Assembly: GCA_017556045.1 (NCBI GenBank) | Contig: JAFZFF010000046.1 | Span: 13,004 to 77,003, forward strand | Direction: 5' to 3' | Source: Bacteroidaceae bacterium | GTDB taxonomy: Bacteria; Bacteroidota; Bacteroidia; Bacteroidales; Bacteroidaceae | Length of the DNA: 64,000 nucleotides | In this document: positions 1 through 64,000 of the stretch, piece after piece | Layout of the letters: each line of letters starts with the position of its first letter | How positions within the stretch are numbered: the first letter of the stretch is position 1 | Position numbers and translations under genes: made by a program | Notes under the pieces: model-generated | What the model saw: only the letters and a program-made list of their open reading frames with translations | The model's database searches: none | What the model was told of the DNA's origin: nothing

Positions 1-542
1 AGGCCGACAAGGGTACTTTCGAGGTTGGTGAGACCGTGAAGCTCGCATATGTTGATCAGCAGCATCAGGATATTGACCCCGAGAAGACCGTATATCAGGT
101 AGTGAGCCAGGGCAACGAACTCTTCCGCATGGGTGGCCGCGACGTGAATGCACGTGCATACCTCAGCCGATTCAACTTTGCCGGTAGCGACCAGGAGAAG
201 CTCTGCTCAATGCTCTCTGGTGGTGAGCGCAACCGTCTCCAGCTTGCTCTTGCCTTGAAGCAGGAGGGTAACGTATTGCTCCTCGACGAGCCTACCAATG
301 ATATCGACGTAAACACCTTGCGTGCGCTCGAGGAGGGTCTCGAGAACTTCGCTGGATGTGCTGTAGTCATCAGCCACGACCGCTGGTTCCTCGACCGTAT
401 CTGTACACACATCCTCGCCTTCGAGGGCGACAGCCAGGTATTCTTCTTCGAAGGCTCATACAGTGAGTACGAAGCAAACAAGCAGATGCGCCTCGGCCGC
501 GAAGAGCCCAAGCGTATCCGCTATCGCAAGCTGACAGAGTAA
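1..542 (+). CDS. ettA: ABC-F ATPase, EttA-like, C-terminal part (5' end cut by window edge)
   Basis: The frame is open to the window start. It carries the ABC signature LSGGERNRLQLA, Walker B LLLDEPTNDIDV and the H-loop SHDRWFLD of a second ABC cassette. Confidence 0.85.
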   Translation, partial: ADKGTFEVGETVKLAYVDQQHQDIDPEKTVYQVVSQGNELFRMGGRDVNARAYLSRFNFAGSDQEKLCSMLSGGERNRLQLALALKQEGNVLLLDEPTNDIDVNTLRALEEGLENFAGCAVVISHDRWFLDRICTHILAFEGDSQVFFFEGSYSEYEANKQMRLGREEPKRIRYRKLTE

Positions 543-643
543 TTAGTAATATTGTCCGTCTATGACATCGTGCACTTCAAGGTCGCTGACCGGAGGAAAA
601 AGCAAGAGTCTCTGTGAAAGCAGATAATGACAAAACAAACCTT

Positions 644-679
644 GAGGGTGTGTCACCAGACACACCCTCTTCTCTTTTT
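644..679 (+). terminator. Rho-independent terminator-like hairpin
   Basis: GAGGGTGTGTC-acca-GACACACCCTC (11-bp stem) is followed by TTCTCTTTTT. Confidence 0.55.
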
Positions 680-829
680 AAGCTCAGTCCTCACAGTTCA
701 TTGCCCATCGCCTTACGCCTCCTCTGTGCTTTTTCATATCTACATTCGGCAGAACTGCATACCCTATGGAATCTGTTGTTTTTCAATTGAGTGTAGTTTT
801 GACATTTCCCACACATCGTACTTGCAATA

Positions 830-960
830 AAATATTATTGCAGGTGCATAAGAGAATTATTGCATGTGTAGAATTTTTACAATCAATGTGTAGACGCGCT
901 GAGAAGGAGACCTGCAATTTTTGCAACGAAGGTCTGTGATTTTTCTCGCGGGCAGGCCGA
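830..960. repeat. Intergenic repeat family, copy 1 (copy 2 at 50633..50741)
   Basis: Both copies share the blocks TATTGCATGTGTAGA and CTGCAATTTTTGYRACGAAGGTCTGTRATTTTTCTCG. Confidence 0.6.
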
Positions 961-1049
961 ACTTATAATAGACTTCCGATTACAGAAAAACGATGTGTTC
1001 AAGGCGAGGCGCTACAGCGATGACTTTCTATAGCGTCCATCACATATGA

Positions 1050-2990
1050 TTAACCATTAATCCTTCGTGGGGTGTTGTCAGAGAGTACTTGGTGTACGAT
1101 CTCGGCGACCATCTGCTTGAGCTCGTCGGTGAACTGCTTGGCGTCGTAGCGGTGGGCCTCGATCTCACGCAGGCGCTTCTCCCAGATGCCGGTGAGCTCG
1201 GCGCTCTTGAGGAGCTCTTCGCGGATGAGGCTGATGAGCTCGATGCCGGTGGGGGTGGCGACGAGGTTTTTGCGTACCTTGGTGACGTAGTTTCGCTTGT
1301 AGAGGGTCTTGATGATCTCGGCGCGGGTGGCGGGGCGGCCTATGCCGTTCTCCTTCATGGCATCGCGCAGCTCTTCGTCGTCGACAAACTTACCAGCGGT
1401 CTCCATGGCTCGTACGAGGGTACCTTCGGTATAGGGCTTGGGGGGCTGGGTCCAGCGCTCCATCAGCTCGGGGGTGTGGGGACCTTGCTCGCCTTTGGTG
1501 AATTGGCAATTGACAAGAGACACTTGAGGATTGTCTGTGTTCTCAGAGTTCTCGGAGGTCTCAGAGTTCTCAGAGGAGAAACCTTTGTCGAAGACCACTC
1601 GCCAGCCTGGCTCGATGATCTCTTTGCCCGAGGTACGGAAGGGGATGCCGTCGGTCTCGCCGAGGACGGTGGTGGTGCGGGTCTTACAATCGGGGTGGAA
1701 CACGGCGATGAAGCGGCGTGTGATGAGGTCATACACCTTCTTCTCGGTGTCGCTGAGCGCCTGGGGTACTACACCGGTGGGGATGATGGCATGGTGGTCG
1801 GTGACCTTCTTATTGTCGAATACCTTCTTGGACTTGAGCAGGGGACGGCCATGCAGGGGGGTGATTAGGTGCTGGTAGTCGCGCAGGCCCATGAGTATCT
1901 GGGGACACTTGGCGTATACGTCGTCGCTGAGGTAGGTGGTGTCTACACGGGGGTAGGTGGTGACCTTCTTCTCGTAGAGTGACTGCACGGTCTGCAGGGT
2001 GACGTCGATGGGGATGCCAAAGCGCTTGTCGCACTCGGTCTGCAGGGAGCCGAGGTCGAAGAGCGAGGGGGGTAGCTCCTTGCCATCTTTCTTTGTTACC
2101 GAGGTGATGGTGAAGGGCTTGTCTTGGATGCGCTCGATGATGGCTGCGCCCTGCTCGCCACTGGCGATGGGGTCGAGGCCTATGTTGTCGGCTTCGGCAC
2201 GGCGCCATGCCTCGGCCATGTCGAAGGGTTGGCCCTTCTTCTCGGCGGCCTCTTTCTTTTTCTCGAGGTCGGCCATTAGGTCTTCATCGCTACGGCGCAT
2301 GATGGCGTTGAAGGTGATGCCGCGGTAGAGGGTCTTGAGCATCCAGTATTGCTGGGGCACAAAGTTCTCGATCTCTTGCTGGCGCTTGACGATGAGGGCG
2401 AGGGTGGGGGTCTGCACACGGCCAATGGAGAGCACCTGGCGGTTTTGTCCGTACTTGAGGGTGTAGAGGCGGGTGGCGTTCATGCCCAGCACCCAGTCGC
2501 CGATGGCGCGGCACAAGCCTGCCTCGTAGAGCGACTGCTTGTCGGATGCGTCCATGAGTTTGGCGAAGCCTTCGCGTATGGCCTCGTCGGTGAGCGATGA
2601 TACCCATAGGCGCTTCACAGGGCACTTGGCCTCGGCCTTCTGCATCACCCAGCGCTGTATGAGCTCTCCCTCCTGGCCAGCATCACCGCAGTTGATGATC
2701 ATGTCGGCATTCTGCATGAGGGTCTTGATAATCTCAAACTGCTTCTCGATGCCTCGATCATCGATGAGCTTGATGCCGAAGCGGGGCGGTATCATGGGGA
2801 GGCTGCCCAGCGACCAGCTCTTCCACTGGGGGGTATAGTCGTGGGGCTCCTTGAGGGTACAGAGGTGACCGAAGGTCCACGTCACTTGGTATCCGTTGCC
2901 CTCCATATATCCGTTGCGCTGGGTGTGGGCACCCAGCACGTTGGCAATGTCCTTTGCTACACTCGGTTTCTCCGCTATACAGACTATCAT
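1050..2990 (-). CDS. topB: DNA topoisomerase III (type IA)
   Basis: 646-aa ORF with Toprim N-terminus MIVCIAEKPSVAKDIA, the type IA motif GRVQTPTLALIV and ATG at 2988-2990. Confidence 0.9.
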   Translation of the reverse strand: MIVCIAEKPSVAKDIANVLGAHTQRNGYMEGNGYQVTWTFGHLCTLKEPHDYTPQWKSWSLGSLPMIPPRFGIKLIDDRGIEKQFEIIKTLMQNADMIINCGDAGQEGELIQRWVMQKAEAKCPVKRLWVSSLTDEAIREGFAKLMDASDKQSLYEAGLCRAIGDWVLGMNATRLYTLKYGQNRQVLSIGRVQTPTLALIVKRQQEIENFVPQQYWMLKTLYRGITFNAIMRRSDEDLMADLEKKKEAAEKKGQPFDMAEAWRRAEADNIGLDPIASGEQGAAIIERIQDKPFTITSVTKKDGKELPPSLFDLGSLQTECDKRFGIPIDVTLQTVQSLYEKKVTTYPRVDTTYLSDDVYAKCPQILMGLRDYQHLITPLHGRPLLKSKKVFDNKKVTDHHAIIPTGVVPQALSDTEKKVYDLITRRFIAVFHPDCKTRTTTVLGETDGIPFRTSGKEIIEPGWRVVFDKGFSSENSETSENSENTDNPQVSLVNCQFTKGEQGPHTPELMERWTQPPKPYTEGTLVRAMETAGKFVDDEELRDAMKENGIGRPATRAEIIKTLYKRNYVTKVRKNLVATPTGIELISLIREELLKSAELTGIWEKRLREIEAHRYDAKQFTDELKQMVAEIVHQVLSDNTPRRING

Positions 2991-3099
2991 ATACTGCTCT
3001 TCACATTTTTCGGGGCGCGAAGTTACTGCTTTTAATTAAGAATAAAAAACATTTTCGGGGTGAATGCTGTTACTTCGGTGAACTAAATATTTCATTGCT

Positions 3100-3483
3100 A
3101 TGAATACGATTCAACTGAACGAGGATGATTTCTTGCGTGTCGTGGCTGATTATCACCTCTCAAGCAATCAGTGGCACTACCTGGGCGACCGACCTGCCAT
3201 AGTGGACTTCTACGCTACGTGGTGTGGCCCGTGCCGTGTGTTGGGGCCCATGCTCGAGGAGATAGCTTCGGTCTACAGGGATAAGATATATGTATACAAG
3301 GTCGATGTAGATGAGTGTGAGGCGCTGGCCAATGCCTACGATATACGCTCTATACCTACCACGCTCTTTATCCCCATGAAGGGACATCCCGTGAAGATGG
3401 TGGGCGCCATCAATAGACGCGAGGTGGAGAGACTTATCAAGGATGTGTTACTCAAAAACCAGTGGCACCATGCAGAAGTATAG
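3100..3483 (+). CDS. Thioredoxin-family protein
   Basis: WCGPC active site in a 127-aa ORF. Confidence 0.85.
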
Positions 3484-3646
3484 ATGTACCGTATGTGACT
3501 GGGTGTATGACCCTGCAGTGGGGGATCCTGAGCGTAATATACCGGCAGGAACGCCCTTTGACGAACTGCCTGATGACTGGACCTGTCCGCTCTGCTTTGT
3601 CGGGGTGGAGGACTTTGAACCCTATGACGAGATGGCTCCTACTTGA
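3470..3646 (+). CDS. Rubredoxin
   Basis: 58 aa from the internal ATG ([15 protein letters not shown]...[10 protein letters not shown]) with two CxxC pairs. It overlaps the thioredoxin 3' end by 14 nt. Confidence 0.85.
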
Positions 3647-3686
3647 CGCTCTCGCTCGGCAACTCTGTATCGCAGGGTTGCTTTTT

Positions 3687-4502
3687 TTATAGCTCAAACT
3701 TGGTGGCCTCGATCTGCTGCTCGAGGGTATCATCAAGTGGGGCGAAGAAGTCGTAGCCGGTGAGGGCCTCTATGTCATCGACGGTGCGGGCATAGTAGGT
3801 GAGGGGCTTCTTGCCTGCCTTGTTCTCGAAGACGAAGCCATAGGCCTGCGGGCTTCCGCTCTCGAGGCCGAAGAGGACTACCTTGAAGAAGGCTTCGGGG
3901 ACGCGTACCTGATGCTTGTCGCCGATGTATTGGGGATTGGTGCGCTTGAGCAGGGGACCACAGGCGACGTATACGGTAGTGCCTGTCTCGGCCCATCGGC
4001 GGCATTGTTGCTCGAGGGTGCTCCACACACCTGCATTGAGGTTGTGATTTTGCGGACACATATTGGTCATGTAGAACGACTCGTCCATGGCGCGCCAGTG
4101 GTAGCGGTTGTCGGCCGCAGGACACATGTGGCCACGGTCATACCCACTACCCGTATAGTCCTCGGTGGTGACGGCCAGGTCGGCAGGTAGCTCGGGGTCG
4201 GGCTGGAAGTTGTTGCTACGGCTTTCGCGCTCGATGAGCTCGTCGGCGGTGATGCTCCACGCTACCCAGTTGGGGATGTTGGTCTTGGCATTGAACGATA
4301 CGGTGTAGTTTGTCTTGCGCAGTATCTGCTCGGGGGTGCCCTTGGCGGTGATGGGTATCTCTATGCCTGTCGCCGTCGTGGTATATGCCTTGTGTGGGAC
4401 TTTGTTTACATTACTGCTGATGATATCAGCTATGGGGAGGTCAAAGTAATAGCACAGACCTACTATAATCACCACGAGGGTGCTCAATAATTTCTTCTTC
4501 AT
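3687..4502 (-). CDS. Secreted DNA/RNA non-specific endonuclease (NUC, beta-beta-alpha-Me)
   Basis: DRGHMCPAADN motif. I moved the start to the ATG giving the signal-like MKKKLLSTLVVIIVGL. Confidence 0.8.
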   Translation of the reverse strand: MKKKLLSTLVVIIVGLCYYFDLPIADIISSNVNKVPHKAYTTTATGIEIPITAKGTPEQILRKTNYTVSFNAKTNIPNWVAWSITADELIERESRSNNFQPDPELPADLAVTTEDYTGSGYDRGHMCPAADNRYHWRAMDESFYMTNMCPQNHNLNAGVWSTLEQQCRRWAETGTTVYVACGPLLKRTNPQYIGDKHQVRVPEAFFKVVLFGLESGSPQAYGFVFENKAGKKPLTYYARTVDDIEALTGYDFFAPLDDTLEQQIEATKFEL

Positions 4503-4705
4503 CGTACGTATATGGGGGAATGTGATATTTTCGCGATGTAAAGGTAGTAAAATCTTTTGTAACGAATGGCATCGGTACGAAAAATATATGGCAGGGTAGG
4601 GCACATATATCAATAAAAATACCTACATTTGCAGAAACATGATGTCCCACTCGGTGGATATCGCTCATTTTAAGTATTACCATTTAACACAAAATCAAAC
4701 AAGGT

Positions 4706-6871
4706 ATGAGAAAATTAAGCTTGTTAGCCTTGGCATTGTCAGCGACGATGGCCCTACAGGCAAAGGACATTCTCGTAAACACACCCAACACGAGTCTGCT
4801 ACTGAAAGCTGATGAGGGACAGCCCCTTCACATTAGTTACTATGGCGAACGTATCGATAATGTGAGCCAAGTGTATAACGCCTATAGCCTATGGGAACAT
4901 GCCTATCCTGCCTTTGGCGCAGGATGTCAGAACGTCCCTGCACTCAGCGTGAAGCATTTTGATGGTAACATGAGTACCGAGTTGGTATACACCAACTATG
5001 CGGAGAAGGCTGAGGCAAACTCAACCCTCCACACCATCACGATGAAGGATAAGGCGTATAACTTCTACGTGGACGTATGCTACCGCGCATACAACAATAG
5101 TGACGTGATTGAGACATGGACCGTCATCCGTAACGAGGAGAAGAAGCCTGTCACCCTGCTCAAGTATGCCAGTGGATACATGCCTTTCCGTCAAGGTAAC
5201 GCTTGGGTGAGCCACCAGCATGGCGCGTGGGGCTCAGAGTCATACATCTACGAGGAGCCTCTGCAGGCAGGTGCTTTCGAGGTTCACGATGTGAATGGTG
5301 CGCGTAACGCTATGCGCAACCGCCCCAATATCATGATTTCGCTCGATGGTAAGCCCCGCGAGAACGATGGTCGCGTCATCGGTGCTGTGCTCTGCTGGAG
5401 TGGTCCCTACCGTATCACCATCGATACCCGTAACCAAAAGGAGCATCACCTCATAGCAGGTATCAGCGAGGCACACTCAGAGTATACCCTCAAGAAGGGC
5501 GAGAGCTTCACCACTCCCGAGCTGGCCTTTGCCTATAGCGACGAGGGTATGGGTGGCGTGAGTCGTAGCTACCATCGCTGGGCACGCCTTAATAATAAGG
5601 TACATAATGGCACCGCACTGCGCAAGATCCTGCTCAATAGCTGGGAGGGCGTATACCTCAACGTAAGCCAAGAGGGCATGGAGAAGATGATGGATGGCAT
5701 CAAGGAACTTGGTGGCGAGTTATTCGTGATGGACGACGGTTGGTTTGGTGACAAGTACCAACGCTCTGTAGATGACTGCGCATTGGGTGACTGGGTGACA
5801 GATACCCGCAAGCTCCCCAATGGCGTACCTGCACTGGAGAAGGCTGCTACTGAGCGTGGCCTCAAGTGGGGTATATGGATTGAGCCCGAGATGACCAACA
5901 CCAAGAGTGAGCTCTATGAGAAGCACCCCGACTGGATCGTATGTCACCCCAACCGCACACCTATCACAGGTCGTGGAGGCACACAGCTCATCCTCGACAT
6001 GAGCAACCCCGAGGTGCAGGATTTCGTGTTCGGCGTGGTGGACAATATCATGAAGGAGACCCCCAATACCTATTATATCAAGTGGGATGCCAACTTTGAG
6101 ATTCAGAACTTCGGTTCTAAGTACCTCAGCGGTGACAATCAGAGCCACCTCTACGTGGACTATCACCTTGGCTTGAAGAAGACCCTCGAGCGCATCCGTG
6201 CCAAGTATCCCGAGCTCGTAATCCAGTGCTGCGCCAGTGGTGGTGGTAGAGTCAACTATGGCCTCATGCCCTACTTCGATGAGTTCTGGGTGAGCGACAA
6301 TACCGATGCTCAGCAGCGCCTCTTCATCCAATGGGGTACCAGTATGTTCTTCCCTGCTTGCGCTATGGCACAGCACGTGAGCGCATCGCCCAACCATCAG
6401 ACAGGTCGTGTCATTCCCCTCAAGTTCCGCTTCGATGTGGCTATGACCGGACGTCTCGGTATGGAGATGAAGCCCAGCGACCTCACACCCAAGGAACTCG
6501 AGTATGCAAAGAACGCAGTAGCTACCTATAAGGAGATACGTCCTATCATTCAGCATGGTAATCAGTATCGTATCCTCTCACCCTATGACAAGACAGGTTA
6601 TGCCTCTGAGCTCTACATTACTGACGACAAGTCTGAGGCTATCTTCTTTGCTTATAAGTATGAGCACTACGTGAACCAGTTCCGTCCTCGCTTCCACTTT
6701 GCAGGTCTTGACCCCGATGCAACCTATAAGCTCACCGAGCTTTGCCGCAATGGCCGCACCGACCACTGGGAGGGCCGCACCTTCACCGGTAAGTTCCTCA
6801 TGAACCAGGGTGTGGAGATTGCCTTTGGTGGACAATTCTCAAGTAAGGTGATCCGTCTGGTCAAGCAGTAA
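4706..6871 (+). CDS. Alpha-galactosidase, GH36
   Basis: 721 aa with signal peptide, FVMDDGWFGDKY and YIKWDAN motifs typical of GH36. A TACATTTG -7 box lies about 75 nt upstream. Confidence 0.85.
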   Translation: MRKLSLLALALSATMALQAKDILVNTPNTSLLLKADEGQPLHISYYGERIDNVSQVYNAYSLWEHAYPAFGAGCQNVPALSVKHFDGNMSTELVYTNYAEKAEANSTLHTITMKDKAYNFYVDVCYRAYNNSDVIETWTVIRNEEKKPVTLLKYASGYMPFRQGNAWVSHQHGAWGSESYIYEEPLQAGAFEVHDVNGARNAMRNRPNIMISLDGKPRENDGRVIGAVLCWSGPYRITIDTRNQKEHHLIAGISEAHSEYTLKKGESFTTPELAFAYSDEGMGGVSRSYHRWARLNNKVHNGTALRKILLNSWEGVYLNVSQEGMEKMMDGIKELGGELFVMDDGWFGDKYQRSVDDCALGDWVTDTRKLPNGVPALEKAATERGLKWGIWIEPEMTNTKSELYEKHPDWIVCHPNRTPITGRGGTQLILDMSNPEVQDFVFGVVDNIMKETPNTYYIKWDANFEIQNFGSKYLSGDNQSHLYVDYHLGLKKTLERIRAKYPELVIQCCASGGGRVNYGLMPYFDEFWVSDNTDAQQRLFIQWGTSMFFPACAMAQHVSASPNHQTGRVIPLKFRFDVAMTGRLGMEMKPSDLTPKELEYAKNAVATYKEIRPIIQHGNQYRILSPYDKTGYASELYITDDKSEAIFFAYKYEHYVNQFRPRFHFAGLDPDATYKLTELCRNGRTDHWEGRTFTGKFLMNQGVEIAFGGQFSSKVIRLVKQ

Positions 6872-6901
6872 TATCGTACCATATCAAACTCGATAATTAT
6901 G

Positions 6902-6938
6902 TATGGGCAATTCCTATGGAGTTGCCCATATTTTTTTT
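6902..6938 (+). terminator. Rho-independent terminator of the GH36 gene
   Basis: TATGGGCAA / TTGCCCATA stem followed by T8. Confidence 0.7.
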
Positions 6939-7072
6939 GAGATAATATAGCTGTTGTCCACAAAGCAAAATCTGCATCGGTTGTCATCCTGACGGCAGGA
7001 AGGATCCCGCGCAAGGACTTGACAAGAGACATATGCGAGAGAAAGAGATTCTTCGCTACGCTCATAATGACA

Positions 7073-7129
7073 CTCCTTAGTGGCGATAAACCGCCAGCCG
7101 TCGCAACCGACGCTTTCATACCGCGTCGG
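7073..7129. repeat. REP-like hairpin repeat (inverted copy of 44789..44845)
   Basis: CTCCTTAGTGGCGATAAACCGCCAGCCGTCGCAACCGACGCTTTCATACCGCGTCGG matches the reverse complement of the 44.8-kb copy apart from a few mismatches. It contains the hairpin CCGACGC...GCGTCGG. Confidence 0.7.
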
Positions 7130-7190
7130 CACTTCGTTCAACATGACAAACGAGGTTTTGTACAACACCTATATTATCCCCTAATAAGAA

Positions 7191-7216
7191 AGGGCGTACC
7201 TTGGAGGGTACGCCCT
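7191..7216 (-). terminator. Terminator-like hairpin downstream of the acyl-CoA synthetase gene
   Basis: Perfect 10-bp stem AGGGCGTACC/GGTACGCCCT, followed on the minus strand by TTCTTATT. Confidence 0.5.
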
Positions 7217-7266
7217 GTAGGGGAGGAGAGGAGCTGTGTGTGCTCACTCTCGTATGTGCTGGTCTA

Positions 7267-9168
7267 TTACTTCAGTGAGTCGAGGTTCTTCTCATTGAAG
7301 CAGCTCTTGCCTTCGGGTGTGTAGAGAGCCTCGATGCGGTCAGCGTATGCCTTCTCGATCTTACCACGTACGATCTTCATAGTACTGTTCATCATACCAT
7401 TCTGCTCGGTGAATGCCTCGGGCAATACGGCGAAGGTGCTGGGCAACCAACGGTCGGGGAAGAGCTCTGCGAGGTCGCCACCCTTCTTGAAGCGAGCGAT
7501 GTCGGCGTCGATGATCTCTACGCCAGCCTTGCGGCCCTCCTCTGTCGTGAGGTCGAGACCCTGCTCTTTGAGGCGTGTGCGGATGTTCTCCTTGTTGGGT
7601 ACGAGCAGTGCGATAGTGTACGGAGACTGGTTGTTATAGAGGATTACCTGATCTACTGTGGGCAGGTGCTCTACAAATGCCTCTTCGATACCCTCGGGGC
7701 TGTACTTCTCACCATCGCTTGAGATGAGCAAGCTCTTGAAACGGCCCTTCACATAGAGGAGGTTCTCCTCTGACATGTAGCCGAGGTCACCGGTATAGAG
7801 CCATCCGTCACGTACGGTGTCAGCAGTAGAGTCGGGGTTCTTCCAGTAGCCCTTCATCACGTTCTCACCCTTAACGACGATCTCACCGAGTTCGCCTGTG
7901 GGGAGCTCCTTGCCATCGCTATCGCAAATCTTGATTTCGATGGGCTTCACGAGCTTACCGCTTGATCCGAAGCGATAGAGGTCGGGACCATTAGATGAGA
8001 TTACGGGAGTAGCCTCTGACAAGCCATAGCCCTGGAACATAGGCATACCTACGCCTACGTAGAATTTCTGCAAGTCCTTGTCGAGCAATGCACCACCACC
8101 TACGAAGAACTTGATCTCGCCACCGAAGCCCTCGCGCACCTTTGAGAAGACTACCTTATCAAAGAGAGCCACCAGAGGCTTCAAGAGCGCACGCAAGCCC
8201 TTGCGGTCGAGGTTGCTATCGCCATAGTAGCATTGGTTGATGGCCATACCCCAGTTGAAGAGGCACTCGGTCAAGGCACCCTTCTTCTTGATATTGCTCT
8301 CGATGCTCTTCTTGAAGTTCTTTGCCAATGAGGGCACACTGAGGATAAAGTGGGGACGCACCTCCTTAATATTAATAGGTATATTACGCAAGGTCTCAGC
8401 ACCTGTACGACCTACCTGTACGGTAGCAGCAGTAGCACCGCGCGACATCATGATGTAGAATCCTACCACGTGAGCGAAGCAGTGGTCGAGAGGCAAGATG
8501 ATGAGCGTACGCCATGACTGGTCGATGTACAAGAGTGTGCAAGACTGCTCTACGTTAGCTGTATAGTTGCGGTGTGTGAGCACTACACCCTTGGGGTCAG
8601 CAGTAGTTCCGCTGGTATAGGTGATAGTAGCGATGTCATCATTTTGCAATGACTGACCTACTGCGAGGAACTCCTCCATGGTGTGAGTCTTGAGCCAATC
8701 GTCACCCATCTGCTGCACTTCGCTGAGTGCAATCTCGCGCTCCTCATACTTCTCCTGAGCGTCGAAGACGATGATCTTCTCCACCAAGGGGAGCTTATCC
8801 TTGATGAGGCGTACCTTCTTGAGCTGAGTGCCCGATACCATGATATACTTCACGTCACCATGGATGAGACGGAACATGAGGTCATTGCTCTCCTCGAGCT
8901 TGATAGAGAGGGGCACGTTAGTAGCACCAGCGTAGAACATCGCCAGCTCACCGATGATCCACATGTTGCGACCTTCGCTGAGGAGCGCCATGTTGTCACC
9001 CTTCTTTACGCCGAGGGCCTGCAGGCCAGCACCAAGCTGGTATACCTTCTCCTTTACCTGTGTATAGGTAGTAGGCTCAAATACTTTGTCAGTCTTTTCT
9101 AATAAGAATGTATTGTTCGGGTAGTTGCGTACCGATTCTTCGAACAAATCTACTAAGGTTTTTTTCAT
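7267..9168 (-). CDS. Long-chain fatty-acid--CoA ligase (AMP-binding family)
   Basis: YTSGTTADPKGVVLTHRN AMP-binding motif. Start set at ATG 9166-9168 (MKKTLVDLFEE). TAnnTTTG boxes lie upstream on the minus strand (about 9225, 9255). Confidence 0.85.
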   Translation of the reverse strand: MKKTLVDLFEESVRNYPNNTFLLEKTDKVFEPTTYTQVKEKVYQLGAGLQALGVKKGDNMALLSEGRNMWIIGELAMFYAGATNVPLSIKLEESNDLMFRLIHGDVKYIMVSGTQLKKVRLIKDKLPLVEKIIVFDAQEKYEEREIALSEVQQMGDDWLKTHTMEEFLAVGQSLQNDDIATITYTSGTTADPKGVVLTHRNYTANVEQSCTLLYIDQSWRTLIILPLDHCFAHVVGFYIMMSRGATAATVQVGRTGAETLRNIPINIKEVRPHFILSVPSLAKNFKKSIESNIKKKGALTECLFNWGMAINQCYYGDSNLDRKGLRALLKPLVALFDKVVFSKVREGFGGEIKFFVGGGALLDKDLQKFYVGVGMPMFQGYGLSEATPVISSNGPDLYRFGSSGKLVKPIEIKICDSDGKELPTGELGEIVVKGENVMKGYWKNPDSTADTVRDGWLYTGDLGYMSEENLLYVKGRFKSLLISSDGEKYSPEGIEEAFVEHLPTVDQVILYNNQSPYTIALLVPNKENIRTRLKEQGLDLTTEEGRKAGVEIIDADIARFKKGGDLAELFPDRWLPSTFAVLPEAFTEQNGMMNSTMKIVRGKIEKAYADRIEALYTPEGKSCFNEKNLDSLK

Positions 9169-9403
9169 AAAGTCTTTATCTTGTGCGCCATGCCTCATGG
9201 CTCAGGGCGCTGATTTATAATGTGCAAAAGTAAGGTGTGTTCTCCGAAATTGCAAAGATATGTAAATAAAATGTGGTGAAATACGCCGTTTTTGGGGCAA
9301 ATATACCAGATTTTTCCTTGTTCTGAGGCGAAATCACACCTTTGTATACTACACTTTAGACACTGTTTGGGCTTTATTTCAAGTTTAGTTGAGAGGCGTT
9401 TTC

Positions 9404-11140
9404 TTAGTCTATCGTTTTGTCTATATTGAATCGTGTGATCTTTCTCGAAGTATTCTTCTGGAACTCCACATCTCTGAGCTTCACTCTCTTTACCGCCTTG
9501 TACGGAGGCATCTTCGCATTGATGAGTTTTACCTGCTCCTCGAAGTATCTCTGAGCGTCGCTGATGCCCTTGTCGGCGAGGAAGTCAGAGTCGGGGAATA
9601 TCTCGGCGACGATGGTGTCTTTGTTCTTCTGTACGCGGCTCTCACCAGCGTATACCACCACCTCGCTTACGCCCTCTACCTTCTGCAGGTCGGCCTCTAT
9701 CTCCTCGGGATACACGTTCTTGCCGTTAGAGAGGATGATAAGGTTTTTCTTTCGTCCGGTGATATATATCCAGCCCTCCTCGTCAAGCTTACCATAGTCA
9801 CCCGTGTGGAAGAAGCCCTCCTTGTCAAATACCTCAGCCGTAGCCTCCGGATTATTATAGTAGCCCAGCATCACATTGGGGCCCTTGACGCATATCTCGC
9901 CCTCGCCATTCTCGTCAGGATTGTCTATCTTGACGCGGCAGGCAAGGATAGGTGTACCCACGCTTCCCGGCTTGCGATACTTGTTGCGGTTAGCCGAGAT
10001 CAGTGGCGCACACTCTGTGATACCATATCCATTGAGGATGGTGATGCCGAGTGAGTCGAAGGTATTGATGATCTCTTCATCCAGCTTAGCACCACCGCAG
10101 ATGATGAGCTCAAGCTTACCACCGAAGGCTGCGAGCACACTGCCAAAGAGTTTCTTGCGCAGGTCTATGCCCACCTTTCTAAGCGCGTCGCTCACCTTGA
10201 TCATTCCCTTCAGCAGCTTCTCCTTGCCAGTCTTGCGGGCAGTTGTCCATATCTTGCGGTTCATCACCTCGAGGAATGCAGGTACCAGGATGAGGTGCGT
10301 AGGCTGCTGCTCTCTGATCTCGTCGCTCACGTGTTTCAGTCCGCTCGAGATATATACCTCACATCCCTGAGCCAGGTGACCTATGTAGTTCACCGTAGAG
10401 CCAAAGGTGTGGTGTGGGGGCAATACGTGCAGAGTCTTGCGTGTGATGTCAAAGTTATACATACCCAGCGTCATGTCCAGACAGATGTTGGCCTGTGAGA
10501 GCATTACGCCCTTACCCTTACCCGTTGTGCCTGAGGTGAATACGATAGATGCCAGCTTGTTTACATCTATCTTATAGTCATAGTATGCGTTGTCGCCACC
10601 CTCGTAGAGACTCTTTCCCTTTGTCTCCAGTGTCGCGAGCGATGTCAACTTCTTGTCGCCTAAGAGAGCCTTGTCGATGCCGCATGTGTCATCTACCGAT
10701 ATGAGTAGCTCTGCCGATGTCAGTCCACCCTTCTCGAGCAGCTCTTTGATCTTGCTCTCCGATGTACGTCCGAAGATGACAGCCTTACATCCCGTCGTGG
10801 TGATGATACCATCGATATCCTCTATCGGCAACTCCTTATCTACGGGCACTGTCACCGAGCCGATAGCCATCACTGCGAAGAATGAGCAGCACCAGCCATA
10901 GCTGTTCTCGCCCACGATGGCGATGCTCTCTTCTCTCAGCCTGAGTGAGATAAGCGCTGTGCCCAGGTCTCTCACATCGTCACGCCAGGTGGCGAATGTC
11001 ACCTTCTTGACCTCCTTGTCTGAGGGCTTGTTTTTGTACGATATAGCTATGCTATCGGGATAGTTTTGTGCTGCCTCCTCCACGAGCGAACGCATGTCGT
11101 CGATGAAGGTTGTCTTGTAGATAGGATAATTCTTATTCAT
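9404..11140 (-). CDS. AMP-dependent synthetase/ligase (long-chain acyl-CoA synthetase family)
   Basis: FTSGTTGKGKGVMLSQ motif. Start set at ATG 11138-11140 (MNKNYPIYK). A TATCTTTG box lies on the minus strand near 11207. Confidence 0.85.
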   Translation of the reverse strand: MNKNYPIYKTTFIDDMRSLVEEAAQNYPDSIAISYKNKPSDKEVKKVTFATWRDDVRDLGTALISLRLREESIAIVGENSYGWCCSFFAVMAIGSVTVPVDKELPIEDIDGIITTTGCKAVIFGRTSESKIKELLEKGGLTSAELLISVDDTCGIDKALLGDKKLTSLATLETKGKSLYEGGDNAYYDYKIDVNKLASIVFTSGTTGKGKGVMLSQANICLDMTLGMYNFDITRKTLHVLPPHHTFGSTVNYIGHLAQGCEVYISSGLKHVSDEIREQQPTHLILVPAFLEVMNRKIWTTARKTGKEKLLKGMIKVSDALRKVGIDLRKKLFGSVLAAFGGKLELIICGGAKLDEEIINTFDSLGITILNGYGITECAPLISANRNKYRKPGSVGTPILACRVKIDNPDENGEGEICVKGPNVMLGYYNNPEATAEVFDKEGFFHTGDYGKLDEEGWIYITGRKKNLIILSNGKNVYPEEIEADLQKVEGVSEVVVYAGESRVQKNKDTIVAEIFPDSDFLADKGISDAQRYFEEQVKLINAKMPPYKAVKRVKLRDVEFQKNTSRKITRFNIDKTID

Positions 11141-11298
11141 AGGTTTATGGTTTATCGAGAGAACACAAAGCATCGCCTTATGCTCACATCTTTCAATACT
11201 ATCACGCAAAGATAGTGCAAGGCGAGCGAAAAATCAAATCTCAACGAGCGAATGTAAAAGAGTACTTGTATTTTTTTTACTGAGCGAGGCAGAGATTC

Positions 11299-11484
11299 CT
11301 AATGACGGAGTATAAAGTCTGCTATGGTATTAGCATCCTCTTTGGTGGGGTAGTGCGCTTTGATGTAGAGGAACTTTTCTTGATATCGGGTATCGTTCTC
11401 ATCGGTTGTTGCATCCATGATAGCCCCCAACTCCACCAGTTCGTCATGTATTGTCTTCATCTCTTCAATATTTTTACTTTTCAC
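11299..11484 (-). CDS. Hypothetical small protein (GVG start at 11484 or ATG at 11460)
   Basis: The ORF overlaps the upstream ORF's stop by 4 nt. I recognise no motif. Confidence 0.35.
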   Translation of the reverse strand: MKSKNIEEMKTIHDELVELGAIMDATTDENDTRYQEKFLYIKAHYPTKEDANTIADFILRH

Positions 11485-11538
11485 TCTTCACTCTTCCCTT
11501 TTCCCTCTTCCCTTTTCACTCTTCCCTCTTCACTCTTT
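11476..11538. repeat. Heptanucleotide tandem array, 9 units (plus strand ACTCTTC/CCTCTTC/CCTTTTC)
   Basis: Direct reading gives a 7-nt period. Minus-strand TGAs at 11532, 11518, 11490 and 11483 fall in all three frames. Confidence 0.85.
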
Positions 11539-11858
11539 AAAAACTCATCGTACCACTTGGCCGCTTCCTTGAGCGACGCAATCAGTTTCTGCGCTGTCTC
11601 CGATGCATCATCCTGACCGAAGTCCACATGCATCATACATCCGTTGAAAGTGAGTGCCATCATTCGGCTTCCCACCTGCGCATGCACCCACTCCTTACTC
11701 TGCCCCAATGTCTTCATATAATGTTCCGTGCTCTCAAACTCGTGCACCTGGTAGTAGCCCTGGGGTGGCATAAGCTGCATCACCCACTTCGCCTCATTAC
11801 CCTTCATGCGGCATTCTACAAAGCCGATGTTCTCGGCACTTTCATTCATCTTTACCAT
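11481..11858 (-). CDS. Hypothetical protein, 125 aa
   Basis: ORF with a TATCTTTG promoter box about 120 nt upstream. Its C-terminal tail (SEEGRVKREEGKGKSEE) is encoded by the heptamer array. Confidence 0.5.
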   Translation of the reverse strand: MVKMNESAENIGFVECRMKGNEAKWVMQLMPPQGYYQVHEFESTEHYMKTLGQSKEWVHAQVGSRMMALTFNGCMMHVDFGQDDASETAQKLIASLKEAAKWYDEFLKSEEGRVKREEGKGKSEE

Positions 11859-11977
11859 AGTTTACCATATTATTTTCTACGGCCAGTCATATAGCCGAAG
11901 GTATCTGCAAGCAGCCAGATAACTACACATATAGCAAAAAACATAATTCTATTGATTAAGTCGTTACTCTATCAGTG

Positions 11978-11985
11978 CAAAGATA
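11978..11985 (-). promoter_or_regulatory. Bacteroidetes -7 promoter box (TATCTTTG)
   Basis: Plus-strand caaagata is the reverse complement of the TAnnTTTG consensus, upstream of the 125-aa ORF. Confidence 0.45.
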
Positions 11986-12106
11986 ATCATTTATTCGGCT
12001 AATCGTATTTATTCTACCGAATTAAAAGACCCACAAACTCCTTTATGTAATTTTAGACTATTTTAAAAAAGAATAGAGATAAATATATTAATAGGTATGT
12101 GCTGCT

Positions 12107-12463
12107 CTATACCTTCTCGTTCAATTTTACAATCAATTGTTCTATGATTCTATCTTTCTGCTTGATAGCCGATTTCATCTCTCGTTTTAACAATATGACT
12201 TCTCTATAGAGTGGATTCTCTTTTATCTTTTGCCTTTCTTCGGCAGACATTTCTCCCATTAGAGCAACTATCCTTAGGTGCTTGTCATGTAGATTCTTTA
12301 TTTGGTCCTCTTGCTTTCTAATGGTTTCATTTTGTGTATTTATCGTATGCCGCAAGCCTTGAATCTCTGTTTCTTGTTTCTTTATCTTTCTGAGTAACAC
12401 CCTCACGATTGTCTCGTTTGGAACACTATCATTTAAGCGTTCAATGTCTTCCACTTCACACAT
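12107..12463 (-). CDS. Hypothetical coiled-coil protein, 118 aa
   Basis: Heptad-rich, K/E/Q-rich sequence. It is the third ORF of a tightly packed minus-strand operon. Confidence 0.5.
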   Translation of the reverse strand: MCEVEDIERLNDSVPNETIVRVLLRKIKKQETEIQGLRHTINTQNETIRKQEDQIKNLHDKHLRIVALMGEMSAEERQKIKENPLYREVILLKREMKSAIKQKDRIIEQLIVKLNEKV

Positions 12464-12466
12464 AGC

Positions 12467-12685
12467 TCAGTCCTCCTCTTGATATATCTGCACATGACAT
12501 TCGATGCACTCCCACGCTGGGTCATGCTCGGTGATGCAACATCCGCCAAAGATGATTTTGTTCTCTATGCGCGATTCGTATGCTTCTACTGTAGGCTCTC
12601 CATAGAGGATTTTCCATACTTCGCCTCCGCAGATGGGGCATCTCTCGGGGCGATGTTTAAGAGTAAGGATGTTTTGTGTGTCCAT
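12467..12685 (-). CDS. Hypothetical zinc-ribbon protein, 72 aa
   Basis: CPICGG ... GGCC ... CIEC cysteine pairs. Its stop lies 3 nt from the next ORF's start. Confidence 0.5.
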   Translation of the reverse strand: MDTQNILTLKHRPERCPICGGEVWKILYGEPTVEAYESRIENKIIFGGCCITEHDPAWECIECHVQIYQEED

Positions 12686-12705
12686 AATGCTATATCTTTT
12701 AGTGA

Positions 12706-12876
12706 TTACTTAAAACTAAACATATCTTTCAGTGTGACCTTTTCTCCTCTGCGAGCACAATATCGCAAATCTATTTTTAGTTCTGCTTTGGCTTGTTTGC
12801 GATATGCTTTGCGTTCTCTTGTTCTTAGTCTGCCAAATTGTTCGTCCAAGTAGGAATCAACATCTATTAGTTTCAT
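12706..12876 (-). CDS. Short ORF (56 aa) resembling the N-terminal leader of Bacteroidetes XRE/HigA-type antitoxins
   Basis: Hand translation gives MKLIDVDSYLDEQFGRLRTRERKAYRKQAKAELKIDLRYCARRGEKVTLKDMFSFK. It is not in the ORF track (<60 aa) and no HTH body follows. Confidence 0.3.
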   Translation of the reverse strand: MKLIDVDSYLDEQFGRLRTRERKAYRKQAKAELKIDLRYCARRGEKVTLKDMFSFK

Positions 12877-13014
12877 ACTATATGTTTCTTAATGAATAGT
12901 CCTCTTCGGCGGTGGGGTCGAACCACTCCACGTTGCAAATGCAAGCCTATCGTTCCACACATCATAGGTTCTACTAGAGAGCAACTATTCTCGTTTGACT
13001 TCGTGAATTCGATG

Positions 13015-13022
13015 CAAAGATA
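13015..13022 (-). promoter_or_regulatory. Bacteroidetes -7 promoter box (TATCTTTG)
   Basis: Plus-strand caaagata lies about 140 nt upstream of the 12876 ORF. Confidence 0.45.
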
Positions 13023-13131
13023 GCACTATAATGTCCCATAGCGTGGGACAGGATGAGAAAATTTTCAGATTTTTATAACTTTTTTCATATTCTCATTGTG
13101 TATCCAATATTTCGCTTTACATTTGCATTGT

Positions 13132-13256
13132 CCTTAGGGAACGTTGGCGCAGAAATGTGAGAGATAACTTCGGGCACATCCGATTAAGTTCGTGAAACTT
13201 GGCACCACGGTGACCGTAGTTTGAATGGGGAGGATACTCCCCATTATTTCTTTCTT
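13132..13256 (+). ncRNA. Candidate orphan small RNA (promoter box plus own terminator, no ORF)
   Basis: TACATTTG box at 13118-13125. Terminator ATGGGGAG-gata-CTCCCCAT plus TATTTCTTTCTT at 13225-13256. No plus-strand gene lies upstream. Confidence 0.25.
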
Positions 13257-13272
13257 GAGCTTTTCTATAAAA

Positions 13273-13301
13273 TGCGGCAAGCTTTATTGAAACCTGCCGC
13301 A
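13273..13301 (-). terminator. Terminator of the HsdR_N-like gene
   Basis: TGCGGCA/TGCCGCA stem, followed on the minus strand by TTTTAT. Confidence 0.5.
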
Positions 13302-13328
13302 CATTTGCTAAATCTTTACGCGCATATT

Positions 13329-14426
13329 TTAATTCTTATCCAAGTATAGGTGGAGGGAAACCTTTAGTTCTTCCGCGTACTTGTAAATGTCGTCTATGTT
13401 CTCAATGAGATATTTGTGCTCCTTCCATTTTGAATCAAATATACCGAGATATTTATTGCTCTTGTTGAAGTACAATCGAGCCACAATGCGCTTGGCTCTA
13501 TCATCAAGAACTACACAGAAGTAGCTCATATAATCTCTGTACGACAACCTGCTTGGCTCTATCTCATCGCGCAATATGGACTTGATAGCAAAGAAACCCT
13601 CCAATTCCTCAGCGGTAGTAACCACTTGGGGCTGCTTTTCCTCCTCTTCAGTAGAAGTGGTTTGCTCTACTTCGCTGGTAGGCTCAACCTTTTTCTCTTG
13701 TTCGGGTTGCTCCAATTTGATAGCATTCTCCAATCGGTCAGAGATGATTTCGTTGATGTATGAGTTGATGGACTTCTTTACAAAGGTCGTGAACTGGTCA
13801 AACATGGCACATCCTGCTCGCAACTGTCCATCATAAACATTCTTAGCCAATAATCTCACTAATTCAGGTGATGGATTGGTGAACTCCTTTGCTATCACTT
13901 GCTTTAGTTCACTAGTATACTTCAATTCGCTCGCTGAACTCAAGATGTTATCCAGACTATAGTATGATTTGTGGAACTTCTTCAATTCTTCTATCTCAGC
14001 ATCCGATATGTCTGCCATATCTATATCCAAGAAAGGCTTGGTGTCCATGATGTTCTTTTCCACCAAGTCAGTATAGAAGCGATACTTGATACCATTTGTA
14101 AGCAAACCGAACTTGGCCTTTGAAACATTGAAGTAGCGCAGCAACTGATTATCGTGAATATTGAGGTTCTCTTTCCAATGCTTGCACTCAATAAGAAGTA
14201 TCGGCTGACCATCCTTTAGGATTGCATAGTCAATCTTTTCCCCTTTCTTCATGCCTATATCACAAACCATCTCTGGTACTACCTCTAATGGGTCGAATAC
14301 GTCATATCCAAGGGCGTTGATGAATGGCATGATGAGAGCATTCTTCGTTGCCTCCTCAGTCTGTAGGCTATCCTTCAACTTGATAACGCGCTCTGATAGG
14401 TGCTTGATGCTGTCTTTAAAGTCCAT
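13329..14426 (-). CDS. Type I restriction enzyme HsdR N-terminal (PD-(D/E)XK)-domain protein, stand-alone
   Basis: The N-terminal approximately 150 aa (IDYAILKDGQPILLIECKHW...FGLLTNG) match the HSDR_N nuclease-fold pattern. The approximately 365-aa architecture is typical of COG4748-type proteins. Confidence 0.65.
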   Translation of the reverse strand: MDFKDSIKHLSERVIKLKDSLQTEEATKNALIMPFINALGYDVFDPLEVVPEMVCDIGMKKGEKIDYAILKDGQPILLIECKHWKENLNIHDNQLLRYFNVSKAKFGLLTNGIKYRFYTDLVEKNIMDTKPFLDIDMADISDAEIEELKKFHKSYYSLDNILSSASELKYTSELKQVIAKEFTNPSPELVRLLAKNVYDGQLRAGCAMFDQFTTFVKKSINSYINEIISDRLENAIKLEQPEQEKKVEPTSEVEQTTSTEEEEKQPQVVTTAEELEGFFAIKSILRDEIEPSRLSYRDYMSYFCVVLDDRAKRIVARLYFNKSNKYLGIFDSKWKEHKYLIENIDDIYKYAEELKVSLHLYLDKN

Positions 14427-14905
14427 AGTTTTTCATTTTTATTAATAAATAGTACATTGCACCCAACTATCAATCACGCCATGACGCAAAAAAGGCGTGA
14501 TGCACCTTATCTGCGTATAGCTATGAGGTAGCGTAGGAAGGAAACCTCAGTCCGTCTTGCAAAGAATGCATCACGCTTAACGTGATTGCATTGCTATACA
14601 ATAGACGGACCGAAATGTTCCAACGAACACCTCGTCACATATTATTCCGACTTTTTTATTTCCAACAAGTTTCCTACGCTTTTGGCTATACGCGAAATAA
14701 TAGCGAATGCTTAATTATCCAATATGTCTTGTTACCCATACGATACATCCACAGGGGACGGTGGCGTGAGTAACAGTGCAAAATTACGATAAAGTTTTGA
14801 ATAAAGTGTAAGGAACGGTGGAATTATTCTTAAAAATAATAAATCGCTTGTAGGTTATAAAAATATTGTCTAATTTTGCTGAAAGTCAATAAAAAATAGA
14901 AAGCT

Positions 14906-15163
14906 ATGCCTGAGATATGTAGATTTTACGGAATCATCATTTATCTTTATTGGAAAGACCATAATCCACCTCATGTACACTTTCACTATGGAAACTATGA
15001 GTGCTCAATAAGTGTTATTGACAGAGTCGTAGATGGTCAAGCGCCAGCAAAGGTTATCGTTAAGGTTAATGAATGGATTGACCAAAACGAGGATGCTATT
15101 CTTGCTTTATGGGAGAAGGCACAGCGTGGAGAGAAGATTGAAAAACTTGAACCTCTTAAATAA
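14906..15163 (+). CDS. DUF4160 domain protein
   Basis: MPEICRFYGIIIYLYWKDHNPPHVHFHYG is the characteristic DUF4160 N-terminus. A TAATTTTG box lies at about 14870. Confidence 0.8.
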   Translation: MPEICRFYGIIIYLYWKDHNPPHVHFHYGNYECSISVIDRVVDGQAPAKVIVKVNEWIDQNEDAILALWEKAQRGEKIEKLEPLK

Positions 15164-15170
15164 TAGGAAT

Positions 15171-15404
15171 ATGTTGAGAGTTACTGACGTAGATTATATC
15201 AAAGGATATGAGTTGGCACTCACGTTCAATGATGGCAAGAAGAAGATTGTGGACCTGCAGCCTCACTTGACTGGTGAGGTCTTTGGCGAATTGTTGGACA
15301 AGAAGAAATTTATCCAATATGCACTGACACCCGTCACAATCGAATGGGCCAATGGTGCTGACCTTGCGCCTGAATTCTTGTATGAGATAGGTGCCGAGGC
15401 GTAA
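15171..15404 (+). CDS. DUF2442 domain protein
   Basis: From the internal ATG: MLRVTDVDYIKGYELALTFNDGKKKIVDL...IEWANGADLAPEFLY. It starts 8 nt after the DUF4160 stop. Confidence 0.8.
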   Translation: MLRVTDVDYIKGYELALTFNDGKKKIVDLQPHLTGEVFGELLDKKKFIQYALTPVTIEWANGADLAPEFLYEIGAEA

Positions 15405-15433
15405 GTGAACGCCTACACTCCATTGCATACATC

Positions 15434-15465
15434 TCCCCACTCTCACTCCGAGGGTGGGGATTTTT
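15434..15465 (+). terminator. Terminator of the DUF4160/DUF2442 pair
   Basis: TCCCCAC...GTGGGGA stem followed by TTTTT. Confidence 0.6.
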
Positions 15466-15719
15466 ATGTCATTGAAAATTATTTGTAATTTTCTTTTTGG
15501 AAAACTTTTCCAATTTCTCAAATTTGCACTTATCACATAATCAGCCTTGTATACATTAGAAATGGGAAACTTTTTAGAAATCACAATATTTTTTGTGTTA
15601 TTTTTTGCAATATGGAGGCTTTGCGGTACTTTTGCGGCCCTCTTACAAAAAAGTCTTCTCCTAAATGGGAAGCCTTGGGGTAAAGAGAGTTTATTTATTT
15701 CATTTATTATTTTTGTTGA

Positions 15720-16754
15720 ATGATAAAAGTAGAATTTAACGTAGGAGATCTCGAAGTGATAGTGAACCGTGCAATATGCGAGGCTCTTACCAGCAACGAC
15801 TATTTGAGTGATAAGGACAATGGTCTGTTTAACAAGGTGTGTTATGAGACTATTAAACGGAATTGGACAAGGAGCAAAGAGCAATTAGAAGAGTTCTATT
15901 TGCGCTGCATCCAAGGGGCTTATAGTGTTGCAGGGGGAGTTCTCAACGAGTCAAGGTATTGCGCTAATTGGGGAAAGATTAAGGATGGTGATAAGTATTC
16001 TTTTGTATTGCCTGATTATGTTTGTGTGGAAGATAATTCGCTTGAGGAGTCAGAGTTTCTGAAAACGATGCTTCCGATACTTTGGCATATATTATATAGA
16101 GTTGACTTTGGACACGATATAGTGAAACAGCTGCATATACGTGCTCTTTGTTTTCAGATAAAGAAAATGTTTATGATGTCAAAGGAGAGTCAAACTTTTT
16201 TTCGAGAGCTAAATGCAGCATTCCAAATGCGACGAAAAAAGATTGAGGTATCTCATGTTTGGTATATGTGTAATGAAGTGATTGTATCTCTCTGCGCAAT
16301 GAGAAATTTAATAAGTCTTAGCAGGAAAAAGTCGAAATTCGTCCCTCTCGTCCAAAAGGTGTATAATGATGAGAAGCAGCATGTTGCACAAAAGTCGAAA
16401 GAAGAACTCGTGAAGCAAGCTATTCTATCTATGTTTGAGAAGACATACAAACAGAGTGATGAATTTATATTTAGCGAGCAATATCAATGGCGTGCAATTT
16501 ACCACGTATTGAAGAAGGAGGAATTGATAGATAAAAATCAATGTGAATTCGTTGAATGGATTAATTCATTTGATTGTAAGTTTCGAGTGCCTTGCACCTG
16601 CGATTCGTTGAAAAAGAAGAAAGGAGTCGAATACGATAACGAAGAATTCTGTTGGAAAGTAATCGGTCCTGGTAAAGGAGGGAATAAAATGTGTAAGCTT
16701 TTGAACAAAATGAATCATTATTTTCAGAATGAATTGAAGCTTTTGGGCTTGTAA
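15720..16754 (+). CDS. Hypothetical protein, 344 aa, Cys-rich C-terminus
   Basis: AT-rich ORF with its own TACTTTTG box (about 15628) and its own terminator. I recognise no motif. Confidence 0.55.
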   Translation: MIKVEFNVGDLEVIVNRAICEALTSNDYLSDKDNGLFNKVCYETIKRNWTRSKEQLEEFYLRCIQGAYSVAGGVLNESRYCANWGKIKDGDKYSFVLPDYVCVEDNSLEESEFLKTMLPILWHILYRVDFGHDIVKQLHIRALCFQIKKMFMMSKESQTFFRELNAAFQMRRKKIEVSHVWYMCNEVIVSLCAMRNLISLSRKKSKFVPLVQKVYNDEKQHVAQKSKEELVKQAILSMFEKTYKQSDEFIFSEQYQWRAIYHVLKKEELIDKNQCEFVEWINSFDCKFRVPCTCDSLKKKKGVEYDNEEFCWKVIGPGKGGNKMCKLLNKMNHYFQNELKLLGL

Positions 16755-16792
16755 TTTTTAGATTGACATCTTGTCATAGTTCTTGTCAGTGA

Positions 16793-16849
16793 CAAAGTGT
16801 GCTCCAAGTGTGCACCTACTGTTCACCAAGTGTGCACCAAGTGTGCACC
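16793..16849. repeat. Iteron-like direct repeats CCAAGTGTGCACC
   Basis: Perfect 13-mers at 16804, 16826 and 16837, plus degenerate CAAAGTGTGCTCC at 16793. All spacings are multiples of 11 bp. Confidence 0.7.
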
Positions 16850-16890
16850 GACTGACAAACCATTCCCCTACTGTGCTCCAAGCCATGTGT

Positions 16891-16922
16891 GCCACGAATT
16901 TAAGGTTCGTGGCATTTTTTTT
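16891..16922 (+). terminator. Rho-independent terminator
   Basis: GCCACGAA-tttaagg-TTCGTGGC followed by A T8. Confidence 0.7.
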
Positions 16923-17031
16923 GCCCATATGTTTGCGGCTTAGCTTTATGGGTGTCAAAGTGACCGAAATAGAGACTAAGCTAGCTAAACGATAATGGCC
17001 ATTTACATTTAGCTTTGGTGATTAATAATTA

Positions 17032-17292
17032 ATGTTTAACGTCTTAAATTTGAAGAAGATGACAAAACGTACAAATTTCGCAGATGAGTATCCACTGAAC
17101 AAGGGTGACCTTGCGATGATGTACTCGCCGAACGTGTGTAGGAAGTCTGCACTGAGATTGCTGAACGCTTACATTCACAGAGCACGTGGGCTGTTGCCCG
17201 CGCTCGAAGAGGTAGGGTATTCGCATAGTGCAAGGCACTTTACAAGGAGGCAGCTGGAGCTGGTGTTGGAGTACTTAGGCGAACCGCTGTAA
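17032..17292 (+). CDS. DUF4248 domain protein
   Basis: ...DLAMMYSPNVCRKSALRLLNAYI...GYSHSARHFTRRQLELVLEYLGEPL fits the DUF4248 pattern ending in LGEP. Confidence 0.75.
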   Translation: MFNVLNLKKMTKRTNFADEYPLNKGDLAMMYSPNVCRKSALRLLNAYIHRARGLLPALEEVGYSHSARHFTRRQLELVLEYLGEPL

Positions 17293-17522
17293 ACGACGAA
17301 AAATGTAGGCCTGCTCCTTGGGAAAAGTCCAAAGGTTTTTTCTTTAGTCTAGGTCTAGAATTTTCGAACCTAAGCTGTGGCGAAAGTGACATAAGTGACG
17401 CGTCGGTGACGCTTTCGCTGACAGCCAACCCTCTCGCAAGTGATTGATTCACTTGATTAAGCAAGTGCTTTATACTACTTAAGTGACAATAATAAACCAA
17501 TAATAATATTTATACAACAATT

Positions 17523-19259
17523 ATGGATAAGACCATAAACCAAGAGCAATGCACCTCGATAGAGGGAGCTTTGCAGAAGGAGATTGGAAATGCTGACATT
17601 GTCAGCGCAGTGAATAACCCAGTAACTACGGAGAAGACGAAGGAGGAATACCGATTCCGTCGAGGACGGCTTACGCGGGACTATCTGGATAAGTTCAGAT
17701 ACTTATTCGAGGTGGAGGAGCAGCCGAGCAAGGTGGATGACATGGAGGTGACTGACGTCGGATATCCTAAGGCATTGCCAGCGGAGTTCTATGATATGTT
17801 ACCTACGTTTCTGAAGGCTCTTCCCTTGGAGCATACGGACAATCCTCACCTGCGCGATGCGGTGCTCTTGGGTATGTGGCCAGTGGTAGCTACGATGATG
17901 CCTTACCTTGAGGTGAAGCATGACAATGGTGAGCGCACGTGTGCTATATATGTGTTCGTTGCAGGTCCGCCTACGGCTGGTAAGAGTAGCGTTACGGGTA
18001 GTCAGGATATATTGGAACTGATAAACGCTGAGCTGCTGGCTGTGAGGGAGGAGGAATTGCGCAAGTATAACATCAAGCATAGGGCTTACGAAATCAAGCG
18101 CAAGGCGATTGAGAACGATGGTAAGAAGAAGTCACAGGAGGAGGTGGAACAGGAGCTGATGGCCTTGGTAGAACCTATACAGCCATTGCTTCCTTACCTG
18201 TTCGTCGCTCCTCGAACAACGGAGGCAAGGTTCCTGCACGACCTCAAAGAGGCTCGCGGGCTGAACATGCTGCTGGTGCTTTCTGAGGTGGCTGTGCTGC
18301 TCAACTCCAACAAGCGTGAGCATGGCAACTATGTGGAGGAGCTTCTCGATATCTACGATCATAAGAGGATTGAGAAGCGCTTGCGCACGAACAACGAAGA
18401 GATTTGCATCGAGCGTCCCTCGCTCTCGGCCATCTTCACCGGAGTGCCCGAGCAGTTGAGCAAGTTCTTCTCATCGTTCCCCAACGGTATGGAGAGCCGT
18501 GTGTCGGCGATGCTGCTCGTCAAGGATTCCGATTATAAACCCGAGGATACTGCCGAGTACGAGAAACATCAGGCACTCATCAAGCGGCTGCAAGAGGTGG
18601 CCTACGCGGTATACATGTGGCTGAGACAAGTGTGTGATGGGACGACTAAGTTTGTGCTCGACATCAACGAGAAGGATATGGAGCACATCGACACCTTCTT
18701 CGCATCCAAGGAGGAGCTCGTGGCTGGTGCCTACATGAGTAATAATGCCAAGTCGTTGGTGCGTCGTAAGAAGTTGGACTTCAAACGCATAACAGCCATG
18801 TTGGAGGTGCTGTTGAGATACGAAGAGTTGGGGTCGTGGGATGACGTGTTTGCCTCACATACGATAGTACCCTCACGCAAGACGATAAACCTCGCGCTCT
18901 ATTACACCAATCACCTTATTGACCACTCGCTGTATGTTCAAAGCCGCTACGGTAGCCTGCGACACAAGGAGGAGGAGCCGCAGAAGCAGCTCGAAAGAAA
19001 CGAACTATTAGGCATGCTGGACAAGACCTTCCTCACCTCGGAGGCGAAGGCACTGCTCGAGCACAATGGCGACACCAACCCCTACCGTACCATACGTGCA
19101 TGGCGAGAGGGATGCTTCATCGAACCAGTGGGGAAGGCTGGCAAGGTGAGCACCTACCGCAAGCTCAGTCCGTCGGAACAGAACAAGCGACTGAAATTGT
19201 CAGTTAAGGCAAAAAACAAACAGCAACGTGCTGGTAACAAGCGCGATAAGCGTAAGTGA
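17523..19259 (+). CDS. DUF3987-like P-loop protein (primase-associated helicase-like)
   Basis: 578 aa with Walker A VAGPPTAGKSS. Its gene context (DUF4248 upstream, Zn-ribbon/toprim-like gene downstream) is typical of Bacteroidales replication modules. Confidence 0.6.
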   Translation: MDKTINQEQCTSIEGALQKEIGNADIVSAVNNPVTTEKTKEEYRFRRGRLTRDYLDKFRYLFEVEEQPSKVDDMEVTDVGYPKALPAEFYDMLPTFLKALPLEHTDNPHLRDAVLLGMWPVVATMMPYLEVKHDNGERTCAIYVFVAGPPTAGKSSVTGSQDILELINAELLAVREEELRKYNIKHRAYEIKRKAIENDGKKKSQEEVEQELMALVEPIQPLLPYLFVAPRTTEARFLHDLKEARGLNMLLVLSEVAVLLNSNKREHGNYVEELLDIYDHKRIEKRLRTNNEEICIERPSLSAIFTGVPEQLSKFFSSFPNGMESRVSAMLLVKDSDYKPEDTAEYEKHQALIKRLQEVAYAVYMWLRQVCDGTTKFVLDINEKDMEHIDTFFASKEELVAGAYMSNNAKSLVRRKKLDFKRITAMLEVLLRYEELGSWDDVFASHTIVPSRKTINLALYYTNHLIDHSLYVQSRYGSLRHKEEEPQKQLERNELLGMLDKTFLTSEAKALLEHNGDTNPYRTIRAWREGCFIEPVGKAGKVSTYRKLSPSEQNKRLKLSVKAKNKQQRAGNKRDKRK

Positions 19260-19347
19260 CGTGTCACCCCATCCGTCACTATGCGTCACTCAACAGGTGT
19301 CATCAGTGGCGGATGGGATATTATTGATGATTTATAGTTTAATGATT

Positions 19348-20375
19348 ATGAGAGAGTTATACAAGTTTACCTTAGCCCATTATCGGGACATCAAGTGTCA
19401 CAACTGGAACCGCACATGCCCCAACTGTGGGAAGCGAGAGTTTTCACCCTATATCAATATCCTCACAGGGGAACCGCTCGATGATAAACGATGTGGCCGT
19501 TGTAACCGAGAGACGAACTGTGGGTATCATTACTCGCCGAAAGATTGGTTCGAAGACATCGACCCGAGCGTCGTGAGTGGTTGCCCAAGGAGGAGTACAT
19601 CGCTCGCAAGCGCCAAGAACGCCGGGAGGCTGAGGAGGCCAAGCGGATGTATCTACAACGTGAAGCTGAGCGCATGGCACGCAAGTTTGCCCCCCTCAGT
19701 AGTGAGCAACACCCCGATGCACAGGCCTACATGGACCGCATGGATGAGCTGTGTGAGCAGTCGCAGTCGACCGACAATACCTTGGCACGATGGCTGTGTA
19801 CGATGTTTCCTACGGATAAGGTGGATGAGGTGCTCCGACTATACCGCACGGGTAGCACACCGGATGGGTGGATAGTGTATTGGCAGATTGACCTTCACCA
19901 TCGAGCGCGCACGGGCAAGATGATGGCGTATGGGCCTGATGGGCATCGGTTGAAGGGAAGCGGTCCGTCGTTCAACTGGGTACATGCCAAAGAGGGCATA
20001 GAACAATTGGCCGACCAATGCCTCTTCGGTGAACATCGCCTCATGGAATGGGAGGATACCGTCGCCCTCGTAGAGAGTGAGAAGACGGCAATCTACATGA
20101 GCCTCAGATATCCCAACATACTATGGCTCGCTACGGGTGGCAAGCAAAACTTCAAGCCTGAGGTGCTATGGCCACTATGCGGAAGAGAGGTGTATGTATT
20201 GCCCGATGCCGATGCCTTGGATGAGTGGATGGCGAAGGTCGAAGTACTGAATCGTGAGCATGGATATAGGTTCATCATCCACGAAGACTATGTCAGGCTA
20301 TGCACTACTGAGGCTATTGCACGAAAAATGGATATTGCGGACATGGCTTTAGAGGGAAGAGGGTTTAGGGTTTAG
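19348..20375 (+). pseudogene. Zn-ribbon / toprim-like primase gene (DUF6371-like) split by a frameshift
   Basis: The N-terminal part MRELYKF...CPNCGKREF...CGRCNRETNCGYHYSPKDWFED is in one frame. The plausible continuation ...REWLPKEEYIARKRQERREAEE... to stop 20375 is in the -1 frame. The change lies near 19550-19570. Confidence 0.6.
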
Positions 20376-20405
20376 AGTTTAGAGTTTAGAGTTTAGAGTT
20401 TAGTG
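20361..20405 (+). repeat. Heptanucleotide tandem array (GGGTTTA x2, GAGTTTA x4)
   Basis: TAG occurs every 7 nt (20366, 20373, 20380, 20387, 20394, 20401). The second TAG is the stop of the primase ORF. Confidence 0.9.
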
Positions 20406-20424
20406 TAATGCAATCAACTTAAAA

Positions 20425-20451
20425 AGAGGCATCGCCTGCGGCGGTGCCTCT
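20425..20451. terminator. Bidirectional terminator-like hairpin between convergent genes
   Basis: AGAGGCATCGC...GCGGTGCCTCT stem flanked by an A-run upstream and a T-rich tract downstream. Confidence 0.6.
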
Positions 20452-20513
20452 GATTTGTCTGTTTCATAATGCCTAAGCAAGTTTTAGGGTTATGCAGCTA
20501 AAGCTCCAACCGA

Positions 20514-21839
20514 TTACATATCTTCTATAGATAGTCCTCTGTAAATGATTTCGTACCCGTTAAAAGAGCCGACGGATTTGAAGAACAATTCAGACTTGCC
20601 CTTCAGAATGTTTTCATCGAAGTTTTTCGCTTGTCGTTTTACCTCGATAAATTCAATTTTGTTATCCAACTCATCCTCGGCAACTATGTCTATCTCGTTT
20701 TCGCCTTTTCGGTCGTGCCAATATCCAAGGCGAGTGTATGCTCCTGATTCTTTCAGCACCTCATAGAAGTAGCTTTCAAGTGACTTTCCGCTGACTGTCA
20801 TAAAGTCACGCTCTGCTATCGCTCTCAATCTATCATTACCGCCAGCCTCTATGATGTGAGTGTATTTGTAGATAAAGCGGAACCAGAATTTCAAGAACTG
20901 GTCATTGATGGCATAATGCACATTCTTATTGCTTGACTTCTCATACATAGGTTGCATCTTACTTATCAAGCCATACTCTTCACTTAGATTTTTCAGATAA
21001 CCTGACAACTCTTTTATATTGAGAGTGCTCTCCAGCTCTGAACGTGTATTCTTACCTTGAGCTATAAGCGTCAGTATCGAGAAATAGATGCTGTAGTCTT
21101 TGCCAAACTCATCGACCAGCATATTCTTACCCTCGGACAGGAAATAGGAATCCCGTTCAAAGAACATATCCAGCATCTTCTTCTCGGTAAACTTTTTCCT
21201 ATCGACAAACAACTCTACATATTTTGCCACTCCACCTGTCAACGTATAAAGAGCTAACAGATCGGACTTCTTGTAGCCAGGACAATACTCAGACATGATT
21301 TCCTTCAAGACTGAGGGACTGAAAGGACGGACGTGCATCGTATCTGTCTGCCTACCAAATAGCGGTTGCTTCTTATCCTTGAATATCTTATTCATCAGGG
21401 TATTCACAGAACCCGCCACAATCAAGTTGATGTGAGCCTTGTTCTTATAACTATCCCAAATATTCTGCATGTCAGAATATATAGATGGATTTACCCTATA
21501 GAAATCCTGAAACTCATCAATAAAGAGGTTGATATGCTGAGTTTGCGACAATTCCATAATGAATTTGAATACGGCAGCAAAAGACATCCCCTTGCTATCA
21601 AGCATGGGCACGTTGAGTTTGGTGCGAATCTCGTCTGCGAATATATCGCACAGATCAGCCTCGGCCTTGCGAGCGACAAAGAAGTAAAGCATGGTCCTGC
21701 CTTCATAAAACTTCTTGACCATCTCAGTTTTACCAATACGGCGTCTTCCTGTAATAATGGTAAATTGGGCCACTTCATGAGAAAGCTCTTCTATTTCGCT
21801 AAGCTTCTTAAACTCCTGTTCTCTATCAAAAAATCTCAT
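20514..21839 (-). CDS. AAA+ ATPase (Arch_ATPase) with DUF234 C-terminal domain
   Basis: Start set at MRFFDREQEF. Walker A GRRRIGKTE and Walker B LFIDEFQ. The DUF234-like C-terminus is ...GYWHDRKGENEIDIVA.... Confidence 0.8.
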   Translation of the reverse strand: MRFFDREQEFKKLSEIEELSHEVAQFTIITGRRRIGKTEMVKKFYEGRTMLYFFVARKAEADLCDIFADEIRTKLNVPMLDSKGMSFAAVFKFIMELSQTQHINLFIDEFQDFYRVNPSIYSDMQNIWDSYKNKAHINLIVAGSVNTLMNKIFKDKKQPLFGRQTDTMHVRPFSPSVLKEIMSEYCPGYKKSDLLALYTLTGGVAKYVELFVDRKKFTEKKMLDMFFERDSYFLSEGKNMLVDEFGKDYSIYFSILTLIAQGKNTRSELESTLNIKELSGYLKNLSEEYGLISKMQPMYEKSSNKNVHYAINDQFLKFWFRFIYKYTHIIEAGGNDRLRAIAERDFMTVSGKSLESYFYEVLKESGAYTRLGYWHDRKGENEIDIVAEDELDNKIEFIEVKRQAKNFDENILKGKSELFFKSVGSFNGYEIIYRGLSIEDM

Positions 21840-22055
21840 ATCGATGAATTTTATCGTAACACTCATTACCGTAACAACGATTACGATACCGCAAAAATAC
21901 AAATAAAATTATCATTCGTGCAATAAATTGATTGTTTTTATAGATTTTGTAGAGAATTATTATCTTTTTCGATTAATTTTCTTTCCCCACCCCCTCCGTA
22001 GCGCCTCATTTGGAGAATGAAATTTTTGGGAATGTAGTAACTTCGCGTCAGAAAA

Positions 22056-22127
22056 GGTTGAGGGTTGAGAGTTGAGGGTTGAGCGAACTATCCGGAGGCA
22101 AGGTCAACGTCAGCGTTAACGTCAACG
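22056..22127 (+). repeat. Composite element: 4 x GGTTGAG heptamers, core TATCCGGAGGC, 4 x 6-nt GTYRAC-type units
   Basis: Direct reading. The same core lies between two repeat arrays at 51044..51120. Confidence 0.8.
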
Positions 22128-22170
22128 TTTTCAAGAAACAAATGTTTAACCCCTAAAAAAGTAAAAGATT

Positions 22171-22590
22171 ATGGCAATTTCTTATGCTATCAAGAGAGTG
22201 AAGAACCCTGGTAAGAATGCGGTAGAGGGCGTGAAGTACTATCACGCGGCGGCTATCAAGGCGGGTGAGTACGACTTTGAGGAGATGATGACTGACATCA
22301 GCCACTCGACCACGGTGACCGAGGCAGATGCTATGGCAGTGCTCCGCTCGATGAAGAACCACATCATCAAGGCGCTGCTCGCTGGTCAGGTGGTGGTGCT
22401 TCAGGACATCGGCCGCTTCCAGGTAACCCTGCAGGGTAAGTGTTACTCACAGGATGCTATGGCGGCATCGGACTTCTCACCTTCGGCACAGATCACGGGT
22501 CACAAGATCATCTTCCGTCCCGAGGTGAAGCTCAAGCAGTCTGTAGCGGCAGGTATCTCACTCAAGCGCGTGACCACTGAGGCGGCGTAA
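22171..22590 (+). CDS. HU-family (HU_HIG-type) DNA-binding protein
   Basis: 139 aa. The pattern MAISYAIKRVKNPGK...YYHAAAI...GRFQVTL is typical of Bacteroidales histone-like proteins that accompany DUF3987 modules. Confidence 0.75.
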   Translation: MAISYAIKRVKNPGKNAVEGVKYYHAAAIKAGEYDFEEMMTDISHSTTVTEADAMAVLRSMKNHIIKALLAGQVVVLQDIGRFQVTLQGKCYSQDAMAASDFSPSAQITGHKIIFRPEVKLKQSVAAGISLKRVTTEAA

Positions 22591-22614
22591 GCTGTAGGTT
22601 CGCGACCAATGAGA

Positions 22615-22649
22615 AAGGCGGTTGGATATACATCCTGCCGCCTTTTTTG
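22615..22649 (+). terminator. Rho-independent terminator of the HU gene
   Basis: GGCGG..GGAT / ATCC..CCGCC stem followed by T6. Confidence 0.65.
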
Positions 22650-22670
22650 TATGCCCCTCGTAAACAATAA

Positions 22671-22700
22671 ATCCTCGATAATCTATTGATTGCCGAGGAT
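22671..22700 (-). terminator. Hairpin downstream of tRNA-His
   Basis: ATCCTCG...CGAGGAT stem, followed on the minus strand by TTATTGTTT. Confidence 0.45.
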
Positions 22701-22705
22701 CTTTG

Positions 22706-22780
22706 GGTGACTAGTGGGATTCGAACCCACGACATTCAGAACCACAATCTGACGCTCTAACCGACTGAACTATAGTCACC
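22706..22780 (-). tRNA. tRNA-His: tRNA-His (anticodon GTG)
   Basis: The reverse complement folds by hand into a cloverleaf: G-1 + GTGACTA acceptor, anticodon loop TTGTGGT, T-arm GTGGG-TTCGAAT-CCCAC, discriminator C. No CCA is encoded. Confidence 0.9.
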
Positions 22781-22808
22781 ATGTTAGTGCTCCTTGTCGA
22801 AAGCGGTG

Positions 22809-22816
22809 CAAAGGTA
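22809..22816 (-). promoter_or_regulatory. -7 promoter box (TACCTTTG) for tRNA-His
   Basis: Plus-strand caaaggta lies about 30 nt upstream of the tRNA 5' end. Confidence 0.5.
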
Positions 22817-22922
22817 CGCATTATTTTTGAATGTGCAAAAGATTTGGAGTTTTTTTTGCATTTTAATGCGATATTTTCTTCTTTTTGCCCGAAAAAGGTG
22901 AGTGCAAGGGGTGTGTTGACCG

Positions 22923-23097
22923 CTTTTACGCGGAAATTCGTTCACGCGCGAATGATTTAGTTTTCACGCAGACGCCGCAGACTTACGCAGATGGTTGCAT
23001 AGCTATCGCTCGCAACTTGTCGGCTATTAGCCGAGTGTATACGTCCCGGAGGGAACGCACAAGCGAAGCAAGTGCGTGAGACCAAAATTAGTGAGAG
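22923..23097 (+). repeat. GxxExxY-flanking repeat, copy R0 (shortened)
   Basis: CTTTTACGCGGAAATTCGTTCACGCGCGAATGATTTAGTTTTCACGCAGACGCCGCAGACTTACGCAGA aligns with 23557..23627. Its tail GTGCGTGAGACCAAAATTAGTGAGAGT resembles the R2 tail. Confidence 0.75.
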
Positions 23098-23111
23098 TAT
23101 CGAGATGGGAA

Positions 23112-23492
23112 TTAGAAATTATTTACCACACGATTTATGCCATGCATAATATCGGTAACATTGAAGTTGATAAGCAAGCCAAGGCGCTTATCCATAAGCT
23201 TGAGATAGGTGAGCAATTGTTTATGGTGCACAGGCTTGAGTTTCTCCACAGATTTAAGTTCTACGATGAGCTGATTATCAACAAGGAGATCAAGACGAAG
23301 ACCTTCACCAATATTCACCCCCTTGTAGCTCATAGCCACCTCCACTTGAGATTGTACGGGAATGCCTGCGAGGGTAAGCTCATGGATGAGTGCCTTCTCA
23401 TAGGCTGCTTCGAGTAAGCCTGGGCCAAGGGTTTTATAAACCTCCATGGCACAACCAATAACCTTATATGAGAGGTCGTTTAATGTATTCAT
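23112..23492 (-). CDS. GxxExxY protein (PD-(D/E)XK-like)
   Basis: GLLEAAYE motif and the characteristic 126-aa family layout (...VELKSVEKL...QLLTYLK...GLLINF). A TACATTTG box lies at about 23515. Confidence 0.85.
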   Translation of the reverse strand: MNTLNDLSYKVIGCAMEVYKTLGPGLLEAAYEKALIHELTLAGIPVQSQVEVAMSYKGVNIGEGLRLDLLVDNQLIVELKSVEKLKPVHHKQLLTYLKLMDKRLGLLINFNVTDIMHGINRVVNNF

Positions 23493-23556
23493 CTTTAATG
23501 ATATTATTCACTTCGCAAATGTAGTAAATAAAATCGTCTTATCCTCACATGCGATA

Positions 23557-23770
23557 GCTTTTTATGCGGAATTTCGTTCACGCGTGAATGATTTAGATTT
23601 CACGCAGATGGCGCAGACTTACGCAGAAGCATACATTGCTATCGCTCGTATGTAGCCGTCCGGATGGCAAGCACAAGCGAAGCATTTGCGCAATTCTGCG
23701 TTTTCAGCGCAGTCTGCGTGAGACCTAATTTTCAGCGAGAGTGGTTTGTGTCAATTCTTCGTGAGACTAA
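23557..23770 (+). repeat. GxxExxY-flanking repeat, copy R1 (full)
   Basis: Its 5' part matches R0. From 23598 it is nearly identical to R2, at a 202-bp period. Confidence 0.8.
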
Positions 23771-23799
23771 GAGGGTGCTTACATCGCGGATTTTTTTTG

Positions 23800-23977
23800 T
23801 TTCACGCAGATGGCGCAGACTTACGCAGAAGCATACATTGCTATCGCTCGTATGTAGCCGTCCGGATGGCAAGCACAAGCGAAGCATGTGCGCAATTCTG
23901 CGTTTTCAGCGCAGTCTGCGTGAGACCAAATTTCCAGCGAGAGTGGTTTGTGTCAATTCTGCGTGAGACAAAAAAAC
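23800..23977 (+). repeat. GxxExxY-flanking repeat, copy R2
   Basis: TTTCACGCAGATGGCGCAGACTTACGCAGAAGCATACATTGCTATCGCTCGTATGTAGCCGTCCGGATGGCAAGCACAAGCGAAGCAT... repeats 23598 onward. Confidence 0.8.
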
Positions 23978-24006
23978 AGTGAGGGTAACAGGATAGGGGA
24001 TAGCTT

Positions 24007-25110
24007 TTAGCGATGATTCTCTATTAGCTCGCGTTCGGAAGCGATGGCTCGCTGCATGCGTGACTGAGCATCGGGGGTAAGGTCAGACGGGATGGTGTCG
24101 GAGGGGATGATGCGGAAGTCGGCACTGCGGCTGAGGGCTGCACGCTCTGTCCACACAAAGTCATAGTCGAGGGATCTGAGGCGGGTGGTAGTGCCTATCT
24201 TCTCGAGGGTGAGCTCTACGCACATGCCTACATCGCCATGGGCAATGCTCATGTTTGACACATAGTTGCCGAGTGAGTATACCACGGCATGTCGGGTGGG
24301 GTAGTCGGTATGAGGTATCAGCTCGATGGGTTGCACTACGTGGGGATGGCTGCCGATGACATGGTCGACGCCTTGGTCGATGAGCCATCGGGCCAAAGAG
24401 CGCTGCTCTGCATTGGGGTGGCGCTGGTACTCATCGCCCCAGTGCACGTAGGCTATGATGACATCTGGCTTCATAGTGCGGGCTTGGCGGATGTCGGCCT
24501 CGAGCTCTTCACGACTGAGGCTATTGACGATATTGGGTGGTGTGGTGGCGATGCCATTGGTGCCGTATGTGGCGCAGAGGAGGGCTATGCGGAGGCCGTT
24601 CTTCTCGATGAGGAGTGGGTAGCGCTGGGTGCGGTCGGCTGCATCGCGGTAGGTGCCCATGGCAACGAGTCCGGTGCTATCGATAAGGGTGAGGGTACGC
24701 TCGAGTCCGCGGCGGTGGCGGTCGAGGCTGTGATTGTTGGCCGTAGCGAGGATGTCAAACCCTACGTCACGCAGGATATAGAGGTATTGGTCGGGGGAGC
24801 TGAACGCTGGGTAGCCGCGGTAGGGAGGACCTCCAAGTGTAACCTCGAGATTGCCAATGGCGATATCGGCCTGTGAGATGCGCTCTCTGACCAACGAGAA
24901 GCAGTGACGGTAGTCGTAGCATCCGTCGGCACGGTGGGCGGCATCAATCTGTGCCTGGTGTTGCATGAGATCGCCTACGAAGAGCAGCTTGACTTGGTGG
25001 GCGGCATCGGAGGGCTGGGGAGTGCCTGTAGCCCCATATACGCGGGATATGGGGGATAAAAGCAGCTGTATGATGCAGATGAGTAGGCTCGTCCGTATGC
25101 TCGTTTTCAT
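24007..25110 (-). CDS. CapA-family (PGA_cap) metallophosphatase-like protein
   Basis: Signal peptide, LLFVGDLMQHQ and the GSHPHVVQP pattern of the CapA family. Confidence 0.75.
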   Translation of the reverse strand: MKTSIRTSLLICIIQLLLSPISRVYGATGTPQPSDAAHQVKLLFVGDLMQHQAQIDAAHRADGCYDYRHCFSLVRERISQADIAIGNLEVTLGGPPYRGYPAFSSPDQYLYILRDVGFDILATANNHSLDRHRRGLERTLTLIDSTGLVAMGTYRDAADRTQRYPLLIEKNGLRIALLCATYGTNGIATTPPNIVNSLSREELEADIRQARTMKPDVIIAYVHWGDEYQRHPNAEQRSLARWLIDQGVDHVIGSHPHVVQPIELIPHTDYPTRHAVVYSLGNYVSNMSIAHGDVGMCVELTLEKIGTTTRLRSLDYDFVWTERAALSRSADFRIIPSDTIPSDLTPDAQSRMQRAIASERELIENHR

Positions 25111-25332
25111 GCAATGAGTTGTGTAGATAAACTATTTTCGTTCGGTAAAAGTACATATTTTATTTGAGTCGTGCAAATCGAGTAGGGGGGGGTATGCGGC
25201 ATGGGGTGGGCAAGTGGTGAAAGTTGTGTTGTATAACATAAAAAGTGATGGTGATTTTTGATGTCTGCTCTGTTGCTTTTTTTGTTTTAAAAACATAGTT
25301 TTGCAGAAGTAACCATTAATAACCCTACGACC

Positions 25333-26259
25333 ATGAAAAAAATGTGTTTCCTTTTCGTGATTGTTGCCCTATCAGCATGTGGCAACAAGGGTGAGCAGAC
25401 GGGTCAGTCTCCACAGTCAATTACAGTGAAAATGTCGATTGTCGACAAGGGTGCATCGAGGTGGTATCATAGTCTCTTCTGGGATGTGGAGACCAATGCT
25501 CTGGCTACGAGGAATAGGGCGGAGGTCGATATTGATGCTACGCAGGAGCGTTACACACAGCCCTTGGCCTTGAGCCTATGTCTGAAGGAACCTGTGACTG
25601 AGGCTCCCGAGGGTGAGGAGGTACAGATTGCCTTCAAGCCTGCTGTGTATACAGAGTTGCATCGTGACTCGATGCTGACGACCTATAAGCGTAGGTATAC
25701 GGCGCATGTCAATGATGAGGCAAGCTTGTCGACGGTGTGGTATGCTGAGTATCTCAATGGTGAGCGTTGCAGTGCTGAGCATATCGAGTTCTTTGTGACG
25801 GGCGATACGGTGTATTCGCTCAACTATCCTGATATATGGGGATTCACTCCTGAGGGGCTCTCATTCTGCTTCGCTGATAAGAATGTGAAGGAGGTGTCGG
25901 CAAACTACCGCGTGTATTACGATGTGTATGCCATCAAGCGCATCGGTATGCGTGCCGATAACTGGGCTTGGGTATGTCGACTGGCTTCGGAGGAGATGCC
26001 GCTACAGGTAGATAAGGCTGGTAACTATACGCTGCCTAAGGTGAGGGCGTTGAGCCTAAGTAAATCTGATCGTGAGGCGATGGAGGCCATGCGCGATGAG
26101 GCTATACAGGGCTGGGAGGAGTTTATGGGTATCAGCATGGGAGAGGCTCCCTACATCTATGACTTTGATAGCTACATGGTGACACTCAATGTGAAGTACA
26201 ATGATGGTACGGAGCGTGACTATACGCATCTGGCTACAGCGATGTATCTCGAGCCATAG
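25333..26259 (+). CDS. Hypothetical lipoprotein
   Basis: Lipobox MKKMCFLFVIVALSAC. A TAGTTTTG box lies at about 25296. Confidence 0.6.
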   Translation: MKKMCFLFVIVALSACGNKGEQTGQSPQSITVKMSIVDKGASRWYHSLFWDVETNALATRNRAEVDIDATQERYTQPLALSLCLKEPVTEAPEGEEVQIAFKPAVYTELHRDSMLTTYKRRYTAHVNDEASLSTVWYAEYLNGERCSAEHIEFFVTGDTVYSLNYPDIWGFTPEGLSFCFADKNVKEVSANYRVYYDVYAIKRIGMRADNWAWVCRLASEEMPLQVDKAGNYTLPKVRALSLSKSDREAMEAMRDEAIQGWEEFMGISMGEAPYIYDFDSYMVTLNVKYNDGTERDYTHLATAMYLEP

Positions 26260-26280
26260 GGTAGTGATGTGAGGTAAATA

Positions 26281-26462
26281 ACGTGAGTTCGATATAAAAC
26301 AATTTGCCAGGATTCTCCTCCTAGGGTAGGAGGAGTACCCTCGTAGAGGGGGAAGTGGTACGATTATTTGCAAGAAAATACCCCCTCCGCTTCACTTCGT
26401 TACGCTCGTCCCCCTACATTAAGGGGACAATCTCTAAAGAAATCCTTATATCGAACTCACGT
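26281..26462. mobile_element. MITE-like element: perfect 17-bp TIRs, 6-bp TSD
   Basis: ACGTGAGTTCGATATAA (26281-26297) is the exact reverse complement of 26446-26462. TAAATA directly flanks both ends (26275-26280, 26463-26468). Confidence 0.7.
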
Positions 26463-26470
26463 TAAATAAT

Positions 26471-26499
26471 AGAGGCGGCGGACTGGGTCCGTCGCCTCT
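26471..26499 (-). terminator. Terminator of folD
   Basis: 12-bp stem AGAGGCGGCGGA/TCCGTCGCCTCT downstream of the folD stop. Confidence 0.55.
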
Positions 26500-26531
26500 C
26501 TCTCTATTATGAGCTGTACGAGTGTGTCGTA

Positions 26532-27413
26532 TTACTTGTATATGGCCTTGGTGCCAGCAAGCAGGGTGTTCATCATGAGCGATACGATAGTCATGGGACC
26601 TACGCCGCCCGGCACAGGGGTGATGTATGAGCACTTGGGGGCTACCTCGTCGAACTTGACGTCGCCAGTGAGCTTGAAGCCACTCTTGCGGGTAGCATCG
26701 GGCACACGGGTGGTACCTACATCGATGACTACGGCACCCTCCTTGACCATGTCGGCAGTGACGAAATTGGGCTGACCCATAGCGGCGATGAGGATGTCGG
26801 CCTCGCGGCACTCCTTAACCAAATCCTTAGAACGGCTGTGGCATACGGTCACAGTGGCGTCGCCAGGGTAGGCCTTCTGCATCATGAGGGTAGCCATGGG
26901 CTTGCCCACGATGTTGCTACGGCCGAGGATGACGCATTTCTTACCCGAGGTCTCGATATTGTAGCGCTTGAGGAGCTGCAGGATACCGTTGGGGGTAGCT
27001 GACACGAAGCAGGGCAGACCGATAGAGAGGCGACCCACGTTGATGGGGTGGAACCCGTCGACATCCTTGCGGTAGTCGATGGCCTCGATGATGCGCTGCT
27101 CGTTGATGTGGCGAGGCAGGGGGAGCTGTACGATAAATCCGTCGACATCGGCATCTTGATTAAGTCTGTCGATCTCGGCGAGCAAGGTGTCCTCAGTAAC
27201 ATCGCTCTCAAAGCGGATGAGCGATGAGGTGAAGCCGCATACTTCGCATGCCTTCACCTTATTGGCTACATAGGTCTCGCTGCCTCCGTCGTGGCCTACG
27301 AGGATGGCTGCCAGGTGGGGACGCTTTTCTCCACGGGCTACACGCTCAGCTACTTCGGCTGCAATCTCTTGCTTGATTTGCTCCGATATGGCTTTTCCGT
27401 CGATTAAATTCAT
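26532..27413 (-). CDS. folD: Bifunctional methylenetetrahydrofolate dehydrogenase/cyclohydrolase
   Basis: 293 aa with the canonical N-terminus [18 protein letters not shown] and the family-wide PGGVGPMT motif. Confidence 0.92.
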
Positions 27414-27544
27414 ATTTTATTTCTTGGTGAAGTTAAAGGTAATTAAAGGGAGATATCGCTTCGCTCTTGGGGAGATAAATGCCGATAGTTTAGTACACCG
27501 TGTACAAGTCATTTGGCCTTTATCTCCATTTATCTCCTTGATAC

Positions 27545-28870
27545 TTATCTTCTAAACTTAGGCATACCCATCTTGCCCATGGGCATATTGGCTACGTTCT
27601 TCATCATCTTACGAGTCTGCTCGAACTGCTTGAGCAGGCGGTTTACCTCCTGGATATTGGTACCGCTACCCTTGGCAATACGCTGACGGCGGCTAGCATT
27701 GATAGCATCGGGGTGGCTGCGCTCATAGGGAGTCATTGAGTAGATGATGGCCTCTACGCTCTTGAAGGCATTGTCGTCGATATCGAGATCCTTGATCTGC
27801 TTACCTATACCGGGGATCATGCCCATGAGCTCCTTGATGTTACCCATCTTCTTGATCTGAGCAATCTGAGTGAGGAAGTCGTTGAAGTCAAACTGGTTGC
27901 GAGCGAGCTTCTTAGAGAGCTTCTTAGCCTCTTCTTCGTCAAACTGCTCCTGAGCACGCTCAACGAGTGATACGATGTCACCCATGCCGAGGATACGGTC
28001 GGCCATACGTGAGGGGTGGAATACGTCGAGAGCTTCGAGCTTCTCACCTGTACCGACGAACATGATAGGCTTGCTCACTACGGTACGGATAGAGAGGGCT
28101 GCACCACCACGGGTGTCACCATCGAGCTTGGTGAGTACTACACCGTCAAAGTCGAGACGGTCGTTGAACTCCTTAGCCGTGTTGACTGCATCCTGACCGG
28201 TCATTGAGTCTACAACGAAGAGGATCTGATCGGGAGTAACAGCCTCCTTGATAGCGGCGATCTCCTGCATCATCTGCTCATCTACGGCAAGACGACCTGC
28301 AGTATCGACGATAACGACGTCGTAGTTCTTTGCCTTAGCCTCCTTGATAGCATTCTGAGCGATCTCGATGGGGTTCTTGTTGCCCTCTTCCTTGTATACG
28401 GGCACATCAATCTGCTCACCCAATACTGCGAGCTGGTCTATAGCTGCGGGGCGGTATACGTCACAGGCTGCGAGCAAGGGACGGCGGTGCTTCTTGTTCT
28501 TGAGCATCAGCGCGAGCTTACCTGACATGGTGGTCTTACCAGAACCCTGCAGACCGCTCATGAGGATTACCGAGGGACGACCCTTGAGCTGCAACTCTAC
28601 AGCGTCGCCACCCATGAGGGTTGTGAGCTCATCGTGTACAATCTTTACCATCAACTGGCTGGGCTGTACAGAGGTGAGCACATCCTGGCCCAAAGCCTTC
28701 TCCTTCACGGTGTCGGTGAAGGTCTTGGCTACCTTATAGTTGACGTCGGCATCGAGCAATGCCTTACGTACGTCTTTGAGTGTCTCTGCAACGTTTACTT
28801 CGGTGATCTTACCTTCACCCTTCAGTATCTTAAATGACCTTTCAAGTCTTTCACTTAGGTTTTCAAACAT
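27545..28870 (-). CDS. ffh: Signal recognition particle protein
   Basis: GLQGSGKTT, DTAGR and TKLDG GTPase motifs plus a Met-rich M domain. Confidence 0.93.
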   Translation of the reverse strand: MFENLSERLERSFKILKGEGKITEVNVAETLKDVRKALLDADVNYKVAKTFTDTVKEKALGQDVLTSVQPSQLMVKIVHDELTTLMGGDAVELQLKGRPSVILMSGLQGSGKTTMSGKLALMLKNKKHRRPLLAACDVYRPAAIDQLAVLGEQIDVPVYKEEGNKNPIEIAQNAIKEAKAKNYDVVIVDTAGRLAVDEQMMQEIAAIKEAVTPDQILFVVDSMTGQDAVNTAKEFNDRLDFDGVVLTKLDGDTRGGAALSIRTVVSKPIMFVGTGEKLEALDVFHPSRMADRILGMGDIVSLVERAQEQFDEEEAKKLSKKLARNQFDFNDFLTQIAQIKKMGNIKELMGMIPGIGKQIKDLDIDDNAFKSVEAIIYSMTPYERSHPDAINASRRQRIAKGSGTNIQEVNRLLKQFEQTRKMMKNVANMPMGKMGMPKFRR

Positions 28871-28902
28871 AGTAGTTTTGCTATTATTCTTAAATTAAGC
28901 CG

Positions 28903-28910
28903 CAAAGGTA
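28903..28910 (-). promoter_or_regulatory. -7 promoter box (TACCTTTG) for ffh
   Basis: Plus-strand caaaggta lies about 35 nt upstream of the ffh ATG. Confidence 0.5.
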
Positions 28911-28953
28911 CAAAATATTCGTCGAATAGAGAAATTTAGAATCTGAAAAAAGC

Positions 28954-28981
28954 AGAGGAGGTATTAGCGAATACCTCCTCT
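28954..28981 (-). terminator. Terminator of malQ
   Basis: 12-bp stem AGAGGAGGTATT/AATACCTCCTCT, followed on the minus strand by GCTTTTTT. Confidence 0.7.
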
Positions 28982-29007
28982 TGTACTATGACGTTTGCTC
29001 AAGTAAC

Positions 29008-31467
29008 TTATCGTCCACTCTGGGTGACGAGACGGCGTACTTGGCGGTTGAAGTCATTGGCCTCGAGCAACTCTTCGAGAGTGATGTGCATACGGTATCG
29101 CCAGTAGTTGAAGGGGTTGGCAGGTACGTTGATGCGTTCAGAGTTGAAGTCGGCGTGACGCAGATGTTCGTCGATGGCCATCCAGTCCTGTAGGGGGAGG
29201 ATGGTGAGCATCGCGGGTGAGTCGAGGTGTTGGCGTACGATGGTCTCACATACCCACGCCTCACAATCTATGGGTGCCTTACCACGCTGAGAGAGCATCT
29301 CATTCCAATAGCGCTGGGTGAGCTGGAAATCTTCTTGCCACCATCCGCGTATGCCGCTCATATCGTGGGTCGAGGTGGTGCATACAGAGTAGTAGGGGTA
29401 GTTGGCAGGATTGTCGAAGCTACATCCGTAGGCCTTGGGCATGCGCTGTATCTCGAGCGAGAGGATGCGTAGCTCATCCATCACGGCAGGTACGCAAGCG
29501 GGTATCATGCCGAGGTCTTCGCCGCAGACGAGCATCTCGGTGCTGTCGATGAGGGCGGGCAGCTTCTTCATCGCTTCGCCATACCAGAAGTCGTTATGAC
29601 GATGGTAGTAGAAGTGGTCGTGAAGGGCATAGAAGGCCTTGCGCTCATTCTCGGGAAGTGCCTTGAATGACTCTGTCTCAAATCCATTGATGCGTGGATG
29701 ATAGGTGTCTGGCTGGTATGGGTCCTCGACGAAGAGTACGTCGGTCTCACAATCCTTGGTAAAAGGCATAGCATAGCGCTCCTTGTAGAAGTTGATACCA
29801 TATGAGGTGATCTCTTCTATGGTAAGAGGCATAGCTGGGCTAAAGTGTCCTAACAATCCGCTCTTGGTGGTGCAGGGTATCTCCCAGATGCGGAAGAAGC
29901 CGAGCAGATGGTCTATGCGGTAGGCATCGAAGTAGTCGGCCATCTTGGTGAAGCGGCGTGCAAACCAGTGGTAGCGCTCGGCAGCCATAGCTTGCCAGTT
30001 GTAGGTGGGGAAGCCCCAGTTTTGTCCGTCGCGGGCAAATGCATCAGGGGGAGCACCTGCCTGGCTCTCAAGGCTGAAGAGTGCGGGGTTACACCATGCT
30101 TCTACGCTGGTACGGCTGATGCCGATGGGGATGTCACCCTTGAGTACTACGCCATGCTGATGGGCATAGTCGGCTGCACGCTTGAGCTGTTGGTGCAGGT
30201 GGTATTGGATGAATAGATAGAGTGGACCCTCTGCCTCGGCAAGCTCTTCGCGATATACAGCATCGTCTCCCCACTGGGTATAGTCAGGAGTACCATACTT
30301 GTCGCGCAGGTAGCAGTATGCAGCATAGGGGCGTAGCCATGACTCGTTCTCTTTGTAGAACTGTCGGTATGAAGGGGATGCCAGTGTCTGCTCGCCCTCT
30401 TGTGCGAAGATACGGCGTAGGTAGTCCCACTTAGCAGTGATGACGGCGTCATAGTCTACCTGAGGCAGTTTGTTGAGTGCCTTCTGCTGTTTGCGATACT
30501 CCTTCATTGCCTCCTTGTCGGCCAATACGCCGACCTCTTCGAGACGTATGTATGCGGGGTTGAGGGCAAAGCACGAAATGGCATTGTAGGGGTATGACTC
30601 ATGCCAATTGCGATTCATCGTAGTGTCGTTCACGGGCAACAGTTGTAAGAAGCATTGTCCGGTCTTGGCAGCCCAGTCGACCATCAATGGAATATCTGAG
30701 AACTCTCCAATACCAAAGCTCTTCTGCGAACGCAGTGAGAATACGGGGATGGCGACACCTGCTCCGCGCCAATGTTCCTGCGGGTCTCGCAGGGTGTAGG
30801 TGCGCAGTACACGTAGGGTGATGTCGCTGTAGAGGTCGATATGGAGTTGACGGTTTTCACCAGGCTCCCATGATACCAACTGATTATTGGCGTCTGAGTT
30901 TTCCTCGAGAATGATGAACTTAAACTCACAATGCTCTGCCATCTCGTCCTTGTTTAGCCACAGCTGCCATTCTACACCATGAGGTTCCATGAGGCGTGCT
31001 CGAGTGGTATCCCAAGCTCCCAACGATTCGATGTTGCCACTCATCGCAAGCTTTTGTCCTTTGCGCAGAGTGGGAGCCTCGCAACAGATACATATACCTG
31101 CAGCTCCGTGTGGAGTGTGGCTGTGGGTGTTGTGTGCGAAGATGGCTTTGGTGAAAGCTGACGAGTAGAAGGGGGCAAGGGTAGAGCGGTCTATCCAACG
31201 GTCGCTGATGTGTACATGTCCGTGCAGTGTGTCGGGCAGCAGGTGATGACGCCATTCGGTGCGCTTCACAGTGCCGTTCTCTATCACTACGAAGGTGTAT
31301 GGCGATGAGGCCTTATACTCCCCTTCGAGGGTGATGAACCAACGGCCTTGGCCATCGGTCTGCATGGCATGAGTAGATGCATTGTGTATATTATTTACAT
31401 CGCAGAAGGCAAGATGGATATCTTCGCCCCAATGTGTATGGTAGTGTAGAGTGATAGTAAGTTTCAT
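29008..31467 (-). CDS. malQ: 4-alpha-glucanotransferase (GH77) with N-terminal starch-binding-like region
   Basis: 819 aa. The C-terminal approximately 500 aa have the GH77 pattern (GVAIPVFSLRS, DHLLGFFRIWEIP, CGEDLGMIP, STHD). Confidence 0.85.
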   Translation of the reverse strand: MKLTITLHYHTHWGEDIHLAFCDVNNIHNASTHAMQTDGQGRWFITLEGEYKASSPYTFVVIENGTVKRTEWRHHLLPDTLHGHVHISDRWIDRSTLAPFYSSAFTKAIFAHNTHSHTPHGAAGICICCEAPTLRKGQKLAMSGNIESLGAWDTTRARLMEPHGVEWQLWLNKDEMAEHCEFKFIILEENSDANNQLVSWEPGENRQLHIDLYSDITLRVLRTYTLRDPQEHWRGAGVAIPVFSLRSQKSFGIGEFSDIPLMVDWAAKTGQCFLQLLPVNDTTMNRNWHESYPYNAISCFALNPAYIRLEEVGVLADKEAMKEYRKQQKALNKLPQVDYDAVITAKWDYLRRIFAQEGEQTLASPSYRQFYKENESWLRPYAAYCYLRDKYGTPDYTQWGDDAVYREELAEAEGPLYLFIQYHLHQQLKRAADYAHQHGVVLKGDIPIGISRTSVEAWCNPALFSLESQAGAPPDAFARDGQNWGFPTYNWQAMAAERYHWFARRFTKMADYFDAYRIDHLLGFFRIWEIPCTTKSGLLGHFSPAMPLTIEEITSYGINFYKERYAMPFTKDCETDVLFVEDPYQPDTYHPRINGFETESFKALPENERKAFYALHDHFYYHRHNDFWYGEAMKKLPALIDSTEMLVCGEDLGMIPACVPAVMDELRILSLEIQRMPKAYGCSFDNPANYPYYSVCTTSTHDMSGIRGWWQEDFQLTQRYWNEMLSQRGKAPIDCEAWVCETIVRQHLDSPAMLTILPLQDWMAIDEHLRHADFNSERINVPANPFNYWRYRMHITLEELLEANDFNRQVRRLVTQSGR

Positions 31468-31472
31468 AACCT

Positions 31473-32969
31473 CTATAATTTAATCTTTTCTTTCTTAGGT
31501 CTAGACTCATTTTGCAGACGGTCTAAGGCTGTCACTACGTAAGTGTATTTCACATGTCCACCTTCATAGGTGAGGGGGAGGAAAGTCTGTGTAGTGAATC
31601 CTAAGATCTTGGTAGCATCCTCGAGGTCTATCTTTTCGCCCTTGACAAATCTGTATACGACATACTTTGTGGGGCGATTCATCTCGTTTCTGTATTTGGG
31701 CGCAGTCCAGCAGAGTACGGGGCCATCTTCGGTCCAGATGACACAGAGTCTCTTTACTTGTCTGGGTGCTTTGTTGTCGATGAAGGGATACTCGGGTTGT
31801 AGTGCCAACCAGCGGTGGTAGTCCTCAGTGAGTGCTGTAGCATAGCCTCCTGCATTGTCTGCTACGGCAGATGCAGGCCATTGGCAACTGCCACCGATGG
31901 TCTCATAGTTGCGCTGAAGTGCCATCTTGCGAGCTTGTTGGTGCTGTGTGGGGTTGGTAGCATCAGCAGCCTTGACGGTGCGCATTACATCTTGTCCGAT
32001 ATAGAGTGGACGTCCATTAGCATTCTTTGCCCACCAGTCTACTAAGGTCTCGTAGTCTGCAGCACTGTGACCAATCTCCCAATACACCTGGGGGATGGTG
32101 TAGTCGACCCATCCCTTGTCGATCCAAAGCAGGACGTCGGCATACAAATCATCGTAGTTTTGCAAGCCATTGGTGAGACTACCATTAGGATCGCTCTTCT
32201 GATTGCGGTAGATACCAAAAGGTGAGATACCGAATTTTACCCAAGGCTTGATGCCGCGTATCGTGTGGTGTAGCTGTTTGATAAGGAGGTTGACATTGTC
32301 ACGACGCCAGTCATTCTTATCTGTAAAGCCTCGTGGGTCGGCGCGGAAGGCTTGCTCGTCATCAAACTCAAGTCCTGCCACGGGATAGGGGTAGAAGTAG
32401 TCGTCAATATGCAGACCATCAACATCGTAGCGCTTCACAATATCTGTCACGATGGTGCAGATGTAGTCACGATTGGCCTGTAGGGCAGGGTTGAAGATGA
32501 GCATACCATCATAGTGTACAAATCGTTCTGGATCTTTCTTATAGGGGTGCTTGAGCCCAAGGCTTTTAGTACCTTTGGTCTTGGCACGATAGGGGTTGAT
32601 CCACGCATGCAGCTCCATACCTCTACGGTGACATTGCTCAATCATCCATTGTAGGGGATCCCAATAGGGCTCGGGAGCAACACCCTGCTCGCCAGTGAGG
32701 TAGCGGCTCCAAGGCTCATAGTATGAAAGGTACAGTGCATCGGCTTCGGGACGTACCTGGAAGATGATGGCATTGATGCCCGCACGCTGTAGTGCATCGA
32801 GCTGTGAAGAGAGTGTAGCCTGCATCTCTGATGTGGACATACCTATAAACTGTCCATTGACAGCTTGTATCCAAGCTCCGCGAAACTCGCGTTTGAGGGG
32901 CTCGCTCGCTTTGATAACACAAATGTTTGCTACGAGCGCCAACAATAATAGAGAAATGTATCGTTTCAT
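31473..32969 (-). CDS. GH10-like hydrolase family protein (DUF187/GHL10, YngK-like)
   Basis: Start set at MKRYISLLLLAL (signal). EFRGAWI...INAIIFQVRP...ELHAWINPYR is typical of the DUF187 family. Confidence 0.7.
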   Translation of the reverse strand: MKRYISLLLLALVANICVIKASEPLKREFRGAWIQAVNGQFIGMSTSEMQATLSSQLDALQRAGINAIIFQVRPEADALYLSYYEPWSRYLTGEQGVAPEPYWDPLQWMIEQCHRRGMELHAWINPYRAKTKGTKSLGLKHPYKKDPERFVHYDGMLIFNPALQANRDYICTIVTDIVKRYDVDGLHIDDYFYPYPVAGLEFDDEQAFRADPRGFTDKNDWRRDNVNLLIKQLHHTIRGIKPWVKFGISPFGIYRNQKSDPNGSLTNGLQNYDDLYADVLLWIDKGWVDYTIPQVYWEIGHSAADYETLVDWWAKNANGRPLYIGQDVMRTVKAADATNPTQHQQARKMALQRNYETIGGSCQWPASAVADNAGGYATALTEDYHRWLALQPEYPFIDNKAPRQVKRLCVIWTEDGPVLCWTAPKYRNEMNRPTKYVVYRFVKGEKIDLEDATKILGFTTQTFLPLTYEGGHVKYTYVVTALDRLQNESRPKKEKIKL

Positions 32970-33132
32970 CTTATAAATCTTAAATTTTGTTGCGAAGATA
33001 CATAAAATAGCTACGCCGTACAAGAAAAAGATGCAGAAAAAAGAGCTGTATGAAACGATTTGCTGGCCTTACAAAATGAAGCGTCAAAGCCATGCAGAGC
33101 CTATTGCGACTGTAACCGGCAGGCAATACCAA

Positions 33133-34107
33133 TTATCGGATGGTATAGCTTTGTAAATCCTTGAGGGTGCCGTTGAATACATTAAGATCTACATTGTTCT
33201 CGATGCCAGGTACTGTGCCATAGTCTGTGTGTTGCCAAAATTGCCAAGAGCCTTCGTAGCTAAGGGCATCTACATAGTAGTGGGCTATCCACAAGGGGTA
33301 AGGCGCAAACTCGGGTGTGTCGAGATAGCGGGTCTTGTATTTGTAAGAGGTGTAGATGATGGGTTTGACACCATAGTGCTGTTCCAGACGATTGAGGAAT
33401 TTGATGAGATCTGCCTGTAACTTAACTTTATCATGAGGCTTGCGCTCGATGTCAAGTACGGGGGCGAGGTCGCCCCTCTCAAGTCTGACTTGAGAAATGA
33501 AGAAATCTGCCTGACGTATGGGGTCGGTATTTGGATTATAGAAGTGGTATGCTCCACGGATAAGACCTACTTCGCGCGAACGAGTGAAGTTCTCGGCAAA
33601 TCTGCGGTCTTTGTAGTCACCACCTTCGGTCGCCTTCATAATGGCAAAGCGTATAGGTGGTTGCTGATTGTTTGTGGCGCTGACAGCATCCCAATCGATA
33701 TATCCTTGGTGATGTGATACGTCAATGCCATGTACCTTGTAGTTTAGGGGCAAGCATACTCCATATCCCTTGTTACCATGACAGGGTTTCCAGCGATAGC
33801 TGTAGGGACGTATAAAGAAATAGTAGAAGAAGGCGAGCAATACGAAGACACCAATCAAGGTGAGTGTCCAGTGTATGATTCCCGATTCATTGATCCGCAG
33901 CCATGCCTTACGGCGTGCTTTACGTCGACGCGCCTTGCGTGCAGCCTCTTCCTTAGCTTTAGCTTTGGCGAGAGCTATACGTCGCTTATCACGCTCGCTG
34001 AGTGGCTTGCCCTTCTTGGTTGACTTGCTTGATTTTTTGCCAGTCTTCTTGGGCTTATCGCTCATGCGTATCGTAGTGGTGCGTACTGTGGATTTGGGAG
34101 ATGCCAT
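33133..34107 (-). CDS. GH25 lysozyme/muramidase with basic N-terminal tail and TM segment
   Basis: GIDVSHHQGYIDWDAV motif. The start is probably MASPK (34107), because the hairpin at 34125-34151 occupies the longer ORF extension. Confidence 0.8.
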   Translation of the reverse strand: MASPKSTVRTTTIRMSDKPKKTGKKSSKSTKKGKPLSERDKRRIALAKAKAKEEAARKARRRKARRKAWLRINESGIIHWTLTLIGVFVLLAFFYYFFIRPYSYRWKPCHGNKGYGVCLPLNYKVHGIDVSHHQGYIDWDAVSATNNQQPPIRFAIMKATEGGDYKDRRFAENFTRSREVGLIRGAYHFYNPNTDPIRQADFFISQVRLERGDLAPVLDIERKPHDKVKLQADLIKFLNRLEQHYGVKPIIYTSYKYKTRYLDTPEFAPYPLWIAHYYVDALSYEGSWQFWQHTDYGTVPGIENNVDLNVFNGTLKDLQSYTIR

Positions 34108-34205
34108 TCTTCTTTTTTTAATAAGTAAGGGCAGACAATGCCTGCCCTTACTCAATGTATATAATTAACAGCTCATTGTCGATGTGAGTTGTCAATCATC
34201 GATAA

Positions 34206-35852
34206 TTAGAGGTCACCCAACTCGTAACGGAGTGTCATAGTGGGCTGGTCGCATACCTCGCGGGGGCCATAGTACTGGATGGGGCCGGGGAATACGTACT
34301 CTGTCTCGTTAGCCCATGCCTCACGCTTAGTAGCGAATGCCTGGAAGGGTGCGCCATCGAGCTTCACGAGAGCCTTCTTGATAACGGGCTTCATCTGACC
34401 GTGACGACGCTCCATGTTCATCATCATTGTGATAGGTATACCACCTGTCAGCCATTCCTCAGCAGGACGTGTGGTCTGACGGATTGAAGGCATGTAACCT
34501 GTCTTACCATCAGCGATGAGCAATGATGCTGCATAACCGAGTGAGTAGCAGTAGTCTGCATCGTAGTTAGAGGGAGCTGCGCAACGACCTTCGTAACCGA
34601 AGAAGTGGTGCTGAGCAGCGAACTTACCGTTGTACTTGCCCTCTTCCTTCCAAGCAGCGAGCTTGTTGCCTACCATCTCAGAGAGGAGCTTTTCGGTCTC
34701 GATGAGTGATACCTGTACGTTGCCGTGGGGGTCACGGTCGAGTGAGAGCTGACGAGCTACACCCTCGGGGAGGCTTGCGTATACCTTTGCGTTAGCCTCT
34801 GTGAGGTGGTCGATGATATACTGACGCTGGTTCTCATCTGCTACAGCTGCAAACTCAGCAGCGTTGTGAGCGAGGAAGTCGTTGAGCTCGCTGATGAGTG
34901 ACTTGATCTCGGGGATAAACTCGATAAGACCCTCGGGGATGAGGACAGTACCGAAGTTGTTACCATTAGCAGCACGCTTAGCTACTACCTCAGCGATGTA
35001 TGTTACTACGTCGTCGAGTGACATATTCTTAGCCTCTACCTCCTCAGAGATGATACAGATGTTGGGCTGTACCTGGAGAGCTACCTCAAGAGCGATGTGT
35101 GATGCTGAACGACCCATGAGCTTGATGAAGTGATAGTACTTACGTGCTGAGTCACAGTCACGCTCGATGTTACCTACTACCTCAGCGTATACCTTACAAG
35201 CGGTGTCAAAACCGAATGAAGTCTCGATCATCTCGTTCTTCAAGTCACCGTCGATGGTCTTGGGGCAACCGATAACCTGTACGCCTGCATTGATAGATGC
35301 ATAGTACTCAGCGAGTACGCAAGCGTTGGTGTTAGAGTCGTCACCACCGATGATTACGAGGGCGCTGATGTTGAGCTTCTTGAGGATCTCGAGACCCTTG
35401 TCATACTGCTCCTTAGCCTCGAGCTTGGTACGACCAGAACCGATCATGTCGAAACCACCAGTATTGCGGTACTCGTCTACTACCTCAGCGGTGAGCTCGC
35501 GGTAGTTGTGCTTAACGAGGCCGTCGGGACCCATGAGGAAACCGAAGAGGCGGCTCTCGGGGTTGAGCATCTTAAGACCGTCGAAGAGACCAGAGATTAC
35601 GTTGTGACCACCAGGAGCCTGACCACCTGAAAGGATTACACCTACGTTGATAGGCTTGCTCTCCATCTTCTCAGCGGGAACGAACTTCAACATAGGAGTA
35701 CCGTAGGTGTTGGGGAACAACTCCTTGATAGCTTCCTGGTCAGCAACAGACTGAGTGGGAGCACCCTCTTCAATCTTAACTGCACTTCTCAATACTGTGG
35801 GCAACTTCGGCTGGTACGAAGATCTTGCCAATTGCAATGCGCTTTTTTTCAT
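34206..35852 (-). CDS. pfp: Diphosphate--fructose-6-phosphate 1-phosphotransferase (PPi-PFK)
   Basis: Start set at [20 protein letters not shown] (the PPi-type motif rather than GGDGS). About 548 aa, the long PFP class. Confidence 0.88.
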
Positions 35853-36114
35853 GTCGTGTAACTTATAATTAAAGTAAACAAAAATTCCATTCACTCTCCG
35901 CTTCATGTCTTTGTGGACACTCCACGGATATGATGACGCAAATTTTGCAAAAATCTGTGGAATAATCAAATTAAACTCCTTTTTTTCTACTTTGTTTGGC
36001 TTATTAATTTTTATTGACTACCTTTACCGAACAAAACGAAGGTGTGGATTGCAACCTACATTTAGCACTTGCGATTGCGCCGCGATTTTATAACTTTATA
36101 AAAAGCTAACGATT

Positions 36115-36378
36115 ATGGCAAACAAAAGAGAATTGAAGAAGAGCATCAACTATGTAGTGGGTGACTTGTTTCAAGAGTGTATTGTACTCAAAGTGATAAA
36201 AAAGGCCGACAATGCCAAGGTGGATGAGGTGTTGACTGATATACTTGATGTTCAGAATGAGTTTTTGGCTCGTGCCAATCATGCAGAACCTGGCAATGTG
36301 AAGGGTCACTATCGTAAGCTGTACAGCGATTTTGGTGATGCTGTAGAGGCTATTATCGGTAAGATGCAAGCTATGTAA
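36115..36378 (+). CDS. Hypothetical small protein, 87 aa
   Basis: ORF followed by a strong terminator. I recognise no motif. Confidence 0.5.
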   Translation: MANKRELKKSINYVVGDLFQECIVLKVIKKADNAKVDEVLTDILDVQNEFLARANHAEPGNVKGHYRKLYSDFGDAVEAIIGKMQAM

Positions 36379-36397
36379 TCATCGTAAATAAATAGTG

Positions 36398-36433
36398 AGA
36401 GAGGAGTCCTATGGGGCTCCTCTCTTATTTTTA
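36398..36433. terminator. Bidirectional terminator between convergent genes
   Basis: AGAGAGGAG...CTCCTCTCT stem followed by TATTTTTAT. Confidence 0.65.
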
Positions 36434-36454
36434 TAAAGTATGTTTTGAGGGTGT

Positions 36455-38266
36455 TTATAGTTCCTCTTCTACCTCAAAAAGTCTGTCTATAGTCTTTGTC
36501 TTCAGCCATGCTGCTTCCTCGGGGGTAAGGTCGGGAAGGAGTGTCTCGTAGACGCTCATGTTATAGCTGTCGATAAACATCTTTTCCTCATCGGTAAGGA
36601 TCTCCTCTACGAGTGGAGTGGTGTCGATATAGGTGCAGGTCAGGGTCATGAATGCCAGCCAATCTCCATATTCGTTCACTTCGTCTTCGTAGCAGAGCAG
36701 CATGTTTTCGTGGCGGATGCCGTAGTATCCCTCGCAGTACATACCTGGCTCACATGATGTCACCATGCCTGGCATGATAGCTTGGTCATAGAGGTTCTGA
36801 CGGAAGTCTTGCGGACCCTCATGTACGCACAGTACGTGACCTACGCCATGGCCAGTGCCGTGTCCGTAGTTGCGGTTATACTTCCATAGCGGCATGCGAG
36901 CCAATACGTCGAGGTTAGCGCCGCGTGTGCCTCTGGGGAATGATGCTAACGATAGTGCTATCATGCCCTGCAATACGCAGGTGTAGTCGGCTGCCTCGTC
37001 CTCTGTGAGGGGACCCAATGGTATGGTGCGGGTGATGTCGGTAGAGCCATCTACGTAGTGAGCGCCCGAGTCTAAGAGATACAGTCCGCGAGGCTCCAGC
37101 ACGCTGCATTGCTCCGGTGTAGCCGAGTAGTGGGGTAGAGCGGCATTTTTTCCATATGCAGAGATGGGTGCAAAGCTCTCGTCGATATAGCCATCCATCT
37201 CTTTGCGTATGCTGATGAGCTTGTTTGCAGCATCTATCTCTGTGATACGCTCGCCACGTTCCATAGCTTGCTCGAGCCAACGGAAGAATCTTGTTTGAGC
37301 CACACCATCCTTGCGATAAGCACTACGGAATCCCTCTATCTCGGTAGCGTTCTTGAGTGCTTTCTCCAGTTTGACGGGTGAGGTCGCGTCCACTACGGCC
37401 TCGCCAAATCTTGCTTGTACTTGCTCGTACAAAGCATAGTTGAGCATACCGCCATCAATATAAATTGGTTTGTCGCAGTTCCACTCAGCGATGCTCTCCA
37501 CGATGCTGCTATAGGGCGCAAGTGATACGCCATCTGCCTCGAGGGCTTTGCGTAGATCTTCGTTAAATTTACCCTCCTCGGCATACAGTACTGCGCTGTC
37601 GCTGCCGACCCACAGATAACTGATTATTACAGGTGTGTGAGCGATGTCACGGCTGCGTATATTGAGCATCCATGCAATCTCGTCGAGACTGCTGAGCAGT
37701 ATTGAGCCACATCCCTTGCTCTCTATAGCTGTGCGTAACCAGTCGAGCTTGTCGGCACGTGAGCGACCTGTGTACTCCACGCCCAACTCGAATGCAGGCG
37801 CATCGGGCAGAGACGGACGGTCACTCCAGAGCGCGTCGATGAGGTCGGGGCAGCTCACCACCTTGATGCCTTTGGGTGCAAACAGACCCTGCATATGACG
37901 TACGGTTGCGAGCGGCATACATAGTCCGTCGAGTGCAACTGTGGTATTGTCATTCAACGTCTCTGCTAACCATTCGGGGTAGTCTACTGCTTCGGGTACG
38001 CGCAGCTTGTGGAGCTCTATGCCTGTGCCTTCGAGCTGTGCTGTGGCTTGTATGAAGTAGCGAGAGTCTGTCCACAGACCAGCATGGTCATGCGTCACTA
38101 CTACCGTGCCATACGAACCGGTAAACCCTGATACAAACTTACGTGCCTGCCATCGTGCGGGCAGATATTCACTACTGTGAGGGTCGGTACCTGAGATGAC
38201 GATAGCATCCCATCCCTGACTCTGCATCATCTGGCGTAGCGCTTTGATATTTTCGTTAGGTGTCAT
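36455..38266 (-). CDS. Xaa-Pro aminopeptidase (M24B, aminopeptidase P family)
   Basis: HGTGHGVGHVLCVHEGP metal-ligand motif. Start set at MTPNENIKALR. A TATATTTG box lies at about 38290. Confidence 0.85.
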   Translation of the reverse strand: MTPNENIKALRQMMQSQGWDAIVISGTDPHSSEYLPARWQARKFVSGFTGSYGTVVVTHDHAGLWTDSRYFIQATAQLEGTGIELHKLRVPEAVDYPEWLAETLNDNTTVALDGLCMPLATVRHMQGLFAPKGIKVVSCPDLIDALWSDRPSLPDAPAFELGVEYTGRSRADKLDWLRTAIESKGCGSILLSSLDEIAWMLNIRSRDIAHTPVIISYLWVGSDSAVLYAEEGKFNEDLRKALEADGVSLAPYSSIVESIAEWNCDKPIYIDGGMLNYALYEQVQARFGEAVVDATSPVKLEKALKNATEIEGFRSAYRKDGVAQTRFFRWLEQAMERGERITEIDAANKLISIRKEMDGYIDESFAPISAYGKNAALPHYSATPEQCSVLEPRGLYLLDSGAHYVDGSTDITRTIPLGPLTEDEAADYTCVLQGMIALSLASFPRGTRGANLDVLARMPLWKYNRNYGHGTGHGVGHVLCVHEGPQDFRQNLYDQAIMPGMVTSCEPGMYCEGYYGIRHENMLLCYEDEVNEYGDWLAFMTLTCTYIDTTPLVEEILTDEEKMFIDSYNMSVYETLLPDLTPEEAAWLKTKTIDRLFEVEEEL

Positions 38267-38344
38267 ATTGGATAAAACTTTAGTCCTTGCAAATATAATT
38301 CTTTTAAATGGTATCGACAACTGTCCGGTGTGTTTTTTAGAGAA

Positions 38345-39505
38345 TCACAGGCTCAGGTGGCTGAGAGTTCCCGTCAGTGCAGCCAGTACGATGCCATAGT
38401 TGGTGATGGGTACACCTTGCTGGCGGGCGCGTTCGATGCGGCTTAGTACGTGCTTGCGGTTAAACATGCAGGCACCGCAGTGGATGACCAGGTCGTATGG
38501 GGTGAGTTCCTCGGGATAGTCATTGCCGCTGACAATGTCGATGTGTAGTGTCTCGCCAAAGCGCTTGCGCAAGAGGCGAGGGAGTTTCACTCGGCCTATG
38601 TCTTCGTGTTGTGGCGTGTGGGTACAAGCCTCTGCGATGAGTATGCGCGATGAGGCTGTCAAGGTGTTCAGCGCCTTGGCTCCCTCGGTGAAGAGGTGTA
38701 TGTCGCCCTTGTAGCGTGCGAAGAGTATGGAGAATGAGGTGAGCGCCGATGCCTCGGGCTTCAGTTTATATACCTCTGCGAAGGCTTGCGAGTCGGTGAT
38801 GATAAGCCGCGGAGGTGTTGCCAATGCCTCCAGTGCTTGGGGCATACGGTCGGGGGTGCAACAGATGGGAGTACATCCACGATCTAAGAGTTCGCGTATG
38901 GTCTGTACCTGAGGTTGTATGAGTCGTCCCTTAGGTGCAGACTTGTCTTGAGGCATCACGAGGAGTACGCAGTCACCCGCCTGGCAAAGGCCTTCGGTGA
39001 TGAGTCGCTCTTCTGTAGGGCGCAGGGCTACGATTCTCTGCATCAGGAGGTCTATACCTTCGCCTGTGAGTGCACTGATGGCTATGACCTCTCTTCCCAA
39101 TTGCTTGCTGAGCGTAGCTTGTAGGCTGGGGTAGTCAGCGATGCGGTCGATGTGTGCCAAAGCCACCAATACGGGTATCTCCCTCACGCGACACTCCTCT
39201 ATCAAGGTTCTCTCTGCGTTACACTCTTCATCCGTCAGTAGTATCACGGCGATGTCGGTCTTGTCGAGCACTTTGCCGATGCGTGCCACGCGCTCATTGC
39301 CGAGCAGGGTGTCGTCGTCAATACCAGGAGTGTCGATGATGATAGCTGCTCCCAGTCCGTTTATCTCTATGGCCTTCTGTACGGGGTCTGTCGTGGTGCC
39401 ACGTGTGTCAGAGACGATAGACGTGTCTTGCCCCGTAATACGGTTGACAAGGGTAGACTTGCCTGCATTGCAGCGGCCGAGTATGGCGATATGTGTGCGT
39501 TCCAT
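38345..39505 (-). CDS. hydF: [FeFe]-hydrogenase maturation GTPase HydF
   Basis: GRCNAGKST G1 motif and the C-terminal CTH...HCGAC FeS-binding pattern. Confidence 0.85.
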   Translation of the reverse strand: MERTHIAILGRCNAGKSTLVNRITGQDTSIVSDTRGTTTDPVQKAIEINGLGAAIIIDTPGIDDDTLLGNERVARIGKVLDKTDIAVILLTDEECNAERTLIEECRVREIPVLVALAHIDRIADYPSLQATLSKQLGREVIAISALTGEGIDLLMQRIVALRPTEERLITEGLCQAGDCVLLVMPQDKSAPKGRLIQPQVQTIRELLDRGCTPICCTPDRMPQALEALATPPRLIITDSQAFAEVYKLKPEASALTSFSILFARYKGDIHLFTEGAKALNTLTASSRILIAEACTHTPQHEDIGRVKLPRLLRKRFGETLHIDIVSGNDYPEELTPYDLVIHCGACMFNRKHVLSRIERARQQGVPITNYGIVLAALTGTLSHLSL

Positions 39506-39552
39506 TGTGTTAGTGGATTATTGTTTTATTATAGGCCCTTTTCAGGTTCTTT

Positions 39553-39601
39553 GATTCTCCTCCTAAGGTAGGAGGAGTACCCTCGCAGAGGGGGAGGTGG
39601 T
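39553..39601. repeat. Partial copy of the internal module of the 26.3-kb MITE-like element
   Basis: GATTCTCCTCCTAAGGTAGGAGGAGTACCCTCGCAGAGGGGGAGGTGGTA matches 26311..26359 with 3 mismatches. No TIRs are present. Confidence 0.7.
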
Positions 39602-39628
39602 ATATAATTATCTACATGGCTGGGGGCT

Positions 39629-41065
39629 TTAAAATCTAAAATCCCTCTTTCCCTCTACTATCTCTTGCAGTCGGCGGTGAGTGATCTCGCGTATCTTGTC
39701 CGAGGGGATCTCCTTCGTCAGTCGCTCTATCATCTCAGTGCCTGCGGCTTTCACCTCGGGCGAAGCATAGTCTTCGAGGTATTCGGCAAGGGTCATTAGT
39801 GCATTCGGAGCACAGCAGTTGCCTATCTGTCCGCTCTTGGCGAGTGACATGAATCGGTCTCCCGTGCGGCCTTCGCGGTAACATGCCGTGCAGAAGCTGG
39901 GAATATAGCCCAGTTCCAAGAGCCAGCCCACGATCTCATCCAATGTGCGATTGTCTGAGATGTCAAATTGTGCGGACTCTTCGGCATCTTCCGTGCCTTC
40001 GGCATAGCCACCCACACTCGTCTTCGATCCTCCACTGAGTTGCGATACACCCACATCGAGCACCAGTTCGCGCGAACGCTTTGACTCGCGTGTCGACACT
40101 ATCATACCCGTGTAGGGTACTGCCAAGCGCAGCACTGCTACGATACGGCGAAATACCTCGTCTGTCACTGCATCGGGGAAATCCTCTGGGTTGATATCAT
40201 CGGCAGGGCGTATGCGTGGCACACTGATCGTGTGTGGACCTACGCCGAAGCGAGCCTCCAGGTGTTCGGCATGCATGAGCATTCCCACTACGTCGTAGCG
40301 ATAGTTCGAGAGACCGAATAGTGCGCCTATACCCACATCATCGATACCTCCCAGCATGGCGCGGTCCATCGCCTCGGTGTGGTATGCCCAGTCGCTCTTA
40401 GGTCCCGTAGGGTGTAGTCGCTCATAAGCAGCACGGTCATATGTCTCCTCAAAGAGTATGTAGGTGCCTATGCCAGCCTCCTTCAGTCGGCGATAGTTCT
40501 CCACCGTAGTGGCTGCTATGTTCACGTTCACTCGGCGTATCGCCCCATTCTTATGGCGTATGGAGTAGATCGTCTGGATAGACTCCAATACATATTCTAT
40601 AGGACTCATCTTGGGGTGTTCGCCTGTCTCCAAGGCCAAGCGCTTGTGTCCCATGTCCTGCAGAGCGATAACCTCTCGGCGTATCTCCTCCTGTGTCAGT
40701 CGGCGACGCGGTATATGCTTGTTTTTCGCATGATAGGGGCAATATACGCAGCCATTCACGCAGTGGTTCGAGAGGTACAGAGGAGCAAACATCACGATGC
40801 GGTTGCCATAGATACGCTCCTTGAGTCGGCGAGCGATGGCATACATACGTTCCTCTATCTCCTTGTCGCGCACCTCTATGAGTACCGCCGCTTCGCGGTG
40901 CGAGATACCCTTGCCCTTTTCGGCCTTGTCGAGTATCTCCTCTATCAACGGTTTGTCGTCACGGTGCTCCCGAGCATACTCCAGCGTAGCACGTATCTCG
41001 CCATCGTGGATAAACTCCTCGGCACGTTCCGACTTTACATTATACATTATATCATCGTGTTGCAT
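39629..41065 (-). CDS. hydG: [FeFe]-hydrogenase maturase HydG (radical SAM, ThiH-like)
   Basis: CVNGCVYCPY radical-SAM cluster motif, a C-terminal CTAC...C cluster, about 478 aa, adjacent to hydF. Confidence 0.85.
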   Translation of the reverse strand: MQHDDIMYNVKSERAEEFIHDGEIRATLEYAREHRDDKPLIEEILDKAEKGKGISHREAAVLIEVRDKEIEERMYAIARRLKERIYGNRIVMFAPLYLSNHCVNGCVYCPYHAKNKHIPRRRLTQEEIRREVIALQDMGHKRLALETGEHPKMSPIEYVLESIQTIYSIRHKNGAIRRVNVNIAATTVENYRRLKEAGIGTYILFEETYDRAAYERLHPTGPKSDWAYHTEAMDRAMLGGIDDVGIGALFGLSNYRYDVVGMLMHAEHLEARFGVGPHTISVPRIRPADDINPEDFPDAVTDEVFRRIVAVLRLAVPYTGMIVSTRESKRSRELVLDVGVSQLSGGSKTSVGGYAEGTEDAEESAQFDISDNRTLDEIVGWLLELGYIPSFCTACYREGRTGDRFMSLAKSGQIGNCCAPNALMTLAEYLEDYASPEVKAAGTEMIERLTKEIPSDKIREITHRRLQEIVEGKRDFRF

Positions 41066-41260
41066 CTGTCACTTCCTAGCGTAGTGTATTATTCATCGGT
41101 AAAGATACATGTTTTCTTCGAATCTCACAAGCATGCGCTATGTTCTTTTATTGCATGTCTCAGAAGTTGTTTGGATATACGTCAATAGTGCAAACATTCC
41201 TTCATTGGGATTGTTAAAGATAGGCAAACTTATCTGTTCATATCTAAAAATGCTTTTACA

Positions 41261-42736
41261 ATGGAAAAGAATCGATTGACCTCTGCCAACGGACGTCCTG
41301 TGGCCGATAACCAAAACTCACAGACAGCCGGGCAGCGCGGCCCTATCTTGTTGCAAGACCCTTGGCTGATAGAGAAACTTGCTCACTTCGACCGCGAGGT
41401 GATTCCTGAACGCCGCATGCATGCCAAGGGGGCGGGCGCTTACGGAACCTTCACCGTGACGCACGACATCACGCAGTATACCCGTGCAGCCATCTTCAGC
41501 GAGGTGGGCAAGCAGACCGAGTGTTTCGTGCGCTTCTCCACCGTGGCTGGCGAGCGCGGTGCAGCCGATGCCGAACGTGATATCCGTGGCTTTGCCATGA
41601 AGTTCTACACCGAGGAGGGAAACTGGGATCTCGTGGGTAACAATACTCCAGTATTCTTCTTGCGCGACCCGCTGAAGTTCCCCGACCTCAATCATGCCAT
41701 CAAGCGCGACCCACGCACAGGTATGCGCAGCGCATCAAATAACTGGGACTTTTGGACACTGCTCCCCGAGGCGCTACATCAAGTGACCATTACCATGAGT
41801 CCGCGCGGCATCCCTCTCTCATACCGCCACATGCATGGCTTCGGCAGTCATACGTACAGTTTCTATAATAAGGACAACAAGCGCACTTGGGTGAAGTTTC
41901 ACCTGCGTACCCTGCAAGGCATCAAGTGCCTTACAGATGAGGAGGCTGAAGCCATTATTGCCAAGGATCGTGAGTCACATCAGCGCGACCTCTACGAAAG
42001 CATCGAGCGCGGCGACTATCCCCGCTGGCTCTTCCAGGTACAGCTGATGACTGAGGAGCAAGCCATGAACTACTACATCAACCCCTTCGACCTTACAAAG
42101 GTGTGGCCTCACGGCGACTTCCCCTTGCACGATGTCGGTATCTTGGAGCTCAACCGCAACCCTGAGAACTACTTTGCCGAGGTAGAGCAGGCAGCCTTCA
42201 ATCCCATCAATGTGGTAGAGGGCATAGGCTTCTCGCCCGATAAGATGCTACAGGGTCGTCTCTTCTCCTATGGCGATGCACAGCGCTATCGCTTGGGTGT
42301 CAATCTGGAGCAGATACCTGTTAACCGTCCGCGCTGCCCCTTCCACGCTTATCATCGCGACGGTGCCATGCGTGTCGATGGAAACTATGGCTCTACCAAA
42401 GGCTATGAGCCCAACAGTTGGGGCGAATGGAAGGAGTCGCCTCACACCAAAGAGCCTCCGCTCGCTCTACATGGAGATGCCTACAACTACAACGAGTGGA
42501 ATTACGATGAAGACTATTACACCCAGCCGGGCGACCTCTTCCGTCTCATGCCACCCGAGGAGCAGGAACTCCTCTTTGCCAATACAGCTCGTGCCATGGG
42601 AGATGCTGAGCTCTTCATCAAGCAGCGCCACGTACGCAACTGCTACCGTGCCGACCCCCGCTATGGCGAAGGCGTTGCCCGAGCACTCGGCATCAGCTTA
42701 GAGGAGGCGATGAAGGAGAGTGATGAAGACGAATGA
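41261..42736 (+). CDS. katA: Catalase (monofunctional, small-subunit clade)
   Basis: [20 protein letters not shown] and [14 protein letters not shown] motifs. Confidence 0.93.
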
Positions 42737-42760
42737 TAAGTAATACTTTTATATAAAATC

Positions 42761-42803
42761 GCATGAGGGTACATTGTCGTATACCCTCATGCGTCTCTTT
42801 TTT
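42761..42803 (+). terminator. Terminator of the catalase gene
   Basis: GCATGAGGGTA...TACCCTCATGC stem followed by GTCTCTTTTTT. Confidence 0.7.
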
Positions 42804-42850
42804 CAGAAGACTTAATCGATATTTGAGAGCGGAAAAAACGAGACGTGCGT

Positions 42851-43066
42851 AAATCCTGTACAGTTTTTTTGTAGCATATTTATAGGAAAATCCTAAGGTT
42901 TGCTTACACGGCGCAGAAGTTGTAAGTATCGACTTTTCCGCTCGCGAAGCAAAGTGTCACCACTTCCTCACTTTGCGCTTACTTCCTGCATTTTCCTAAT
43001 CGCCCATGGCTGCGTTCTTTTCGTTCGCCTTGGGGATTGGGCGGATTGAGGGCAAGGATGAGGTTG
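42851..43066 (+). repeat. Intergenic repeat block X, uninterrupted copy
   Basis: The head (AAATCCTGTACA...TTGCTTACACG...CGCTTACTTCCTGCATTTTCCTA) matches 44609..44753. The tail (GCCCATGGCTGCGTTCTTTTCG...GCAAGGATGAGG) matches 45071..45132. Confidence 0.7.
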
Positions 43067-43084
43067 TATACTACGGTATTTTTA

Positions 43085-43140
43085 TCTTTTACATGAAATT
43101 AAAGACAAAAAGTTGTTGATATAGATAAGTTGTAGTACCT
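43085..43140 (+). repeat. Direct repeat flanking cysK, left copy
   Basis: ATCTTTTACATGAAATTAAAGACAAAAAGTTGTTGATATAGATAAGTTGTAGTACCT versus 44209..44265 shows a few substitutions. Confidence 0.75.
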
Positions 43141-43273
43141 TCGCTATTAGATATAAAAGAACTCATCACCAGCAACTGAATAACTTCATCACGATAAACA
43201 AATGCATTTTCTCTATCGTTTATTCGGTAATCAGTATTTTAGCAACCCCTCGGACATTTATAGCATATCCAGT

Positions 43274-44179
43274 ATGATAAGAGATAATATTTTAGAGACT
43301 ATCGGCAACACTCCCATGGTTCGCATAAACAAGTTGTGCTCCAACCCATCAGTGAACATCTTTGCAAAGTTGGAGGGATTCAACCCCACAGGTAGCATCA
43401 AGGACCGTATTGCCCTGCGTATGGTGGAGAGCGCCGAGCGCGAGGGGCAGCTTCGCAAAGGACACACCCTCATAGAGCCCACCTCAGGGAATACGGGCAT
43501 AGGACTTGCCATTGCAGGTATCGTGAAAGGCTATCCCATAGAGATTGTCATGAGCAGTGCCGTGTCTGTTGAGCGACGCAAAATCCTTCGCTCGTATGGA
43601 GCCAAGGTTATCTTGACACCAGCCGAAGAGGGCACCGACGGCGCTATCCGCTTGGCCAGAAAGATGGTAGAAGAGAATCCCGACAAGTATTTCATGCCCG
43701 ACCAGTTTGCCAATGCTGCCAACTATCAGGCACATTATGAGAAGACCGCCATAGAAATATGGCAACAGACCGACGGACAGATTGACTATCTGGTATGTGC
43801 TGTAGGTACATCGGGCACACTTATGGGTGTATCGCGCTTCCTGCGAGCGATGAAACCAGACATTAAGGTCGTATGTGCCCATCCCATAAAGGGGCATTAC
43901 ATCCAAGGACTGAAGAATATGGAAGAAGCCATCGTGCCACAAATATACAATCCAGCTCTGATAGATACGCAGGAGATGATAGAGAGTGAAGAGGCCATAG
44001 AGATGGCGCGGGAGATCATCGCCAAGGAGGGCATCTTTGCCGGCATGAGCAGCGGAGCTGCAATGCTAGCCGCCCTACGCACAGCGGAAAAGATTGAGCG
44101 GGGAAATATCGTCGTAGTGTTTCCTGACCGAGCCGAAAAATACCTGAGCACCAAGATGTTTGAGCCATTCGACGACTGA
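43274..44179 (+). CDS. cysK: Cysteine synthase (PLP-dependent, CysK/CysM family)
   Basis: Start set at MIRDNILETIGNTPMV. KLEGFNPTGSIKDR (PLP lysine) and TSGNTG motifs. Confidence 0.88.
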   Translation: MIRDNILETIGNTPMVRINKLCSNPSVNIFAKLEGFNPTGSIKDRIALRMVESAEREGQLRKGHTLIEPTSGNTGIGLAIAGIVKGYPIEIVMSSAVSVERRKILRSYGAKVILTPAEEGTDGAIRLARKMVEENPDKYFMPDQFANAANYQAHYEKTAIEIWQQTDGQIDYLVCAVGTSGTLMGVSRFLRAMKPDIKVVCAHPIKGHYIQGLKNMEEAIVPQIYNPALIDTQEMIESEEAIEMAREIIAKEGIFAGMSSGAAMLAALRTAEKIERGNIVVVFPDRAEKYLSTKMFEPFDD

Positions 44180-44208
44180 CCGTGAATGGAACTGCATTCT
44201 ATATTTTT

Positions 44209-44265
44209 CATCTTTTATAGAAATTAAAGACGAAAAGTTGTTGGTATTGAGAAGTTGTAGAACCT
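44209..44265 (+). repeat. Direct repeat flanking cysK, right copy
   Basis: See 43085..43140. Confidence 0.75.
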
Positions 44266-44753
44266 GAGACTGTACGGCAAAGTTCTCATAAACGAGCGAA
44301 ATACACAAAGCTTATTTTGAAATAATTCACAGCAAGTGCAGAGTATCTAGGACTATGAAGAACTCTGACATGTACTTATTGTAATTGAATGCACTCCAGA
44401 AAGTGCATTTTAATTGCAAAAATGCACTAAAAAAAAGTGCACAACGCTTGTTCTATATAAAGGAAGTAGTATTTTGTAGCGAAAAACGGGACTGTTGTGA
44501 ACTTGATTAATCAGAGTAGCCTTTAGGGTGCTGGCTTGCTAACCGCAAATTTGCGACTTGTTTTCCGCAAATTCTACTTTTTTGTGCCATAATCTACCAA
44601 ACGCAAGGAAATCCTGTACAAAAAAATGTGGCATATTGATAGGTGAATGCCATGTTTTGCTTACACGCCTAAGAAATTGGAAGTACGCATTTGTAAACTC
44701 AAAAGCTTATTATCTCAAAAACTCACGTTTCGCTTACTTCTTGCATTTTCCTA

Positions 44754-45070
44754 GAGAGCCTGTTTGGGTTTTATTTCGAGTTTAGTTGCCGACGCGGTAT
44801 GAAAGCGTCGGTTGCGACGACTGCCGGTTTATCGGCACAAAGGAGTTCTCTATTTGGACACCCAGGATTGTCTTATACACATAGAATAGTGGCCTATTAT
44901 TTCAAATGAGGATAGGCTGTACTCGCCGGCCATTGCAAGCAAGCTTACATGCGCTCGTTGGCACTATCCTTTGCAAAAAACGAGAGGAGAAAGATGCCGA
45001 AAACAACTGCAAATAAACGGAAAAGTAAGTTCTACAACAAATAACGTTAAAATCCAAACAGTCTCTCTCT
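44754..45070. mobile_element. About 317-bp non-coding insertion splitting repeat block X (filled site)
   Basis: X head ends at ...CATTTTCCTA (44753) and X tail resumes at GCCCGTGGCT (45071). In the uninterrupted copy the two are 3 nt apart. The insert ends are GAGAG.../...CTCTCTCT, and it carries the 44789..44845 REP-like hairpin. Confidence 0.55.
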
Positions 45071-45275
45071 GCCCGTGGCTCGTTCTTTTCGTCTGGCTTG
45101 GAGTTTGGGTGGGAATAAAGCAAGGATGAGGGATTAGCGACAAAGTCGCAGATTATAACAGGTGCAAACTTGCACTTACGGAAATATTATTATCTTTGCA
45201 GTAAACAGCGAAGATATACTGCGCTCGCTTTGAAAAATATCTAAGCAAGCTTGATATTTCTCGCTCGTTTGTTAC

Positions 45276-45283
45276 TATCTTTG
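45276..45283 (+). promoter_or_regulatory. -7 promoter box (TATCTTTG) for the RhuM-Fic gene
   Basis: Consensus TAnnTTTG lies 22 nt upstream of ATG 45305. Confidence 0.5.
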
Positions 45284-45304
45284 CATATCTTTAATGTGCG
45301 AGGT

Positions 45305-46273
45305 ATGACAAACGAGATTATCATATACCAAACCGAAGACGGACAAACACAGATTGATGTCCGTATGGAGAATGAGACTGTGTGGCTAAGTGCCAGCCAA
45401 ATGGCGAGTTTGTTCGACAGAGAAGAGTCAAATATCCGTCGACATATTATCAATGTCTTTAATGAGGGCGAACTTGAACGAACGAATAACGTGCAAAATT
45501 TACACGTTAATGGCGTAAAGAAACCAGTCCCTTTCTATACGCTCGATGTCATTATCTCCGTAGGCTATCGCGTGAAGAGTCAGCGCGGCGTACAATTCCG
45601 CCAATGGGCCAACCGCGTACTGAAGCAATATCTCGTCAAGGGCTATGCCGTGAATGAGCGTCGTGTGCTGGAGCACTACACCGAACTACGCCAGTTGGTG
45701 CAGATATTGGGTCGCACGATAAGCAGTCAGGAGCAGTTGAGCAAGCAAGAGAACCAAGACCTGCTCGATGTGGTGGTAGACTATACCTATGCCCTCGACA
45801 CACTCGACAATTACGACTACGAGCGCCTCACCATAGACCGCACCACAAGCGAAGAACCCTTCCGTGCCACTTACGAAGGTGCCATGAAGGAGATTGACCG
45901 CTTACGCGAGAAGTTTGGCGGTAGTCGATGGTTTGGCAACGAGAAGGACGACTCCTTCAAGAGTAGTATCGGGCAGATATACCAAACTTTCGGTGGAGAG
46001 GAGCTATACCCTTCGGTAGAGGAAAAAGCAGCTATGTTGCTCTATCTCGTTACCAAAAACCACTCGTTTAGTGATGGCAACAAACGCATCGCTGCAACTC
46101 TTTTCCTCTGGTTCCTCAACGGCAACCGCATCCTCTACCGCCCTGACGGCACCAAGCGCCTTGCCGATAATACCCTCGTGGCTCTCACTCTCATGATTGC
46201 TGAGAGTAAGACTGAGGAGAAAGATGTGATGGTGAAGGTGGTGGTGAACTTGATTAACCAAAGAAATGAATAA
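45305..46273 (+). CDS. RhuM-family N-terminal domain fused to a Fic/Doc domain
   Basis: IIIYQTEDGQTQIDVRMENETVWLSASQMASLF is RhuM-like. HSFSDGNKRIAA matches the Fic/Doc motif HxFxDGNKR. Confidence 0.8.
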   Translation: MTNEIIIYQTEDGQTQIDVRMENETVWLSASQMASLFDREESNIRRHIINVFNEGELERTNNVQNLHVNGVKKPVPFYTLDVIISVGYRVKSQRGVQFRQWANRVLKQYLVKGYAVNERRVLEHYTELRQLVQILGRTISSQEQLSKQENQDLLDVVVDYTYALDTLDNYDYERLTIDRTTSEEPFRATYEGAMKEIDRLREKFGGSRWFGNEKDDSFKSSIGQIYQTFGGEELYPSVEEKAAMLLYLVTKNHSFSDGNKRIAATLFLWFLNGNRILYRPDGTKRLADNTLVALTLMIAESKTEEKDVMVKVVVNLINQRNE

Positions 46274-46540
46274 GGGCTGTTAAGGTCATAAAAGCACAGA
46301 AGGCTTTCGAAGTACGCCTACGCCTATTCTTCGAAAACCTTCTGTGGATTTTGCTGTTATCGGGTCACAGACCCTGAAACTCAAATACAGCGGATAGGGT
46401 ATATCCGCCGTGACGGAAAGCACATCACGACAAAATTGAAATGCAGACCACTCAATGAGTACCAAGTGTACTTGACATAAAATAAGCGGACTCCCCCTTG
46501 ACGAGAGCGTCCGCTTATTATAGATCATTGTTTATAAGTA

Positions 46541-49500
46541 TTATTTTACTATAAACTTCTTACCATTCTGAATGTAGATACCTTTTTGTAACTCTCTACG
46601 CTCGCAAGACATACGCTCACCTTTTATATTATAAATCGGTGAATCGCTTGCATCATTGACAACATCTTCGATTCCGCTTGGGTCTGTAACAATAAGCTTC
46701 TTACTAACTCTTACTGCAGAATGATAGTTCTTGTTACCCGATTGGATGGCCTTAATTACAATTTGACCAACACCAAAGCAGTCAAGATATACCTTTCCTG
46801 CAGCCTCATAGATAGACACGAAGTTATTATCAGCAATCTCATACTCAATGTCAAGGCCTGATGTTGCCAATGCGGTCAACTCCACTTGGTCACCTATCTC
46901 AACCTCCTCGAGATTCTGTTCCCAAACGATTTCTTGTGTTGCCTTCTCGATGGTCAGTGTTCCGCTTGTATAGTTGAAGTCATAATTGGCAGCTTCTGCT
47001 CCCGACGCAGTGATTTCGTAGGTTCCAACATCGGTGGTTTTATCGGCAATGCAATTCAGTGTAGGCATTGCAGTAAACACTTTTTCACTTTCATTGTTAA
47101 CAAATCCACTGTAACTTACGGAGAAGTCTGGATTCTCCTCGCCATACACTCTGGTATAGTCGCCTACCTTAACGTCAATAGTGCGCTTGCCTACAGTTAG
47201 CATAGCTCCTTGGTAGCTCAGCTCATAGTTCTTAGCCTCAGCACCAGATAAAGTAATTTCATACTCACCCACACTGCTTGTTTGCTTCGCACTACACTCA
47301 AAGCTTGGTTCAGTAGTGATTACATCTTTCGCATCATCGTTCTTGAAGCCCTCACAATAGTAGGTAAATTCGGGATTAGCCTCAAAGTAAAGGCGCTCCT
47401 TATTCTCGGCTATCACGCTGAGCGGAGCCTTCACTACGTTCAATACACCTTCGTTATACTCAGTGAATGCGTAGTTCTGTGCCTTACCACCAGATACCGT
47501 GATGGCATACTCGCCCACATCACTCTTCTTATCAGCATCGACAGCTATCGCTGGCTTTTCAGAAATACAATCTTCATTGTCATTGTTTTTGAATCCACTG
47601 TAGGTGAGTGCTATTGCAGGGTTAGCCTCTCCATACTCCTTTTGAGCAGATACAGCGCTTACTGAAAGCGAAGCTTTGGTTACAGTCAATGCGCCATTCT
47701 TATACGTAATGTCGTAGTTCTGAGCTTCTGCACCGCTTGGCACAATCTCGTATGTACCCACAGCACTTGTCGCTATTGCTTCAGTCTTTGCCGAGGGACG
47801 ATTTGTCAAGACATCATATGTCTCCTCATTCTTGAATCCTGAGTATGCAAATGTAAACTTAGGATTCTCGTCACCATACACACGCTCTGCAGCTTCTGCT
47901 TGAATAGTCAGAGGAGCCTTGTTTACGGTGAGCGTACCGCTCGTATAGTTTATTGCATAGTTCGTTGCCTCTGCGCCATTAGGAGTAATCTCATATTCTC
48001 CCACGCTGCTCGTAGGTGTTGCTGATGTCACTACAGTAGGTGCCGTAGCCAAACAATCTGCATCATCGTCGTTCTTAAATCCCGAATATGCAAACTTAAA
48101 TTCCGGGTTAGCCTCTCCATACTCGCGCACTGTACTCTGCACGCTGATATTCAAGGGAGCTTGGGTCACGGTCAATGTACCAAAGATATATTCCGTAAAC
48201 GAATAGTTGGTAGCTACACCACCCGACACCGTCACCTCGTAGTCACCTACCGCACTATACTTTGTAGCCTTGGTAGAAGTACTCAACTCTGAGGCAAACA
48301 CAGGTACACCATCACCATTCTTCAATCCTACGTATGTGAAGTCAAATTGCGGGTTAGCGTCGCCATACACTCTTGACTTAGCATTAACAGCAACCGTAAC
48401 CGGTGCCTTCTTTACAGTCAGCGTTCCCTCGGTGCAGCCAATCTCATAGTTTTTGGCTGTAGCATTTGCTGACACGCTATATGTTCCAGCACCACTCTTT
48501 TTGTTTGCCTTGGTAGAGAACGCAACAGCACTACTCAATACACTTTCATCCTCATTGTTCACAAACCCGCTAAACGAATAGGTAAACTCAGGATTCTCAT
48601 CACCATAAATCTTTTCCGCATCATTCACCTGGATAGTCAATGGCGTCTTATTGATGGTATAGGTGTAGGGAATATCTACCTCAAGACCGTTAGAATATAT
48701 CGCTTTAAAGACCGTTTCATATGTTCCTGCCTCCTTTTGCAAATTAACAATATTCATTGTTAGTTCATCAGAACTTTCCCAATTATTAGTATAATTTACA
48801 GAAGGTTCTTGGCCATTATAGCTGAACTCATTTTGCTCAAATGTTATATATTCTATAAATTCACCACTTCCCCCCTTAACAGTTGATTTGCTATAGGTCT
48901 CTTTGTTCGAAACGTATGTGCTTGTTGCGAGCCACAAAGACTTAGGAGGTGTTATTGACACATATAGAATTTCATTTAGGTTCGAACAACCAGAAAAAGC
49001 GTTGCTATTTATTATTGTGACATTATTAGGAATTATAACACTTGTAAGACCAGAGCATTTATAGAATGCATTTGTTCCAATTCCTGTGACACAATTACCA
49101 ATGGTTAGCGAGGTTAATAGTTGTTTGTTATAGAATGGCGAATAACCTTTATTTTGATTTGAATCATAAGAAAGATTGCGGCCTAAATAGATACTTGTTA
49201 AAGGAGAATGACAAAAAAGTCCTGCCTGATATCCGTTAGAATTAGTTCCAAGTCCCAACGAAAGCGTTGTCTCACTATCCTCTATTCGTAATTCTTTTAA
49301 CGATGTACAAGAATTGAACGCGTTATCATTAATTTTTATCACACTGCTTGGTATTGCAATACTAACAAGATTACTACAGCCCGAAAATGCATACTCATTA
49401 ATTATTGTCACGCTATTAGGGATATCTACACTTGAAAGTTCTTTACGACTTGAGAATGCTTTGTTACCAATGCTTGTTACTTTATATGTATTCCCATTAT

Positions 49501-49699
49501 ACAAAACCTTTTCGGGGATAACAATATGACCAGAATATTCATTAGAATAACTACTGCCTTTATATGTTACCGAAACTGTTAGATTCGCTGTAGATGTGAT
49601 ATTGTAAAAAATTCCATCCACTTCAAAATCATAGGCATTCACTGTAACGCTACACAACAAGACCATTATCGTAGCCAACCATAGTTTAACAACTTTCAT
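46541..49699 (-). CDS. Cell-surface protein: signal peptide, BspA-type LRRs, about 9 MBG-type repeats, Ig-like domain, T9SS C-terminal sorting domain
   Basis: N-terminal NAFSGCSNL-type LRR units. The reiterated ...YGDENPEFTYSFSGFVNNE...NYxIxYxxGTLTVxKAPLT module recurs. The C-terminus is ...PIYNIKGERM...KGIYIQNGKKFIVK. Confidence 0.8.
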   Translation of the reverse strand: MKVVKLWLATIMVLLCSVTVNAYDFEVDGIFYNITSTANLTVSVTYKGSSYSNEYSGHIVIPEKVLYNGNTYKVTSIGNKAFSSRKELSSVDIPNSVTIINEYAFSGCSNLVSIAIPSSVIKINDNAFNSCTSLKELRIEDSETTLSLGLGTNSNGYQAGLFCHSPLTSIYLGRNLSYDSNQNKGYSPFYNKQLLTSLTIGNCVTGIGTNAFYKCSGLTSVIIPNNVTIINSNAFSGCSNLNEILYVSITPPKSLWLATSTYVSNKETYSKSTVKGGSGEFIEYITFEQNEFSYNGQEPSVNYTNNWESSDELTMNIVNLQKEAGTYETVFKAIYSNGLEVDIPYTYTINKTPLTIQVNDAEKIYGDENPEFTYSFSGFVNNEDESVLSSAVAFSTKANKKSGAGTYSVSANATAKNYEIGCTEGTLTVKKAPVTVAVNAKSRVYGDANPQFDFTYVGLKNGDGVPVFASELSTSTKATKYSAVGDYEVTVSGGVATNYSFTEYIFGTLTVTQAPLNISVQSTVREYGEANPEFKFAYSGFKNDDDADCLATAPTVVTSATPTSSVGEYEITPNGAEATNYAINYTSGTLTVNKAPLTIQAEAAERVYGDENPKFTFAYSGFKNEETYDVLTNRPSAKTEAIATSAVGTYEIVPSGAEAQNYDITYKNGALTVTKASLSVSAVSAQKEYGEANPAIALTYSGFKNNDNEDCISEKPAIAVDADKKSDVGEYAITVSGGKAQNYAFTEYNEGVLNVVKAPLSVIAENKERLYFEANPEFTYYCEGFKNDDAKDVITTEPSFECSAKQTSSVGEYEITLSGAEAKNYELSYQGAMLTVGKRTIDVKVGDYTRVYGEENPDFSVSYSGFVNNESEKVFTAMPTLNCIADKTTDVGTYEITASGAEAANYDFNYTSGTLTIEKATQEIVWEQNLEEVEIGDQVELTALATSGLDIEYEIADNNFVSIYEAAGKVYLDCFGVGQIVIKAIQSGNKNYHSAVRVSKKLIVTDPSGIEDVVNDASDSPIYNIKGERMSCERRELQKGIYIQNGKKFIVK

Positions 49700-49705
49700 A
49701 TCAAC

Positions 49706-50023
49706 TTATTTTATTGCTATATATACAAAATATCTATTACTTGGAGATATATTACCCCCTCCTCCTTCTCTTTTATTATTACACCTTTTATCTTCTCTAT
49801 AAACTGAAATCAGTTTGGTCTCTAACTGATTTGCTTTTTCAAGCGATTCCAGTTCGACCAAAGGTATGAGCTGTGTGTAACCTTCAGCTTTATATTCATC
49901 TTCACGTCTAATACAATCATCAGTTTTTCCAATTTTGAATCCTACAATGTCTTCTTCCGTTAACAGTTTTTTGATTGTACTAATAGCCCTTGCTGCTTTA
50001 ATGGACATTTCGTTTTTGCTCAT
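49706..50023 (-). CDS. Hypothetical small protein (105 aa), possible GIY-YIG/T5orf172-like core
   Basis: From the ATG at 50023. FKIGKTDDCIRREDEY...LETKLISVY loosely resembles the KIGxT...R...E..L pattern. Its stop lies 7 nt from the surface-protein start. Confidence 0.4.
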   Translation of the reverse strand: MSKNEMSIKAARAISTIKKLLTEEDIVGFKIGKTDDCIRREDEYKAEGYTQLIPLVELESLEKANQLETKLISVYREDKRCNNKREGGGGNISPSNRYFVYIAIK

Positions 50024-50361
50024 AGTTGCTGTATTAACTTTGCCTACAAGTCTCCCTAAGTCAGCGTTAATAATAACATATTGGCTAATGGATACAAGAA
50101 AAGCGTAGAGACTTGTCGCGCTCATCGTACATCTGGTATCGCCAAACACCACGAGAAAATGAACTGAGAAACAAATACCCCACGCTGTAGCATATATGAT
50201 GAAAATGTGTACAGCCTATAATGACTGTACACCGCTTGCATATACGCAAACAGAATGAGCGTCGCATTGTTTCCACCCTTCTCTTTGAAATTGGCGATTT
50301 CGATGTACAGGTAAAAGCAAGAAACGCATTCTTGACCGAGGATTTCTCCCCTCGGATGTGG

Positions 50362-50369
50362 CAAAAGTA
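50362..50369 (-). promoter_or_regulatory. -7 promoter box (TACTTTTG)
   Basis: Plus-strand caaaagta lies upstream of the small-gene/surface-protein operon. Confidence 0.4.
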
Positions 50370-50632
50370 CTAAAAATATTTAATTCACAAAAAGGTTCCT
50401 CGCTTTTTTTCTCAAAAGATCTGAAAAGATAATGCGAACGCTCAGAGATATTCGTTTCTCAAAAGACAAAGTAAACACGCTTGCGAGTACAAAGACAATG
50501 CAAAAAAAAGAATTAGTGTTTTCTTTATTTTTAGCTAAGGTGTCGGTGGTTGTATGTAACATTTTGAGATATAGACTATTTGCGACCGATACCCCCGTTG
50601 TGGGGTGTCGGTAGGTGTTTACACCTGCGTTA

Positions 50633-50741
50633 GGAAAATATTGCATGTGTGTAATATTTTTATTGCATGTGTAGACGGAGCAAAATGGACAGCTGCAATT
50701 TTTGTGACGAAGGTCTGTAATTTTTCTCGAGGACAGCTCCG
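50633..50741. repeat. Intergenic repeat family, copy 2 (copy 1 at 830..960)
   Basis: See 830..960. Confidence 0.6.
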
Positions 50742-51002
50742 ATGATTTTGCCGAACAGCTTTGATTTCACAACGGTAGAGATAAAGCTAAAAAAAAGGGA
50801 GGTTCGATCGCAAGAAAAGGCCTTTCCCTTTTCTAAAAAACGAATAGCCCATTTCTAAAAAACGAGCCTATGATTTTTCAGAGTAAAGCAAAATAGTATA
50901 GGACAAAGTACTAAGTAAAAAATATTTTTCGCTTTGTACGAGTAAAAAAGTGCTTATTGTAATCTCTGAATTAGCAAAATAGATAAAAATCCCCCAGGTG
51001 GG

Positions 51003-51164
51003 AAAAGTTTATTTTTGGGGTGGCATGGCAACGAAGAGCTTCGAGCTCTGAGCTGTGAGCATTGAACTGCGAGTTATCCGGAGGCTAATTTTTAATGTTC
51101 AATTTTTAACTTTCAAATTGCGAGCTCTGCTCGCTCTGCCATGCCACCCCAAAAATAAACTTTT
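51003..51164. repeat. 162-nt palindromic element: perfect 28-bp inverted repeat enclosing two heptamer stop arrays and core TATCCGGAGGC
   Basis: AAAAGTTTATTTTTGGGGTGGCATGGCA (51003-51030) is the exact reverse complement of 51137-51164. Plus-strand TGA at 51049/56/63. Minus-strand stops at 51085/92/99/106/113. Confidence 0.85.
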
Positions 51165-51247
51165 ATCACCCTGAAAATGGGTGTTTGGGGTGAAATGTTG
51201 GAATATAGGGGTAACTTACGTTAACGTAGGCAATGCGTCGAGCGAAA

Positions 51248-54181
51248 TTACAATTCTTCCATCAAGGCGCGGTAGTTGGCGTCGGTGGAGAGTACGCGGG
51301 GGATGCCGATGACGAAGAGTTGCTGGCGAGCGCGGGTGATGGCGACATTGAGTTTGCGGTCGATGGGGTAGGTGCTGGTGGGTCTGTCTGCCTCGCTGGT
51401 AGTGGCCTCTACGATGAGCTCCATCTGTGTGGGCTCGGTGACGGTGGTGCAGTAGATGATGATGTCGCGTTGGCTGCCCTGGTAGCGCTCTACGGTGTCA
51501 ATGCTGATGCCTTCGGTGTAGTGGGGCATGTCGAGGGCGGCGAGGTGGTGGCGTATGAGTGCGCCTTGTCCGCGGAAGGGGGCGATGATACCTATCGTGC
51601 GTGTGGCCTCGTAGGGGAGATTATTGGTTTGGTAGAGCTGGATGATGGACTCTACGAGGGTGGCACAGAGCTGGGCCTCGTGGGTGTTGGTCTTGAAGCG
51701 CTCGGGAGTGGTAGGCTCAGCACAGGGAACGAAGGCGGTACGGCGCGTAGCCACCAGGCTCTGCATGGGGCTGTCGGTGTCGTAGTCGGTGTAGGCCAAC
51801 GGTTGCTCTTGATGGGGCAGGGGCACGGGGCAGAGGCGACCTTCGTAGAAGCGGAGGTTGGCAAAACGGCTCACCTCGGGGTGCATGCGTCCCTGGCGAT
51901 AGAGGGTGGCGATGCAGGTGGTGTGCTCAGCTGCTGTGAGGCGGCGGTGAAGGCGCTCGAAGAGCGACTGACGGCAGTTGGTGAAGCCCAGCGAGGTGAG
52001 CAGTGGATGGGTGATGAGGGCCTCCTCCTCGGTCTGCAGGGCTATGGCGGGGAGCTGCTTGTGGTCGCCGATGAGGACGAACTTGCTCTGTAGTGTGGCG
52101 AGCAGGCCTATGAGCTGGGGCTCGAGGATCTGTGAGGCTTCGTCGATAAGGGTGAGCTGGAAGCGCTTGGCCTCGAAGAGCTCGGGGCGGGCAGAGGCGG
52201 TACTCACGGTGCTCACAAAGATACGCGTGGAGGCGATGAGGGCGCGCACCTCGTCGCGGGTGTTGAGCGTGGCTGTCTGCCGTGTCAGTGTGTGTGAGGC
52301 GTAGCGCTCATCGCAGCTTTGCTCGCTGCCGAGGCGTATGTATGCGGGCTGTCCATCGATATTTTCGAGGGCTTGGCATATCTCATCTACGGCGCGGTTG
52401 GTATAGGCCATCAGTAGTATGTTGTCGGTGGTGTGGAGGTAGTGTTCCTCTACGATGGAGCGCAGCACGATGGAGGTCTTGCCCGCTCCGGGAGCGCCTA
52501 CGATGAGGGCATAATCACGGGCTTGGCGTACGGTGCGCACGATGTTGTCGGTATCTTCTCCAGGGTAGTGGCCCACGACGTGTTGCGTTGCATCGGTGCG
52601 GGGTAGGGTGGCACCCAAGAGTAGCTGACGACGCTCCTCAGGGGCGGAGAGCAGGCTATAGAGGCTGCGGTAGGGGGTGGATGATGCGCTATCGCTTACA
52701 TCGTGCTCGAGGGCGTAGCTGGCCGTGTGGTCAAAAACCTTGGCGCTATGCTGATGCTGGCGGAGGCCGATGCGTAGGGTGTCGCGCCCGATATAGAGTA
52801 GGGTGCCCTTATGTACCTGGCGGGTAGAGACGTTGTCAACGCTGCTCTCCTTGATATAGAAGAGGACCATGTCGCCTCGGCGGAAGTTGGGCACTTCGGT
52901 GGCTTCGAGTGGGGGCAGCGCGAAGGTGAGCATGTCGTAGCCGCAACCATCGTCGGGCGTGAAGCTCTGCAGACGGAGCTGGCTGATGATGTCGCCATCG
53001 GTCAGCTTCTCTTCATCGGTGCGGCACCACAGATGGCTCTGCGCATGGTCGCGCTCGCAACGTCCTACCTTGGAGAGGTACTGCTCGCCTGCGGTGAAGC
53101 GCAGGTAGCGGTAGAAGTATGCCTTGGTGGCCTCGTCGGGGATGTGGAAGGGGGCGAGCTGTGTCGCGAGCTGGGGCCTGAGGTAGTCGCTCCAGAGGCG
53201 ATTGCTGATGGCGCGGGTGTTGAAGTCCTCGGGGGTAAGTGCGGTGAACAGCGCCTCGGTGTCTTCGTCGGTGGCAAGGCATTGCATGAGGCGTACGATG
53301 GCATTGCGCATCACCAATGCCTCATCTACGATGTGGAGGTAGCGGTTGCCATCGAAGTAGCGCGGATAGCGCGAGTAGAGGAGCAGACTGGTGATCTCGT
53401 CGCGGGGGATGCCGGTGTTGAGGTGTAGCATTTCGCGATAGAGCATCATCTGTGCCGTATGGCTCTGCTTAGGACCTTGGGGTTGCGAGTAGTACTCATC
53501 GGCTTTGCCCGACTTGAGTTCGACGATACAGCGCAGGTTGCTCTGCAGATAGTCGAGTCGGCCCTGTAAGCCCAGTGCGGGGCAGATGAATGAGGGCTCC
53601 AGCATGGCTCCTCCAGCGTTCTGCCCATGGGGATAGTGCGCGTGTAGTGCCTCGATGGAGCTGCGTATGTGTTCGTATTGGTTGCGCGCCTCACTGAAGA
53701 AGGCGGCATTGATGCCTGGACATACGGCAAACTTGAGTGCGTCGGTCGCAAAGGCTTTGCGTATGGAGGTATTGTATGATGCTGGGCGCTCGGGCGAGTG
53801 GTTGACGCAATCGTCGAGAAACTGGTTGGCCGTGTTACCCAAAAGGATGGGCATGGTCACCTCCTTGGGCGCAAGCATAGAGAGCAGGTAGCGCATGGGG
53901 TGGGGACCGCACTCGGTGAAGCAGGCGGACAGGGAACTGATATCGATGAGGTAGTCGGGCTCTACGATGAGGCGCTGGGCGGTGAGTGTATCTGGTTGCT
54001 CTAGGTCGGGTGCGAGGTCGAGCAACATCACCGTGTCGCCCTCGCTCAGATATTCTATGTCGGGGGTATATAGCGCTGAGGTGATGCGTATGCGCCACTT
54101 GGTTCCCTCTGCGTCGGTGCCATAGAGGTGGGGCTTCTCAGTGCTGAGGATGCGCAGTCGCAGGCGGTCGGGCATGGTCAT
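51248..54181 (-). CDS. DNA2/NAM7-like SF1 helicase with N-terminal PD-(D/E)XK nuclease domain
   Basis: GRLDYL...IVELKSGKAD nuclease-like motif. Helicase motifs GAPGAGKTS, LIDEASQ, LIGDHKQLPA, TVERYQGSQRD and NVAITRAR. Confidence 0.8.
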   Translation of the reverse strand: MTMPDRLRLRILSTEKPHLYGTDAEGTKWRIRITSALYTPDIEYLSEGDTVMLLDLAPDLEQPDTLTAQRLIVEPDYLIDISSLSACFTECGPHPMRYLLSMLAPKEVTMPILLGNTANQFLDDCVNHSPERPASYNTSIRKAFATDALKFAVCPGINAAFFSEARNQYEHIRSSIEALHAHYPHGQNAGGAMLEPSFICPALGLQGRLDYLQSNLRCIVELKSGKADEYYSQPQGPKQSHTAQMMLYREMLHLNTGIPRDEITSLLLYSRYPRYFDGNRYLHIVDEALVMRNAIVRLMQCLATDEDTEALFTALTPEDFNTRAISNRLWSDYLRPQLATQLAPFHIPDEATKAYFYRYLRFTAGEQYLSKVGRCERDHAQSHLWCRTDEEKLTDGDIISQLRLQSFTPDDGCGYDMLTFALPPLEATEVPNFRRGDMVLFYIKESSVDNVSTRQVHKGTLLYIGRDTLRIGLRQHQHSAKVFDHTASYALEHDVSDSASSTPYRSLYSLLSAPEERRQLLLGATLPRTDATQHVVGHYPGEDTDNIVRTVRQARDYALIVGAPGAGKTSIVLRSIVEEHYLHTTDNILLMAYTNRAVDEICQALENIDGQPAYIRLGSEQSCDERYASHTLTRQTATLNTRDEVRALIASTRIFVSTVSTASARPELFEAKRFQLTLIDEASQILEPQLIGLLATLQSKFVLIGDHKQLPAIALQTEEEALITHPLLTSLGFTNCRQSLFERLHRRLTAAEHTTCIATLYRQGRMHPEVSRFANLRFYEGRLCPVPLPHQEQPLAYTDYDTDSPMQSLVATRRTAFVPCAEPTTPERFKTNTHEAQLCATLVESIIQLYQTNNLPYEATRTIGIIAPFRGQGALIRHHLAALDMPHYTEGISIDTVERYQGSQRDIIIYCTTVTEPTQMELIVEATTSEADRPTSTYPIDRKLNVAITRARQQLFVIGIPRVLSTDANYRALMEEL

Positions 54182-54993
54182 AGCGCAGCCAGGGGATTAT
54201 CAGCAGTAGTGCTGTCGGTGGTGGCATTGTCTGCCGTCTCCTCGTCGGCCTCTACGGGTACGAAGAAGGCTCGCGGAGTGTAGTGTGTGGTGTCGCGGTG
54301 GGTCTCCCAATAGCGCTCTTCGCGTAGGCAGTACTCGCTATACTTGTGCTGTACCTTGCGTACGAAGAGGGTGGTCTCTATGCCGGTAAACTTACCATTG
54401 CGGCACACCGAGTCGGTGTAGTATACGGAGTCGTTCTTCAGGCGGAGAAAGGTCTCTACATTGCCATTCCACACGTGGCGGCTCTTGCCATACTTCTCAG
54501 CCAGGCGCATAGCGTCTTGTACGTGTCCGAAGCCGGCATTGTATGCTGCCAGGATGAAATGTACGCGTTCGCTCTCAGGTATTCGTCTGAAGAGGCGTGA
54601 AAGGTATGCGAAATAGTCCACGGCAGCGCGCACGCTCTCCTCAGGGTCGCGTTCCATGCCTTCGGGTATGCCCATGGCACGTGCTGTCTGTGGCATCATC
54701 TGCATCAGTCCTTGCGCTCCTACGGCCGATACGGCTGAGGTGTCAAACTTAGACTCTACGTACGCCACAGCCGCCAGCATCTTCCAATCCCATCCGATGG
54801 TGTCGGCATAGGAGCGGAAGATGTGGTCGTAGGGCGATATGCTGAATATGGGAGGTATGGCTCCTAGATCAATGGTGTCGGTCACCAGTGTAGGTTCACC
54901 ATGAGGGTGCAGCGAGGGGTTGGTGGTAGCGATAAGTGCCGCTGTGGCGGCCGCTACACCAAGGGTATATAGGGTCTTCTCTCGCTTGCGCAT
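54178..54993 (-). CDS. Lytic transglycosylase (SLT domain)
   Basis: AVAYVESKFD...GAQGLMQMMP motif. Its stop overlaps the helicase start (ATGA). Confidence 0.8.
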   Translation of the reverse strand: MRKREKTLYTLGVAAATAALIATTNPSLHPHGEPTLVTDTIDLGAIPPIFSISPYDHIFRSYADTIGWDWKMLAAVAYVESKFDTSAVSAVGAQGLMQMMPQTARAMGIPEGMERDPEESVRAAVDYFAYLSRLFRRIPESERVHFILAAYNAGFGHVQDAMRLAEKYGKSRHVWNGNVETFLRLKNDSVYYTDSVCRNGKFTGIETTLFVRKVQHKYSEYCLREERYWETHRDTTHYTPRAFFVPVEADEETADNATTDSTTADNPLAAL

Positions 54994-55007
54994 AGTGTGC
55001 CGATGCT

Positions 55008-55400
55008 TTATCCTTCGATACTAGCCAAGGCCTTCTCGCATAGTGCGATGTCGGTCGGGCGCACTACAATGTTGGCCATGTCGTCTTCGGCAAAGGCATA
55101 CATATACTCTATAGATACCTCGCTTGCCGCCAACTGTTCGAGGATGTGAGCCAGTGCACCTGCCTTGTTGGGGCAGTGGAGGCATACTACGTCGGTGAGC
55201 ATCACGGCAAAGTTCTCTCCACGCAATACCTCTACAGCCTTGTCTACATCAGATACGATGAGGCGCAGTATGCCGAAGTCTGTGGTCTCGGCCATGCTGA
55301 AGGCCTGCATGTTGATGCCATGTTGGCTCAGTGTCTTGGCAACCTCGTTGATACGTCCAGTCTTGTTCTCGAGGAATACCGATACTTGCTTGATAGTCAT
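55008..55400 (-). CDS. ACT-domain protein
   Basis: 130 aa with two ACT-like repeats. It is the usual partner downstream of phenylacetate-CoA ligase in Bacteroidales. Confidence 0.7.
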   Translation of the reverse strand: MTIKQVSVFLENKTGRINEVAKTLSQHGINMQAFSMAETTDFGILRLIVSDVDKAVEVLRGENFAVMLTDVVCLHCPNKAGALAHILEQLAASEVSIEYMYAFAEDDMANIVVRPTDIALCEKALASIEG

Positions 55401-55421
55401 ATCTATACTTCGTTAAAAGGG

Positions 55422-56723
55422 TTATTTCAATATGCGGTTGTCTATTACGTGCTTGCCCTTACCTTGGCTACGCTCGATGCTGCCTGGCTCCATCAACTTC
55501 ACATCGGCGCTGATAGAGAGCACGCTCTTGAGGCGGTCGGCCAGCTTTTTCTTCATGGCTAGCATGCGTCCCATGTCATCGCTGAAGAAGTCGCGGCGCA
55601 CCTCTACCTGTACCTGCAGGGTGTCGAGGTTGCCAGCGCGGTCTACTACGAGCATATACTGCGGCTCGAACTCGGGCATCTCGAGTATCACGCTCTCCAC
55701 CTGTGAGGGGAACACGTTGATACCGCGTATGATGAGCATGTCATCGCTACGTCCTACGATGCGACCCATGCGTACGGCTGTACGTCCACAAGCACATTCG
55801 CCCTCCATCAGTGTGCAGAGGTCCTTAGTGCGGTAGCGCAGCAGGGGCATACCCTCTTTGGTGAGTGTAGTGAATACCAGTTCGCCCTGTTGTCCGCGGG
55901 GGAGTTGCTCCAGTGTCTCGGGGTTGATGATTTCGGGGTAGAAGTGGTCTTCGCAGATGTGCGAACCATTCTGTTCCTGGCACTCATACGATACGCCAGG
56001 ACCCATAATCTCGCTCAGTCCGTAGATGTTGTAGCCCTTCAGTCCGAGGCGCTCTTCAATCTCCTTACGCATGTTCTCTGTCCAAGGCTCAGCGCCGAAG
56101 GCTCCTATGCGCAAGTTGATGTCGTCTTTGGTCAAGCCCATCTTGTCCAGGGTCTCGGCCAAGTATAGTGCATATGAGGGAGTACAAGCGATACCTGAAA
56201 CCTTCAGGTCGCGGATGAGGCGTATGTGCTTCTCTGTGTTACCTGTAGAGGTGGGGATTACTGTAGCACCCAGGTTCTCTACGCCATAGTGGGCACCCAA
56301 GCCTCCGGTGAAGAGTCCGTATCCATAGGCCACTGAGAAGGTGTCGTCGCGTGTCACTCCATAAGCGGTGAGGCATCGTGCCATCACCTCAGACCATACG
56401 GCGAGGTCCTTGCGGGTGTAGCCCACGATGGTGGGGTTACCTGTAGTGCCCGATGAGGCGTGCACACGTACAATCTCAGAAGGAGGAGCTGCTTGTAGCC
56501 CATAAGGGTAGTTGTCGCGCAGGTCCTGCTTGGTGGTGAAGGGGAGCTTCACGATATCATCTATACTGCGGATGTCCTCGGGGGAGAGGTCCATCGCCTG
56601 CATCTTGTTACGATAGAAGGGGACATTGTGGTATACATATGTCACCAGCTTTTGTAGCCGCTTGCTCTGTAATGCGTGCATCTCGTCGCGGCTCATACAT
56701 TCCTTGTTTGGATTCCAAATCAT
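55422..56723 (-). CDS. paaK: Phenylacetate--CoA ligase
   Basis: 433 aa with SSGTTGNPT and family-typical length and layout. Confidence 0.85.
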   Translation of the reverse strand: MIWNPNKECMSRDEMHALQSKRLQKLVTYVYHNVPFYRNKMQAMDLSPEDIRSIDDIVKLPFTTKQDLRDNYPYGLQAAPPSEIVRVHASSGTTGNPTIVGYTRKDLAVWSEVMARCLTAYGVTRDDTFSVAYGYGLFTGGLGAHYGVENLGATVIPTSTGNTEKHIRLIRDLKVSGIACTPSYALYLAETLDKMGLTKDDINLRIGAFGAEPWTENMRKEIEERLGLKGYNIYGLSEIMGPGVSYECQEQNGSHICEDHFYPEIINPETLEQLPRGQQGELVFTTLTKEGMPLLRYRTKDLCTLMEGECACGRTAVRMGRIVGRSDDMLIIRGINVFPSQVESVILEMPEFEPQYMLVVDRAGNLDTLQVQVEVRRDFFSDDMGRMLAMKKKLADRLKSVLSISADVKLMEPGSIERSQGKGKHVIDNRILK

Positions 56724-56845
56724 ATTAATACCTTTTTAACCTATTAGAAGCTTTATTTGCAAGCTTGTCTTTACAATTTTCTGCAAATTTACACAAATTT
56801 CCTTTCCTTCATATATGTTTTGCTGATTTTTAGCGTCATTTTTTG

Positions 56846-56853
56846 TACCTTTG
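56846..56853 (+). promoter_or_regulatory. -7 promoter box (TACCTTTG) for prfC
   Basis: Consensus match 57 nt upstream of ATG 56910. Confidence 0.5.
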
Positions 56854-56909
56854 CAAAGATATGCTGTGTTCGCAGTGAAATATCTAAGCAAGCAGAAAAT
56901 AATAATCTT

Positions 56910-58475
56910 ATGAACGAAATAGAAAGAAGACGTACGTTTGCGATTATCTCGCACCCTGATGCTGGTAAGACAACCCTCACAGAAAAGCTCCTCCTCTTCG
57001 GAGGTCAGATTCAGGTAGCAGGTGCCGTTAAGTCAAATAAGATCAAAAAGTCAGCCACTTCGGACTGGATGGAGATCGAAAAGCAGCGCGGTATCTCTGT
57101 GACCACCTCTGTGATGGAGTTTGACTATAAGGATTACAAGGTAAATATCCTCGATACTCCTGGCCACCAGGACTTTGCTGAAGATACCTTCCGTACTCTT
57201 ACCGCCGTAGATAGCGTTATCATCGTAGTGGATAGTGCCAAGGGTGTTGAGACTCAGACTCGCAAGCTCATGGAGGTGTGTCGCATGCGCAACACTCCCG
57301 TGATTATCTATGTCAATAAGATGGACCGCGAGGGTCGCGACCCCTTCGAGCTCCTCGATGAACTCGAGGATGAGCTGAAGATCAGCGTGCTCCCCTTGAG
57401 CTGGCCTATCGAGCAGGGTGCTCGCTTTAAGGGTGTATACAATCGCTACGAGCAGAAGTTTGACCTATATACACCGAGCAAGCAGGTAGTAACAGAGAAG
57501 AAGGAGATTGATATTAATAGCAGCGACCTTGAGGCTAATATCGGTGAAGCTCAAGCAGAGAAACTCCGTGCCGATCTTGAACTCATTGAGGGAGTATATC
57601 CTGAGTTCGACGTAGAGGACTACCTCTCAGCAACGGTGGCTCCTGTCTTCTTCGGTTCGGCATTGAACAATTTTGGCGTAAAGGAGTTGCTCGATTGCTT
57701 CGTAGAGATTGCTCCCAGCCCACGTCCTACACCTGCCGTAGAGCGTGAGGTAGTACCTGCCGAGGAGAAGTTTACAGGCTTCATTTTCAAGATTACTGCA
57801 AACATCGACCCCAATCACCGCTCGTGCGTAGCCTTTTGTAAAGTTTGTTCAGGTAAGTTTGTGCGCAACGCTCCTTACTTACATATTCGTTCAGGCAAGA
57901 CTATGAGATTCTCTTCGCCCACTCAGTTTATGGCTCAGCGCAAGAGTACTATCGATGTAGCATATCCTGGCGATATCATCGGTCTCCCTGATACCGGAAA
58001 CTTTAAGATTGGTGATACACTCACTGAGGGCGAATTGCTCCACTTTAAGGGACTGCCTTCGTTCTCTCCAGAGATGTTTAAGTATATTGAAAATGCTGAT
58101 CCCATGAAGACCAAGCAGTTGGCCAAGGGTATCGACCAACTCATGGGTGAGGGTGTAGCACAGCTCTTCGTAAACCAGTTCAACGGTCGTAAGATTATCG
58201 GTACTGTAGGTCAGCTTCAGTTTGAGGTTATCCAGTATCGTTTGGAGAATGAGTACAACGCCAAGTGCCGTTGGGAACCTGTGAGTCTCTACAAGGCTTG
58301 TTGGATTGAGAGCGACGATGCTGCTGAGCTCGAAGCATTCAAGAAACGTAAGTATCAGTTTATGGCCAAGGATATCGAAGGTCGCGACGTCTTCCTTGCT
58401 GATAGCGGCTATGTGCTCCAAATGGCACAGATTGACTTCAAGAATATCCGCTTCCACTTCACTAGCGAATTCTGA
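56910..58475 (+). CDS. prfC: Peptide chain release factor 3
   Basis: Start set at [32 protein letters not shown], the canonical RF3 N-terminus. Confidence 0.92.
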
Positions 58476-58550
58476 TAGTTCCTACCTATATTATACATAC
58501 TCCCCGATTCTAAGTAGAGTCGGGGAGTGTTTTGTTTTTGGAGTGTCAGA

Positions 58551-59414
58551 TTATTGCTCTGTCTGCTGATAGAATCTGATGTAGTCTATCTCGTATCGTA
58601 TGGGGTACTTCTCGGGCGCAGGAAGACCACCATGTTGTCCTCCGATAGCGAGGTTGAGCAAGAAGTAGTGTGGGGTGTGGAAGGGGTTCTTATGCTCTCC
58701 GTAGGTGCCGTTGATGGTGCGGGTGAGGTCTATGTCGTTGAGCAGCTCGTCGTCGAGGTATATGCGTAGGTACTCGGGCTTCCACTCCATGCGCCAGATG
58801 TGAAACTTATCGGCCCAAGCGGGATCGAGCTCGAGGAAGTGGGCAAAGGGTATGGTCTTGGTATTCCATACGGCTTGGTTGTGGTCGTTGCCCCAGGCGG
58901 CATTGGCAAGGATATGGGGGACATCGTCGATGCGGTAATACTCCATTACATCAATCTCTCCACAAGAGGGCCAGCGCCATTGACTGCCGAGGGTCCAGAT
59001 GGCTGGCCATGAACCTTCGACGATGGGGATGCGGGCTCTTACCTCCAAGGTGCCAAAGAGAAATTCGTGTTTGCCACGTGTGTTGACAGAGGCTGAGGTA
59101 TACTCGGCATATTCGCGCTTTTGACGCCAATCGGGACGTCTGCCATTGGGCAATGACTTCGCATGGTGGGGATTATTGACCTGCTCGTGACGGGCGGTAA
59201 TGATGAGGCATCCATCGCGGCAGATAGCATTGTCGGGCTGGTACCACTGTAGCTCATAGTTGCGTACGAAGCCATGCTCGTAGTTCCAGTCGGCCTCGTT
59301 GAGGGGGCCAGCGGTATTGAACTCGTCGCTCCACACAAGGGTGCCCTTGGTATGGGTTTGGGCATAGAGAAGGGTGGTGAGGAGGCCTATAGTAGTAAGG
59401 AGTATTCTTTTCAT
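58551..59414 (-). CDS. GH16 beta-glucanase (laminarinase/lichenase-like)
   Basis: Signal peptide and the GEIDVMEY (ExDxxE) catalytic motif. Confidence 0.85.
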   Translation of the reverse strand: MKRILLTTIGLLTTLLYAQTHTKGTLVWSDEFNTAGPLNEADWNYEHGFVRNYELQWYQPDNAICRDGCLIITARHEQVNNPHHAKSLPNGRRPDWRQKREYAEYTSASVNTRGKHEFLFGTLEVRARIPIVEGSWPAIWTLGSQWRWPSCGEIDVMEYYRIDDVPHILANAAWGNDHNQAVWNTKTIPFAHFLELDPAWADKFHIWRMEWKPEYLRIYLDDELLNDIDLTRTINGTYGEHKNPFHTPHYFLLNLAIGGQHGGLPAPEKYPIRYEIDYIRFYQQTEQ

Positions 59415-59496
59415 GATTTATGATTTAAGATTTATGGTCACTAGATCTGTGTGATTTTAGACTCATCGCAGGAATGTATGATAAGAGAAAAATAAA

Positions 59497-59531
59497 CAGA
59501 GGATGTGTCGGCTGTTTTGACACACCCTCTG
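59497..59531 (-). terminator. Terminator of the mmd operon
   Basis: 13-position stem CAGAGGATGTGTC/GACACACCCTCTG (one mismatch), followed on the minus strand by TTTATTTTTCTC. Confidence 0.7.
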
Positions 59532-59549
59532 CTTGTTGTATGGTGATGC

Positions 59550-60710
59550 TTAAATCAAGAATCCGAGCAGCACACCTGCGGCACAAGCTGAACCGATAAC
59601 ACCAGCTACGTTGGGACCCATGGCATTCATGAGCAGGTAGTTGGTGGGGTCGGCCTTCTGACCTTCATCGTGAGAGATACGAGCAGCCATAGGTACGGCT
59701 GATACGCCAGCATTACCGATGAGCGGATTGATCTTCTTACCCTTGGGCAAGAAGAGGTTCATGAACTTCACGAACAATACGCCACTGGCTGTAGCGATGA
59801 CGAAGGCGGTGATACCTACGAGCAAGATCTTCAAGGTAGAGGGAGTGAGGAACTCGCTGGCCTGTGTAGATGCACCTACGGTGAGACCGAGAAGGATGGT
59901 GATACAGTTGATCAGGGGACCCTTAGCAGCCTCGGCCAAACGACCTGTAACGCCACTTACGTTCAAGAGGTTTCCGAAGAAGAGCATACCCAACAGGGGC
60001 AAGCCACTGGGCACGATGAAGGCGGTGAGCAACAGACCTACGATGGGGAAGATGATCTTCTCTGTCTGTGATACCTGACGGGGAGCCTCCATGCGGATGA
60101 GGCGCTCTTTCTTTGTAGTGAGCAGGCGCATGATGGGGCGCTGAATCACGGGCACGAGGGCCATGTATGAGTATGCACACACGGCGATAGCTCCCATGAG
60201 GTTGGGCGCGAGCTTCGATGACAGGAAGATGGCGGTAGGACCATCGGCACCACCGATGATGGCGATACCTGCTGCCTGGTCGGGCTCAAAGCCGAGAAGC
60301 AATGCAATAATGTAAGCTGCGAAGATACCGAACTGAGCAGCAGCACCTACGAGCATCATCTTGGGATTGGCGATGAGCGGAGCAAAGTCGGTCATGGCAC
60401 CAATGCCGAGGAAGATGAGGGGCGGGTACCAACCGGTCTTAACACCCTGGTAGAGGATGTTGAGCACTGAACCCTCTTCATAGAGACCGATTTCAAGACC
60501 GGCATCTGCCTTAAAGGGGATGTTACCCAAGATAATACCAAAGCCTATGGGCACGAGCAACAGAGGCTCCCAGCCCTTCTTGATGGCGAGTGTGATGAAG
60601 AGGCATCCTACCGCAATCATCACAATATGGCCAACCGTAGCATTGGCAAAACCGGTGTATTGCCAAAAGTCTACGAGGTTATTTCCGATAAAATTAAAAA
60701 AGTCGTTCAT
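59550..60710 (-). CDS. mmdB: Na+-translocating decarboxylase beta subunit
   Basis: 386-aa polytopic membrane protein with the OadB/MmdB-type sequence and operon context. Confidence 0.88.
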   Translation of the reverse strand: MNDFFNFIGNNLVDFWQYTGFANATVGHIVMIAVGCLFITLAIKKGWEPLLLVPIGFGIILGNIPFKADAGLEIGLYEEGSVLNILYQGVKTGWYPPLIFLGIGAMTDFAPLIANPKMMLVGAAAQFGIFAAYIIALLLGFEPDQAAGIAIIGGADGPTAIFLSSKLAPNLMGAIAVCAYSYMALVPVIQRPIMRLLTTKKERLIRMEAPRQVSQTEKIIFPIVGLLLTAFIVPSGLPLLGMLFFGNLLNVSGVTGRLAEAAKGPLINCITILLGLTVGASTQASEFLTPSTLKILLVGITAFVIATASGVLFVKFMNLFLPKGKKINPLIGNAGVSAVPMAARISHDEGQKADPTNYLLMNAMGPNVAGVIGSACAAGVLLGFLI

Positions 60711-60720
60711 GTTATTGATG

Positions 60721-60875
60721 GACCCCCTCTAACTCCCCCTCTATGGGGAGGATTCAGCCTTCGCGGAGGAGCAGAATGAGGTTGTTTTATTGATTTTACA
60801 TCTTAAATAATTGATATTCGCCCTGCATGGTTTCTCCCCATAGAGGGGGAGATGCCCAAAGGGCAGAGGGGGTCT
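60721..60875. repeat. 155-bp nested-palindrome element, copy A (within the mmd operon)
   Basis: Outer IR GACCCCCTCT/AGAGGGGGTC and inner IR CTCCCCCTCTATGGGGAG/CTCCCCATAGAGGGGGAG. It is near-identical at both ends to 63867..64000. Confidence 0.85.
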
Positions 60876-61313
60876 TTATCCAAGTGTGATGATGTCAGTG
60901 CCTTCTGCGATTGACTGACCCTTCTCTACGTTGATAGATACTACGGTACCCTCGCGGTCTGCATTGATGTTGTTTTCCATCTTCATTGCTTCGAGGATGG
61001 CGATGGTCTGACCCTTGCTTACTGCGTCGCCTACCTTTACCTTGATATCGAGGATGACACCGGGCAGAGGAGCCTTGATACCTGCGCCACCAGCTGCGGG
61101 AGCAGCCTTAGGTGCGGGAGCGGCCGCGGGAGCTGCAGCTGCAGGAGCTGCGGCGGGACGTGCTACGGGTTTGCTTACTGCGGGCTTGGCCGGACGGTCG
61201 AGCTCTACTTGGTATGACTTGCCATTGACGGTAACGTTGGCCTTGTTACCTTCGAGTTCTTCTACGGCTACATTGTATTCGTTGCCGTTGATTTTATACT
61301 TATATTCTTTCAT
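60876..61313 (-). CDS. mmdC: Biotin carboxyl carrier subunit of the decarboxylase
   Basis: EAMKMEN biotinylation motif and an Ala/Pro linker. ATG at 61313 (the ORF-track start at 61331 is TTG inside the heptamer array). Confidence 0.85.
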   Translation of the reverse strand: MKEYKYKINGNEYNVAVEELEGNKANVTVNGKSYQVELDRPAKPAVSKPVARPAAAPAAAAPAAAPAPKAAPAAGGAGIKAPLPGVILDIKVKVGDAVSKGQTIAILEAMKMENNINADREGTVVSINVEKGQSIAEGTDIITLG

Positions 61314-61325
61314 GTCTTCCAAAAT

Positions 61326-61362
61326 TTTCAATTCTCAATTTTCAATTTTCAATTCTCAATTG
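61326..61362 (-). repeat. Intercistronic heptamer array, 5 x (R)AATTGA on the coding strand
   Basis: Plus-strand TCA at 61328, 61335, 61342, 61349 and 61356 gives TGA every 7 nt on the minus strand. Confidence 0.9.
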
Positions 61363-62267
61363 TTAGCATGTGTACGAGTCAGCATACGCCAGCTTGATTC
61401 GCCACCATTGATGGTGAGGATATCACTCTCTTCATCGTGTACGTTGCCGAAATGCTCGTGCAATGCCATGCAGATGGCTGCCATCTCTTCGTCGTTAGCG
61501 TCGCCCTTGGTTGCGGGTGCTTCGGGAGCAGGAGCTGCCTTAGGAGCGGGAGCCTTCTTGGTGCTTGAGATGGTGCTTGCAAAGATCTTGCCGATGATAG
61601 CGAAGAGCCACCAGAGGATAGCAAGAGCTGAGAATACTACCGCCATACACATCACGGTCATACCGAGGCCGAGGCTATCCATACGCTTGAACTTGGCCAC
61701 CTTGCCTTCGCCCTGCTCTACGATATTGGTAGCTGCGGGGGTCACGTTGTCGGCAGTCACGATGCGCCATTCGCCTACGCCGTCCTTAGCGCGAGCCCAT
61801 GACTGGTTTTCGCCGAGGGCGGGCACGGTGACTGAGTCGAGTAGGGTGGTGCCGTTAGCATCGTACAGAGCAATCCAGTTTTCGGTGCTGTCTTTCAATG
61901 TAAAGTTCGTGTGGAAGATACCGCGCTTGGGAAGCTCGTCGGCGAAGAAGAGCATCTTCTGCTTACCCTCAATATGGGTGTCTACGCTTCCCGAAGGTAT
62001 CTGATACATCATCTTGATGCGCTCGGGTGCACTGAGCTCCTTGTTCAGCACGGCGCGATTGGTCGTGAGGAAGCAGTTGCGTGCGTTCGCCGAGGCAAAG
62101 GCATCATTATGAAATTCTATCCATGCCGAACGGCAGCCATACTCGTCGACGATGCTGGCTGTGTTGGTCACGAGAATCTCATTAAACTTGAGGTTCTTGG
62201 CACCCTGGGCAAAGCCCGCGGTGGTAGCCAAGAAAACCATTAGTGTTGTTAATATCGTTTTTTTCAT
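61356..62267 (-). CDS. OadG-family subunit with N-terminal lamin-tail-like domain
   Basis: Signal peptide, an LTD-like N-terminal region (FNEILV...), a TM helix, an Ala/Pro linker and an OadG-like C-terminus. ATG at 62267 (the track start at 62276 is TTG). Confidence 0.7.
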   Translation of the reverse strand: MKKTILTTLMVFLATTAGFAQGAKNLKFNEILVTNTASIVDEYGCRSAWIEFHNDAFASANARNCFLTTNRAVLNKELSAPERIKMMYQIPSGSVDTHIEGKQKMLFFADELPKRGIFHTNFTLKDSTENWIALYDANGTTLLDSVTVPALGENQSWARAKDGVGEWRIVTADNVTPAATNIVEQGEGKVAKFKRMDSLGLGMTVMCMAVVFSALAILWWLFAIIGKIFASTISSTKKAPAPKAAPAPEAPATKGDANDEEMAAICMALHEHFGNVHDEESDILTINGGESSWRMLTRTHANN

Positions 62268-62310
62268 AATTGTCAATTTTCAATTATCAATTATCAATTG
62301 TCAATTATTA
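62268..62310 (-). repeat. Intercistronic heptamer array, 5 x AATTGAN on the coding strand
   Basis: Plus-strand TCA at 62273, 62280, 62287, 62294 and 62301. It is preceded by the mmdA TAA stop at 62308-62310. Confidence 0.9.
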
Positions 62311-63858
62311 CAGAGGTATATTGCCGTGTTTCTTCTTCGGGTTCTCAAGCTTCTTGGTCTGCAACTCTGCCAATGCGCGGATGATGCGGAAGCGGGTGTT
62401 GCGAGGCTCGATAACGTCGTCGATGTAGCCGTACTTGGCAGCATTGTAGGGATTGGCGAAGAGCTTGGTGTACTCGGCCTCCTTCTCGGCGATGAATGCC
62501 TTGGGGTCTTCCTGCTCCTTAGCCTCCTTAGCGTAGAGTACAGCAGCAGCACCACTTGCACCCATCACGGCAATCTCAGCAGAGGGCCATGCATAGTTCA
62601 TGTCGCCACGGAGTTGCTTACAGCTCATCACGATGTGGCTACCACCGTATGACTTACGCAGAGTAACGGTTACCTTAGGTACGGTAGCTTCGCCGAAGGC
62701 GTAGAGCAACTTAGCACCGTGGAGGATAACGGCATTGTACTCCTGGCCTGTGCCGGGGAGGAAGCCGGGAACGTCTACGAGGGTCACCAAGGGGATATTG
62801 AAGGCGTCGCAGAAGCGTACGAAGCGAGCAGCCTTGCGTGAAGCGTTGCAATCGAGCACGCCAGCGAATGCCATGGGCTGGTTAGCTACGATACCTACTG
62901 ACTCGCCATTGAAGCGTGCGAAACCTACGATGATGTTCTTCGCATAGTCTTTCTGTACCTCGAGGAACTCGCCATTGTCGATGATAGCGCCGATAACCTC
63001 ATACATATTATATGCCTTGTTGGGGTTGTCGGGGATAATCTCGTTGAGGAGGTCTTCCTTGCGGTCGATGGGGTCGGTGCATGCTACGCGGGGAGCCTGC
63101 TCCATATTGTTCTGAGGCATGTATGAGAGGAGTTTGCGGATCATTGCCAATGCCTCTTCCTCGGTCTGAGCGGTGAAGTGTGTCACACCTGACTTTGATG
63201 AGTGTACTGATGCGCCACCGAGCTGCTCCTGGGTAACGTCTTCGCCGAGCACGGTCTTAACAACGGCAGGACCTGTGAGGAACATGTATGAGGTACCTTC
63301 CATCATCAAGGTGAAGTCGGTGAGGGCGGGTGAATATACGGCACCACCTGCGCAAGGGCCGAAGATACCTGAAATCTGAGGAATCACACCTGAAGCCATG
63401 ATATTGCGCTGGAAGATCTCTGAGTAGCCAGCGAGCGCGTTGATACCCTCCTGGATACGTGCACCACCCGAGTCGTTGATGCCGATGACGGGAGCACCCA
63501 TCTTCATGGCAGCATCCATAATCTTACAGATCTTCATCGCCATGGTCTCTGAGAGTGAGCCTGCGTTTACGGTGAAGTCCTGTGCGAATACGTATACCAA
63601 GCGGCCGTCGATAGTACCATAACCGGTTACTACACCATCACCGAGGGCTTGCTTCTTCTCCATGCCGAAGTTGTGGCAACGGTGGGTGACAAACATGTCC
63701 ATCTCTTCGAATGAACCCTTGTCGAGCAACATATCGATGCGCTCACGTGCGGTATACTTACCCTTCTCATGCTGCTTTTCAATGGCTTTAACGCCGCCGC
63801 CCAAACGGGCTTTCTCGCGCAGCTCTACGAGTTCTCTGATTTTATCTAATTGTGACAT
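62308..63858 (-). CDS. mmdA: Methylmalonyl-CoA decarboxylase alpha subunit (carboxyltransferase)
   Basis: 516 aa, carboxyltransferase family throughout, in an operon with the biotin carrier and Na+ pump subunits. Confidence 0.9.
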
Positions 63859-63866
63859 AATGGGAG

Positions 63867-64000
63867 ACCCCCTCTAACTCCCCCTCTATGGGGAGGACTC
63901 AGCCTTCGCGGAGGAGTAGAATGAGGTTGTTTTATAGTTATACTTTTAATTTATTGTATTCGTCCCGTATGGTCTCCCCATAGAGGGGGAGATGCCCAAA
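63867..64000. repeat. Nested-palindrome element, copy B (cut by window end)
   Basis: It starts GACCCCCTCTAACTCCCCCTCTATGGGGAGGAYTCAGCCTTCGCGGAGGAG... as in copy A. Its right arm is CTCCCCATAGAGGGGGAGATGCCCAAA. Confidence 0.85.

What the first reader, a model, noticed from the sequence alone, without database searches (positions are those of the whole stretch)
51003..51164. 162-nt element: perfect 28-bp inverted repeat enclosing opposite-strand stop arrays around the core TATCCGGAGGC
Seen:
- AAAAGTTTATTTTTGGGGTGGCATGGCA (51003-51030) pairs perfectly with 51137-51164. Extra GAGC/GCTC and GAGCTC pairs lie inside.
- The left half of the loop is a 7-nt array (GAGCTTC GAGCTCT GAGCTGT GAGCATT GAACTGC GAGTTAT) with plus-strand TGA at 51049/56/63.
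- The right half has minus-strand stops at an exact 7-nt period (TAG 51085, TAA 51092, TGA 51099, TAA 51106, TGA 51113).
- The centre is TATCCGGAGGC, which contains the palindrome TCCGGA.

The element therefore stops translation in every frame from either direction and forms a very long hairpin. It sits between the helicase 3' end and a divergent accessory operon.

Inference: possible readings are a modular bidirectional transcription/translation insulator, a MITE-like mobile hairpin, or a structured RNA.
Basis: partly seen in the sequence, partly recalled or inferred. Interest (0 to 1): 0.78.

Follow-up and report, generated by a model that had tools for sequence, protein, structure and literature searches.

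The report
Gene-less remnant of an inverted-repeat cassette
The 162-base hairpin is a small, gene-less copy of a repeated DNA cassette found in gut and rumen Bacteroidales, whose full-length copies carry two genes between the same inverted ends, so it is most likely a relic of repeated DNA and not a purpose-built stop signal.

Summary
The sequence features are real. There is a perfect 28-bp inverted repeat (34 nt at 94%), 7-nt arrays (z 6.4 at lag 7) and the core TATCCGGAGGC. The stop codons, however, occur at chance level: 12 seen against 11.8 expected, and all six frames are closed in 43% of shuffles. The flanking operon is co-directional with the helicase, not divergent.

The arms are copies of a consensus of about 38 nt, tttnCAGGTGAnAAAAGTTTATTTTTGGGGTGGCA(T/GT/AT)GGCA. 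I collected 84 such arms in 56 loci, most from Bacteroidales MAGs and gut or rumen metagenomes. They form 27 convergent pairs and no divergent pair, spanning 133-2459 nt. No recombinase or transposase recurs nearby, and there is no match in Rfam, phages or plasmids.

Full-length members (L053, L079, L082, L089, L090) hold an HU-HIG DNA-binding gene and a VapE-like NTPase gene that point outward. Between the genes lies a 4 x 22-bp palindrome array. The arms and the array change as VapE diverges. L005 is the same cassette with the HU-HIG gene deleted.

The window copy is two terminal modules (arm, GC hairpin, heptads) fused around a heptad-core-heptad module. That module also lies 40 nt upstream of an HU-HIG gene at 22 kb in this window. 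Related strains carry a deletion scar at the site.

Verdict: a MITE-like miniature of an apparently undescribed cassette family. How it spreads is unknown.

The parts
51171..51211 (-). Outer terminal segment of type T2 (read on the minus strand: CCCCTATATTCCAACATTTCACCCCAAACACCCATTTTCAGGGTGAT). It is always found 12-13 nt from an arm.
   Evidence: The same segment flanks arms in L006, L035, L047, L062, L067, L070 and L071. It contains a stretch complementary to the arm (repeat I4).
51137..51170 (-). Right arm, a copy of the family's 38-nt terminal inverted repeat. Read on the minus strand it points inward.
   Evidence: (nhmmer E 2.7e-13).
51120..51134 (-). GC hairpin H1 next to the right arm (GCGAGC-AGA-GCTCGC on the minus strand).
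   Evidence: A hairpin of variable sequence follows most of the 74 arms (mean MFE -4.6 against -2.6 kcal/mol for shuffles, p 3e-8).
51086..51119 (-). A/T-rich heptad array (AATTTGA AAGTTAA AAATTGA ACATTAA AAATTAG on the minus strand), of the AATTGAN type.
   Evidence: (D5). The same heptad type follows the HU-HIG stop codon in L053 and fills intercistronic spacers at 61323-61361 and 62268-62308.
51075..51085 (+). Core TATCCGGAGGC, the centre of the heptad-core-heptad module.
   Evidence: An identical core lies at 22088-22098 in the second module. Variants (CCTCCGG, CTTCCGG, CTACCGG) occur in L006, L010, L039, L066, L071 and L052.
51036..51077 (+). Heptad array GAGCTTC GAGCTCT GAGCTGT GAGCATT GAACTGC GAGTTAT.
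   Evidence: Homologous arrays occur in L035, L066 and L049.
51032..51043 (+). GC hairpin next to the left arm (CGAAG-AG-CTTCG).
50997..51030 (+). Left arm, the second copy of the terminal inverted repeat. It points inward.
   Evidence: (nhmmer E 4.2e-14).
50955..50996 (+). Outer terminal segment of type T3 (TGTAATCTCTGAATTAGCAAAATAGATAAAAATCCCCC). It is always found 15-20 nt from an arm.
   Evidence: The same segment occurs in L035, L037, L062 and L071.
50700..50790 (-). Array of four sites at a 22-nt period (RAGCTGTYC on the minus strand) upstream of the 88-aa ORF. It lies outside the arm pair here but inside the arm pair in L054.
22056..22128 (+). Second copy of the heptad-TATCCGGAGGC-heptad module, without arms, 40 nt upstream of an HU-HIG gene.
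   Evidence: (fold -28.4 kcal/mol on the plus strand, -16.0 on the minus strand).
22171..22590 (+). HU-HIG family gene (139 aa), the same family as the cargo gene of full-length cassettes.
   Evidence: PF18291, E 1.9e-23.

Best explanation
The element is a miniature, gene-less member of a family of DNA cassettes found in gut and rumen Bacteroidales. The family is bounded by inverted terminal repeats of about 38 bp.

Full-length members are about 2.3-3.2 kb. Their layout is: arm, then HU-HIG DNA-binding gene, then four 16-bp palindromes at a 22-bp period, then VapE-like P-loop NTPase gene, then arm. Both genes point outward. Each gene end is followed by a heptad array and a GC hairpin that abuts the arm.

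Cassettes decay by internal deletion into non-coding elements of 130-600 nt that keep the arms and pieces of the non-coding modules. The window copy is two terminal modules fused around a heptad-core-heptad module that is otherwise found in front of an HU-HIG gene.

Shown:
- the family and its pairing rule;
- the full-length architecture;
- co-divergence of the arms with VapE;
- one deletion series;
- strain polymorphism at this locus.

Inferred:
- The arms are cis sites for a protein acting in trans, perhaps one encoded by the cassette.
- Because the two arms are identical and inverted, recombination at the arms can swap or flip the interior.
- At this locus the element has no dedicated function. 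Any transcript that crosses it would carry a 34-bp stem, which could impede or be cleaved in read-through from the helicase into the LRR island.
For: Family and pairing
- 84 arms in 56 loci form 27 convergent pairs and 0 divergent pairs, spanning 133-2459 nt.
- The conserved block is about 38 nt, and 74 of 84 arms have AGGTGA (one mismatch allowed) in the few bases just outside the 23-nt core.

Full-length cassettes in five contexts
- L053/L079/L005/L024 lie downstream of rpoA-rplQ. L082, L089 and L084 lie at the ends of glycosyltransferase clusters. L090 lies elsewhere.
- Arms flank every one of them and change with VapE identity (95% to 64%). Both arms of a pair share the variant.
- The palindrome array upstream of HU-HIG changes as well.

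Decay into short elements
- L005 has a deletion of about 570 nt in the HU-HIG ORF relative to L053.
- L091 and L079 lack the gene but keep the array.
- Modules seen in short elements (module C, the arrays, the heptads) map to non-coding parts of the cassette.

The window copy
- Its interior is homologous to L066 and L035, which sit in other contexts.
- Its core module recurs at 22056-22128, in front of an HU-HIG gene.
- The related strains L027/L030 keep the outer flanks and half an arm but lack the palindromic core.
Against: - No target-site duplication could be defined, and no true empty site was found. The only allele without the element looks like a deletion scar.
- No known transposase or integrase is in or near any copy.
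- Interiors of the short copies are heterogeneous, unlike a classical MITE burst.
- Full-length cassettes at 64-75% VapE identity in different loci could be old paralogues and not evidence of recent movement.
- Sampling is biased: loci were found through the arm sequence or through VapE.
- Only one element lies in this 64-kb window.
Confidence: 0.7

Rival explanations
1. Invertible DNA switch (inverton). A recombinase acting in trans flips the segment between the arms and changes expression of the adjacent LRR surface-protein operon.
For: - The inverted arms are conserved across many loci, as for the targets of a global invertase.
- The interior is flipped relative to the fixed T2 and T3 outer flanks between the window and L035, L062 and L071.
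- Module C is inverted between the orthologous loci L015 and L051.
- Many copies lie next to surface-protein genes.
Against: - All seven independent assemblies of this locus have the same orientation.
- No recombinase gene recurs near arms.
- The 106-nt interior has no TAnnTTTG box.
- Interiors of about 87 nt (elements of 133-134 nt) are short for synapsis.
- Full-length members carry whole genes, not promoters.
- The flips could also come from rare homologous recombination or from insertion in either orientation.
Confidence: 0.1
2. The arms are promoters that fire inward, producing RNAs that start with a stabilising 5' hairpin. In full-length cassettes these RNAs would be antisense to the 3' ends of HU-HIG and VapE. 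In the window, the right arm would drive the LRR operon.
For: - Each arm holds an exact Bacteroidetes -7 box, TATTTTTG, pointing inward. These are the only two such boxes in 50600-51300.
- The box is kept in the very different L090 arms.
- A GC hairpin of variable sequence follows the arm, with more G-U pairs on the inward strand (57 against 32).
- The E allele keeps the box.
- Multicopy sRNA families with canonical promoters are known in Bacteroides (PMC11697453).
Against: - There is no -33 TTTG at the 19-21 nt spacing used by the clear promoters of this window.
- The box is lost in the arms of L082 and L084, and hit in about ten partner arms (T8C, T14C).
- The strand asymmetry is weak once composition is controlled (p 0.048).
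- Near-invariance over the whole 38 nt exceeds what a promoter needs.
- Flanking genes show no orientation bias.
Confidence: 0.12
3. One reading: a dedicated bidirectional insulator that terminates transcription through the long hairpin and stops translation in all frames through the stop arrays.
For: - The fold is very stable on both strands.
- All six frames are closed.
- The element lies between two transcription units.
- AATTGAN heptads also follow stop codons elsewhere.
Against: - Stop content is at chance level in the element (12 against 11.8; 43% of shuffles close all frames).
- It is also at chance level across the family (all three frames closed in 0.32 of segments, same as 0.32 in shuffles).
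- The GC part of the stem is followed by A5, not by a U-tract, so it does not fit an intrinsic terminator.
- Related strains do without the element.
- Arms also flank whole genes.
Confidence: 0.05

Closest known systems
MITEs with internal minisatellites in Bacteroidales (BrickBuilt and MITE464/PgRS of Porphyromonas gingivalis; PMC4596501)
   Same: They are intergenic, non-coding and multicopy. They are bounded by terminal inverted repeats, carry internal tandem repeats of about 22-23 nt, vary in length, are often partial, and lie near surface and secreted-protein genes.
   Different: BrickBuilt has 12-nt TIRs (GAGACCTTTGCA) shared with IS5-family ISPg elements that encode a transposase. Here the arms are about 38 nt and unrelated in sequence. 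The gene-carrying relatives encode HU-HIG and a VapE-like NTPase and no transposase. The 22-nt units are palindromes, and their sequence differs between copies.
Correia elements (CREE) of Neisseria
   Same: They are 100-160 bp with TIRs of about 26 bp and form long hairpins in transcripts. They carry promoter-like boxes in the ends and lie at gene boundaries. (From my own knowledge.)
   Different: Correia elements are homogeneous in their interior, make a TA target duplication and have no gene-carrying form. None of these points holds here.
REPIN/BIME and neisserial intergenic mosaic elements (dRS3-flanked NIMEs)
   Same: A short conserved repeat occurs in inverted pairs around variable, mosaic linkers. 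The elements lie at boundaries of strain-variable regions, and the interiors are exchanged by recombination. (From my own knowledge.)
   Different: REPs are themselves the hairpins and are tied to a RAYT gene. dRS3 repeats are 20 bp and serve as phage integration sites. Neither feature was found here.
Bacteroides invertons (Mpi/Tsr-controlled invertible promoters)
   Same: Conserved inverted repeats occur at many loci of one genome, often next to surface-structure genes, and there is evidence that interiors have flipped.
   Different: There is no promoter box in this interior, no recombinase nearby, and no orientation polymorphism in seven assemblies. Some members enclose two complete genes.
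HU-HIG lineage-specific expansions of Bacteroidetes (PMC5499826)
   Same: The cargo gene of the full-length cassettes, and the gene next to the second module in this window, belong to this rapidly diversifying and patchily distributed family.
   Different: That study reported no conserved gene linkage and no flanking repeats. Here HU-HIG is paired with a VapE-like gene, a 4 x 22-bp palindrome array and inverted terminal repeats.

Membership tests
MITE (miniature inverted-repeat transposable element) | Terminal inverted repeats | tested here: met
   28/28 bp perfect, 34 nt at 94%. 27 convergent pairs across the family.
MITE (miniature inverted-repeat transposable element) | Small, non-coding, multicopy and dispersed | tested here: met
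   The element is 162 nt. The family spans 133-578 nt for the non-coding copies. One MAG has at least 5 loci, and one metagenome scan gave 38 contigs. Only one copy lies in this 64-kb window.
MITE (miniature inverted-repeat transposable element) | Target-site duplication and filled versus empty sites | tested here: inconclusive
   No consistent direct repeat was found at the ends, and the similarity fades out gradually. The only allele lacking the element keeps the outer flanks and half an arm, so it is a deletion scar.
MITE (miniature inverted-repeat transposable element) | An autonomous partner with the same TIRs that encodes a transposase | tested here: not met
   Gene-carrying partners exist, but they encode HU-HIG and a VapE-like NTPase only. 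No recurrent transposase or recombinase lies within 3 kb of arms.
Inverton (invertible promoter) | Both orientations present in a population | tested here: not met
   Seven assemblies of this locus all have the same orientation. Consensus assemblies cannot exclude a minority orientation.
Inverton (invertible promoter) | A promoter inside the invertible segment | tested here: not met
   There is no TAnnTTTG in 51031-51136 on either strand.
Inverton (invertible promoter) | A cognate site-specific recombinase | not testable with these tools
   None lies near the arms. A global invertase could be encoded anywhere in the genome.
Intrinsic (Rho-independent) terminator | A GC-rich stem immediately followed by a U-tract | tested here: not met
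   The GC part of the stem (GGGGTGGCATGGCA) is followed by AAAAATAAAC on both strands, and the T-tract lies 5' of the stem.
Any Rfam RNA family | Match to a covariance model | tested here: not met
   The only match at gathering threshold in the window is a tRNA. In 50600-51400 there are only chance-level hits. 20 family loci gave none.
REPIN/BIME | A REP doublet tied to a RAYT (Y1 transposase) gene | not tested
   No RAYT was seen in the loci held. Whole genomes could not be searched.
BrickBuilt / IS5-derived MITEs of Porphyromonas | TIR GAGACCTTTGCA shared with ISPg elements | tested here: not met
   The arm sequence is unrelated (one search compared).

The most novel reading that the evidence does not exclude
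The arms are the ends of a kind of duplicative or mobile cassette in Bacteroidales that has not been recognised. It lacks any known transposase or integrase and is built around a VapE-like NTPase, a fast-diversifying HU-HIG (winged-helix) protein and that protein's own 4 x 22-bp palindrome array. Arms, array and proteins co-evolve. Spread and decay of the cassette would explain both the lineage-specific expansions of HU-HIG genes and the many mosaic intergenic repeats at the borders of capsule and surface-protein islands.
Probability: 0.25. Interest if true: 0.8.

Novelty: new variant of a known kind. Interest (0 to 1): 0.55.

Why it matters
If the family is what it seems, four things follow.
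- It ties together three puzzles of Bacteroidales genomes: the unexplained expansions of HU-HIG genes, the VapE/VirE-like genes found at the ends of polysaccharide loci, and the mosaic repeats and heptad arrays in intergenic DNA.
- The conserved inverted arms give a simple handle for cataloguing these cassettes.
- The arms also offer portable homology that could swap or flip regulatory DNA at the borders of surface-protein and capsule islands.
- The arms often lay close to contig ends in the metagenome hits, so they may contribute to assembly breaks.

For the single element in this window the practical consequence is modest. It is not an engineered-looking insulator. It is a decayed repeat that places a very stable hairpin between the helicase gene and a strain-variable LRR island.

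Tried and rejected
- Literature: a full-text search for the arm sequence gave only unrelated hits. Searches for Bacteroides MITEs, FopS sRNAs, promoter motif PM2, dCas12f-sigmaE targets and VirE/HU near polysaccharide loci gave analogies but no description of this family.
- Rfam: nothing at gathering threshold or at E-value threshold.
- Phages, plasmids and viral contigs: no match, or chance matches only.
- Sigma-54 promoter: TGGCAT is present, but no GC lies at the -12 spacing. Rejected by inspection.
- Integron attC, dif and telomere-resolution sites: the defining core sequences or the contiguous palindrome are absent. Rejected by inspection.
- Empty site: the L027/L030 allele at first looked like an empty target. 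It keeps the T2 and T3 flanks, which never occur without an arm elsewhere, and the half-arm form is unique to that locus. It is therefore a deletion.
- T1/T2/T3 flanks as independent landing pads: rejected, because they always sit at a fixed distance from an arm.
- Stop-codon arrays as a selected feature: rejected.
- Target-site duplications: only 3-5 nt matches at variable offsets, not convincing.
- A recombinase or transposase near the arms: clustering of 200 flanking ORFs found only orthologous neighbours.
- Other arm types in the window: none.

Full report
**1. The observation**

The sequence is as described. 51003-51030 is the exact reverse complement of 51137-51164. The repeat extends to 34 nt at 94% (50997-51030 / 51137-51170). 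No shuffle of the window gave such a match. Either strand folds at about -82 to -84 kcal/mol, eight standard deviations below shuffles.

The three plus-strand TGA, the five minus-strand stops and the core TATCCGGAGGC are at the stated positions. The 7-nt period is significant, with autocorrelation 0.525 at lag 7 (z 6.4) and echoes at lags 14 and 21.

Two points fail.
- Stop codons are not enriched. The loop has 12 against 11.8 expected, and 43% of composition-matched shuffles close all six frames.
- The neighbouring operon is not divergent. The SF1 helicase (51248-54181), the 88-aa ORF (50380-50646) and the LRR_5/MBG_2 protein (46541-49699) are all on the minus strand.

**2. The arms belong to a dispersed family**

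A scan of one genome per species with 19 nt of the arm gave 22 loci. Seventeen of them share a much longer motif. Sixteen of those come from Bacteroidaceae, Bacteroidales or Alistipes MAGs of animal and human guts, with up to five loci in one MAG. The seventeenth is a 1-kb contig of a MAG labelled Eubacteriales. The other five are chance hits without the longer motif. A metagenome scan gave 38 more loci.

The conserved block is tttnCAGGTGAnAAAAGTTTATTTTTGGGGTGGCA(T/GT/AT)GGCAg, about 38 nt. Across 56 loci I counted 84 arms. There are 27 convergent pairs and no divergent pair, with outer spans of 133-578 nt plus two of 1957 and 2459 nt. In the metagenome hits many unpaired arms lie close to a contig end, and several of the genome hits lie near the edge of the stretch retrieved.

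Flanking genes have no common function and no orientation bias. No transposase or recombinase recurs within 3 kb. Rfam, phage, plasmid and viral collections gave nothing. Only the two arms of the finding occur in the 64-kb window.

**3. Anatomy next to the arms**

Immediately inside most arms is a GC hairpin whose sequence differs from copy to copy while the pairing is kept. Mean MFE is -4.6 against -2.6 kcal/mol for shuffles (p 3e-8). Then come 7-nt arrays. The lag-7, 14 and 21 signal is family-wide in the first 80 nt inside the arms and absent outside them.

Further in, many copies have four 16-nt palindromes at a 22-nt period, with at least six different sequences. Other recurring modules are also present.

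Outside the arms there are three recurring segments, T1, T2 and T3. They are always at a fixed distance from an arm, so they are outer parts of the terminal repeats and not independent targets. The window has T2 on the helicase side and T3 on the island side.

**4. Full-length relatives**

Two arm pairs enclose genes. L053 reads: arm, VapE-like gene on the minus strand, four GTCACCGCGGTGAC-type palindromes, HU-HIG(wHTH) gene on the plus strand, arm. It lies downstream of rpoA-rplQ.

I then searched with the VapE-like protein and looked up contigs for homologues at 94%, 78%, 75%, 70%, 66% and 64% identity.
- In five of these six look-ups (94%, 75%, 70%, 66% and 64%) the gene, usually together with HU-HIG and always pointing outward, is bracketed by convergent arms. 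The contig for the sixth (L091, 78%) carries the upstream arm and ends 0.7 kb past the gene.
- The arms change step by step with VapE divergence. They run from AAAAGTTTATTTTTGGGGTGGCA, through AAAAGTTCATATTTGGGGTGGCA and AAAAGTTCATAAATGAGGTGGCA, to ACGATTTTTATTTTTGCCCTGGCA. Both arms of a pair share the variant.
- The palindrome array upstream of HU-HIG changes too: CACCGCGGTG, CTCCGCGGAG, CTTCGCGGAG, CATCGTACGATG.
- The contexts differ. One is the rplQ locus, three are ends of glycosyltransferase clusters, and one is elsewhere.

This is the behaviour of a discrete genetic element whose ends co-evolve with its cargo.

**5. Decay into miniatures**

L005 is the rplQ-locus cassette with an internal deletion of about 570 nt. 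The deletion removes the HU-HIG ORF but keeps its first 40 nt, the array, the post-stop heptads, the hairpin and the arm. L079 and L091 likewise keep the array without the gene.

The modules seen in short elements map to non-coding parts of cassettes. Module C is the VapE 3' UTR, the arrays are the HU-HIG upstream region, and the heptads are the spacers after the stop codons. The heterogeneous interiors of short copies are therefore what independent decay of different cassettes would leave.

**6. The window copy**

Its interior aligns with L066, which has a 68-nt insertion, and with L035. Both sit in unrelated contexts.

Its centre, heptads-TATCCGGAGGC-heptads, recurs at 22056-22128 in the same window without arms. 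That copy is 40 nt upstream of an HU-HIG gene (22171-22590). There it folds into a regular bulged hairpin on the coding strand only.

The A/T heptads (AATTGAN on the minus strand) are of the type that follows the HU-HIG stop in L053. The same type also fills intercistronic spacers at 61323-61361 and 62268-62308. So the element is two terminal modules fused around an HU-HIG-associated module.

**7. Polymorphism and recombination**

Strains with an identical ACT protein (55008-55400) and the same helicase gene but without the LRR island (L027, L030) have T2, then AAAAGTTTATTTTTG, then TCACCTG and T3. That is the outer flanks and half an arm without the palindromic core, together with two further indels. 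This form occurs nowhere else, so it is a deletion scar. Synteny between the two strain types breaks about 350 nt from the element.

Relative to the fixed T2 and T3 flanks, the interior is inverted between the window and L035, L062 and L071. Orthologous loci (L015, L051, L007/L011) carry different interiors between the same flanks. Recombination at the arms, site-specific or homologous, is the simplest explanation. All seven assemblies of the window locus agree in orientation.

**8. What the arms do**

This is the weakest part.
- The arms hold an exact Bacteroidetes -7 box pointing inward, the only such boxes in the intergenic region. The box survives in the very different L090 arms. It is lost in L082 and L084, it lacks a -33 partner, and it is hit in several partner arms.
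- G-U pairs favour the inward strand for the adjacent hairpin, but only weakly once composition is controlled (p 0.048).
- The polarity of the A- and T-tracts is wrong for a terminator.
- Partner arms often differ without compensation, so perfect pairing is not required.

I therefore treat the arms as protein-recognised DNA ends. That step is an inference from their co-divergence with the cargo. Inward antisense promoters are the main alternative, and an inverton is a lesser one.

**9. Comparison and novelty**

The closest described things are MITEs with internal minisatellites in Porphyromonas (BrickBuilt, PMC4596501), Correia elements, REPIN/BIME and neisserial mosaic elements, and Bacteroides invertons.

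The element meets the descriptive MITE criteria: TIRs, small size, non-coding, dispersed. It fails or leaves open the mechanistic ones: there is no target duplication, no empty site and no transposase-bearing partner.

HU-HIG expansions are known (PMC5499826) but were reported without linked genes or repeats. I found no description of an arm-bounded HU-HIG/VapE cassette in the searchable library. That does not prove there is none.

**10. Verdict**

The finding is a real and non-random feature. Its 'stop array / insulator' reading is not supported. It is best filed as a miniature derivative of an apparently undescribed TIR-bounded cassette family. Interest is moderate for the element itself and higher for the family it led to.

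Noticed in passing
window 22056-22128 and 22171-22590: A heptad/hexad array pair around CGAACTATCCGGAGGCAAGG folds into five 5-bp helices with regular bulges on the plus strand only (-28.4 against -16.0 kcal/mol). It lies 40 nt upstream of an HU-HIG gene. It may be a leader structure for that gene.
   Followed up: partly
window 61323-61361 and 62268-62308: AATTGAN heptad arrays (read on the minus strand) fill the spacers between cistrons of the methylmalonyl-CoA decarboxylase-like operon and end right at the next start codon. Heptad arrays look like a general intergenic feature of this genome (also at 11476-11537, 20363-20403 and 59413-59436).
   Followed up: partly
window 50700-50790: Four sites at a 22-nt period (RAGCTGTYC on the minus strand) lie upstream of the 88-aa ORF. 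They are conserved in strains without the element (L027) and occur inside the arm-bounded element of L054.
   Followed up: partly
window about 44200-50640: A low-GC island (33-45% GC) holds small ORFs, an LRR_5/MBG_2 surface protein and a RhuM/Fic gene. It is replaced by HydG/HydF-like genes in related strains (L027, L030). The synteny break lies about 350 nt from the element.
   Followed up: partly
window 16795-16849 and 17032-20375: An 11-nt unit, AAGTGTGCACC, repeated five times lies upstream of a DUF4248 gene. That gene is followed by DUF3987 (VirE-like) and DUF6371 genes, then GTTTAGA x6 at 20363-20403. The same GTTTAGA heptads (14 or more units) lie between the arm and the HU-HIG stop in L082.
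   Followed up: no
window 23598-23969: A 202-nt unit is repeated 1.8 times at 97% identity, next to the tRNA gene at 22706-22779. A related sequence with a CCGGAGG centre lies at about 23000-23100.
   Followed up: no
L084 5400-5650; L089 4990-5170: The VapE 3' UTR module (ATAAAGC..TTTAAGATGGCTTGCTTGCTCGGC..) is tandemly triplicated in L084 and duplicated in L089, directly abutting the arm. Each unit begins with an arm-like GCGCCATT.
   Followed up: no
L016, L018, L055 (about 75 nt outside the main arm); L090 1773-1816 / 4879-4922: A second arm type, GATTTTTATTTTTGSCCTGGCA, occurs as the TIR of the most divergent cassette (L090). It also occurs as a direct outer copy next to type-1 arms, which suggests nested or serial insertions.
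   Followed up: partly
L084 3495-3929 and 6006-9041: One cassette encloses a fragment of an rve (integrase core) gene and is followed by an LRR_5 surface-protein gene. This echoes the LRR island next to the window element.
   Followed up: no

Follow-up and report, generated by a model that had tools for sequence, protein, structure and literature searches.

A 155-bp element in the mmd operon of a Bacteroidaceae bacterium is very probably a non-autonomous palindromic mobile repeat of a REPIN- and RPE-like family, with a DUF559 nuclease as candidate mobilising enzyme

The 155-bp palindromic element that separates mmdC from mmdB in the window, the whole 64,000-nucleotide stretch of Bacteroidaceae DNA analysed here, is very probably a non-autonomous mobile repeat of a family resembling both REPINs and the Rickettsia palindromic elements (RPEs), for which a small DUF559 nuclease, of the Vsr-like PD-(D/E)xK type, would act in trans as the mobilising enzyme. 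Its description as a selfish repeat that entered the operon twice, each time at a tiny intercistronic gap, and has been tolerated there, is well supported. We observed the dispersed repeat family itself, an insertion polymorphism between related operons, the genomic contexts of the copies, covariation within a hairpin of the modules and a physical association with DUF559 genes. Within the open-access literature, where reports on Prevotella MITEs were bulk censuses only, this repeat family of herbivore-gut Prevotella-like Bacteroidales is previously undescribed.

Structure and predicted folding of the two copies in the mmd operon

The mmd operon lies on the minus strand, and the Pfam matches obtained across it (Glyoxalase, Carboxyl_trans, OAD_gamma, Biotin_lipoyl and OAD_beta) make the mmd gene names reasonable. 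The first copy of the element, copy A (60721-60875, minus strand), has mmdC, encoding the biotin carboxyl carrier (Biotin_lipoyl; 60876-61313, minus strand), upstream and mmdB (OAD_beta; 59550-60710, minus strand) downstream. The mmdC stop codon (60876-60878) is one base from the element and the mmdB ATG, at 60710, is 10 nt from its other end, thus confirming that the element fills the gap between the two genes, as the original prediction had described. A long antisense ORF at 61015-62004 (plus strand), running over the Ala/Pro-rich linkers encoded by mmdC and mmdD, is spurious.

Copy A is a near-perfect palindrome of nested type, with an outer inverted repeat of 10 nt (GACCCCCTCT at 60721-60730 and AGAGGGGGTC at 60865-60874) and an inner one of 18 nt (CTCCCCCTCTATGGGGAG at 60733-60750 and CTCCCCATAGAGGGGGAG at 60834-60851), both 100% complementary, together with a small GCCC-AAA-GGGC hairpin on the plus strand at 60854-60864; all three had been described in the original prediction. 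The repeats are organized in two terminal modules. The long module (60834-60875, minus strand) is the 5' one on the transcribed strand and consists of A-GACCCCCTCT, a GCCC-TTT-GGGC hairpin, the dinucleotide AT and the main hairpin CTCCCC-CTCTAT-GGGGAG. The short module (60721-60750, minus strand) is the 3' one, reads CTCCCC-ATAGAG-GGGGAG followed by TT and AGAGGGGGTC, and is missing the small hairpin. Between them lies a variable core with an AT-rich centre (60751-60833, minus strand), whose stretch beside the 3' arm (CTCCTCCGCGAAGGCTGAATC) is kept both in the second copy of the window and in the related locus L037.

This second copy, copy B (63866-64000, minus strand), is cut by the window end and occupies the whole space from the stop codon of mce, the methylmalonyl-CoA epimerase gene, to the start of the downstream mmdA, encoding the carboxyltransferase (62308-63858, minus strand). 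Its complete form is seen in the near-identical contig L001 at 6717-6866, where its first base is shared with the TAG stop of the epimerase gene and its other end lies 7 nt ahead of the mmdA ATG. Since the OAD_gamma-like proteins encoded at 61356-62276 of the window and at 8492-9376 of L001 differ by one residue, the two sequences are near-identical but separate assemblies. Copies A and B have identical arms and different AT-rich centres (83% mean column identity), in agreement with what had been noted from the letters of the window, and both share the same orientation, 7-10 nt ahead of a start codon. When the 18-mer was searched with up to three mismatches, four matches were found in the window against 0.00 expected, two of them in copy B. 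The copies lie about 3 kb apart in one operon with no others in the 64 kb, an unusual pattern that counts against random insertion, and the identity of the arms beside differing cores could reflect selection or gene conversion acting on the arms, that is, a cause other than transposition.

The RNA of the transcribed strand of copy A was predicted to fold with an energy of -75.8 kcal/mol (z = -6.3 against shuffled sequences), and the plus strand gave z = -7.9. The element differs from known structured RNAs and terminators: an Rfam search at both gathering and permissive thresholds returned no match near the gathering score, and an intrinsic-terminator scan returned none at copy A, where the stem is followed by CAUCAAUAAC AUG with no U-tract. 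A sigma-70 promoter scan, based on a model ill-suited to Bacteroidota, also returned none at copy A.

The element belongs to a dispersed family of hairpin modules

The original prediction had proposed to estimate copy number by searching for the arms. A census of the exact 18-mer in species-representative genomes identified at least 119 stretches carrying it, a copy number which rules out that the palindrome arose by chance or as an artefact of local duplication. Among the matches listed, almost all hosts were MAGs of Bacteroidaceae and Prevotellaceae from the ruminant or horse gut, with 4-6 contigs per MAG, and the exact 18-mer had no match in 761 kb of human-gut Prevotella mmd loci. A scan of IMG/VR for the repeat gave three matches, indicating that phage carriage is not a main route of spread. 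The exact 18-mer was also present in three MAGs labelled Terricaulis, Lachnospiraceae and Nitrospirota (L020, L087 and L114), as well as in the IMG/VR contigs L213-L215; these matches could be due to chance, contamination or transfer.

The at least 119 loci contain 162 terminal modules of 30-41 nt, built in the order: the box GACCCCCTCT, a spacer consisting of either 2-6 nt or a 13-nt piece with a 4-bp hairpin, and the hairpin CTCCCC-CTCTAT-GGGGAG. The commonest form has the spacer 'AA' (24 copies), and the 13-nt spacer occurs in 57 modules with 43 distinct sequences. Over these 43 distinct modules the small hairpin is 98.8% paired, its variants (GCCC/GGGC, GTCC/GGAC, GCCT/AGGC, GGCC/GGCC and GTCT/AGAC) showing compensatory CG, UA and GC pairs. 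Covariation across the copies, a check put forward together with the prediction, was indeed detected in the small hairpin, with 22 double-change cells compared with 6.8 +/- 1.8 after shuffling and none of 500 shuffles reaching as high a value.

Modules are commonly joined in inverted doublets. Forty of these are homotypic, 34 measuring about 75-188 nt and six 500-565 nt, and many are heterotypic, pairing the module described above (type 1) with a type-2 module, CCCCTCC-CTCTAT-GGAGGGG, which keeps its own hairpin and pairs imperfectly with type 1. The main hairpins of the two types have thus retained their stems with different sequences. Many apparent singletons proved to be heterotypic doublets with one arm of each type, and in those of L003, L006, L009, L019, L024, L025, L035, L037, L040, L108 and L112 the long-range duplex is mismatched. 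At L089, two elements (2109-2232 and 3810-3928) each lie within a further outer palindrome, GAGAACACAGAG... / ...CTCTGTGTTCTC, which suggests nesting inside another repeat family. Short tandem motifs of the GTAAAT/CATAAAT type are frequent next to modules (L012, L014, L016 and L043) and likewise in the AT-rich mce-mmdA leaders of human-gut Prevotella (L145, L161, L163, L166 and L193).

The alternative offered by the original prediction, a MITE tolerated inside an operon, holds as far as a dispersed, multi-copy palindromic insertion is concerned. A classical MITE, that is, an internally deleted derivative of an insertion sequence (IS) sharing its terminal inverted repeats with a DDE transposase, is nevertheless a highly improbable origin. 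The family does have the terminal inverted repeats, small size, non-coding nature and multiple copies expected of such elements, but no target-site duplication was visible in the flanks of 40 elements, where the recurrent A...T and AA...TT flanks are complementary and hence represent an extension of the inverted repeat and not a duplication. Moreover, the end hairpins are under compensatory change, which is unexpected if terminal inverted repeats are recognised in double-stranded form, the cores of different copies are unrelated, and the versions bearing an ORF encode DUF559 proteins only, not DDE enzymes, with no parent IS carrying a transposase in the fetched loci.

Insertion history of copies A and B

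Presence or absence of the element was evaluated by comparing 80 mmd operons from metagenomes, in about 60 of which both mmdC and mmdB were located. In nearly all of these about 60 related operons the mmdC-mmdB gap is 1-4 nt, typically TAA-N-ATG. In L121, whose MmdA is 99% identical, the epimerase-mmdA junction is empty and reads ...GCGAAAAATAA-ATCTT-ATG (TAA + ATCTT + ATG). In L037, with an MmdA 98% identical, an unrelated 94-nt spacer is found at the mce-mmdA junction and the element is present only between mmdC and mmdB, where its 3' arm and the adjacent core are identical to those of copy A and its 5' arm is different. The comparison of relatives that had been suggested as a check returned one empty site, one occupied site and minimal gaps in nearly all other operons, and judged by these alignments both window copies are insertions missing in relatives. 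The sole empty site, in L121, belongs to DNA that has diverged by about 12% (estimated by eye), so that the ends given here for the element are provisional; no target duplication was visible at copy A or copy B.

As L037 possesses a homologue of copy A and not of copy B, copy A must have been inserted before the two lineages separated, and copy B afterwards. The core of copy A found no match at other loci among the at least 119, apart from L001, which carries both window copies; copy B shares this lineage-specific core, indicating that the whole doublet was copied as a unit. Copy A would thus have entered the very short mmdC-mmdB gap before the separation from the L037 lineage, and copy B would have been inserted later into the mce-mmdA gap as a whole unit including the core.

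Genomic contexts and in-frame insertions

The contexts of the family were assigned with a codon-usage gene caller reproducing the gene calls of L001, according to which the loci are 83% coding. Among the matches listed, 42 of 118 units were located inside ORFs and 6 overlapped an ORF end; the intergenic units comprised 10 lying no more than 12 nt from genes on both sides, 29 within the same distance of a gene on one side and 31 elsewhere. The flush intergenic units resemble those of the window, with 1-7 nt from the stop codon to the element and 5-10 nt from the element to the ATG. Insertions may survive either in the space separating a stop codon from the start that follows or, when in-frame and stop-free, in permissive protein loops, and selection sparing stop-to-start insertions would account for the exact fill of the gap.

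Elements inside ORFs translate into a recurring peptide, an 11-residue stretch followed by SLPIEGE(V/M)..RGS. In the Mfd gene of L034 a 126-nt element gives a 43-residue insert and exactly that segment is missing in homologues 84-92% identical, so that the in-frame insertion is proven at the level of sequence comparison. The PDB alignment of the insert-bearing Mfd began only downstream of the insert. Other Mfd homologues have similar inserts at other sites, and two orthologous GT2-like proteins, 70% identical, bear one 75-nt insert each at different sites. Differing module-like peptide inserts were seen at several positions in the Mfd of several Prevotellaceae lineages (P0121, P0132 and P0135), and the 565-nt 'element' of L023 (3041-3605) corresponds to two separate inserts within the Mfd gene.

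The position of the long arm relative to the short arm, judged by hand with respect to transcription, was 5' in five cases and 3' in four. The lack of bias speaks against a family-wide RNA function tied to one strand, and bears on the first suggestion of the original prediction, an intercistronic RNA device acting on mmd, in which the hairpin would be selected for segmental stability, RNase III processing or the coupling or uncoupling of mmdB and mmdA. We consider such an operon-specific regulatory RNA improbable. In its favour, the transcribed strand forms a very stable long hairpin, the two copies are oriented alike just ahead of a start codon, the element has been kept at mmdC-mmdB in two species-level lineages, and the stem, having no U-tract and hence being no terminator, has to be transcribed through. 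Nearly all of the related operons, however, do without the element and have mmdC and mmdB coupled at 1-4 nt, and copy B is missing from the two closest relatives, L037 and L121. Furthermore, the long-range hairpin is not conserved in the orthologous element of L037 (z = -1.5), the minimum-energy fold of which consists of local hairpins, and members of the family are also found within ORFs and in unrelated operons, with either orientation and no Rfam match.

As a selfish repeat, the element would be a passenger of the mmd mRNA, forming a long hairpin with the stop codon of the preceding gene and the start codon of the following one at the base of its stem. Effects of this hairpin on decay, RNase III processing or coupling would then be by-products, and incidental effects of the element on mRNA stability, processing, reinitiation or translational coupling are possible. 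The repeats uncouple genes of core fermentation operons, namely the propionate-pathway mmd operon and leu, and subunit stoichiometry could change as a result.

Association of the modules with DUF559 nuclease genes

An ORF of about 122-127 codons lies within each of six doublets of about 500-540 nt, the nucleases of the longer versions ranging over 122-130 aa. The encoded protein matches DUF559 (PF04480) with E = 2.6e-34, its nearest solved structures being 3HRL (E = 6e-20) and, weakly, 3R3P (E = 0.009). Residues D59, E70, D72 and H76 are invariant in the DUF559 proteins, consistent with a PD-(D/E)xK or Vsr-type active site. All six genes, as well as a human-gut homologue 63% identical, occupy one syntenic locus with the order leuA-[module-DUF559-module]-leuC-leuD, where the neighbouring genes are 87-92% identical and the nucleases 66-80% identical. 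A DUF559 gene was found neither in the 64-kb window nor in L001, and the window also lacks leuA and leuC. At L013 (4155-5285), a longer module variant flanks leuD on both sides as inverted copies of 115 nt that are 99% complementary (4297-4411 and 5049-5163), with additional outer arms, giving for the leu operon the order leuA-[module DUF559 module]-leuC-[element]-leuD-[element]-cimA.

More distant DUF559 homologues (45-57% identical) were located at six other distinct loci, always between co-oriented genes: between uxuA and an SDR gene, between gyrB and coaD, in an RND-ABC operon, and upstream of a Gate-domain transporter gene, of an N-acylglucosamine-epimerase-like gene and of a DAHP-synthase operon (L212), the last with one module-like arm only. 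At five of these six loci the gene has its own inverted repeats of 20-45 nt, which display the same architecture, a C-rich box plus a short hairpin, with a different sequence. A further homologue, 62% identical, lies downstream of a RarA-like gene in L211, preceded by two type-1 modules on a contig that ends at the ORF. Inverted repeats scoring 17 or more flanked eight of nine testable DUF559 genes (seven distinct loci) and 7 of 533 other genes, the latter being drawn from loci themselves chosen for containing repeats. Type-1 modules accompany DUF559 only at one orthologous locus and at L211; the association thus derives from few independent events and the case leans mainly on the co-varying flanks of the distant homologues. 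Dozens of DUF559 homologues were seen only on contigs of 500-1000 nt, a length similar to that of the long element, which suggests that assemblies break at the flanking multi-copy repeats; more generally, the repeats appear to break metagenome assemblies.

From this arrangement we infer that the DUF559 nuclease may mobilise the modules and carry out the chemistry of their insertion. It is the likeliest mobilising factor, a proposal that we regard as close to evenly balanced. In related genomes its gene stands between two of these modules at leuA-leuC much like a RAYT gene between REP sequences. A different mobiliser, either an unseen transposase or recombination, with DUF559 as a homing-endonuclease-like gene or a passenger lodged in pre-existing doublets, appears rather unlikely. 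This explanation would fit the weak similarity to 3R3P, a Vsr-type 'mobile intron protein', and the constant location of the gene in the core between the arms, where a symmetric enzyme recognising both of them would be expected to cut; the type-1 DUF559 unit is, in addition, single-copy and syntenic instead of multi-copy, and one arm has been lost at L212. On the other hand, a survey of about 0.9 Mb of loci bearing the repeats yielded no further candidate enzyme next to the modules or between them, a homing gene should have reached many dispersed doublets, most of which are empty, and a single-copy, vertically inherited enzyme accompanied by dispersed repeats is the pattern of RAYTs and REPINs (PMC5581495, PMC3116915).

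Comparison with known palindromic repeats and nucleases

Correia elements (CREE/NEMIS) of Neisseria and the ERIC/IRU sequences of enterobacteria measure 100-155 bp, have inverted ends, are co-transcribed within operons and form long RNA hairpins. Correia elements duplicate a TA target and possess characteristic 26-bp ends, together with IHF and promoter features. The element described here is similar to both groups in size, inverted ends, position within an operon and long hairpin, but differs from Correia elements in having ends of the GACCCCCTCT type and flanks other than TA...TA, with no duplication.

The habit of inserting in-frame is shared with the RPEs (Ogata et al. 2000/2002, as reviewed in PMC10969869). 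As in that case, palindromes of about 75-150 bp lie in-frame and stop-free in unrelated housekeeping genes and also between genes, encoding a recurring peptide. The sequence and the host are unrelated, so the analogy is one of behaviour only, and the review (PMC10969869) mentions no enzyme for RPEs, whereas a candidate DUF559 protein is physically linked to the present family. Palindromes inserted in-frame into housekeeping proteins, for instance Mfd, had been best known from Rickettsia and also occur in abundant rumen bacteria, with a bearing on protein annotation and evolution.

The anatomy of the family is closest to that of the REPIN-RAYT system, in which REP/BIME sequences are associated with a REP-associated tyrosine transposase (Bertels & Rainey 2011, PMC3116915; PMC5581495). 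Short hairpin units showing compensatory change are paired in inverted orientation into a nested palindrome, tens of dispersed copies are often found between operon genes with no target duplication, and a small nuclease gene lies between inverted units, being single-copy and syntenic across species with flanks that co-vary with the protein. Unlike RAYTs, which are HUH Y1 transposases, the enzyme is of the DUF559, Vsr-like PD-(D/E)xK type. The location is also not strictly extragenic as it is for REPINs, given the units inside ORFs; no conserved GTAG-type tetranucleotide was noted, the hosts are Bacteroidota and heterotypic doublets are common. The family combines the anatomy of REPINs with the in-frame habit of RPEs. 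The DUF559 clade might be the resident enzyme of a REPIN-like system in Bacteroidales, in which one syntenic, vertically inherited gene has its cognate doublets spread genome-wide, a reading that we advance tentatively, at slightly less than even confidence. If true, this would mean that the RAYT-REPIN lifestyle, known from Proteobacteria, arose a second time by an independent mechanism, with another enzyme fold and in a dominant gut phylum, and would provide a first, testable role for DUF559, a widespread family of unknown function. The open-access full-text literature contained few mentions of DUF559 and nothing linking it to repeats or mobile elements.

Vsr and DUF559 proteins form one nuclease fold family (PMC3424549), and the ORF of the long elements shares this fold family with Vsr-type homing endonucleases (I-Bth0305I-like, 3R3P) and with the DUF559 structure 3HRL. 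Unlike the genes of the homing endonucleases, that of the putative nuclease described here lies outside introns and is flanked by cognate hairpin modules. The DUF559 gene of E. coli K-12, ycjD (L207, 4250-4850), was also checked for the module architecture and showed no mutual inverted repeat. It is co-oriented with sapF, which it directly follows, and has a hairpin with a 16-bp stem upstream, a C-rich/G-rich hairpin over its stop codon and, downstream, about 40 nt of its 3' end repeated in direct orientation.

Follow-up and report, generated by a model that had tools for sequence, protein, structure and literature searches.

Tandem arrays of seven-nucleotide units in bacteria include the cyanobacterial short tandemly repeated repetitive (STRR) sequences, which were reportedly described by Mazel in 1990. 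In the work on long simple-sequence repeats (LSSRs) by Mrazek 2007, as related in PMC4679880 and in PMC4692102, heptanucleotides are the commonest class of such repeats in bacteria, and polymerase slippage was proposed to account for them. Their over-representation in intergenic DNA was reported both by Mrazek 2007 (via PMC4679880) and by Rehm 2015 (PMC4692102). MacGregor 2015 (PMC4679880) described TAACTGA heptamers, repeated between genes and immediately upstream of start codons, in Beggiatoaceae, cyanobacteria and five Bacteroidetes, noted the stop codons which these repeats carry in forward orientation, and proposed that they are bound by a post-transcriptional factor. The statement in a preliminary description of the present DNA that arrays of this kind had not been described is thus contradicted by MacGregor 2015 (PMC4679880), by Mrazek 2007 as cited therein and by Rehm 2015 (PMC4692102). 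For Bacteroidales or Prevotella in particular, no description of heptamer arrays was found in the literature searched.

The window analysed here is a stretch of 64,000 nucleotides from a Bacteroidaceae bacterium of the gut, and it includes the mmd operon, which encodes methylmalonyl-CoA decarboxylase. The array located between oadG and mmdC (array A; Table 1) is probably best regarded as a simple-sequence repeat of heptanucleotide units, (NAATTGA)5, that stands alone and fills the entire oadG to mmdC spacer of this uncultured, Prevotella-like member of the Bacteroidaceae. The preliminary description was accurate as regards the sequence itself. Indeed, five 7-nt units with TGA lie between the OadG/LTD gene and the ATG of mmdC, the five TGAs are found at offsets 0, 7, 14, 21 and 28 and therefore cover frames 0, 1 and 2, and the upstream ORF terminates at the first of them. 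The last sense codon of oadG, AAT, is also included in unit 1. TRF reported the repeat at positions 61323-61361 with a period of 7, 5.6 copies and 90% matches, and array A, with five full units and one degenerate unit, exceeds three head-to-tail 7-nt copies. The gap between the array and the mmdC ATG is 14 nt, or 7 nt when the array is taken to include the degenerate sixth unit. Array B, which the preliminary description had listed as a recurrence of the same design, is built from the same unit family and represents the entire mmdA to oadG spacer, from the mmdA TAA (62310-62308) to the oadG ATG (62267-62265), leaving 0 nt before the latter. [quoted passage not shown] An exact-protein look-up yielded no record matching the oadG/LTD protein, while the same look-up with MmdC gave matches.

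Table 1. Features of the window. Units of array A are numbered along the minus strand, from 61362 to 61328.
Feature	Position	Strand	Basis or detail
mmdA, carboxyltransferase subunit	62308..63858	-	ORF; Pfam Carboxyl_trans on the identical gene of L001
Array B	62268..62307	-	TAATTGA CAATTGA TAATTGA TAATTGA AAATTGA CAATT
oadG-like gamma subunit fused to lamin-tail domain (LTD)	61356..62267	-	Pfam OAD_gamma 5.7e-16, LTD 2.7e-4
Array A, five full NAATTGA units	61328..61362	-	sequence read and TRF
Array A, unit 1, CAATTGA	61362-61356	-	
TGA stop of oadG/LTD, within unit 1	61356..61358	-	ORF end
Array A, unit 2, GAATTGA	61355-61349	-	
Array A, unit 3, AAATTGA	61348-61342	-	
Array A, unit 4, AAATTGA	61341-61335	-	
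Array A, unit 5, GAATTGA	61334-61328	-	
Degenerate sixth unit, AAATTTT	61321..61327	-	followed by GGAAGAC and the mmdC ATG (61313-61311)
mmdC, biotin carboxyl carrier	60876..61313	-	ORF; Biotin_lipoyl
mmdB, OAD_beta membrane subunit	59550..60710	-	ORF; Pfam
Solo array TAAATCT TAAATCA TAAATC (x3.4)	59413..59436	-	abuts GH16 ATG (59414-59412)
Hairpin	22054..22128	+	minimum free energy -28.4 kcal/mol, arms paired; HU-HIG gene (22171..22590) downstream
Solo array GTTTAGR x6	20360..20403	+	3' end of DUF6371 gene
Array AAGAGTG/AAGAGGG/AAAAGGG x9	11471..11537	-	between two small ORFs

The preliminary description had taken the recurrence of such arrays to reflect a class of element rather than chance, and this view is supported by the present results. 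One fixed detector found 6 period-7 arrays in the window, where 100 order-2 Markov simulations led us to expect 0.01; for period 6 and for periods 8-12, the same detector found none there. The scan of relatives gave a similar picture, with 23 period-7 arrays in 950 kb of Bacteroidales mmd loci versus 0-3 for any other period. As for placement, 28 of 29 arrays are intergenic in sequences of which only 17% is intergenic. Arrays also occur in divergent and convergent intergenic regions. Period-7 arrays therefore represent a real and non-random class of elements at gene boundaries. AATTGA was considered as a uniquely favoured unit, but turned out to be common yet not unique, because permuted AT-rich heptamers gave comparable numbers in viral contigs (49-112 array stretches, as compared to at least 120 for AATTGAN). 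Sense-oriented AATTGAN arrays adjoin the upstream stop, whereas antisense ones adjoin the downstream start, and in short-loop inverted pairs the AATTGA arm was on the 5' side in 21 of 21 cases.

The other recurrences listed in the preliminary description fared unequally. The one at 20361 was fully recovered, the stop codon of the DUF6371 gene (TAG, 20373-20375) being located in the second GTTTAGR unit, with a terminator-like hairpin after the array. At 11476 and 22056 the period-7 arrays are real, but with qualifications: the former has TGA in only 4 of its 9 units and lets the upstream ORF of 125 aa run 57 nt into the array, and the latter (22054-22083) does not lie downstream of a gene but makes up the 5' arm of a hairpin located between divergent genes. 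This hairpin has a 5' arm of GGTTGAG x4 with period 7 and a 3' arm of GTCAAC-like units x4 with period 6, and carries TATCCGGAGGC in its loop. Lastly, no clean period-7 array exists at 51049-51115, where the sole TRF call was a 14-nt unit in 2.1 copies (51087-51116). The loop motif TATCCGGAGGC is common to 22089 and 51075, and in 1.8 Mb of loci it otherwise recurs only inside coding sequence. The solo array at 59413-59436 had been overlooked in the preliminary description. In a scan of the window with Rfam 15 at gathering scores, the sole match was a tRNA at 22706-22779, and the arrays thus matched no known RNA family.

In the preliminary description, the succession of TGAs was suggested to act as a frame-independent translational stop or insulator, which would be selected to end ribosomes in any frame before they reach the next cistron. 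The TGAs in all three frames, the first of which is the genuine oadG stop, are in line with this idea, as are the sense-strand stops in 16 of 20 Bacteroidales arrays between co-directional genes and the 5' arms of the Bacteroidales PF05635 cassettes examined (see below), nearly all of which contain TGA and start at the upstream stop. However, among about 130 AATTGAN arrays from metagenomes, those between co-directional genes had the stop-bearing strand in sense 27 times and in antisense 30 times, and in 23 further antisense cases ORFs run through the array. The enrichment of stop-bearing units on the sense strand, for which the preliminary description had proposed a test, was not significant either, since the 16 of 20 compare with an expected fraction of 0.61 for AT-rich heptamers (p=0.057). 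Furthermore, only 20 of 80 orthologous spacers between mmdA and the next gene have stops in all three frames, and this number drops to 6 of 60 for those of at most 45 nt. Array A itself has 5, 4 or 2 units in strains with identical MmdC, the 2 units being found in L001, and the read-through into the array at 11471-11537 and the arrays in divergent and convergent regions also speak against this idea. Stop codons as the selected feature are therefore not upheld, and we regard the insulator as very unlikely. Stops in every frame arise because 7 mod 3 = 1, once a stop-bearing 7-nt unit is repeated at least three times; they are an arithmetic by-product and no evidence for a new translational device. 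This result guards against over-reading the presence of stops in every frame.

The array is variable, and it is not conserved. Among contigs encoding identical MmdC, the spacer measures 42 nt in the window and in L002-L005, 35 nt in L006 and 21 nt in L001; L007 has a degenerate version of the array. Strain types thus differ in copy number, but exactly 5 units are present in each of five contigs that come from different samples and share identical flanks. In L009, of which MmdA is 98% identical, there is no array between oadG and mmdC, and oadG ends with AAC TAA; in array-bearing lineages it ends with AAT TGA, the sense codon being changed synonymously. The site of array B holds the same unit family in L008 and, in L009, a miniature inverted-repeat element (MITE). 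Across the Bacteroidales, about 75 of 80 species have a non-repetitive spacer of 20-35 nt and no array at the oadG to mmdC junction, and the closest species likewise has none there, which speaks against the conservation of the spacer in orthologous mmd operons that the preliminary description had proposed to check. Arrays with other units are found sporadically at the same mmd junctions, and no mmd operons were found among the AATTGAN metagenome loci.

For a simple-sequence repeat, slipped-strand mispairing or unequal recombination would add or remove 7-nt units, and the repeat would spread until it is halted by coding constraint. Such a spread up to the coding constraint would explain why unit 1 lies over the last codon and the stop of oadG and why the array ends just before mmdC. 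Selection might then demand of the spacer only that it be AU-rich and unstructured for Shine-Dalgarno-independent initiation at mmdC, a demand which the array and the array-less spacers of relatives satisfy alike.

It should be noted that, with 5 units in each of the five samples of the same type, the array is not hypermutable in the short term, which counts against this reading. Slippage alone also leaves unexplained why the period is 7 rather than 5, 8 or 10, why arrays are placed in sense at stops and in antisense at starts, and why AATTGA forms the 5' arm in all 21 short-loop inverted pairs. As the unit family also forms the arms of PF05635 cassettes, a more specific generating process may be involved.

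Array A folds weakly (-6.4 kcal/mol, z = -1.0) and so does array B (-7.8 kcal/mol). A structured RNA element was rejected on these grounds, and an intrinsic terminator or REP-like hairpin at array A was likewise rejected in view of the absence of a stable hairpin. The second suggestion of the preliminary description, an A/U-rich unstructured pad for re-initiation, is compatible with the data but cannot be called specific to arrays: the start region of mmdC has a folding energy of -2.6 kcal/mol with the array, and the values for array-less orthologues (median -1.15 kcal/mol) span a range that includes this one. A related possibility is that the array is a tuning element, in which copy number sets the intercistronic distance or leader length and hence the translation of mmdC and oadG, or in which the repeat is recognised after transcription by a factor (ribosomal protein S1, Csp or CsrA, for instance), in line with the proposal of MacGregor 2015 for the TAACTGA repeats. 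In Bacteroidetes, translation is known to be initiated on unstructured AU-rich leaders that lack a Shine-Dalgarno sequence (PMC3155529), the 7-nt ATCTTTC repeats in the 5'-UTR of Haemophilus influenzae hmw set a precedent for such tuning of expression (PMC12721329), and the array copy number does differ between strains. Moreover, the distance between array end and downstream start is 0-16 nt in 12 of 27 sense and 18 of 30 antisense cases, and in most Bacteroidales cases. However, sense and antisense arrays are equally close to the start, and this speaks against a site to which an RNA-binding protein attaches sequence-specifically. In addition, array-less orthologous spacers are as AU-rich and unstructured, close relatives dispense with the array, copy number is constant at 5 in five independent samples of one strain type, and the mmd operon encodes a stoichiometric housekeeping complex with no contingency function. 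Spacing and factor binding, taken jointly, are thus a doubtful explanation.

PF05635/S23p genes have homologues in the ORF of 23S rRNA intervening sequences and in Avd, an accessory protein of diversity-generating retroelements. Heptamer arrays of the same unit families as in the window were found as inverted arms around such four-helix-bundle genes inside operons. When Bacteroidales insertion sites were chosen independently, by protein, inverted heptamer arms were present at 6 of 6, and the same was true for 10 of 10 sampled plasmid PF05635 genes from 5 phyla. The two arms of the cassette on a Nostoc plasmid are the only arrays of period 4-12 in 50 kb. In these cassettes the 5' arm begins at the stop codon of the gene upstream, while the 3' arm runs as far as the ATG of the gene downstream. 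In minimum-free-energy folds of whole cassettes, the arms are predicted to pair across the ORF. The AATTGAN/TCAATTN pair forms the arms around PF05635 genes in L094, L121, L152, L166 and L142. Strain L002, of which MmdC is identical to that of the window, has a PF05635 cassette between mmdC and mmdB; the 3' arm of this cassette is identical over 25 nt to window positions 59436-59412.

Arrays A and B might accordingly be viewed as an orphan arm, seed or landing pad of a selfish cassette system resembling intervening sequences, in which inverted heptamer arrays form a long RNA stem and a PF05635/S23p gene, positioned between co-transcribed host genes, occupies its loop. The arrays in the window would then be of the 5'-arm type, with the gene and partner arm lost or never gained. 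Besides the cassettes themselves, this is suggested by the fact that arrays A and B begin exactly at the upstream stop, as 5' arms do, and belong to a unit family used for arms elsewhere. Variable tandem heptamers are also located just 5' of S23p in the Coxiella 23S intervening sequence (PMC4990558), and this passing note apart, our search found no literature linking PF05635 genes to flanking heptamer arrays. On the other hand, jackhmmer and Pfam detected no PF05635 ORF in the window, no TCAATTN array is present near arrays A and B on the same strand, and the two arrays point in the same direction. Neither a cassette nor a hairpin is present at these two mmd junctions in any of the relatives examined, and at least 60 of 129 AATTGAN arrays stand alone, without a partner array inside 1.5 kb. 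The causation could also run either way, as cassettes may generate the arrays or merely reside in them. We therefore consider a cassette origin of arrays A and B possible but rather unlikely, and we hold the same of a broader proposal, by which the mmd-spacer arrays would derive, as orphan 5' arms or as seeds, from selfish cassettes of a system not recognised so far. Throughout bacteria, PF05635/S23p genes would in this view lie in the loops of stems formed by inverted heptanucleotide arrays and be wedged between co-transcribed genes, the stop-bearing arm starting at the upstream stop codon and the other arm supplying the downstream start codon. The small ORFs beside the arrays of the window were considered as PF05635 genes and rejected, since Pfam assigned 22171..22590 to HU-HIG and the others to no family.

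With a simple-sequence repeat as the preferred reading, the spacer itself is ordinary: its 7-nt repeat is microsatellite-like, and the class to which it belongs has been known since 1990-2007. Our findings extend the phenomenon of heptamer repeats to operons of gut and rumen Bacteroidales, and tie such repeats to the widespread PF05635/S23p/Avd-like family in a reproducible stop-to-start architecture of inverted heptamer-array arms inside operons that occurs in at least 5 phyla. Should this link be causal, the dominance of 7-nt repeats and the nature of intervening sequences and S23p would become approachable by experiment together. If the cassette proposal were true, the PF05635 system would have produced, or left as its footprint, part of the long-noted excess of 7-nt repeats between bacterial genes, and the logic of a stop plus re-initiation pad would fit the cassette, where it would minimise polar effects on the host operon.

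Compared with the systems outlined at the beginning, the arrays of the window share with LSSRs, as reported from Mrazek 2007, the tandem 7-nt units, the intergenic location, the excess of period 7 alone and the length polymorphism by whole units between relatives. The genomes which the original survey singled out as LSSR-rich are those of Burkholderia, cyanobacteria, Actinobacteria and Xanthomonas, whereas the window is from Bacteroidales. The cyanobacterial STRR sequences, the GGGGA(T/C)T repeats and the Xanthomonas GGGAATC repeats (PMC4692102) are likewise intergenic heptamer arrays, including intercistronic ones (pecE-pecF), with some inverted pairs and wide length variation between close relatives. 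However, their units are G-rich and can form quadruplexes, while those of the window are AT-rich and unstructured. The (ATCTTTC)n repeat of Haemophilus influenzae hmw1A/hmw2A (PMC12721329) is also a transcribed 7-nt tandem repeat of variable copy number upstream of a start codon, but it has 11-63 copies and an RNase III-processed hairpin and precedes a phase-variable adhesin gene; the mmd spacers have 2-5 copies and no hairpin and belong to a housekeeping operon. The 23S rRNA intervening sequences, for example that of Coxiella burnetii (PMC4990558), share with the cassettes of the relatives a PF05635 ORF that is looped out from a stem of 20-30 bp between terminal inverted repeats, as well as tandem heptamers whose number varies directly 5' of this ORF. 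The cassettes differ in that they lie in protein-coding operons rather than in rRNA and have stems that consist wholly of heptamer arrays; the arrays of the window have neither ORF nor partner arm. The TAACTGA repeats resemble those of the window in their forward stops, in their 2-6 or more copies, mostly a few nucleotides upstream of a start codon, in being mixed with other heptamer arrays and in showing 7-nt indels between strains. They differ in that the unit here is NAATTGA and in that the metagenome AATTGAN arrays are oriented at random with respect to the downstream gene, whereas orientation is mostly forward in BOGUAY, the 'Candidatus Maribeggiatoa' Orange Guaymas draft. The array in the mmd operon is thus of a kind already described, in the form of LSSRs, cyanobacterial STRRs and TAACTGA repeats.

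The methylmalonyl-CoA decarboxylase operon is located on the minus strand at the right end of the window (Table). Its oadG-mmdC spacer reads, on that strand, AAC AAT TGA GAATTGA AAATTGA AAATTGA GAATTGA AAATTTT GGAAGAC ATG. Array A, as we term the repeat in this spacer, comprises five complete units of the form NAATTGA (61362-61328) plus a degenerate one, and TRF assigns it a period of 7 and 5.6 copies. The first TGA of the array is the oadG stop codon (61358-61356), and, with TGAs at offsets 0, 7, 14, 21 and 28, each of the three frames has a stop. The mmdA-oadG spacer (62307-62268; array B) has a like design: TAA TAATTGA CAATTGA TAATTGA TAATTGA AAATTGA CAATT ATG. Since array A was read with five TGA units and array B is built alike, the preliminary description of period-7 TGA units that start on the upstream stop and place stops in all three frames is confirmed by the sequence, the ORF ends and TRF.

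Table. Genes of the mmd operon and period-7 arrays in the window, and insertion sites of PF05635 genes in the protein-selected sample.
Feature	Coordinates	Strand	Basis
mmdA	63858..62308	-	ORF + Pfam
oadG-like gamma subunit fused to lamin-tail domain	62267..61356	-	ORF + Pfam
mmdC, biotin carrier	61313..60876	-	ORF + Pfam
mmdB	60710..59550	-	ORF + Pfam
Period-7 array	11471-11537		one fixed detector
Period-7 array	20360-20403		one fixed detector
Period-7 array	22054-22083		one fixed detector
Period-7 array	59410-59434		one fixed detector
Period-7 array	61323-61361		one fixed detector
Period-7 array	62268-62306		one fixed detector
PF05635 insertion site, pheT-yebC			protein-selected
PF05635 insertion site, serA-like-DUF1015			protein-selected
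PF05635 insertion site, sucC-sucD			protein-selected
PF05635 insertion site, BFN-rsmE			protein-selected
PF05635 insertion site, rsmE-truA			protein-selected
PF05635 insertion site, mmdC-mmdB			protein-selected

The period-7 arrays of the window are beyond chance: six were detected versus 0.01 expected per window from 100 order-2 Markov simulations, and the same detector found none of period 6 or 8-12 in the window. The enrichment also holds in related Bacteroidales, where 950 kb of mmd loci from 80 other species yielded 23 period-7 arrays, whereas the other periods between 4 and 12 had 0-3 each. Placement was intergenic for 28 of 29 arrays, the intergenic share of the sequence being 17%. The recurrences previously listed at 62268, 20361, 11476 and 22056 fall within detected arrays, whereas 51049-51115 holds no clean heptamer array, and an array at 59413-59436 had been overlooked.

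Other repeats are present in the window as well. The only short-period repeats other than period 7 with TRF scores of at least 60 are an 11-nt tandem array at 16792-16854 (AAGTGTGCACC x5) and a 9-nt repeat at 1539-1575 (score 60). A hairpin at 22054-22128 has a 7-nt period in its 5' arm (GGTTGAG x4) and a 6-nt period in its 3' arm (GTCAAC x4); its loop motif TATCCGGAGGC is found again at 51075-51085, inside a 174-bp element (50997-51170) with 34-nt inverted-repeat ends that are 94% complementary. A 202-bp tandem duplication (23583-23972; 1.8 copies, 94-97% identical) is preceded at 636 bp by a third, partial copy (22924-23012), with a tRNA gene nearby (22706-22779), and a 60-nt inverted repeat that is 93% complementary (7072-7131 and 44787-44846) has 37.6 kb between its arms.

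We compared the spacer between strains using seven metagenome contigs (L001-L007) that encode an MmdC protein identical to that of the window. The oadG-mmdC spacer has 42 nt and 5 units in the window and L002-L005, 35 nt and 4 units in L006, and 21 nt and 2 units in L001; in L007, a TAA stop is followed by a degenerate array. The length differences are exact multiples of 7, and assembly collapse is unlikely to account for them because the array is shorter than one sequencing read. One strain type is represented by five contigs from separate samples, all with 5 units; array A therefore varies between strain types and is not hypermutable. Among species representatives, the window comes closest to L008 and L009, two MAGs from uncultured organisms named 'Bacteroidaceae bacterium' (MmdA 98% identical, versus at most 88% for all others compared), which is in keeping with a source organism of a Prevotella-like lineage found in animal gut metagenomes. 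The array of L008 is similar (CAATTGA GAATTGA AAGTTGA AAATTGA); L009 has a 165-bp miniature inverted-repeat element (MITE) in its place, and L035, another species, has arrays built from another unit. The spacer is thus not conserved, about 70 orthologous operons having A-rich, non-repetitive oadG-mmdC spacers of 20-35 nt. Likewise, the junction behind mmdA has short plain spacers in most species and only sporadic arrays, whose units differ between species (TAATTGA in L008, ATTGAGA/ATTGAAA in Bacteroides muris and B. gallinarum, AGTAAAT in L077/L079), with inverted pairs in L035, L044 and L069. The oadG gene ends in AAT TGA in lineages with the array and in AAC TAA in L009, which indicates that the repeat reached into the gene up to the limit of synonymous change.

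The proposal that array A acts as a frame-independent stop or insulator is not supported by these data. Any 7-nt unit with a stop triplet will, when repeated, place stops in all frames by simple arithmetic, and the probability that a tandemly repeated heptamer contains a stop is 0.45 when drawn from sense-strand operon spacers and 0.61 for AT-rich heptamers. Among 20 arrays between co-directional genes, a stop was present on the sense strand in 16 (p=0.057 against 0.61) and on the antisense strand in 11 (sense versus antisense, Fisher's test p=0.18), so that the excess of stop-bearing units over AT-rich composition is not significant. Stops in all three frames were found in 20 of 80 orthologous spacers behind mmdA, and in 6 of the 60 that are no longer than 45 nt. 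An (AATTGAN)x4 scan of metagenome contigs gave at least 120 stretches, those listed coming from gut, rumen, termite, soil, freshwater and sediment samples. Among the matches listed, the stop-bearing strand of arrays between co-directional genes was sense in 27 and antisense in 30, an ORF spanned the stop-free strand in 23 further antisense cases, and the downstream start mostly lay no more than about 16 nt beyond the array end (12/27 sense, 18/30 antisense). The window itself holds a counter-example: the ORF preceding array 11471-11537 continues for 57 nt within it. These arrays have the stop codon of the upstream gene as their seed. We consider selection of array A as a stop or insulator highly improbable.

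The other proposed role was that of an A/U-rich, unstructured re-initiation pad. Arrays A and B are almost unstructured as RNA (-6.4 and -7.8 kcal/mol), and array A would be compatible with the Shine-Dalgarno-independent initiation of Bacteroidetes (PMC3155529). However, folds of the mmdC start (-40..+20) reveal no in silico advantage for initiation, with -2.6 kcal/mol in the window and -1.2 to -2.7 kcal/mol in the 2- and 4-unit strains versus a median of -1.15 kcal/mol in 70 array-less orthologues. A tuning or binding role of arrays A and B is, in our judgement, quite unlikely. In the same operon, two MITE-like copies (60721-60875 and 63866-64000, the second cut by the window end; element length about 155-165 bp, bounded by terminal inverted repeats GACCCCCTCT...AGAGGGGGTC) fill the mmdC-mmdB spacer and the region just 5' of mmdA and stop 6-10 nt short of the ATG. 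Relatives occur at three mmd junctions of L009 and in L008, L010 and L011, and these elements give the upstream regions a strong structure (-16 to -19 kcal/mol).

Contrary to the view that such arrays had not been described, heptanucleotides are cited as more common in bacteria than any other class of long simple sequence repeat, with polymerase slippage as the proposed cause (Mrazek 2007, cited in PMC4679880 and PMC4692102). In Beggiatoaceae, cyanobacteria and five Bacteroidetes, MacGregor reported TAACTGA repeats placed immediately 5' of start codons; these create stop codons in forward orientation and show 7-nt indels between strains (PMC4679880). The intergenic heptamers that Rehm et al. 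described in Xanthomonas and Nostoc include intercistronic ones (pecE-pecF) and inverted pairs (PMC4692102), and a transcribed (ATCTTTC)n repeat tunes hmw expression in H. influenzae via an RNase III-processed hairpin (PMC12721329). Array A is therefore an ordinary representative of a known class, one that the literature searched had not highlighted in Bacteroidales. The constant feature of the arrays is the 7-nt period and not the unit sequence: the Bacteroidales arrays comprise about 15 different units, and on viral contigs (AATTGAN)x4 gave at least 120 stretches, compared with 49, 85 and 75 for the permuted controls AAGTTAN, ATAGTAN and AGATTAN, and 112 for TGATTTN, the unit of L002-type cassette arms.

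These cassettes consist of a PF05635 gene (23S rRNA intervening-sequence protein/TIGR02436 four-helix bundle) between inverted heptamer arrays. In the mmdC-mmdB spacer of L002, a 120-aa PF05635 gene (locus L002:4439-4942) is flanked by TGATTTA arrays that begin at the mmdC stop and TAAATCA arrays that finish at the mmdB ATG; the final 25 nt of the 3' arm equal window 59436-59412, a solo array before a GH16 gene. A profile search of 120 loci picked only for an AATTGAN array (740 kb, matches listed) gave 7 PF05635 ORFs versus none in the 950 kb of mmd loci (Fisher p=0.003). Inverted arrays bracket 6 of these 7 among the matches listed: the arms are AATTGAN-type in L121, L094, L152 and L166 (the 5' arm of L166 being mostly AATGGAA), AATTGAC-type with reversed polarity in L142, and AATTACT/AGTAATT in L179; the seventh ORF, in L200, runs off the contig end. 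An independent sample selected by protein (L208-L251) comprised six distinct insertion sites (Table), all with inverted heptamer arrays as arms that begin at the upstream stop and leave at most about 16 nt before the downstream start. Here the genes lie between co-transcribed host genes (for example L228:1477-1890 and L238:1175-1612), and arm copy number differs between strains. In minimum-free-energy folds of whole cassettes the arms pair across the 360-nt ORF, with 24/28, 28/34, 27/30 and 31/34 bases paired in example cassettes. One operon carries two cassettes (BFN-PF05635-rsmE-PF05635-truA; L247:1-2360, L251), whose 86% identical proteins and common TGAATTN arm family suggest that the cassette was duplicated along with its arms. 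Contigs with protein-selected PF05635 genes are mostly shorter than 2 kb, which suggests that the repeated arms break short-read assemblies, and cassettes may therefore be under-represented in MAGs. The mce-mmdA spacer holds 'empty' hairpins with heptamer-array arms in L002 (1157-1273; TGATTTA/TAAATCA) and L008 (5900-6000; TGAATTN/ATAATTC), whose loops have the 13-mer CCAACGATGAGGG in common, in opposite orientations relative to the operon.

Could arrays A and B be the orphan arm or seed of such a cassette? Among the matches listed, sense-orientation AATTGAN arrays adjoin the upstream stop and antisense ones the downstream start, and 21 of 129 form short-loop hairpins with the AATTGA arm 5' in all 21 (p about 1e-6). 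Both the placement by orientation and the strict polarity hint at a link with arm architecture. However, the window has no PF05635 ORF, and A and B are direct repeats flanking oadG that have no inverted partner. In this they resemble the majority: of the 129 arrays listed, at least 60 lack a partner within 1.5 kb and count as solo, 39 further ones without a visible partner have a contig end no more than 700 nt away, and 7 have a partner at cassette distance (120-700 nt). As the arm-link patterns fall short of proof, an origin as orphan arm or seed seems unlikely, and arrays A and B are probably solo simple-sequence repeats.

The cassettes themselves extend beyond Bacteroidales. A tblastn search against plasmids gave 31 PF05635 records, 16 of them from Nostoc, and ten matches sampled down the ranking (L252-L261; Bacteroidota, Cyanobacteriota, Spirochaetota, Bacillota and Chloroflexota) all had inverted heptamer arrays on both sides of the gene. 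A 50-kb stretch of Nostoc punctiforme pNPUN02 contains no arrays of period 4-12 other than the two arms of its PF05635 gene; an arm is the sole period-7 array in 50 kb of a Euhalothece plasmid and one of three in a 30.8-kb Gloeocapsa plasmid. Several plasmid cassettes lie inside restriction-modification or defence-like operons (hsdS-hsdR, helicase-N6 methylase, DUF1156-Swt1 HEPN), namely those of Monoglobus (L258), Chlorohelix (L260), Gloeocapsa (L261) and Planktothrix (L259). No statement of a general association between PF05635 and heptamer arrays was found in the literature searched, and the present analysis offers a testable lead that joins the two. In Coxiella, the S23p ORF of the 23S intervening sequence is looped out by a 28-bp stem cut by RNase III, and two to three tandem GACAGAT heptamers, in strain-dependent number, lie directly 5' of its start (PMC4990558).
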